A DNA stretch of 39,434 bases from Halocafeteria seosinensis (lineage: Eukaryota): contig LVLI01000614.1 in assembly GCA_001687465.1 (NCBI GenBank), positions 1 through 39,434 of the forward strand, written 5' to 3'. The notes beneath the pieces were generated by a model. It ran no database searches. It saw nothing but the letters and a program-made list of their open reading frames with translations, and was not told where the DNA came from. Shown here piece after piece: positions 1-39,434 of the stretch. Within the stretch, counting starts at the first letter, position 1; each line of letters begins with the position of its first letter. A program made the position numbers and the translations under genes.

Positions 1-801
1 TGATAATGCAATTTGATATGCTTGGGTGTCTTTTAATTTCCCTTTAATATGCATAATAATGGGTCCACATTCTCCCTTCACAAAACTGGCAAATTTTGAA
101 ATATCGGGGGCACGGGCGCTTTTTCCAGTGGTGCGCCCCCGCAAAACATCGGGGGCAAAGTGCGGAAAAGGAAATATCCCAGCTCTGAATGAAAGACGCA
201 TTTGCATCGCTCCCCAGTGACGTCATAGTGATGTTTGATGATTGTATTGAAATATATATATCTCCAACGACATCGAATTCATCTGAACGTTGATTTATGG
301 GAAGAGGAGGTCGTATCAGAACGGAGGTGGTAAAATAATTCATCACCTCAAGTTGAAGCTGGAGCCGGAGGAGAAAAAACGATATCTGTTGAACACGTTT
401 TGACGTCTTTTCGTCTCTAGTTTCCCTGCTCTGTCAGTTTTAAAGTGTGCATTGGAGGCGTAGTGGAACGTGTGTGGTACTGGACTCTGTGGAAGTGGGC
501 GTCATTGGAGGGGAAAACGAGTGATTCGGCGGTGGTTAACGATTAAGACTTTCGGGCAACGAAACAGAGGAAGTTTTGGATTCTTTTAGCGTCTTTGTGA
601 GCACCAGAGTCCGCAGACGAGGCGATTCTCTCGTGTACTATGGTCAGCTAAAAACGTACGGGTCAAGTTTTCTCAGAGAGCAAAAATCGTCATCTAGCAC
701 AGATTCTGTGGGTGTTCTGGCGTGGAGATTCCTGACTTCAAGTGACTTTTGATACCCAAATTCTCCGGAAGGGCAAAATACTTGATTGCAGGGTCTCAAG
801 G

Positions 802-3800
802 ATGTCGAATTCAAGTGCAACGGCTAGTACAAGAACCACAATTACGTTGACTGTCGTCAACGTGATTGCTGGAGAGAAATTTGGACCCGATTCCATTGAT
901 GCAGCGTAAGTAAAATGGATTACGTGCGTGGCGGTTGTTGGAGCTAAACTAATTGTGCGCATCTATCCCCTGTACAGGTTTGAAGCGCTACAGGAGTATG
1001 TTGGAAATACTACAGGGATCAGCGCGGATGACCAGCTACTTCTCTATGACGATGGCAAAGTGCCCTTGCAAATTACAGAGGAAAGTTTCACCCCTGTTCT
1101 AGGACTGGCTGACAACACGACTTCAGGCGGTGCAGCGGCATCTAGTTCGTTCATGTCTCAATCTTACCAGTATTCTACGTCAACCTCGGATGTGAAAATC
1201 GGACAGTTGTTGGCATACGATGTTAGCAGAATGAAAAGGCAGGAGATCGACGACCAGTTCGTCGCTCCTCTAACTGAGAACGAAGAAGTTTCCCCGGAGA
1301 ATATGTCAAAGTCGACTTCTTCCTTGGAAACTTGTCTAAACTCAGCCCGTGGAGTTGGACGATCGCTTAGGGCGGTCAAGGAAGATGAAGCCATTGCGAC
1401 TTTAGCCGACTATTTCGATGCCGTTATTGAGGCTACCGTCGCAGGCAGAGAAGCGTTTGTCAACGTAGAGAAAACAAAGCAGCAAATCAATGTTCGTTCT
1501 CGAAGATGCTCCATTCTAATGCAAGGAGTAATGGCTTTCTACCGGTTTGTGCCGTCTGTCTGTGAGGAAATGAGGAACCGAGTCCGTTCCTTACATGACA
1601 ACTTCGAAGCGCAAAAGAGCAAGACGAAGAAGCTAGCAACTCGGGTTGAACAGTATTTGGGACGCCTTCGGGATATCGATGTGCACAACTATGAATCAGG
1701 GTCTGCTGTGAAAGATCGTTTACTCGAACAGGTTGATGAGGGCGCAATCCAGGAGGCTGCTAAGCAGATAGTACACGCGATAGAGGAGTTGGGCGAGGAC
1801 AAGGGCACTATTGATAGGCATTTGACGCATGTAAACTCCCGTATGCGCGACTTGAGCTCGGGTGTAACCAATGAGCTTTCATCGTCCACTTACGCGTTAG
1901 ACAACGACGAAAAAATTCCGAAGTCCAAAGTAGATGTTTCTGAGGCCGAAAAGTTGGTGGGGAAAATGAAGGAGAACCTGGAAACAATCACCAACTCGGT
2001 TTCAGCGGTCTTGAACTCGGACTCTGCTTCTTCCAATAAAATCCAACTAATTTCTCAAATGGAAGATATGCGCAGTGACCACACGAATGCACGGTACACA
2101 ATCGAATCCACTCTGCAGCGTACGGAAAAGACACTCAAAAACTGTAACGATTTTGTGAAGCAACTTTCGGAAGAGTACCTATTCTATTTGCTAAAACTAT
2201 TCGCCCTATGGGACCAACTACTTGATATTCATCGAAGGACGGATTTGTTCCAGCAAGCATGTGAGAGGGTGACTACCTTTGGATCGCAACTTGGGACCTT
2301 GCGAGGGTTGCCATCAGCCGTAGCTGCAGGACTAGAGGAGCGGGAGAGACGTCGCGTATTTCTTAACTCAATTGCAAATGATATTCAAACTGTGTGCCAG
2401 TCTCTCTATGACAGATTGGGGAGAGAGAACTCACGACGAAGAAAGTTTGTAAGACGTCACGGAACCCTGCTTCCAGATGGATTACTCCCGGAACTACGAA
2501 GCTGGGCACCAGAGATCGAAGTAACCTTGAAGATAGACAATGAGGAGGAACCATTGGCTAGTTCTATTCCAAGAGAATTTTCTAGCTCTATTCGAAGTGC
2601 TCGTCATACCCCATACACTGGTGCAATCAATGCGGAGGATAGTCTCTCCAACAAATTCCGGTTGCTTTCTGACAACTCTCCTGGCGTAGCTGCAGCCGAC
2701 TCTCGCTCTCCGAGCACATCCATGATGGCATCTCGTGACACTACTCCTGACATTGATACCCTTTCGTTGGGTCCCGCTGCAAATAAAGGTGGAGACAGTA
2801 AATCCAGTACAACTGTAAAAACCAGGACTAGAAGCGGCAGTGGGAACCAAACGTATCCGAACACTTCTCGAGACCCCGAAGCAGACAACTCGAAGGGTGC
2901 TCCAACGGAGGAGTCACGCAAGTCGCCCGAGGAAATCCTTGCTCAACAGAGAAAGTATATTGAAAGATTGGAGGAAGCAAATGCATCTTTAAAGTCTGAA
3001 CTTGAGTCGACGAAAATGGTGGGAGCCTTAGCCTCAGAAGACTATGGTGGCTCCCCCGCAAGCAGGACTGAATCTGAATCGGAGAACTTTTCCTTTACAG
3101 CCTTGCGGGAAATACACGATTGTATAAGGAATACGTTTGACACTGCGCAGTTGATTCATAGGGACGATGGAGGTGCGTCGACCGAAACAACCCCTTCAGA
3201 ATCTAGCGGACACGATGTGTCGCCGGCTCACACCCGTCTTTCAAATACTGTACGGCGCCTTGTACGCGAGCATTACAGCTTTGCCGAGTATATAACTAAG
3301 CTTCAGGATACGTTATCCAAAATGTCTACTGACTTGGAGCGCTCGATTTCTATACGAGATTTTCACGTAGGTGACAGAATGCTTTTCGTACAGCTTAAAC
3401 CTCCGACATTTTATTCGGCATTCAATATGGATGAACCTCACTATTACTTAAGCTCAGCAGTTGTGAAGAAGGAAACACCCAGTACCAAATATGCAAACAG
3501 GCTGCCTGCGTACATTGTCGTGGAGGCGAAGTCTATTAAGTCGTTTGTCGCAAGCGATGAGAGGAATCCGTACCATCTAGTTTGTGGCACCGTGTACCAC
3601 ATCGTGGATGGAACCATATTATCTTCCAGTTTTTCTGTTTTACCGCCACGGGGTAGCACGTCAAGCACAACCCGTCAGAACGAGGCTGGATCCAGTACTG
3701 TCGACGTAGAACCGAAACAGCGTCACAGGAGTAGAAGTGAGAGTGACACTGATTCGCGTTTTGACACAACAACAGATGAGCAGAAAGACACGCCGTTTAC

Positions 3801-3855
3801 GATGAAACGGGCTCTGTCTTTGCCTGCCAACATTGAGGATAAAAAGACCAAGTAG
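802..3855 (+). CDS. ATG11: Autophagy protein ATG11 / RB1CC1 (FIP200) homologue, ~993 aa; join(802..905,978..3855)
   Basis: ATG at 802. The 72-nt intron 906-977 (GTAAGT...CTAAT...TACAG) joins in frame (SIDAA|FEALQEY). N-terminal ubiquitin-like segment (GISADDQLLL), a long helical ATG17-like region with E-RRR..F motifs, and a C-terminal ATG11/Claw signature (ISIRDFHVGDRMLF...HYYLS...YIV...NPYHLVCGTVYHIV). Confidence 0.88.
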
Positions 3856-3858
3856 AGG

Positions 3859-6800
3859 TTATAATGATCCACTGGAGTCTGATCCATTTAGGATACGTTT
3901 GACAACTTCTTGCAGCTTGCGAGGGCGGAATTCTGCAGAACCTCGGTCATGATCGCTGTAATTTTGAAGGACGTTCCCCTTAATTTCGCTAACATCTCTC
4001 TTTGTCCACTGTAGTTCACTGTTGCGCACTTTACGGAGAAGTGCTAGCTCCCTGTCTAGGACCTCATTAGTATCATAAGATGAAAATGGACGTCTCTTCG
4101 AGTTTTCTTTGGGCCTACCCCCGGTACTACGCATAGCTATTTTTAGTCTAGCCTGCAATGTTCTCGCGAACACTCTCCTCCACCGGTTTACAATATGGGA
4201 TTTCTGAATACGTTGAACAGCCACTACTCGGCTCCTATCATCTTGCCCTTCTTTGCGAACGTACGTGCTCCAACCCTCGAACGCCGCCCGTAGCTGTCGT
4301 TTTCTGACTATCGCCGTCAGCTGGGTTTCAGCGTGCTGTATCCGTTTCGCTCGCAGGTGTTTCTCTTTCCACGTTCGAAAGAACTTTTTCTGAATACGTC
4401 TTCGATCAGCTGACACTGTAAGCCACAGCTGGAACCATCCTAGAAGCGCTCGCACTTTAGTATTTCTTTCCCAGTATACACGGGCCCTTTTTTTGCACCG
4501 ATTTATGTACGCATACTTAGTTGCAAATTGATGCCATTGCGCCCAAGCTTGCAATTTTCTCTGTAATTCCAACGTCCTCGTTGCATTACAAACGATGGAT
4601 CGAGCACGTCGCTGGTTCGACGTTATGGTCCTGAGCATGGAGAATGATGGAAGCAATCGAGCTTTAACAGCAGTTTCACTCCCTTCCGCCAGCAAGGGTT
4701 CCGTGAGATGAGACAGAAATAATTGAGCGATTCTCAGTCTATCCGGCTCCTCAAAGTAATTGGAAGTTCGTTTGTGGATGTGCTGGCGAGAACACTGAAG
4801 TGCTTTTATTCGCTCCTGACGATTTCGGCGAACAAAATCGCATCTCCGGTGTAACCGCCGAAAGGCGAATGATCGGCGAAGCGAGTGGGCTCTTTCCTCT
4901 AATATTTGCATCCGCTGTTGCGAGTAGAGTGCAATCCTCCATAGCTTCAACAATTTGCGTTTCGCGCGGTAGGAAAAGACTGATTCAGCCTTCTCGAGAA
5001 GTTGTCTCTCAGATCTCAGAAGAAGAGCTTGAGAATTCCATTGATGCATAAGCTTGCGCAGTCTATGTACTCGAGTACTAGTCTGCAGATAAAGACATTT
5101 CGTAGCGAGGTCTTTAGACTTTTCGGTAAACTGTCTCCATTTGGAAAATGCATGTCTCAACAATCGCTCAGTCCTCACAACTTGGGAGTATCGATACAGC
5201 TTTTGCTCGTAAGTAAACATTCTAAAGCATTGGAAAACCTGCTTCTTCCTTCGAATTTCCTGTTTTGACCACACCAAACCTATCATTCGCGTCCTGACAA
5301 GCTGAAGTTCGTCAAACCTTTGTCGCCAAATACCGAACGCAGAACTAACAGTCTTTCTATCACGATCCCGCGAAATCAATAACTTCCGGTCTGACAGCCA
5401 TTTCATTTGCCTCGTATGATCTCCCCATGAGCGAACAATTCTGCCACATAGTTGCATGGACAACTTGCTCTGAAACGACCGTGCGATCTTCCGGGAACGA
5501 TAGCCCCTGTACAGTTGCCCAAAGAGGGTGTCGCGGCGACGAGTTAAGATCCTATCACGCAGCAATTGCGTTTTGCCACGAATTATTCTCATCCTTCTAC
5601 GGTACTCCGTCCATTTCTTCAAGCTGTGTGATAATCGGATGCTCTCCGACTTGCATCTGAATGCATGGAATCTTTTTTTCATCTCTTTCTTGCTAGCAGA
5701 GTAACTGACGAGTCGAGAAAATACTTGTTTCTTGACGCGATGTAGATATAAACCGACCGCGGACTCAGTAAGCCTCTTCCACTGAGAACGGGTTCTAGCC
5801 ATAGTCTTCCACTGTATCAATGAGCGGCGAGCTCTTCTCTGCAGGTTCCTCGTATTGCATGTAATTTGTTGTTTTCTCAACCACCTTAAACGATGCAGGA
5901 ACTCCTGCCACTGTCGCACTCCGTGACGCAGTCGTCTGACAGTATACAAGCTATCAGCCGCATAAAACATTCGCCTTTTTGTGTGAGCCTTCGCGGCATT
6001 CGTCAGTAACATCCTTATACCAGCGTTGTACCGATGACGGCGAATGAGGGATCGTATCCTGTTGGTCTTGTGTTCCAGCATCTTGGAATCATAGTTTGCA
6101 TCCATCCAACCAGTAAACGCCCTTCGCAGCAAATTCCTGCGAAACACTGAGTCAGCTATTTGCTCCTTTCGCACCCTTATCCGATCTTCTATGACGAACT
6201 CCTTCCAGCGGTACCAGTAAGTTCTACAGGATCGCCCGTTCAGTATACGGGAAACTTTATTGAGGGCAAACTTACGAACAAATATCTGTCTGGTGAAAGA
6301 TTTCCATTCTTGGTAAGCGTTGAACAATACCTTTTGATCAGCATATTCTCTAAAGCGGTTGCACTGATACTCAAGCAACTGATGTCTTAACGTCGCGCCT
6401 CTCCAGTAGTGCCAATAACGCTCCAACTGATGCCGATGTCTGTAGGCCACTATCTCCCGCTGTAAACCCGACAACCGGCCTTTATGGGCAGAGTACGCCC
6501 AGAACCCATTGAACATTTTTTTGAGTAATACAAATTTTCGCACACCTTGCAACTTTTGGACAGCCTGCTTTCGCAATCTTCCAATGTGAGCCTGCTCATG
6601 CATACGTCTAAAATGATTATGTAGTAGCATCATTCTCCGGAATCGTCCAGCGCGCACGAGGAGATTGACCAATTCGTGCTTTTCTGCAATCTTCTGCTTC
6701 CATGTCTGGAAAGCCTTGGATACACGCTGCGTAGCACGGAAAACCCTGGCCTGCCACTTCCGTTTACGGTATTCGTAAGAGGTGAAATTATACATCTTCC

Positions 6801-9651
6801 ATTTGGATATCGCCTTTTTCAGTTTCAGCTTCTTCACCTGAGCTTCAGCTTCCACGAAGTATTCGCGAAAACTACATTGCAGAGAGGCGACTTGCCGCCA
6901 AGCACCAAGGCAAATAACAGAGGTGAACTTGTCCCGTACGCGCTGTAACGTGAGTACCGCGGCCCGCTTTTTCAGCTTCTTTGAGGTTGCGAAGGTACTC
7001 CAAGTGAACAGACACGCACGAAGTACATAATCGGACCATTCTTTTTCCTTCCTTTTCTTTTCTACTCTTTCTTGCCGAGCTATTTCCGTAGAGTACTTCC
7101 AGTTCTTAACAGACTTGGACAACACGCTCTTCAAGTGGAAAATGGCAGCTATCTCAGCCCTTGCGCGGAAGACATGTATGCGATGTAGGCGGAGTCGCCA
7201 GTCTCCTATATATTTCTTTAGCAATTTGGTACAGTGCCTGTGTTCTGTGATTGCCGACGCCTCTAGGATTCGTCGTTCTTTTAGCGCATGTTCCTGAATT
7301 CGTACGAAGGCTTGACCTTTCATTCTCCTAGCTACAAGGACGACAAAGCAGTCGATGACGTGTCCATAGCGTCGGGATTCATGTAGCATCGACTGTAGCC
7401 TCGCGAATGTACGTCTTAGAACACGCCATCGCCAAATGCGATCTACCGTCGCAGATATGGATCGACGCTTAGCAACTGTCACGCTGTACCGATACCAAGT
7501 GCAGAGTGCATTGCGACTCACAAAGCGAAAAATCAGCATTCTAAAACGCTGCTTTTGATACGCAACCCAGCTCCATTCTCGTAAAGCTCGTCGCGATTTC
7601 TTCTCAGCAAGCATATTGTAGAGTTGCGAAGCTTGGCGCTCATGCTCCCCGACTATGCCCTGCCAGTTGTGGAACGTGGACCGCACAACCATAGACCTAT
7701 CAACCGAGCGAATTACACGCACAAGGGTTTCCCTGGCAGCATGCTTCCGAAGATGCGTATTGTACCATGAGTCAAGAATGATTCGTTTCCGGCGATTCTC
7801 AATATACCCCTTTACGGCACGTAATTGTTGTTTCTGAGCAGCACGCATTGAAGCATTTTCTGTCCATCTATGAAAGAGAACATCCTCTGCAATCATAACC
7901 AAGTGTCGCCTGGCTCGGCGAAGAATTTGTTTTGAGCGATAAAGAGACCAAAAATCGGTGAAAATACGCCGCTTAAAGGTAAGCTCTGTCTTCTGCTTTA
8001 TAGTACCGGCACTTCTCTGAAGACGCCGTCGCTCCCGGCAAAACCGTTTCCATGCCAGAAGACACTGTCCCAAGAGATTCACAGAAAACGATTCTTGCAT
8101 CTGAGAAACCGCGTTAAGAACACTTGTACACCTCCTCCAGACTCGAAAAAGAGCCCGTGACCTCTGCCAGTTAAGCCGCTCCCGAAGATCGGACCCCATA
8201 TTTTCGACATAGTACCTCCTCCTCCATAACGACCAAGCCCAACTAAGGAGCCGTCCAGCTTTGTTATTGCTGACATTCCAAGCCGCATTTCTTTCTTGAG
8301 AACGCTTTTGAGCAAGCAACGACCACTGATAGACAAAGTTACGTAAGAACTCCGTTTCCCGAGGTGGGCCGCTCTTCGTCCCTAGAGATTCCACCGTCGA
8401 CTGCCCAGGAGAGGGGGTGCTTGAGGTGCCATATTCTGGGCCCTGTGGTTGTGTAGTCGGCTGAGGATTGAAGGTAAACGAGACTGTACGCGTATGTGGA
8501 GGCTGGTTCTGGATCGTGCTTGGGTCATGAAAGGGGAGTTCATCTGGGGTATCAGCAGATATGGGATTTCTTGACTCAGCAGGTGAATTTCTCGGTGATA
8601 TAGCCACTTGAAGACCACGGCACGTCCTCAAAACACTCCTATTGGGTCCGATGTTCGTTCCTCCATCTGTGTCATAGTCGCTTTGTTGCCTTACAGCAGA
8701 GTAGTCATTGTATGCATACCGCGTACTACTTGAGACAGAGGAACGCTGATCAGCTTGTGGAGCTACGTTCTGATGCCGGCCATCTGTGCTCGAGAGTGCA
8801 GGTTGCTGTTGATACCGCTGCATAGTATCTGTGGTGGCGTAAGCCCACAGCGGAGGCTGCTGTTCGTTAGTCCCAGCTATTTCTTCGCTTGGTCCAAGCC
8901 TTCGAGCAAGCTCGTAGACCGGTACCTGTATTGGGTGGGGAAGTTGTTGGTACCAGACGTTTCCGGATGCCCACATAGGGGGCTGATGCGATAGCCTATC
9001 CGCAGAGTAATTCCCTTGTCTTTCACCATTAGCGAATGCATTTGTTGCTACACTATTATTCCTATCTTCTTGCTGCACTGGCACCATCGGCGCCGCTAGA
9101 TAATCTAGTGCAGTTTCTTCTTCCATGCCATAGCTATCGGTACCAGTTAAAGCGGGTTCATGGGAACGACTACCTTTCCGCGGCTCGAAACATTCCGCAA
9201 TCGTTTCTTCGTGACGATTCTCAGCTCCCATCCGCCGATAGTGCTCTTCCATAATTTCTCGAGTACCATCGCTCATACTACCTTCCTCATCGGAACCTTC
9301 CAGGGAGACGGTGGAAGTCGAGCTTGCATGGGTTCCTTCAGGAAAGTTGCCGTTCCACCCAGAATCATTCCCATACAGCGTTCCACCTCCATAAGCCGAA
9401 AATACTGTTTCAGAAGCAGTGGATAACGGCTGCTGGTCTCCTAATGAAGCTTGTAATGGTCCCAAAGCCTGATTGATCTGTTGCCGGAACTCCTGCTGTT
9501 TAGACTGCTTAAATGTCTCCACCTCCGAGACTAGATCCCCAAACAAGCTTCGTTTGCCTTTTTCATGTCGTTTAGAGCGAGATTCATCAGGTTTCCTGCT
9601 GGAATAGGTCCTGTATCCTCTGGTAGAGCGCTCCATATCCCCGTAGCCCAT
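3859..9651 (-). CDS. Sfi1-repeat centrin-binding (centriole/basal body) protein, 1930 aa, intronless
   Basis: 5.8-kb open frame. A ~430-aa low-complexity N-terminus is followed by ~1400 aa of basic helical repeats of the form L..aF..W+ (RALFRVWRR, QCLLAWKRF, KAFQTWKQ, RAFTGWMD, HAFSKWRQ). The spacings counted are 29, 29 and 33 aa, typical of Sfi1 repeats. Confidence 0.8.
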   Translation of the reverse strand: MGYGDMERSTRGYRTYSSRKPDESRSKRHEKGKRSLFGDLVSEVETFKQSKQQEFRQQINQALGPLQASLGDQQPLSTASETVFSAYGGGTLYGNDSGWNGNFPEGTHASSTSTVSLEGSDEEGSMSDGTREIMEEHYRRMGAENRHEETIAECFEPRKGSRSHEPALTGTDSYGMEEETALDYLAAPMVPVQQEDRNNSVATNAFANGERQGNYSADRLSHQPPMWASGNVWYQQLPHPIQVPVYELARRLGPSEEIAGTNEQQPPLWAYATTDTMQRYQQQPALSSTDGRHQNVAPQADQRSSVSSSTRYAYNDYSAVRQQSDYDTDGGTNIGPNRSVLRTCRGLQVAISPRNSPAESRNPISADTPDELPFHDPSTIQNQPPHTRTVSFTFNPQPTTQPQGPEYGTSSTPSPGQSTVESLGTKSGPPRETEFLRNFVYQWSLLAQKRSQERNAAWNVSNNKAGRLLSWAWSLWRRRYYVENMGSDLRERLNWQRSRALFRVWRRCTSVLNAVSQMQESFSVNLLGQCLLAWKRFCRERRRLQRSAGTIKQKTELTFKRRIFTDFWSLYRSKQILRRARRHLVMIAEDVLFHRWTENASMRAAQKQQLRAVKGYIENRRKRIILDSWYNTHLRKHAARETLVRVIRSVDRSMVVRSTFHNWQGIVGEHERQASQLYNMLAEKKSRRALREWSWVAYQKQRFRMLIFRFVSRNALCTWYRYSVTVAKRRSISATVDRIWRWRVLRRTFARLQSMLHESRRYGHVIDCFVVLVARRMKGQAFVRIQEHALKERRILEASAITEHRHCTKLLKKYIGDWRLRLHRIHVFRARAEIAAIFHLKSVLSKSVKNWKYSTEIARQERVEKKRKEKEWSDYVLRACLFTWSTFATSKKLKKRAAVLTLQRVRDKFTSVICLGAWRQVASLQCSFREYFVEAEAQVKKLKLKKAISKWKMYNFTSYEYRKRKWQARVFRATQRVSKAFQTWKQKIAEKHELVNLLVRAGRFRRMMLLHNHFRRMHEQAHIGRLRKQAVQKLQGVRKFVLLKKMFNGFWAYSAHKGRLSGLQREIVAYRHRHQLERYWHYWRGATLRHQLLEYQCNRFREYADQKVLFNAYQEWKSFTRQIFVRKFALNKVSRILNGRSCRTYWYRWKEFVIEDRIRVRKEQIADSVFRRNLLRRAFTGWMDANYDSKMLEHKTNRIRSLIRRHRYNAGIRMLLTNAAKAHTKRRMFYAADSLYTVRRLRHGVRQWQEFLHRLRWLRKQQITCNTRNLQRRARRSLIQWKTMARTRSQWKRLTESAVGLYLHRVKKQVFSRLVSYSASKKEMKKRFHAFRCKSESIRLSHSLKKWTEYRRRMRIIRGKTQLLRDRILTRRRDTLFGQLYRGYRSRKIARSFQSKLSMQLCGRIVRSWGDHTRQMKWLSDRKLLISRDRDRKTVSSAFGIWRQRFDELQLVRTRMIGLVWSKQEIRRKKQVFQCFRMFTYEQKLYRYSQVVRTERLLRHAFSKWRQFTEKSKDLATKCLYLQTSTRVHRLRKLMHQWNSQALLLRSERQLLEKAESVFSYRAKRKLLKLWRIALYSQQRMQILEERAHSLRRSFAFRRLHRRCDFVRRNRQERIKALQCSRQHIHKRTSNYFEEPDRLRIAQLFLSHLTEPLLAEGSETAVKARLLPSFSMLRTITSNQRRARSIVCNATRTLELQRKLQAWAQWHQFATKYAYINRCKKRARVYWERNTKVRALLGWFQLWLTVSADRRRIQKKFFRTWKEKHLRAKRIQHAETQLTAIVRKRQLRAAFEGWSTYVRKEGQDDRSRVVAVQRIQKSHIVNRWRRVFARTLQARLKIAMRSTGGRPKENSKRRPFSSYDTNEVLDRELALLRKVRNSELQWTKRDVSEIKGNVLQNYSDHDRGSAEFRPRKLQEVVKRILNGSDSSGSL

Positions 9652-9866
9652 GGCAGATTCTCCGTCTCTTCAAACAGCTCCTGCATCCATGACAGCCCGT
9701 TCCCTCCAAATCAGCCCACACAAACAATACCTAGAGACATATTGAAACATTATAAAACAAAAATTGGAATGAAAACACATCGGGAAACCTTCCAAATCGG
9801 CCTCTAAAACTGATGGCCTCCATTGCGTAGCTGGAATTCAAACAGTTAACGGGCGTCCTTGTAGAT

Positions 9867-9889
9867 AATCCGGGCCTTCGGCCCGGATT
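9867..9889. repeat. Perfect 10-bp inverted repeat with 3-nt loop (AATCCGGGCC-TTC-GGCCCGGATT) in the divergent Sfi1/SAM50 intergenic region
   Basis: Read directly from the sequence. Confidence 0.9.
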
Positions 9890-10045
9890 TCGAGCTTAAA
9901 GGGCATAATTGTTTATTCTAGACAATGTGGCTCGTATTGCAGAGAATTTTAGGCGGGGATCGAATGCTCCTTATCCAGTGGAAGGTACTTGGCGTTGAGA
10001 GGGAGCGAGTGGAAACGTGATTAGGGAGGAAATAGGCTATCTGAT

Positions 10046-12342
10046 ATGTCCCAATCCGGCTCCGGTGGCCCTGATTCGGGACATAGAGGCCATAAACGAG
10101 ATACAGATGAGATACCCGAAGGGATGGGTCCCAAGGGGACCTCCTACAGTATCATCCCTGAGCGCATACGCGGGCGATTGGCTGATGCGTGGGCACAAAG
10201 AGCGAGAAACATGCCCCAGGAGCAGCAGCCTCAGCAGCTTCGAATCAACAAAATCTACGCTTATGACGAAAATGGGTACGTTTTGACGGATTTTTTTTTT
10301 CATGCTCAGCACATCGAGCATGACCTGCCGATTCGGACTGTGCATTTTCCTTGAGCTCGGTTGTGTGTATGGATGCAGGAGCCCGAAAATCCGGACACGG
10401 CCGGAAGTACTTCGAGCCTTATTGCATGATATAAATGGATATACTCGCGGTATCGATAGGACTACAGCGACCTCTTCCATGCTCCAGGAAGTTATGAACA
10501 GGCTCTCAGAGACAGGCGCATTCACGGATGTGAATCTCCGACTCACATCCCCCCAAGGGTCGTCGAGAGACCGTCGGCAATCGCATCAATACGGGGAGAG
10601 GATCCCTCAAGCAGATTTATGTCTAGGACTCACGGAGAGATCATATTCTCTCCAAACAGGAGTATCAGGAACTCCACAAGGGAGTCTAGAAGCTGTAAGT
10701 CGTTCTAGCCATCATGAAGAGCACATGGACGTGGTTTCAACATGTTTGAATTGTTTGTTTGGGTGCGCAGTACACCGAAGGGTCATTGGTCAATATGTTG
10801 GGCAGTTTAGAGACTATAACCTGCAAGGTGATGGCTGCGAAGAATGCTGCTATTAGGGCAGAATGGGGACTAAGTGAATCGGGGTCCACCAAGTCGAAGG
10901 ACAAAGAGGATTCTTTCAGTAGCATAGCTTCACCGTCGGTGGAGTTAGGATTTTCTAAACCTACGTTCCAAGGTACCCGCTGGGGCATTAAGGCCAATGC
11001 CCGAATGGATGAAGACGACTTTACACACCGAAGCCGTTTTGTTAATAAAGTACGTCATGCTGTGACTTCTACGTTCGTTTTAGCCCGTCTAATACTCATT
11101 CTCTGACGTTCTTGTCACAGGTCACTGAAGCTGACGCTTCATTCGTCTCTCCTAACAAGCGACATAGCATTGGGATGTTCTCTTCGTGGAGAAATCCGGT
11201 TTATCATAGAGCTCCAAAACGCCATTTCAAAGCGGATGCGCCTCCAGAGTAAGCTGCTTTCATTCGCAGTGTGCGCCTTCTTTCATTTTTCATCACTTTC
11301 TTGCAGAGTGGCAAAATCTTGCTCAGCAAGTTCTGCATCCGGATTCCGGTATATGTATGAGAATAATCAACGTCAAGGTGACAGTGCACCCGTTTCAGGA
11401 TCATATTCGCGACTCTTGGCTGAGTTTGCCCATCCTGGTGTAGCTGGTGACTGCCGATTCGTGCGTTTTGAGAATACGTACGAACGGATCGTCTCGTGGG
11501 GTCGTCGCATGCCTGATACCGGGTACGAGAAGCCCTTGTCGAAAAGCCGTTACAATTCCCCTGCAGATAAATCTGCTCCGGGCACGAATCTATCTCCGCA
11601 ACCACATCCAAGCGAATCTAACATACTGTCAGGATGGCTCAGCGAGCCTCAGAAGGAAACTTCAGAAAGAAGGAGAAAGGGCAAAGAAAAGTTTACACTA
11701 TCCCATCAAATATCTGGATGGCTATCACCCGGTATTGTAAGTCTGCGCTGTGTTCTCGCATCGATACGAGTTGAAAGTCACTCTTGGAATGCATTGACTA
11801 CTCTGCAGACTGCACGAGCAGAGTGGAAGGGCGGTTTACTGCTTTCTCCCAAACTCTTAGATTACCTACGAGGTGATCCATCGGCAGCGAACTCCAAAAG
11901 CTCGTTCATCTGTGATAGATACTTTTTAGGCGCTCCTGCTTTCCGAGGGTTTACTTTAGCCGGAATCGGTCCCTCGTCGACAATGGGTTCTGGGCAAAGA
12001 GTTGCTCTAGGCGGGGATTTGATGGGTTTATTTACAGCCAGACTACAACTACCGCCTCCTATACCTTCCATTACACTTGCTAATGCTGGCATGAGACTTC
12101 AGCTGTTTGCCAGTTGTGGTACTCTATTGAGCGATGATCAACTAGTGGCGGCTTGCAGGACTACCTCATTAACTCGCGAGTCTTTGACATCGCTGGCAAA
12201 GACGCATGGACGCGCTTCGGCAGGAATAGGAATATGGCTTCCCATAGGGCAAGCCGCCGGATTGGAAGCCACATGGACATTGTGGCAGCACTCTCACCCT
12301 TCAGACAGCCGCGCCTCCTTCTCCTTGGGTGTCTCCCAGTAG
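10046..12342 (+). CDS. SAM50: Omp85-family outer-membrane beta-barrel, SAM50-like, ~638 aa; join(10046..10275,10379..10694,10771..11049,11121..11248,11307..11736,11809..12342)
   Basis: Five GT-AG introns (103, 76, 71, 58, 72 nt) restore one frame. POTRA-like segment (KIRTRPEVL...RLSETGAFTDV), NMLGSLET, DRYFLGAPAFRGFTLAGIGP (loop-6 RGF motif), ALGGD, RASAGIGI and a C-terminal beta-strand FSLGV. Confidence 0.82.
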
Positions 12343-12434
12343 ATACGTAATTAGCTAGCTAGATTTAGACAATGAACACTACCCAACCTTGTCATTATGT
12401 TCGGTCCTTATCATTATTTCGGGCTGCTCTTGCT

Positions 12435-12739
12435 TCAATCTTCCTTGGGCTTTGGCTGCTGCGCTGACGTCTCCTCATTACCAGAGGTCATGGTCCATTT
12501 CGCCAACGAGTACACCAAGCACGGTAAGCACGGACAGCAGATGATCCAGAATCTGCAAGCGCGTCCGTGTAGCGGCAGTGAAAAAATCAATGGCACTGGC
12601 TCGAAGGGGGCCACTTGACTTACCCTTGTATGGCTTCCACTTTAAGGTAGGTCTCAAGAACGTAAAACAGGACCGAGATGGCTGTAAAGGCCGCGTACGC
12701 GCACGATAAGATGCCGTAATTTAATTCAGAGGTCTCCAT
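12435..12739 (-). CDS. Uncharacterised 77-aa two-transmembrane microprotein; join(12739..12624,12552..12435)
   Basis: ATG at 12739 and a 71-nt intron 12623-12553 (GTAAGT...TTGCAG). Spliced product: METSELNYGILSCAYAAFTAISVLFYVLETYLKVEAIQGFWIICCPCLPCLVYSLAKWTMTSGNEETSAQQPKPKED*. Two hydrophobic stretches and a polar tail. Confidence 0.65.
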
Positions 12740-13181
12740 ATTGTGTGTCTGTGAGGGTGTATTTATTGAGTATCGACCACTCAAAGAGGCTAGCAACAAT
12801 CCATGTAGTTCAAGTGGATAGTACCATTCTGACCATTCCACCATCACCATCTGGTGGAAGCGAAAAAGAGACTAGCAAGCACAAAATATATGGGCAATGG
12901 GGCTGTACATTTTTTTAGATACACAAAAAGATGGTAACTACTGTAAGCTACAATATGAATATAAAACATCCCCTCCTTCCCCAAAACAAAAACTTATTTG
13001 GCAAGCCGAGCGTTGCGTACTTGGTAATACTTCCAGGGCATTATGTGTGCATGAATCATACGGAGAACTGAACTGGGATACAGCTTCCAAACAACAGGTG
13101 TTCGCTTAAATCTGTTGGTGTGCTTTTTGTGTCACAAATTGGACCGTACAATTTGGACGAGATGCAGATTTTTATTAGCGA

Positions 13182-16100
13182 TCAATCAATAACGTCCTCG
13201 TGTTTGTTTGTTTTGGTCTGCTCTTGTCTTGCCTTCTCCAGCTCTTTGTCTTCCACTTCTGAAAACGTATCGCATAAGACACCGATAAATAGATTCGTGA
13301 ATAGCAGACCATTCACAATGACAAAGAGCACGAAGTAGGTGATCGGCACCAAGGAGTTTCGTGCATCCATAGCCGCGTACGACACAACGTGCCACTGCTC
13401 CCCTTCCATTATTAGGAATAAAGTTGTTAAAGCAGTGGAAAAGCTATCAAACGTGGCAGGTCCCAAATCGTAGGCGTCGTCACTTAGTCGCCGGAATTGT
13501 CCACCATACAACCAAACTCCGAAGACGGCAAAAACGTACATAGTAAGAAGGATAAGAGCGCAAATCGGAGCAAATGTAGAAGCTCTCTTGAGCAAACCGA
13601 AAACAAGTCTCCTAGTCGAGTGAACCACAGACAGCAACCGTAGCACTGGGAACGTTACTGCTAGTCTCATACCCACATTGACGGCAAACGTGTACCTATC
13701 TTCATCTTGGCGGATGTTGTCAGTGTGTTGGGCAACTCCAATGAAGCTTGTACCGATGATCATCATCAACGAAACCATGATAACAGCAAAATCGAACCTA
13801 TTTGCCGATATCTGATAGTTGTTTCTTGCATCTATGTCAGCTTCTTCGTCCTCTTCCGCATCATCTAGATCCATAAGCGAGGAAGCTCGACCAGGGGGAC
13901 GAGAAACCCGCCTACTGGACTTAGCTCCCCCATTTAGAGCCAAGGAGGACACGCTTTGCCTCTGTAACCACCCTTCGCCTAATTTTAAACGTTTTTTCAT
14001 CTTTCCGAACCAGAAGCGTTTCCATCCACCAAGCATGTGGAAGAACACCTCCGCTACCTGGAGAAACAAAAACCCACCTAGAATAGGGTCGGCATAGGAC
14101 GTCAAGCGAGTTCCCAGCAACATAATAGTCCAAGTGTGAAGCAGTACCGTCTGCAAAATATACAAGGTTGGAACAGAGACCATGACCGAAAACAACAAAG
14201 CAACTTACTATAAGTAATGCTATATCATATCGGACTAGCATCTTATTATCAAAGAATCGCCTAAGCCACACTCGACAAGCAGCAAGACCAGGTAAACTTC
14301 CGCATCGACTGTTTTTCTTGACTTTTGCTGTTAGAAATTCCCCGCGATACTTCCCGCTTTCAAAGTTGAAACCTCTGTAACGGTGCCGACGAAGAGAGCG
14401 ATTATAGAAGCTACTTTTAGAAAGAGTGAATGACTTTGGCAACTTACAGCTTTACCATCAGATATTCACACACATAAACAAACTCTGTGGATGTCAGTTT
14501 GTCGTTTAGTCCGACGTAGTGACTCTTCTTTATTCCGCAAGAGTGAAAGAATGGTTCGTATTCAGTCCGCTCAATTATTCCGTTCGCATTAAGATCTAGT
14601 AGAGAGAAAGCTACCAAAGGCGCAAATCTTCTCCTCGCAGTGAGACTCCGAGACCGGACATTGTAACACTCAGTATAACGTGATTGGAAGCTAACTAGCA
14701 GCAGCGATCCCAAAATGAACATTCCTGCGAGAGAAATAATAATGAAATACGGTCGGTAAATTGTACCAACGAAACCTCCGTCGTCTGTTGGATCCTCATT
14801 GGGGTATGTGATATCGTCATAGTTCTCCCCAGTAGCAGCCAGAATGAATATTGTGTACCAGCTAGATTGAAAGTTCGAAAAACCTCTGCCCAGCCCAGGT
14901 AAAGCAAAATCATCTAGTTCGTGTAAACGCAACCCTGGGTTCGCTCCTTCAACGGCAGTGTTTTTTACTTGCTGATCTAGTTGTCTGATGTTCTCTGTTT
15001 CATCTAGTCCTGGAGGAGTATCATCGCCGGTGAAAGGAATTGTATCACTGACTTCCGGACCTTCTCCGCGTGTAGGGGCACTTCCTAGGTCCGTATAGTC
15101 ACTGAATAGGGCAATCGAAACAGCAGCTACTATTATCGTAAATGTAATGAACAAGGTAAACGTTCGTCTAGCGAGAAGAATAGTACTTCCTAGAGCTTGA
15201 AGAGATCGCCTCACAGGAGACACTCGCATCACCACCAAAAAGGGTCGAATAAGAGCTGTCAGGGGCAGCAACGTGGCAGAGCGTCCTGTTCTGTAGTCGA
15301 CTCCAAGCCTTACAAGAAAGTCAATAGATAGTATCAACAGCATCAGTGATCGCACGACTACTAGAATCCTGTACGATGGAGCTTTTGTATTCGAAGTTCT
15401 CGGTGGTTTGGCCACGCTATGCTCTCCACGCTTGGGAGCGGCAGCCGAATAGCGGTCACGTTGGCGCATGGCGGCTGTTACGTCGTATAACGAATAATAG
15501 TTCTTCCGTATGCCTTTGAGATATAGTCCCAAAGCATTGTCAGTCACAAGTACGAACAGGATAAATAACTCTACAAGTAAAACCTGCGCCCGTAGCTTCC
15601 GCACTGCCTCGACGGGCTCATCAGCAGACAGTGGTTGTGCCCCGAACGCCGACTTGCTTTCAACAGACCAGCCAGTCCTGCCATCTACACTTGTATCCAC
15701 AGGAAGCTGCTCTTTGCCTTCAAATGCAGCACCGACGTCCACTTCCATATCTTTGCTCGAGCTCTTAGGGGAATCCGCAGGCCACAAAGGGGTTACACCG
15801 TCATCCGACATTGTGCCAACTATAACGGCTCTCTCGAGAGTACCGGTACCGACAACTGTATCGCTCGCCTCGAAAAAGGCTAAACACAAGTAAGCTGCCA
15901 AAGCTAAATATATTAACCCTTTGTACCACCTCGTGGAAATAATACTATGAGCACGCTCAGCGGTCCACCTTCCGAGTTTTTCTAGGTAGACCGCCTCCAA
16001 GGCATGCCTGTCCGATGCATACATATGAATGTATTCCCGAGCCCTACGGAATATCGACAGCTCCCAGTAATATACCTCTTCACTAACAAGCTTAGGTGAA

Positions 16101-19100
16101 CCACCGCCGGCCATAACAGATAACCGAGACTTCCTCTTATTTCCGGTTTGTAGCGGATTCGCTGTTGCATCCACAGTATCCTCTTCTTCGTTAGCTCGTT
16201 TCGAAGCTTGTGGTGTGTCGGACCGCATTCCCCTAGTCTGCGTTCCCGCAAGCACATTAGAAACGTGGTTAGAGTATGACGATTTCCCTCCAAGCAGGTT
16301 TAGACGCCTCCATGTTCGTTCAAGACAGCCCTCGGAGGCTTCCTGTTCCCTATCTTTCAAAGCCTCCTGGATACGAAACAATTGCCAGCAACTCCAACGT
16401 GATCCATAAGCGTAAACATTGGACACAGAACCGTGAATAGCGTGCATGGCAGACTCAATTGCTGGATCTGCTGGTACCATCATTTCATCGGCATCGAGTG
16501 TGACAAGCTCGGATTGGGCGGTACTATCCTTTCCCAGACCTTCTGAGACTGATAAACGAGACTTGGAGGCTATTCTATGCAGGTCATGGTAAGAGGAATC
16601 CCTCGATGCTGTAGATGCCATACTTGCAAGGCGTGCAAAAGTTCGAATTTTGGTTATTCTTCGCTGGTGGTCACTCTGGTTGGCTTCACTCTTGCTTTCA
16701 TTGCCAACCGGCTCAGGTTTCTTGGGAGGTTGAGAGCTCACGCGAATAAAATAAGATCTCAAATCAGTCGTCAATGCTCCAGCCAACAAGGTACAGCAAA
16801 GTAAAGGACCGATAGTTATCAAAAATAGTGCCCACTGCCAACTGTCAGATTCTCGCTTAATGGTGCGCAAGTGAATCAAACCACTAGCGATTACGTCTAA
16901 GTCACTTCCTGTTCGCAATGTCGCAGCCAGAGTGCTGCCTAAAAACTTGTCGAGATTGTCGTCGACGTTGACACTTTGAATGTTCGGGTCACCGACGCAT
17001 GCCCGAATGAGTCCACCTGCTGAGCTGGCACCCCCAACCACATGAGTGTTTGCTACGTACTCGGCAAGCTCCCCAACGCCAATGTAATTCACAGCGTTCG
17101 CCACCGTTGTTTGGATTCTCCCCAATTTTGTGGCAGTTTGGAGAAGAGAGCTGGCATCCTTCCGGTACTGGAAAAGGTCAACGCTTCCAGAAATGGCGAG
17201 CGCGGAAGTACTGATGTAGACATCTTCGCTTTCGGCTGCAAACGCACGCTCAAGACCTACGTTCTCTACGTCTACTTGTAGAGATCCACCATGAGATGCT
17301 CCCAAGAGTAAAGCAGCGGGGCGCAACACAAAGTCGAAATCTTCTTCAGAGTCGTGTGAAACTGCAGCTCCCGTGAAAAATGGGGATGCACTTGTTTTCC
17401 GACTGGGGAATGAAGGGCAGTTACCCGAACAAAGAATATTCTGTAGCCGTACAGCTGCATTCTTTATCACTTCCACCGTTTGATCGCTTTGCGCATCGGC
17501 GACCTCGTCAAACGTTACTGTTAAAGCGCGATCAAAAGATGTTGAAAAGACTAGTAACCTTGCAGCACTAATCTGCAACGAATCAAGGGTATGCATAAGA
17601 CGCAGCGGGCCCTCCGAAACCACCAGTCGATGCGGCTGGTGAAACTGGTCGATATCAAACTCAAACGGTGAGGTGTTGTCAAAAGGACTAAGCGTGCTAA
17701 ACTGCAGTGGCACAGATGCAAGCCTCTCGTTTAGGGTCGACATTGTCATCTCCGCATGAGCCCTCGTAAGCACCAAGTACCCATCTTCACTGAAATGATA
17801 CGTCGCGAGAGTAGCGTTCAGGGGTTGTTTTCCAATTAACCTTGAGTCCTCCAGAGGTTGGAATAGATTACTCCCTATATACCGAGAGAGCGATTCGCTG
17901 ATTTCCACACTATTCTGAGGAATCGGACTTGCGACGAAATAGGATAATGAAAGAGTCCGAGCTCCACTCACAAAACTCCTAGCTTCCGGTGCCACAACCG
18001 AGACGGTATTTGCAGTAAAAAAGCTGCGCGATAATCCCGATCGAGAGGGTGCCCAGAGGGTGTAGGTAGGTGTCCACGTTGCAGAAAACATCGAGTCGAC
18101 AACTTGCGAGGGGAGACTACGTTGGCTACTGATGGAGGAGTCACACAGCTCCGCGGTTTTCTTCCCCGACGTGAAGTTGTTCTTTACAAAGTCGAGCATG
18201 TCAAACCAAGGAAGTTCGGTGATGCTCAGGTCGGAAATGGTCTGCGCTACGGGTTGGAGCCTTGTTAAGACGTTTGAACGCCACCTAGTCAAGAATACTT
18301 TCTGCAATTGAAACACAGGGTCTCGCTGAGTGTTTCTATCTTCTAAAGCCGAAATAGATCGGAGAATCTCTAGTGAGATAACGTCCATCGCTAGACTCAT
18401 CGCCGAACCGTGTGAATGGTAGAGTACGTGTCCATTCACTGCTGCAGGGACTCCCTTACCATCGATGTAGTTGATCCGCATGTTTGATACAGAGGGATAA
18501 ATAACATATTCTGTCACTTTTTCATCTTCCAACTCGTCCTTATCAAGTAGTGATACAGATCCTAATATCGGATCATTCCATGCTGCCGCGAAGGCACTCT
18601 GAAAGTTTGTCCCTGCCTGTTTTGCAGACAAATCTGCCACGAGAGCTTCTACTGAGAGTGCTATAGGTTGCGCGGCAGAATACCCTTCAGCGGCCCAAAT
18701 AGTCGAACCCATGCTGTCACTCCCATGGCCTACCTGCTCCAGAGAATATATGCAGTCAATGTATGCCAGAATAGCTGAGGCTTTCGAAATATGGTAGTCA
18801 ATCCAATTGGGAGGAATGTCAACCAACGTAGTATTGAAGAAGAGTTCCCGTCTTCCAATGGCAGCTACAATGGACGACATATAGGCCGATCTACTGTTTT
18901 GAACATCCTCGATGAATGTGTCCAGAACGGTGTCATTTTCAGCGAAAATAGAAGAAGAGCCGACGAAGTGAACAACCCGCATATCCGCCGCCCCGTTTGT
19001 TGCCAGTTGTCTCAGCGAGGCTTCGTGTTGGGTTGCTCTAGCGCCCATGGTAGCGGCAATTTCAGCCACGCGGACAGAAATGTCATCCGTCGCTGAGCCC

Positions 19101-21421
19101 CAAGTAGACGAAGCGGCGAATGTCAAGAACATTGTCAACGCAAATGTACCCAGCATGATGCCTATGGTATGCGGGCGTAGTCCTCCCAATACTGCGTCAT
19201 CACCAGTTTGACCATCACCTATATTACCCGATTCCACCTTCTTCGCAGACGTAGTGGAGTGGGAGGCTTCAAAGAATCCTTGCATCCAACGAATCACTTT
19301 GTAGTCTGAGGAATGGTCCCGAGGGTATGTCATCACCCTGATATGCAAGATCGCCACAGCACTCAAAGCCATGGCCGAAAGCGTTAGCACTATGCCAAGG
19401 GCCATTTGCGGGCGCAAGTAACGAACTATCCGTGACCGTGGAGTGGACACAAATACACCCCATGAAGGAAGGAAGAATTCCTTTGCTTCGAGTGCAGAAT
19501 CGCTCGGTGTATTAGGAAGTGCAGCTTCACCAAGTCGAAAGAGCTGAGAAACTTCAGGATCCACAGTCGGGGCAGATATCGGCCACCCCTTTTGAGATCC
19601 AGTATGAAATGCTAAGACAACATCTCCAGGTCCACTGTCGCCGGACCATGGTGATCTGTAGAATGAAGCTGTTGTAGCCCCACTTGGATCTTCGTCCGTA
19701 TCTATGGGCCACCAACTAAGTGAACCAGGGAATACCGGACCGTAGAAGAGAGATTCGACGAATCTGCCTTTCAAATTTTCATGAAGCTCTCCCAGCTTGG
19801 CTTGCGACAACTCCGAAAACTGAGTGAGCTTTTGAGATGAACAAATTTGTAGAGGGCTGTACCCCGGAGGCAGTGGTTCTCCAGGAATAGGCGGAAAAAC
19901 GGACTCGTGTTTCCAACTAGAGCTCTCAACCATGTCTTCCTTCGATTTATCCGAGCCTACTACCGCAGAACCACTCAGTTCAACTATACCAAAGCAGCCT
20001 CCGTCAGCGAGAGAGTAGCCTGACCCCGTAACTGGACTGTCTTTTTCGTCTGCAGCCCCGGAAACTGCCAAAGCTGCCATTACCTTCTCTGAAAAGATAG
20101 CTGTGTCTACCCCAATGCTAACGACGACAAGCGTGTCTTCAGTTTCTAGTCTCCGCAGGACTGGAAGTGTAAACACGGCCACTTGCGACAAGCCAGTCAA
20201 ATGCTCGATGTGTGGAAGCTGTCGGAGCTGCGACGTTGTCAGCACGTGCCAGCGTGGTGACAAGAGTCGTTTCCGAGGTAAGCGCTTCCCGTCCATGAAA
20301 ATTGTGCCGTCGTTGATAAAAGATGTTGAAGACCAAATGTCGTTTCCACATTGCTTTTTGAAGGGATAACATCTGTGGGAGTCAGACTCGCACTCCAACT
20401 GGCCTAGTCTTCCTGCTCGGATCGTTTCTCGTTTTACGCTTTCGTGTGTGAACCCGAGATTCTCAGTTTCGGGTATATCCACCGTTCCCCAATGGTAGTA
20501 GCTTTCACACATAACGCCGTCGTGCGAATTCGTGCAGCATTCTCTCCAGTCTACTTCGGTGCAATTCTGGGCACATCCCGGGAGGCTTTCATAAACTGTA
20601 ATTTGGTTCTTTGTTTCCATCCTCGAAGATGCCCCTAACACTCTTCTGGCGCTAAAATCCCACACGTCCATCCAAATCAATTTTTCATCCTCCGCCACCT
20701 GTTTACCCAGGTAGCTTTTGAAATGCGTCCACTGCCGCTCCACAACGTCACGGAATCCCTTATCGGTAAAATTTTGCAAAGTCATTAGTTGTCCCGTAGA
20801 ATTCATTAGACGGTTGTAGAGCCTGCCAACCATTTGACTTTTAACGGCGTATTCAGTCGCTGTATTTCTAACCTCATTTGTCGCTAACATAGCCGTGCTA
20901 TTCATCATGTTCCCTACAGTCGTATCCACACTGAGCACGCTTCCTGTGTAGCCAATGGCAAACACAAACACAGCCCCACAAAAGATCACTAGAGGTATGA
21001 GAGAGCTCCGATATACTGATGGCGCCCATTTCGGGATATTCTCTCGGTTGCATTTCGATCTGCATAGTGCTAAGCCTGATAGCTTTCCAGCCTTTCGTGC
21101 AACCACTTCCGGTTGCGCTTCATGCATTGAATTCGGTTGCTTTGTTGTTGTAGCAATCTCTTCATTTTTTGTGGATACTCCACCCTTTTCTTTCTTATGA
21201 CTGGATGAGACTGTCTTCCCAGAGAGCTTTGGGTTGTCTCGCTTCTTGCCAGATGAGCTCTCGGTAGGTTCTTCACGTTGCCCTCGAGCATTCATTACCG
21301 TGGTTTCACTTTGGCTCTTTCTCACTGCTGTATCAATAGGGTTAGTTGTCTTTTGGACCTTCTCTCTGTCACTGTTAGGTTTCTTCGAATCGGAAGAGCC
21401 TTTCTCCTTTGTGGTGCTCAT
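13182..21421 (-). CDS. Two-pore-channel (TPC)-like two-repeat cation channel with EF-hand linker and a very large N-terminal extension (4 extra TMs, two putative dCache-like domains), ~2702 aa; join(21421..14448,14374..14209,14150..13182)
   Basis: Two GTAAGT...CAG introns (73 and 58 nt) link three ORFs in frame. Repeat I: S1 ending LAFFE, S4 LTALIRPFLVVMR, pore FSNFQSSWYTIFILAATGENYDDITYP, S6. EF-hand DLNANGIIERTE. Repeat II: NRFDFAVI, S4 VLRLL, pore FDSFSTALTTLFLIMEGEQWHVV, S6 LFTNLFIGVLCDTF. Confidence 0.88.
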
Positions 21422-21799
21422 CACGGCATGCTAAAGAATCTGTATTTAAGTAAGGATAGCCGAAACACTGAGCTTCGCTACTTTGACTCCTTGTGGGAGA
21501 TCGGTATTTTGTCCAATCTCTTCCAAAACTTGCACCCTAGATGAAACTGGAAAACATCGACAACACTGAGCAATGGAACAAGGCGGGTTGACGTTTTCCC
21601 CCGACTCTACCTCTTCCTTTGATACCCTTCAACTGAACTGCCCCGTCACCATCCACTGCAGAGTACTTCTTTCCACCTATCGTTCCCCGTGCACTCACCT
21701 GCCGGCACAAACAGAGGACAAGAGCAAAATACCTACTCTCAGGGACACTCTGTACGCGCTAGAAACAAGGCATAGATTCTGTTCAATGTAGTTTCTTTG

Positions 21800-21853
21800 C
21801 GAATTTCCCGGCCCTTGTCCCGGGAACGCTTCCGGGCTCGAACGGGAAATTCG
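21800..21853. repeat. 11-bp perfect inverted repeat (CGAATTTCCCG / CGGGAAATTCG) with GC-rich 32-nt spacer, in the divergent channel/RRP5 intergenic region
   Basis: Arms at 21800-21810 and 21843-21853. Inner GCCC (21811-21814) and GGGC (21834-21837) can also pair. Confidence 0.85.
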
Positions 21854-21984
21854 GGGCGCCGAAAAGTTTGTCTCGTTGAAGTTGGTATTTTTTTGGGGGA
21901 GCGAGTTCGATACTGACACCTCCTCGGGAATCAAGTGTTTTGATGCTTTTTCAAAGCGTTCTCGGGTTCATATTCCAAGGAACA

Positions 21985-24900
21985 ATGTTTGGCTCATCGA
22001 ACTACGATGGGGCGTTTCCGCGAGGGGGCGCGCCTGTCGTGGCATCGGCCGTGCCGCGCCCGAAAGCTGCCTCCGCCACCAGTGGTCGAGGGCTCTTTGC
22101 TACCCAGACTCCCATGCATAACAACCGGAAAGCGTCGAAATCAGACAAGCTTGGCCGTTCTGGCTCGAAGAAAAAGAGGTCCCGAGACGATGCGGATGCC
22201 GATGGTGATCAGGATGGCGGATTGGACAGCAAATGGGTCGTGGCGAACCCTGCTCAACTCACCAAAACCCTCACATTCAAGGTATGTTCCATTTTCCAGT
22301 CATTCTTGCATGGTGCTGGTTCATGTACGAACGGTGGTTGAAATTCGTCCTCCGCAGGACCTTCGAACGGGAATGTGCCTTCTGGCGACTGTGAGCAAAG
22401 TCCAAAGCACTGTACTTCATCTTAGCTTGCCCTTCGCCCTGACGGCGAAGTGCTCCTTGGCAGAGGCCATAGATACAGAGAAATACGATTTCCAGTCAAG
22501 TAAATTGCCTTTCCAGGAAGGCGATATTCTCCCCTGCGCCATTGTATCGTTGGAAAAAAGGGAAGAGAGAAGCGTCATATGGGTGTCGTTACGGCCGAGA
22601 CTGGTCAATGCAGGACTCTCGATTGATCAAATAATGGACGGGGAAATTCTGTATGGATGGGTCTCGTCAGCTGAAGACCATGGATATACTATTGAGACGG
22701 GAATCGAGGGTGTCCGGACGTTTCTTCCATATAAGGATAACGACGGCTCGAATGGGCAGGGCACACCTCTTACTATCGGTGGTCCAATTTGGTGCACTGT
22801 CAAGAATGTGAAGCTTGAGAAGAGTGGAGAGCGCACTGTGGATCGAGGACTTCTTACTCTGGAATCTTACAGTCAGGATTTTGAAGGAGGCTCGGGAGTG
22901 GATAAGCTGAGCAAGAAGAAGGCGGACGCAGTCAACACCAAACTGAAGGGCAACTCCATCGCTGCAAGGTTATCAGGTGGACTCGGTTATAAATTGTCAG
23001 GTCTGAAACCTGGTTATCTTGTTAAAGGAGAAGTATATAAAATCGCTAAGACAGGACTGGTGGTGTCGTTTCTTGGTTTTTATCAGGGGTTTATTGGAAT
23101 GCAACATCTTCCCTTTCCTGCTGACGCTATGTGGAAGAAACAGTATACCAAGGGACAGAAAATTTATGCTAGAATAGTGTCAGTGGACACAGTGGAAAAG
23201 CACATAATTCTTAGCTCTGTTCCAAATGTTGTGCGGATGCACAAACCCAATTTCTCGTATGAAATTGGAGACATTATTGACGACGGTAGAGTCCTCAGAG
23301 TCGATCCAAAACTCGGAGTACTGGTATCCGCTGAGAAGAAAGTTTCCCAAGAATCTGGCGAAGCGTACAAAGTACCATGGAACAAGGTTGCCTTTATTCA
23401 TGTTTCTAGGCTCTCAGATAAGCGCGTAGATAATATCGAGCGACTGTACCAGCCCGGTTCAGATATAAAGTGTCGTGTGACGGCGTACTCGTGGATGGAT
23501 GGTATCGTGCTGGCATCGTCCCAGAAAAGCGTGCTAAACTCCCCTATCTTTTCCTACGACGATATACAGCCAGGGATGTTATTGAAGGGCATCCCAACGA
23601 ATGAACTTGAATCCGGGATTGTCTTCACTGTGGGGTCCAAGATCAAAGGGTTTGTCCCCAATATGCATGTTCTCGACAATGTGACGGATGAAAAAAGCCA
23701 CGCGTTGAAAAAATATAAGGAAAAGGTGATTGATCGGGAAGAATACGTTTCAGCTCGGGTTCTTTCAGTTGACAAAACAAAACGCCGTCTTATCCTCACT
23801 ATGAAACCGTCTATGGTCGAAACCTCTTCTCCTATAATAACATCATATTCGCAGGCCTCAGATATACTGACAGTATCGAGCAACAAAACCACTGATGATG
23901 ACAATGACAATGGCGCCATTGTATATGGAGTTGTCGATAAAGTTACGGACGCCGGAATTGTGGTCGCCTTCTTTGGCAACGTTAAAGGGTTGGTGCATAA
24001 GTCCGAGTTAGAAGCTGCCGGTATGGAAGACTTTAAACATGATTTTCGCCGAGGAGAAGTGCTTCGAGTCTCTATCTTGTCCGTGGACCCAGTCCGAGAG
24101 CGCATTAAACTCTCTACCTTGTTAACGAACAATGAACGAGTACACGCAGTAAACGGCAACGCTACCCCCTGTAACGAGGCGCGAGGTGGAATCCAGTCCG
24201 TGCAAGCTGTCGGTGCGGTGGATGGTAATAGACGCTTTCATATTTCTTCCGAGGCTAGCAACCGTATCCGGAAGTCGTCCAAAGCTCATCAAACTAATCC
24301 TCTGATCTCAGAACCTTATTTGCTTGTCTTAAGCAACTCTGAGAGAATATCTGTAGTTCCCATGCAGCACCTTTCAGATCATCCCTATGTTTGCCAAAAA
24401 ATATTTGAAAAATACGTCAGTGATTTAGAAGCAGGAAGGGATGTCGTAATTAGCAGTTGTTTGGCAATTGAACAAAAGAAGTTGTCTGGCACTGTCTTCC
24501 GAGCCCATCAGAAATGGCTGGGACAGGAAGCACGGGATATCCAGATTCTAACAGTAAAGCCTAGCCTTCTTTGGAGCTTCGGAAGGGAAAAACAGCTGAT
24601 TAAGTGTCCACGGCATTTCATGGAACTCAGTCAAGGTGATCTAGTTGTAGGCTATGTCGTCTCAGTTACTGCGTTTGGGGTCTTCGTTCGGTCCATGAAT
24701 GGATGCACGGGCATGGTTCCCCGCAGCTCGCTAATGAGGCAGTCGGAGTCTACGTTGGACTATACAATAGGTCAAAGCATCGTTGCTGTAGTGCAGTCAG
24801 TGGATCAGACTAAAGGTAGCTACGTGCTGACATTGCGCAGCGAACGAGTCTGCCAGAGAATGCGTACTTTGCGCGAGAATCTCTTAAATATGGAAGAGGA

Positions 24901-27900
24901 AAATGACACTGTTTATAACGGTGTCAGTTTCCCGTCCTTGTTTCTTTTGTCAGCCTTGCAAGGAGAAGACGAATTTAGGTGTAAGAAATCCGGCACGGAC
25001 GAGGATGAGCGATCTCAAGATGATGAAGATGACCAAGATGAGGCAGCCGGTGTTTCTGATGTCTTAACACACTCCCATCTTCCTCCGGGTACCGTTGTAC
25101 CAGCCACAGTGGAAGTGTTGCGCGAGTACGGTGCTGTCTGTAGTGTAACAGTTGAGAATAGCACTGTTCCAGCATTTTTGCATAAATCATTTTGTAAAGA
25201 CGATAAGACTATGAGTGTGGGAGCGTCGTTCAAAGCGGAGGTGTTGGATGTTGATGTGGAGAAGGGGATCATCGATATTGCTCCAAATATGTCACCCTCT
25301 AGGGCGCAAGACGTTAAAATAGGTGAGCAGGTAGACTGTACAATTCAACTTGTCCGAAAGAGAGATAAAACTCTACAATACGCTATTACGCGGCTATCTG
25401 GAAAGCACAGTGGATTAGCGATTTTGGCCCTATCTGACTATTATGTCACATCAGATCAGGCGGGGGAAGTATTGCATAGTCCTTTAGAGCAGGGGACTAC
25501 TCTTAAAGCTGTGGTCACCCATGTCCCTGATGGACAACAGCAATGTTTGAATTTTATGCTGTTGAGCCCGTTTCTTGCCGGAACGAAAGAAACCTCTGCC
25601 AGCAACGGTGCTCTCACGTCTGCCTCTAACTTGCGGCCGGGGATGAAAGCCATGGGGGTCGTATTACATGGACTGAAAAGGAAGCATGGAGGCGTAATAT
25701 CTATGCAAGTAAAATTAATGGGTGTGCGAGGACGCTACAAATGCACAGTGCCACTTTCAGAGGTTGTCGATTGCAACTTATCCAAGTTCTATGATTCACC
25801 TGAGTCGGTTCCAGACGAATCTTTGAAGAACGCCCTGAGTATCAAACAAGGTGCAGAGATAGCTGTCAAAATAGTCTCGGTAAAACTGCCTCCATCGAGT
25901 TCGGAGGTGAAGGAAGTATCAATTTATGCGACGACAAAAGAAGCGGATCTTGCGATACAGGAAGAACAGTTGCAACATTTCCGACCTTCTTGGCGTCCTC
26001 TGTATGCGGACGATGATGTGATTCCTGAGATTTATGAACCTGCGCCGATATCGTCTTCGAAGTGTTCCCTTTCTGATGGCACTCAGCTGGGAATCAAGCA
26101 TGATTCTGGAAAGGACGTTCCTGAATCCGCCGATAAGGATGGTATTCCTTGCAATAGTGGACTGAGAGCCGGCGTAGATTTACACTCTGGGAGCCTCGTG
26201 TCAGGCCTCGTTGAACGCGTTGACTCAGAGGGTCTTACAATTGGTTTGGGTAGTGGGATCCGAGGGAAGTGTCATGTGACAGAACTGGGATCATCAGCAG
26301 CAGACGTGGAAGGAACGTTAAAATCGATAAATGTTGGAGACCTCATATCGGTAGCGGTCATCCGACTGAATACTCGTTCCAAGCAACTAGAGGTGTCTTA
26401 TCGCCTTGCGACAACTCTCAGGACAAAGGCGGAAGAGTTTTCAATAGGATTGGCCGAAGTAAAGAACAAGAAGGCAAAAAAGAGTGTTTCAGGACCCAAA
26501 TCAGAAGTCTCACTCAATTTGCTTTGCGAGAAATTGGATGGGTATATTGCGGAGGTGAACGCGCTCTATCCTGGGAAACGAGTGGTCTGTAGGGTTGAAC
26601 GATTACATTCGGCAGTGGAAAATTTGAAGGAAAGCGTGCAAAAGCTGCATGGTAACAGTAAAGAACACACGTATCTCAATCAAGATACAAGACTTCGTGT
26701 TACATTTGGGTCAATGCTTGAAAAATTCGGGTACGTGAATGCAACACATAGTGCGGATCCTTCGGAATGGAAGAGCTTCCCGTTCGAAGAGCATGAAGAT
26801 GACGACATTGTTGACGCTGTCATTCTCAACTGCCCTGCGGAAGAGAACCCCACGGATACCCCATCGATTTCTTCGCTACGAAACCGCTTTGAGCTATCGT
26901 TCCGGGACAGTGCAAAGAAGAAGAGTAGTAAACTTCATAAGTCCAACAGTGCGAAAGAGGATGTGGCAAGCAAGTTTGTGAAATGGTTGACAAAAGAAGA
27001 AAACAACCTGTTCCATGGCATGCGCGAAGAGCAGAAAGGAAAAGGTTTCATTCTTAACACTTCGAAGAAAGGTTGCTTCGTTCAGCTGACACTATTCCAC
27101 GTTGCCCGCATCCTCGTATCTAACCTATCGAATACGTACGTCACTAACGTTGCCCAAGAGTTCCCTCCAGCGAAATTGGTAGTTGGCAACATAACCATGT
27201 TTGACGCGAAAACGAACCGCATCGAAATGTCGCTTAAGGACAAAGACGAAGATACGCCAACTGCTCCCAATTTAAATTGGATAGAACACGGCCAAGTTTT
27301 GGACGGTATCGTGGACTCTGTCACAGAGTTCGGTGCATTCGTAAAACTAATTGATCCGGTCTCTAAGAAGGTTTCGGACGTTAAAGGGCTATGTCATGTA
27401 TCGGAGCTATCTGATAAACCTTTAGAGAGAAGCCGCTTAGCAATCATGGAGCACATTAATCCGTCAGACACTGTCTGTGTATGTGTACTAAAAGTGGACC
27501 GACAGAAGGGCAAAGTTGCCCTCTCGATGAAGCCCTCAATGGTTCAGCAATCACTGCAGAATGCAACTACTTCTCAAAAGCATCGCACTAAAGAAAACGA
27601 AAACGAGAAGCGACTCCCTGACGCGAATGTCATAGACGATCTTAACGAGATCCAAGAAGACGATGGAGATGTCAACATGCTAAACCAAGACACTCAATCC
27701 TCGCGAAGCAATTTGTGGTCCGCGCCTGAATGGACGAAGGATTCGAGAAGCACTCTTGACATTGGCGATATCCAGTCGAAACTCACATTCTCAGGTACAA
27801 ACGATGTGCACGCTGAGGAAAAACGCCGAGCTGCTGGGGAGCAAAACCCCGCGAGCACTTCGGACTACGAGAAGCTTGTAGCTGCTCATCCACAAGACAG

Positions 27901-28645
27901 CAATTCTTGGATTCGTTTTATCGCATGGCTAGTTAGTGTGACAGAAATTGATCAGGCACGCAAAGTTGCTGAACGGGCGCTTTTATCCTTACGCTTTAAC
28001 GAGAAGGAAAGCAGGGCAATTTGGATTGCGTACTTAAATATGGAGCAACGCTATGGAGACGAGGACCGCTTGCGGCATATTTATGAAAGGGCTGTCGAAT
28101 CAAATAGTCCTCGCGCAATCCGTCATGCAATGGCGCATATTCTGCAGCAAAACGGTGACATCGAAGGAGCCGCAGGTGTCTGGAAAAAGATTGTTTCCAC
28201 GGAAAAAGATGATAAAGACACATGGTCAGAGTATTTTGAATTTCTGATGAGAAATGGGCAGGAAGCAGACGTGCACAGCAAGATCGATACAGCACTATCG
28301 CATGTCCCCACCATTCACCACTTGTGGCTTCTACAACGTGTGGCAGTGCTTGAGTTCAAATTTGCTAACCCTGAGAAAGGGAGAACAATGATGGAAAACA
28401 TTGTATCTTCATACCCGAAACGACCCGATGTTTGGAATGTGTACATTGATCAGGAGCTCTCTAGCGGTAATGTTGATGCCGCTAGAAAGCTGTTTGAGCG
28501 TGCTGTGAGTAGCAAGTGGAAACCGAAGAAGGTGAAAGCCATGTTCAAGAAGTGGTTACAGTTCGAACAAACGTCCGGCACCACAGAGAGCGTAAACCAT
28601 GTGAAGAGCCTCGCCCAGTCGTACGCTGAATCTTTGATGCAATGA
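21985..28645 (+). CDS. RRP5: rRNA biogenesis protein RRP5 (PDCD11), ~2194 aa; join(21985..22281,22358..28645)
   Basis: N-terminal FPRGG motif. The 76-nt intron (GTATGT...CGCAG) gives KTLTFK|DLRTGM. Multiple S1 domains (SSAEDHGY, AFIHVSRLSD, FFGNVKGLV, GLCHVSELSD) and C-terminal HAT/TPR repeats (IWIAYLNMEQRYG, YPKRPDVWNVYID, MFKKWLQFE). Confidence 0.96.
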
Positions 28646-28658
28646 AAACGCGGGTGAG

Positions 28659-30789
28659 TTACATCACTTCATAAGCTGGACCTCCTCCACCAGCCTCGGG
28701 AACCGTCCATTTGATGTACTCTTCGGGGGTCTTAATACTGCAAGCCTTACAGTGTACGCAGTTCTGCGCATTAATGACTAGCTTACCGTCTTCATCCGGA
28801 TACTCGTATACTTTGGCAGGGCAGAATCTGCTCTCAGGGCCCGCATATTTCTGATATGAAACCTGCTCTGGGACGTGCTCCTTTCCTTCTTTAATCTTTA
28901 GATGGGGTGGCTGATCATGGTTATGATTCGTACCCGACCGCGTCAAGTTCGTCAGTAGATCAAAGCTTAGCTTGCCATCTGGCTTCGGATATTCTATAGG
29001 TTTGCATTCAGATGCAGGAAGCGTCTTATCGCAGTCTCTCTCGCTCCATTTAAACGTCCAGGGCTCCTTTCCTCGAAGAAGGAATGCCGTTGCACCCGAG
29101 TACAGGGCTCCTGGAAGCAAACCGTACTTGAAGCTTGGATGAAAATTGCGAACTTCCTTCAACTCATCCCAGACCCAGCTTGATTCCATCTTCGTCTGGT
29201 ACGTAGACGGTTCGATACCAGCGGGTGCGCCGCTAACACCTTCTTCGCTCTCTACAGTAGATTGATGGTCCTTAAGGCTCTCGTAAACAGCCTCTCCCGC
29301 CAGCATTCCGCTCTTCATGGCAGTATGTGACCCTTTAATTTTCGGGACATTCAAAAATCCTGCACTGCAACCTACTAAGGCACCGCCTGGGAAACTAAGC
29401 TTGGGAATCGATTGATACCCGCCCTCATTGATACAGCGGGCGCCGTATTGGATACACTCTCCCCCTTCGAGATGCTGAGCCACGGTAGGGTGATGTTTGA
29501 ACCTTTGGAATTCACGGTAGGGGTTAAGATAGGGATTCTTATAGTCTAGACCCACAACAAATCCAACAAGAACTAAGTCAGGCTCCATGTGGTACAAGAA
29601 GCTTCCACCGTATACATCATGAGAAAGCGGCCAACCAAAAGTATGCTGAATATAGCCAGGTTTGAATTTCTCCTTCGGAATGCGCCAGACTTCTTTAAGT
29701 CCCAAGCCATACGTCTGCGGACAACTGTCCTCTCGTAGGTTCATTTTTTCCATCACTTCTTCCGAACAATTGCCGCGACATCCTTCAGCAAACAATGTTT
29801 GTTTTGCTTGCAGTTCCATACCTCTCGTAAAATTCTCCTTGGGAGTTCCATCCTTGCCAATGCCCATGTCACTGCACCGCGCAACATCAATGCAAAGTTG
29901 ACGTTCCTCAAGAATCGCCATATAGAAAGCACTTACGCAGTGGCGACACCGATGACCTGCCCTTCATCATTGTATAATACTTCTGATGCTGGTGTTCCTG
30001 GGAAAATTTCCACGCCCAATTCTTCAGCTTGTTCCCCGAGCCAGGCAGTCAATTTAGCCAGAGAAATGACGTAGTTCCCATGATTGTTGAGCAACGGAAT
30101 CGTCGGAAGACGCATTTGAGAGTCTGCAAGAAGTATCAGCTTACAAAAAGCAAGTTTAAAGAATGCTTCCGGCGGATACGTCACGACGTACTTTCTGTCA
30201 AATAGTAAAACTTGTCCTCCGCCGCTTCTGTTTCTAGCTGCAAATGGATGACGTAAAATATCCAAAGTAAAGCAAGACCACCCGAGACGAGACGAGTTGC
30301 TCATTGCTCAGGACATACCGGTGCTCCCCTTTCTTTCCAGTCTGGAAAGAGTTCATTTAATGCCCTTGGTTCGAAAACATTCCCCGACAAGATATGGGCT
30401 CCTACTTCATGACCTTTCTCAATGACGCAGACGCCGATGTCTTTTCCATTCTCATGGGCCAGTTGTTTGAGCCGGATAGCTGAGGACAAACCAGCTGGTC
30501 CGGCTCCAACAATGACGACATCAAACTCCATAGCTTCTCGGGGAGCCCTCAAAGGATCATCTTCGCTGCCGGAGGCCGCGGCAGCTGCTGATTCCTCTTC
30601 CATGAGGCAGCTCGACGTCGAGTACCCTCTCGCAGCTAGATTATTAGTTTGCAGAGAGGGTGTATTGCAGGGAAACAGCGGACAGAAACGGCGCAAACGA
30701 GCGCCATTGCCTTGTAAAGACCGATGCGCTGTTCCGGGCCGAAGATGACGGAGGCCTTTCGAGGCGACGTTTGTCACAGAACGCAGCAT
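28659..30789 (-). CDS. ETFDH: Mitochondrial electron transfer flavoprotein-ubiquinone oxidoreductase, ~638 aa; join(30789..30319,30237..30192,30123..29937,29871..28659)
   Basis: Arg-rich presequence; FAD motif [55 protein letters not shown]; 4Fe-4S motif RFCPA...[12 protein letters not shown]. Three GT-AG introns (81, 68, 65 nt). Confidence 0.97.
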
Positions 30790-30998
30790 TTTTTCAATAC
30801 CTACAGAAGAAGAGAGAAAAAGCACAACTAGTATGTATTTTTCACTAATCTATGCTTCTTGAAAACCCTTCAAAAGCGAGCATTATAGAGCATCGTAACA
30901 GATATTCCCGGCAAAAATTCCCCTCCACAAGAGGGTACAATCTTTTCTTATAGGTTCCGTTATCTCAACTTCAACCGAGGAAAGCCCAGCTACCCCAC

Positions 30999-31012
30999 GA
31001 TGGGGCCCCATC
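30999..31012. repeat. Perfect 14-bp palindrome GATGGGGCCCCATC in the divergent ETF-QO/ATG13 intergenic region
   Basis: Read directly from the sequence. Confidence 0.85.
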
Positions 31013-31233
31013 CTAAACTTTTACACGCTTCCAGGTGCTTCTAAACGAGACACATGCGCAAGATTCACTACGTGGTAGCAAAGACTTGCAGCAAAGTGCT
31101 ACAAAACATGATCTTTCCGCCTGAGAAAGTTTCAGGCTTCAAGTTGAAGTAGTTCACCACTCTGACTTTCGTTTCAGAGCACAGGTTGAAGTAGTAGTTT
31201 TGTTAAGCATATATTGTACAGAATTATGCTACG

Positions 31234-33083
31234 ATGAGCTCCTCGAGTACGGGCAACACAGCCAGTGGCAGTGGGGGAGGGGCGAGTGCTCTCGAGGCCA
31301 GTAGCTCCTCTATTTCATCGCGCACCACGGGAAGCAGCAAGGAGCAGAAAAAAATTGAGCAAATCGTCTTGGAAACCTTGTTTCGTTTAGTGGAGACTGT
31401 GCTCGTGAATCGGCTACCTCAGGAGGATTTGGATCTATTGGATCCCTCCTCTCAAGATGGCAATGGTGCTTCTGGAAGCACATATGCCAAACTGCAGCTA
31501 CGGTTGCTCTCGCTCCTAGGCTTACGGAACGCAATGAAAGACTGGAAAGACGATATTTATAAACCTCTCCAACTGGAGATCTGGGGAATGAAGAGGACAT
31601 CGTCCTCCTCGTCTGAAGATACAGCGGACGCCAATGTTGAATCAAGCAAGGTATGAACCAAAGAATGCCTGAAGTCTTTCAACAACTTCTTTCAACACGG
31701 CTTTCCGCAGGCAGTACTTCTCGAGCTCTACTATATTCATTACCGGCCACGAGACATGGATGTGGATGACAACACGGGAACGTCGGATCCCTCACTCACA
31801 GTCATTAAGGATATGCATGCCCTATATACCCGCTTATCCGTATTGATTCGGAGTCTATATGCTAGTGTCGTTGCTCTGCCCGCTGAGCAAGTAAGTCTGG
31901 AAATAACTGCGATTTTTTGTGTCGTCCAGTCCAGTCGACTCAACGTTCGTTCGTATTGCTTCAGTATCGTCGGGACGAATTTACGAGTGACAGCAGCGAC
32001 AAGAACGAACGAATCACATATGTTCTTAAAGTTCCAGTACAAGGGCCCCCTAACAGGGAGTCCGCCTTCGGCTATGATCAGCCCGCATCTGTGGTCACAT
32101 TGCCATCTACGCACACTGAATATGGGGTTTTAGAATGCTATTTCATGTATCATATGCAACCGCAACAGTTGCTTAAGCGTTATGAGGAAGAAACGGTATG
32201 TGCTAACATTGCAGTGAGAAGTCGCTGTCGCTACACAAATTTCCGCACTGCAGACTACCTATCATGTACAGCAAAAATCACCAAAACAAGGCCTCCTAAA
32301 CACTGGTTTGATAAAGTAAGTTGCCCGTCGGGGAGTCTGAGTAAATTTGTGTTCACTTTCGATGCGTATTCGATCCCCAGCAACTATGCCACCCTTGGCG
32401 AGGCTTCTACGGAGCACCAATCAACATCTTCGAAAGAGGAAGAGTATGCAAGTAACGATGTACGAACGCTGCCCCGAGAATTTGTTGAATTCGATGTTGG
32501 AACGCTGCGTTCGGATGACATCCTCAATAACTTTCCTAACCACTCGCTCTTCTCTCAATGCACTCTAGGTCAGAGCAGTTCGCGTGGGCACACTCGTATA
32601 AATTTCAGACGAGCTACAGGAGATGAAAGCAGTCACCCTCCTGATCGCCTTCCGGAGTTGCCTGTAATGCCCAATGAGCAAGGAAGTCATGCGTTGAAAC
32701 GATGGATCGATCAGAGATCGAATCACAGTGGCTCGCATCGAGCAGGAAGAACAAGTGCCCATGCCAAAGGGGCGGAATTGATTGCAATGGCAGGGGCTTC
32801 TACCGATTCAAGCGCTGAACAAATAGGGATATCTCCGTTGTCTGAATCCACTTGTGACTACACAGTGCAGGTCCAAGTGCTAGATAAGTTATTCAACTCT
32901 TTGGAAGCAAACCAACCGCTGGATTGCCAGCTGGAACATACTCTTGCTGAATCTTCCCGCGTATTCAACCGTTTACACTCTCGTGAAGAAGATGATACTT
33001 TTGACAGAAGGGACGCGTATCAGCCTCAATCGTCTACAGCGATGACCACCACGGTTGAGCAAAAGACTTCGGACGAAACCTGA
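31234..33083 (+). CDS. ATG13: Autophagy protein ATG13 (N-terminal HORMA domain, disordered C-terminus), ~530 aa; join(31234..31650,31711..31890,31965..32195,32254..32315,32381..33083)
   Basis: HORMA signatures KIEQIV...VLVNRL, PLQLEI, VLLELY, LYTRLSVLIRSLYASVVALPA and TEYGVLEC..MY. Four GT-AG introns (60, 74, 58, 65 nt) give a continuous frame. Confidence 0.82.
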
Positions 33084-33383
33084 GATTCATCGCATTAACA
33101 CTGAACATTTGACGCCTGCTTTACTGCCGTGCCTCTTTAACCTGTACTAAACGCACTAAGCCTTGATTCGTAAGAACAAGAATTTTTGAGCAGCACGCAG
33201 TGTTAAACTGGTTTGTATCCGCGTGCTCGTTATCGTTCTTCCTTTCCGCTCACAACGGGGGCTACTACAGAGAATGAACATCCCTTGTTGAATAAAGTGC
33301 ATGGAAATATTCCAAACGCTAGTTACTATTTTTCTTTACAGATTTTCTAACTGCCACACGGCACGATTTGGATACCGGCCCAA

Positions 33384-36300
33384 CTAAGTTTCTTCACTGT
33401 CCCTACTCTCCACAGCAACACCCTGCTCCGCGTTCTCAGCGGGTTCTTCTTCTACCTTGTCTACATCAGTAGCAATGTACGCCCCACCACCATACATAGC
33501 CATGTTCTTCACTTTCCCTTGTTCCATGGCATGCAGACTCTGATGAACAACCTTGTTCGTGGTAGTATTCCGACGCACGCTGTAGGCACAATTGACAGCT
33601 GGAGTGAATTGAAACCCTGAAGGAATATGCTTCCCTTTGGCACTTTCTCTTTCTTCCCTCTTCTCGTTGTCTCTCTTGGCATCACCCTGGTTCTCCTCAT
33701 CCTGAGTTTTCGCCTCTTCTTCTTCAACCCCCTCTTCGTTCTCCTTGGTTTCTTCAGAGACCAAATCTTGGGATTCTTCTTTGGATTCTTCTTCGGTTTC
33801 TTCCGTCGCCTCTTCGCGATTTTCCTTAGTGGCATCCTTAGTATCGTCCGTACCTTGCATTTCAGCATCAAAATTACTATAGTCTTCGTCCGTTTTCTCT
33901 AACTGTGCAAGATCTTATTGAAACATCAACTCTATAGAATAATCTCGTGCAGACATTTTGTTAACTTACTAGACCATACAAGTAGTCAAGCGTCTTAGGG
34001 GTTATCCAGCGATATGAACCTTTGAGACCTCTCTCCTCGAGCCATTTTTCCAGGCTCTCTCGCTTCATAGGACGAAATGCGATAGAGTCTTCTTCTCTGT
34101 AGGACCAATACCGTAGCATCCACAAACATGAGGCAGATATAAGAATTTCACGAGAAGACGTACGAGGGGTCGAGTTCCTCTTGAAGCGTTTCAATCTTCT
34201 TCACCTCATTGTTGGTCTCCCATAAATCGTCAAAGAAGACATACCTGCTTGTCCATTGGAATCCAACATGTACATGACACCACTGTGCAATCCACGATAG
34301 ATGCGCAAAGTCTTACCAGATGGCAGCACAAGGATGCTTATTTACCCACCCCATTTTATTCATCAGGTAATCAAGTCCCTCTTTGTGTCTCCGGGGAATT
34401 TGTTTCACTCTCTCCCGAGCTTCGAAGTTCTTAAAGTAGGCTTCTATTTCTTCACGAGTTGCTGTGTCGTTGTCGTAGATGTGCAGCCAAAAGGCAGAGC
34501 TCAAAACACTTTCGTCTTCGCAACGTTTCTTCAATAGTTTTTCGCGATAGGTTTTTACTTTATTTTGCCATCTTCGCAAACCCTCTGGCCATATTTTGTT
34601 GTTCGGGTGATTATTAAATAACTGACGGAGGGCATCGCACTCCTTGAACCTGTGACACAAGGCATAAGTAGTCGTACCAAGATGTTCAAGATAGCATGGT
34701 CAATACCAACACGCCATACTCGTTGTTGATGCCGAGCTCTTCTCGGGTTAACGTAGCTGTCGTGTTGATTGTGTGTCTCTGGCCAGTTGAGGGAGCGACG
34801 GCAACTCCTGTACCATCCGTGAGTTTCAGTGTCAGTTTAAACCCTGATTGCATCTCCAGGTCATAGTTCATCCCGATGGCTAGGTGTCCTTTAGAGTAAG
34901 TGATTAGAACGTTCACTGTAGCGTATTTCTGCCTGGTATGAGTATTTCCCTTTGAATCCTTATAGGTTTCTGTTCCGTCGGGAACACGATGTTGCTCCCA
35001 CCGCTGCAAGTGGTACGTCAGAGTGGGACCGTAACTAAGGTCGGCAGCACAGAGCCCTCGAAGCTTCTCTCGAACAAGTCGTCTTCGTTTAGTCTCCCGG
35101 CTGTCGTTTTGTTCCAGCAACTTGTGCGTACAGTCTGGGCGCGCACGCAAAGTACATGTGAGATACATGGCATTGCGGTACAGATCTTCCATTCGCTCTC
35201 TACGAACCTTCCCAAATAAAAGTATAGTCATCACTATCATCGTAAACCATCACAGCGTGAAACGGGTACGCCACGACATACATTTTTCCAAAGCAGGTTT
35301 TACTGTCGAGATGTCCGTCATGGCTGACCTGCATGTGTACACGATTAAAACAATGCGGGTGCCCACAGGCTGTCCAGCTGCAATTTCATGAGAGCCTTAC
35401 AGCGTTATAATACACGTCCACTCCTTCGAATTCCTTCATTAGACGCTCGCGGACTTTATTCTTTCCTTCATCAGCCGCATTTTTCCAATGCTCTAGCACC
35501 CTGTGCTTACCAACATCTCTGGCCTTGTTCTGCATATCACTCAATCGCTTGGCGTAAATTTCTCCTTCCTTCATTAACACCGCTTCCCAAAAGGGATGCC
35601 ACACACGACGTTTCAATTCAGAACCGATGTCCCAATTGGGGATGATGCGGCTAGCCGGACCAGTTACCCTGCAAACAGTGTCACTAAATTGCAATTGGCC
35701 AGTGATGCGCTTCACAACAGACCGAACGGCAGCCAGTCCCCACAACAGAGAGAGGATCATTATAAGCGCATTGATCCCGTTTACTATCATCACCAACGTC
35801 GACATGGTTGCAGCCCCGCCAAGCTGCGAAAGGAAGCTGAAAAGCACGGTCAGAACACTGGTGATTCTTCCTGAACCGTCTAAAACATCATCTGTGTAAA
35901 GAAACCAGCACACCCTGCTTCTTGAACGGAATACTGTATTGCACCTCACTCAAAGTATGACAGCCATACCTGTTGGATCCAGGAATGGTGTTGAGTAGAA
36001 GCAGAATGCCGCTAGCAGCCCCAGAACTACCATGCTTATAATTGACTGCCCGCCAGGATTGGAGAACCAGATAATTGCTGGTAAAATTAATATAAATTTC
36101 ATACCCATGACCCAGACTTTATAGAACGCCCATTTTCTCTCATATCCGTTGTATCTGAAAATGCAAACAAATACGAAGTTATGAACATAGGCTTTCACTT
36201 TAGGATTCTCGTTTACAGCAACACCTACAAGCTCAAATAAGGGCTACTTAATTGGTTTGGATCATTTCTAAGGTCTTCTCGATACCTGCGAACAGGAATC

Positions 36301-37528
36301 AGGAATCATATCTCGCGTATCAGGTAGCGGACGTTCCTACAGTGAGCCCTTACCGGTTATCAGTGTACTCTACGAGATGACCCTCTTCATCGTAGCATTT
36401 GTCTGGGTCTTCTCGACTTCCATACGGTTTGTTCTTCATAATTAGCCAGGCGCAGTAAAACGGGAAGGCTACAGTAAAGATGATACCTACAATGATCGCC
36501 ACGAATCTCACCGTGCTGTATCGTTCTGCAAGGCTCATAGCCGGTGATAAGTGCTTGCTTGGAGCAAGCAGGGGACAAAAAAAAAAAATTCCTAGCATAC
36601 CCCATTTAGTGCAATCACAATTTTCAAAGTTAACTTTGTCGCCACCGTTTTCATCGTTAATTATTTCGGAATCTGTCAATCCTCTGTTTAACGCGTCGGC
36701 GAGAGATTGGCACCCAGCACTAGCTGTAATGACTTCAGGAACAGCTAGATAGTCTTCCTGGACCAATATCTGTAAAACCCGAAACACATAATTTTAAAAC
36801 ACAAGCTGCGACCAGCTCTTCTAGGGACTCCTTACGCGAATCATCCGAGGACCACACCGAATTGCTTCAGCCAGACCTCGGGAAACGGGGAGATAGAGTG
36901 ATGTCGCAGCCAGCAAGGTATATTGAATGAACAACACTTTGTACTTTTCTCCCTCTTTTCGTTGGTCCCATTTAACTACTTCATGTCCCTGCATATTCAA
37001 CACTTAGATGTACTGTACTGTGTCTTCAGAATCAGTGAGACCGCATCGTACCTGACGAATTTCATCCGGGTTCAACTTCCGAGACATGCAATAGAAAATC
37101 AGAATGGCAATCACCAACAGTATAGCCAATATGGTCAATAAGGCGATGATGTGGAATGGATTGATGCCCTCGTACACCATGGTCAGATCGATAGAAACCA
37201 GTCCGAAAACCCTGCCAAACGTCTTCCGAGCCAGTTCCAACCCCTCACTGGCGATTCCCGAGAAGAACAAAGCCACAGTTTGAGCAAAGTCTCTCACAAT
37301 ATCGAACTTGAGTAAGTTAGCCAGAAAACCCCCGAGCCCAGCAGCCACCAGGAATGCTGCTTTGATCGCTTTGCGGCTCTGTTTGTACGCTGCAGGTGCC
37401 TGTGAAGCCAGCAGTGGTATGGGTAAAATCCCGTCTATGATCGCAATTTTAGCGTATACACTCCTTACATTCACTTTCCCCAATGCCGCTTGGCCAGATG
37501 CCAATGGTGAATCAAAAAATTTAGACAT
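33384..37528 (-). CDS. Uncharacterised multi-pass membrane protein (~7-8 TM, soluble C-terminal domain, acidic tail), ~1099 aa, 13 exons
   Basis: Twelve GT-AG introns (37051-36989, 36835-36770, 36600-36526, 36353-36286, 36228-36155, 35969-35892, 35400-35329, 35207-35135, 34719-34650, 34316-34245, 34163-34097, 33969-33903) are all phase-consistent and give a 3300-nt CDS. Hydrophobic helices, motifs SLYLPVSR, LYNGYERKWAFYK, PFLD and FGKMYVVAYPFH, and a Glu-rich tail. Confidence 0.85.
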
Positions 37529-38021
37529 TTTTCTTGGCCTTCACTGCAAACAATGCCAAAATCCGCAGTATTGATCCTGCGGTTGGCCAACGGTATCCAC
37601 GTTTGTGTATGGTGGATAAATAGCTATTCCAGCTCAAGCGAAAATGCACAACAGTGAAGAGCACAAAGATCTTCTTCAGGAAAATTGTAGCAACCCACAA
37701 TACACCCTTAAAAGTAAGCGTACAGCAAATACCGTTGTACGGCAGCCTACACTCGCGGCGGAAAATATCCAAGCCACTCTCCCTGCACTTCACTTGCAAA
37801 TCGGGCTAGGAAACGCAAGTAACCATGAGTGATAGTGTATCAACCACAGCTACAAAGAAATTGATAATGCGGGGAGCTTCAAATAGAAGAAGCTTCCAAG
37901 GTCTTCAATTCTTCTTCCATGTTCTATACTGAGCGTGTGTAGGCGTGTAATGAATAATTTATTGTGGCGAATCATCATCAATAATACACCCAGCCATCAC
38001 ACACACATGTAGCCGTGCCCG

Positions 38022-38345
38022 TTACCTAATCGCCATGTTCTTTGCCTTGCCTTGCTCCATCGCCTGCAGACTTTGATGAACAACTTTGCCCGTGAGGGGG
38101 GGGGGTCCGATGCACAGCATAGGCACAATGTGGGTATTGGTATTGCTCCTACTGGAAGACGTGTCACGTGGCACAATTGACAGCCGGGCTGAGATGGAAT
38201 TGACGAGGAATACTGTATGCTTCAATTTGGCGGCTTCCAAATTACGATAGTCCTCATTTGTTTTCTCTTACTGTGCAAGATCTACTGTATGCAATTTCAA
38301 TCCTCCATAGCCATTTACTTACCAAACCGTACCGGTAGTCAAGTG
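38022..38345 (-). pseudogene. Degraded copy of the 3' end (last two exons and last intron) of the 33384-37528 gene
   Basis: Copy reads TLDYRYGL|GTAAGT versus TLDYLYGL|GTAAGT in the gene. The acceptor AGATCTTGCACAG is shared, followed by TAA in place of TTA (stop). EKTNEDYRN versus EKTDEDYSN; KVVHQSLQAMEQGKAKNMA versus KVVHQSLHAMEQGKVKNMA. The acidic tract is missing. Confidence 0.85.
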
Positions 38346-38375
38346 TGTATTGGTATTGCTCCTACCGGAAGACGT
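38130..38375. repeat. 33-bp direct repeat (38130-38162 and 38343-38375, 2 mismatches)
   Basis: GTGGGTATTGGTATTGCTCCTACTGGAAGACGT versus GTGTGTATTGGTATTGCTCCTACCGGAAGACGT. Confidence 0.9.
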
Positions 38376-38560
38376 TTTTGCTACAGGCTACGCTAAGCCG
38401 TGTGAGGGGTGAACCCTACCCGGAACCGGTCCAACATCTTCACGTCGTGGCGCATCAACGTGACTGACAGTTTGCCGTCATCAGCTTGCGGACGTTCCGC
38501 ATCTCCCTTGTTCCCCAGCGGGAGCCCGGTGCTTTCCTGGCAATTGTCTTCCTCGAAGCC

Positions 38561-38659
38561 GGGTTGGAACTCACTCGGAAGACGTTTGGCAGGGTTTTCG
38601 GACTGGTTTCTATCGATCTGACCATGGTGTACGAGGGCATCAATCCATTCCACATCATC
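38561..38659 (+). pseudogene. Inverted copy of part of exon 1 of the 33384-37528 gene
   Basis: 38574-38659 is the exact reverse complement of 37145-37230 (86 bp). The match extends to 38561/37243 with 2 mismatches and encodes GLELTRKTFGRVFGLVSIDLTMVYEGINPFHII. Confidence 0.92.
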
Positions 38660-39434
38660 ACTTCATTTTAGGTCATAGCTATGTTAACATGCTCACGTAA
38701 GTATCTTTTATGATCTATCGGCTTCAGGTATATCGAACCTGGAATTGTGGAGAGCACGTACTGTTGTCATGGGGTTTACATGTATTACAGACTTCCCCAT
38801 GCGGATGTACCGAGGGACGTAACGAAGACGATTACCGAAGTTCGGGTTTGCGTCCAACCGCTGGTGGGCCATCAGTCACATTTTCGTCGTCTTCCCCTAT
38901 ACCTATGGTACGTGATAGTACACTGCTCTTCCCGACGCTCCGAGCCACACGCACAGCTATCTGTCACATTTGTGTGTGCGCACAGCTTGCGATGCCAAAT
39001 GGGTCCGGGTAAAAAATGGCGATGGCCAAAAATGGATCTCATTCCACAACTAGTATGGCAACGTGCGGGTACCACCATTCGATAGATAATATCATTGCGA
39101 TTCCAACTATGTCATTGTACGTCTCACAAGGGGAAAGGTCATCAGAAGAAATGGGAGGTGAGCCAGCTCTTAACAGAATGCTGTATCACTAGATACGAAA
39201 GTTACTATATGTTTGCCACTTACAGGAGTACAATGGAGATGTTTCATTCAAGATTGACGAAGCCTTTAAGTCGGAAGACACTGCTGTATCGACTTCAGGC
39301 TCCACGACAAGCGGATCCTCGTCCACTGGAAGGGCTACCCAGAGGCAGCACGGACGTGGGAACCGGCTTCGTGGCTTCAGAAAGACCTGGGTAGCTGCAC
39401 CTTCTTCGATCTCGAGCAGGAGATGTACTTTAAT

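Follow-up and report, generated by a model that had tools for sequence, protein, structure and literature searches.

One spliced gene in the window, the whole 39,434-nt stretch of DNA analysed here, encodes a conserved, transcribed architecture in which a two-repeat channel and two large N-terminal modules lie in a single chain. We read the product as a 16-helix protein with the channel behind two modules, the first of predicted dCache fold and the second possibly Cache-derived. It is likely a calcium channel, dimeric and gated chemically; we give this reading as a whole a probability of about 0.5. Ligand gating and a chemosensory role are what we infer; the degenerate S4 helices are compatible with, rather than diagnostic of, either.

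The window, probably from a single-celled organism, is eukaryotic, intron-poor and densely packed with genes. An earlier sequence-only reading had joined channel repeat I to the upstream residues in one open frame of about 7 kb, and this frame was recovered at 14444-21430 (reverse strand), where 2,328 codons run without a stop (log10 P about -53 by window composition); 21421 is the first in-frame ATG of the gene. The single 8.1-kb spliced product that it predicted corresponds to a CDS of 8,109 nt encoding 2,702 aa with no internal stops, obtained through two GT-AG joints in contigs of public runs X2 and X3, none of which spans the whole gene. The features are as follows.

21421 to 14448, reverse strand: exon 1, aa 1-2325, with N-tail, TM1-TM4, modules 1 and 2, linker, channel repeat I and EF-hand loop (stop-free frame).
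21007 to 20951, reverse strand: TM1, aa 139-157 (hydropathy), behind an N-tail that is predicted cytosolic and poorly conserved (2% invariant columns).
20944 to 19406, reverse strand: module 1, spanning roughly aa 160-672, predicted to be dCache-like and extracytoplasmic, with a Cys-rich insertion (structure matches, motif order).
19402 to 19112, reverse strand: TM2 (19402-19346), a short loop predicted cytosolic, and TM3 (19168-19112) (hydropathy).
19108 to 16832, reverse strand: module 2, spanning roughly aa 772-1530, predicted extracytoplasmic and possibly Cache-derived, in that case with large insertions (hydropathy, conservation, motif order).
16828 to 16772, reverse strand: TM4, aa 1532-1550 (hydropathy).
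16765 to 15932, reverse strand: TM4-S1 linker, about 280 aa, predicted cytosolic (11% invariant columns; joint-free in overlapping X2 contigs).
15919 to 14690, reverse strand: channel repeat I (S1-S6), with S4 Arg2059/Arg2066 and filter Glu2199 at 14827-14825 (Ion_trans, E 1.7e-10).
14596 to 14561, reverse strand: candidate EF-hand loop between the repeats, aa 2276-2287 (sub-threshold EF-hand Pfam matches, best E 0.00088).
14447 to 14375, reverse strand: intron 1, 73 nt, GT-AG (joint in X2 and X3 contigs).
14374 to 14209, reverse strand: exon 2, inter-repeat linker and first part of repeat II S1 (aligns with relative P0004).
14223 to 13275, reverse strand: channel repeat II (S1-S6, with intron 2 inside), with S4 Arg2542/Arg2551 and filter Glu2631 at 13400-13398 (Ion_trans, PDB match).
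14208 to 14151, reverse strand: intron 2, 58 nt, GT-AG (joint in one X2 contig).
14150 to 13182, reverse strand: exon 3, remainder of repeat II and C-tail (Ion_trans, E 2.7e-28; best PDB match Cav domain II).

The stretch is present in four public runs (X1-X4; two samples, one study), none recorded as RNA. X2-X4, which also skip canonical introns in neighbouring genes, were read as transcript-derived solely because of four canonical joints. That the frame is an artefact, a mis-assembly or two adjacent genes taken for one, is next to impossible. In its favour, the spliced runs offer no contig that reaches across the full gene; against it, one 12.4-kb unspliced contig of X1, possibly the source of the window itself, crosses the gene with no differences, and the fusion is common to four relatives, one of them a complete ORF. 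A transcript split before S1 was looked for, and X2 contigs at 15594-16587, 16565-16761 and 16739-17360 instead overlap from S1 through the linker and TM4 into the end of module 2 without a joint. Together with the fusion kept in four relatives, these joint-free contigs largely refute two separate genes. Parts of exon 1 upstream of 18062 are covered by short contigs at most, a gap that weighs neither way. DNA repeats within the gene were at chance level only.

A search with the N-terminal region retained 4 relatives among 7,979 scored candidates, with identities of 38-46% across that entire region; exon 1 is 39-50% identical to the four along its length. Two are ENA proteins that stop at the intron 1 site and two are EukProt entries, one of them, P0004, being a full ORF of 2,647 aa that aligned across aa 76-2698. 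The position of intron 1 looks conserved from the alignments, as P0003, P0006 and P0008 terminate there. Fragments added one relative for module 1 and six for the channel. A phmmer search of aa 363-1558 against 1.84 billion representatives returned 4 matches, all family members already known, and two JGI metagenome scans gave 198 and 133 pattern matches, none of them confirmed. Invariant columns make up 21% of module 1 and 17% of module 2, compared with 2% of the N-tail and 10-11% of the cytosolic loops; judged by these alignments, constraint acts on both modules. When separate trees were built for the two modules and for repeat I, they agreed on a single supported split, with little power from five rows. 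The EukProt entries P0004 and P0005 have an accession prefix in common yet are 46-60% identical, so the family likely includes paralogs in one organism. P0005 terminates just past the EF-hand, and P0011, which holds repeat II, lies on a 51,260-long contig, as does P0003, of which it may be the last exon.

Hydropathy placed four helices ahead of the channel and another twelve inside it, bearing out the 4+12 layout proposed beforehand, with the first four peaks at 21007-20951, 19402-19346, 19168-19112 and 16828-16772 and S1 at 15919-15863. All nine of the motifs quoted in the sequence-only reading were found in the order given, and the N-glycosylation sequons it had noted in the two soluble regions are indeed concentrated there (9 of the 11 in the long frame), two being kept in 5/5 family members. 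Basic residues are in excess behind TM2 in 4/5 proteins and behind TM4 in 5/5, with no excess behind TM1, and eight Cys within the modules, six of them in module 1, are kept in 5/5. From charge bias, sequons and kept Cys, we predict that the N-terminus is cytosolic, that both modules lie outside or in a lumen and that the channel has its normal orientation. On hydropathy, charge bias and sequons, both modules are predicted to be extracytoplasmic between two membrane helices, as dCache_1 domains are.

We compared the modules with known Cache domains by sequence, structure and motif order. Pfam found only Ion_trans, and no Cache family in either module or in any of 5 relatives (the PF02743 cut-off was not reached). 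Our own 41-sequence dCache profile gave E>0.3 against the modules, and HHalign of trimmed modules against dCache, full-length rows having diluted the comparison, was not significant. The long frame had no matches in a PDB sequence search, and a PDB profile search found only EF-hand proteins, TPC1 and one chance helical match. By structure search, the best matches of the module 1 model, which has low pLDDT, were dCache sensors (TlpC 5wbf, TlpA, Tlp3, McpU, PctA), and a motif-order test with clean controls supported the dCache order in this module. With moderate support from the weak model and the motif-order test, module 1 probably adopts a dCache-like fold. The model of module 2 was poor (pLDDT 33, 811 aa); its structure search matched only helices and listed no Cache chain. 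Its block test gave p 0.011-0.051 and its motif order ranked 329 of 5,040, for an overall p range of 0.01-0.07, and the blocks in dCache order fall on Trp1072, Trp1116, Tyr1120 and Asp/Glu1224, all invariant. Similarity between modules 1 and 2 was not detectable, including by trimmed HHalign, which was not significant. Module 2 has about even odds, weakly supported, of being Cache-derived; if it is, a length of ~750 residues implies large insertions or alpha2delta-like nesting.

The dCache likeness claimed from the motifs therefore stood moderately for module 1, through structure search and motif order, and weakly for module 2, through motif order, with no Pfam Cache match for either. We think it quite unlikely that the modules are an unrelated alpha/beta ectodomain on a channel, their Cache likeness arising from generic strand patterns and the weakness of the model. 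The absence of sequence-level matches, the low pLDDT and the helix-only structure matches of module 2 would suit such an ectodomain; the consistently Cache-type matches of module 1 and the cleanly controlled motif-order test of both modules speak for Cache-type folds instead.

The dCache_1AA motif is described as Y-x4-R-x-W ... Y ... D (PMC8915833); R-x-W-[YF] and Y-x4-R-x-W are absent from the modules in 5/5 proteins, and conservation is limited to the Trp, Tyr and acidic positions. A canonical amino-acid sensor was rejected on account of this loss. Should a ligand exist, a free amino acid bound by the known mode is improbable. Of the residues at pocket positions, Trp391 and Asp439 of module 1 are conserved in 4/5 proteins and Trp1072, Tyr1120 and Asp/Glu1224 of module 2 in 5/5.

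In the channel, Ion_trans matched each repeat, and the 12 hydropathy peaks make two 6-helix repeats in one chain, as in two-pore channels (TPCs). Glu2199 and Glu2631 occupy the Cav filter position in both repeats, Glu2631 being aligned to the filter glutamate of Cav1.2 domain II. Each S4 helix carries two Arg, 7 apart in repeat I and 9 apart in repeat II. The outer loops of repeat I are enlarged (S1-S2, 91 aa, 15859-15587; S5-pore, 75 aa, 15100-14876), acidic and partly invariant. Sub-threshold EF-hand Pfam matches were found in 4/4 full-length relatives, and the channel protein has one canonical-looking loop. For repeat II, Cav domain II was the top-scoring match and TPC1 matched as well (E 2e-11), the Cav totals being inflated by four domains; for repeat I with the EF-hand, the closest channel was Arabidopsis TPC1, a weak match (E 0.12). 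As read from sequence, these features fit a calcium-permeable channel for which voltage is not the main gate.

TPCs are about 750-850 aa long with a short cytosolic N-terminus, are endolysosomal in animals and vacuolar in plants, and have regularly spaced Arg in S4 of repeat II. PDB TPC1 chains have 723-741 aa. Like plant TPC (Arabidopsis TPC1; 5dqq, 5e1j, 6e1k), our protein has a pair of 6-helix repeats, here with a putative EF-hand region in between. It differs in its size (2,702 aa, with about 1,800 more N-terminal residues, four further helices and two ectodomains), in the Glu of both filters, in the large outer loops of repeat I and in S4 of repeat II, where Arg2542 and Arg2551 replace a regular series. 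An ordinary voltage-gated TPC was rejected, S4 being degenerate and the size and N-terminus atypical. The protein can also be compared with the TPCR clade of unicellular eukaryotes, two-repeat channels with Cav-like filters (Rahman et al. 2014 via PMC4278181), with which it has filter, repeat number and probable type of host in common; the part of PMC4278181 used here does not mention a sensor fusion for TPCR.

By analogy with known channels, two subunits would form one pore in which a ring of four Glu would permit calcium permeation, voltage would not be the main gate, and cytosolic calcium would feed back through the EF-hand. A small molecule, probably not a free amino acid, is the candidate occupant of a pocket in one of the two modules. 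The resulting change could travel to the pore along TM4 and the 280-aa linker, or through the enlarged, conserved outer loops of repeat I if the modules touch them. Such a channel would likely be used at the cell surface to sense prey, nutrient or osmolyte cues. That Cache sensors in one chain with a voltage-insensitive, calcium-selective two-repeat pore make up a one-protein protist chemoreceptor, with a non-amino-acid ligand and on a divergent branch, seems to us slightly short of an even bet.

Because of the filter Glu, the sparse S4 Arg, the EF-hand and the long loops, we place ligand gating, at even odds, ahead of a built-in auxiliary subunit. In that doubtful alternative, Cache-derived modules would serve folding, trafficking, extracellular anchoring or pore tuning, like alpha2delta or the GPR179 ectodomain, and the gate would be cytosolic calcium or lipid. 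The conserved pocket-position residues weigh against it, as does the TM-module-TM layout, which is that of bacterial receptors and not of alpha2delta. So does the lack of a Pfam match to VWA in the module-bearing proteins, whose sequences are too divergent for such a blank to settle absence. An unlikely variant keeps ligand gating and moves it to an inner membrane, with the modules luminal in food vacuoles or lysosomes and calcium released upon digestion products. The location of animal and plant TPCs agrees with this, sequons and Cys pairs suit a lumen equally well, and repeat I with the EF-hand has plant TPC1 as its closest, if weak, match; an acidic dileucine signal, the only signal type checked, is nevertheless absent from the first 140 residues in 5/5 proteins, and repeat II and the filters are more Cav-like.

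The cell-surface, ligand-gated reading can be set beside other users of Cache domains. In Cav with alpha2delta/CACHD1, Cache domains also serve a channel of the same superfamily, and Cav domain II is the best-scoring match of our repeat II. There the Cache domains are nested on a separate subunit with a VWA insertion (PMC8915833), whereas here the modules sit in the chain of a two-repeat channel, each between its own helix pair, with no VWA detected. Eukaryotic dCache_1 proteins contain a VWA insertion, and those named in the sections of Gumerov et al. (PMC8915833) drawn on here are kinases, cyclases and alpha2delta/CACHD1, a channel fusion not being among them. Bacterial dCache_1 receptors, which gave the best structural matches of module 1, have the same succession of helix, long stalk, strands and helix; our modules are 2-3 times longer, fall below all profile thresholds, lack the amino-acid motif and pass their output to a channel, where the receptors use kinase or MCP domains. 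Prokaryotic Cys-loop channels with fused MCP-N/Cache domains (Tasneem et al., PMC549065) and GPR158/GPR179, with Cache domains on a 7-helix receptor (PMC11437087), have unrelated effector folds, a pentameric channel and the 7-helix receptor, respectively.

The sequence-only reading knew of no described example of this architecture, and we found none in the literature searched, partly by titles and abstract starts and with subscription journals outside its scope: neither a Cache-two-pore fusion nor a voltage-gated superfamily member with its own extracytoplasmic small-molecule sensor. How protists convert chemical cues into calcium signals is largely an open question. If the modules gate the pore, the protein would be a new design of ligand-gated channel, a single-chain counterpart of the Cav and alpha2delta pair that offers a lead on the partnership of Cache domains with calcium channels, and could serve as a scaffold in engineering chemical-to-calcium sensors. 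Were the modules merely auxiliary, a two-pore channel of 16 helices and 2,700 residues that combines Glu filters with degenerate voltage sensors would still differ from the TPCs described.

Several neighbouring genes were recognised in the window. An RRP5-like gene with S1 and HAT repeats (21944-28645, forward strand) lies about 500 bp from the channel gene in head-to-head orientation, and X2 shows an intron in it at about 22280-22355; at 21914-21956 several X1 contigs branch or end with loose ends in a short intergenic element common to other places. The next gene downstream of the channel gene (12500-12804, reverse strand) has a 71-nt intron at 12553-12623 in X2-X4. Further genes encode an ATG11/ATG17-like autophagy scaffold (910-3855, forward strand), a Sam50-like barrel of the Omp85 family (11107-12342, forward strand) and the C-terminal part of an ETF-ubiquinone oxidoreductase about 50-56% identical to alphaproteobacterial proteins (28659-29963, reverse strand). 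Two frames had no Pfam matches, one of 398 codons (31887-33083, forward strand) and one of 1,936 codons with Trp- and Arg-rich helical repeats (3859-9669, reverse strand), which may resemble SFI1 centrin-binding proteins.
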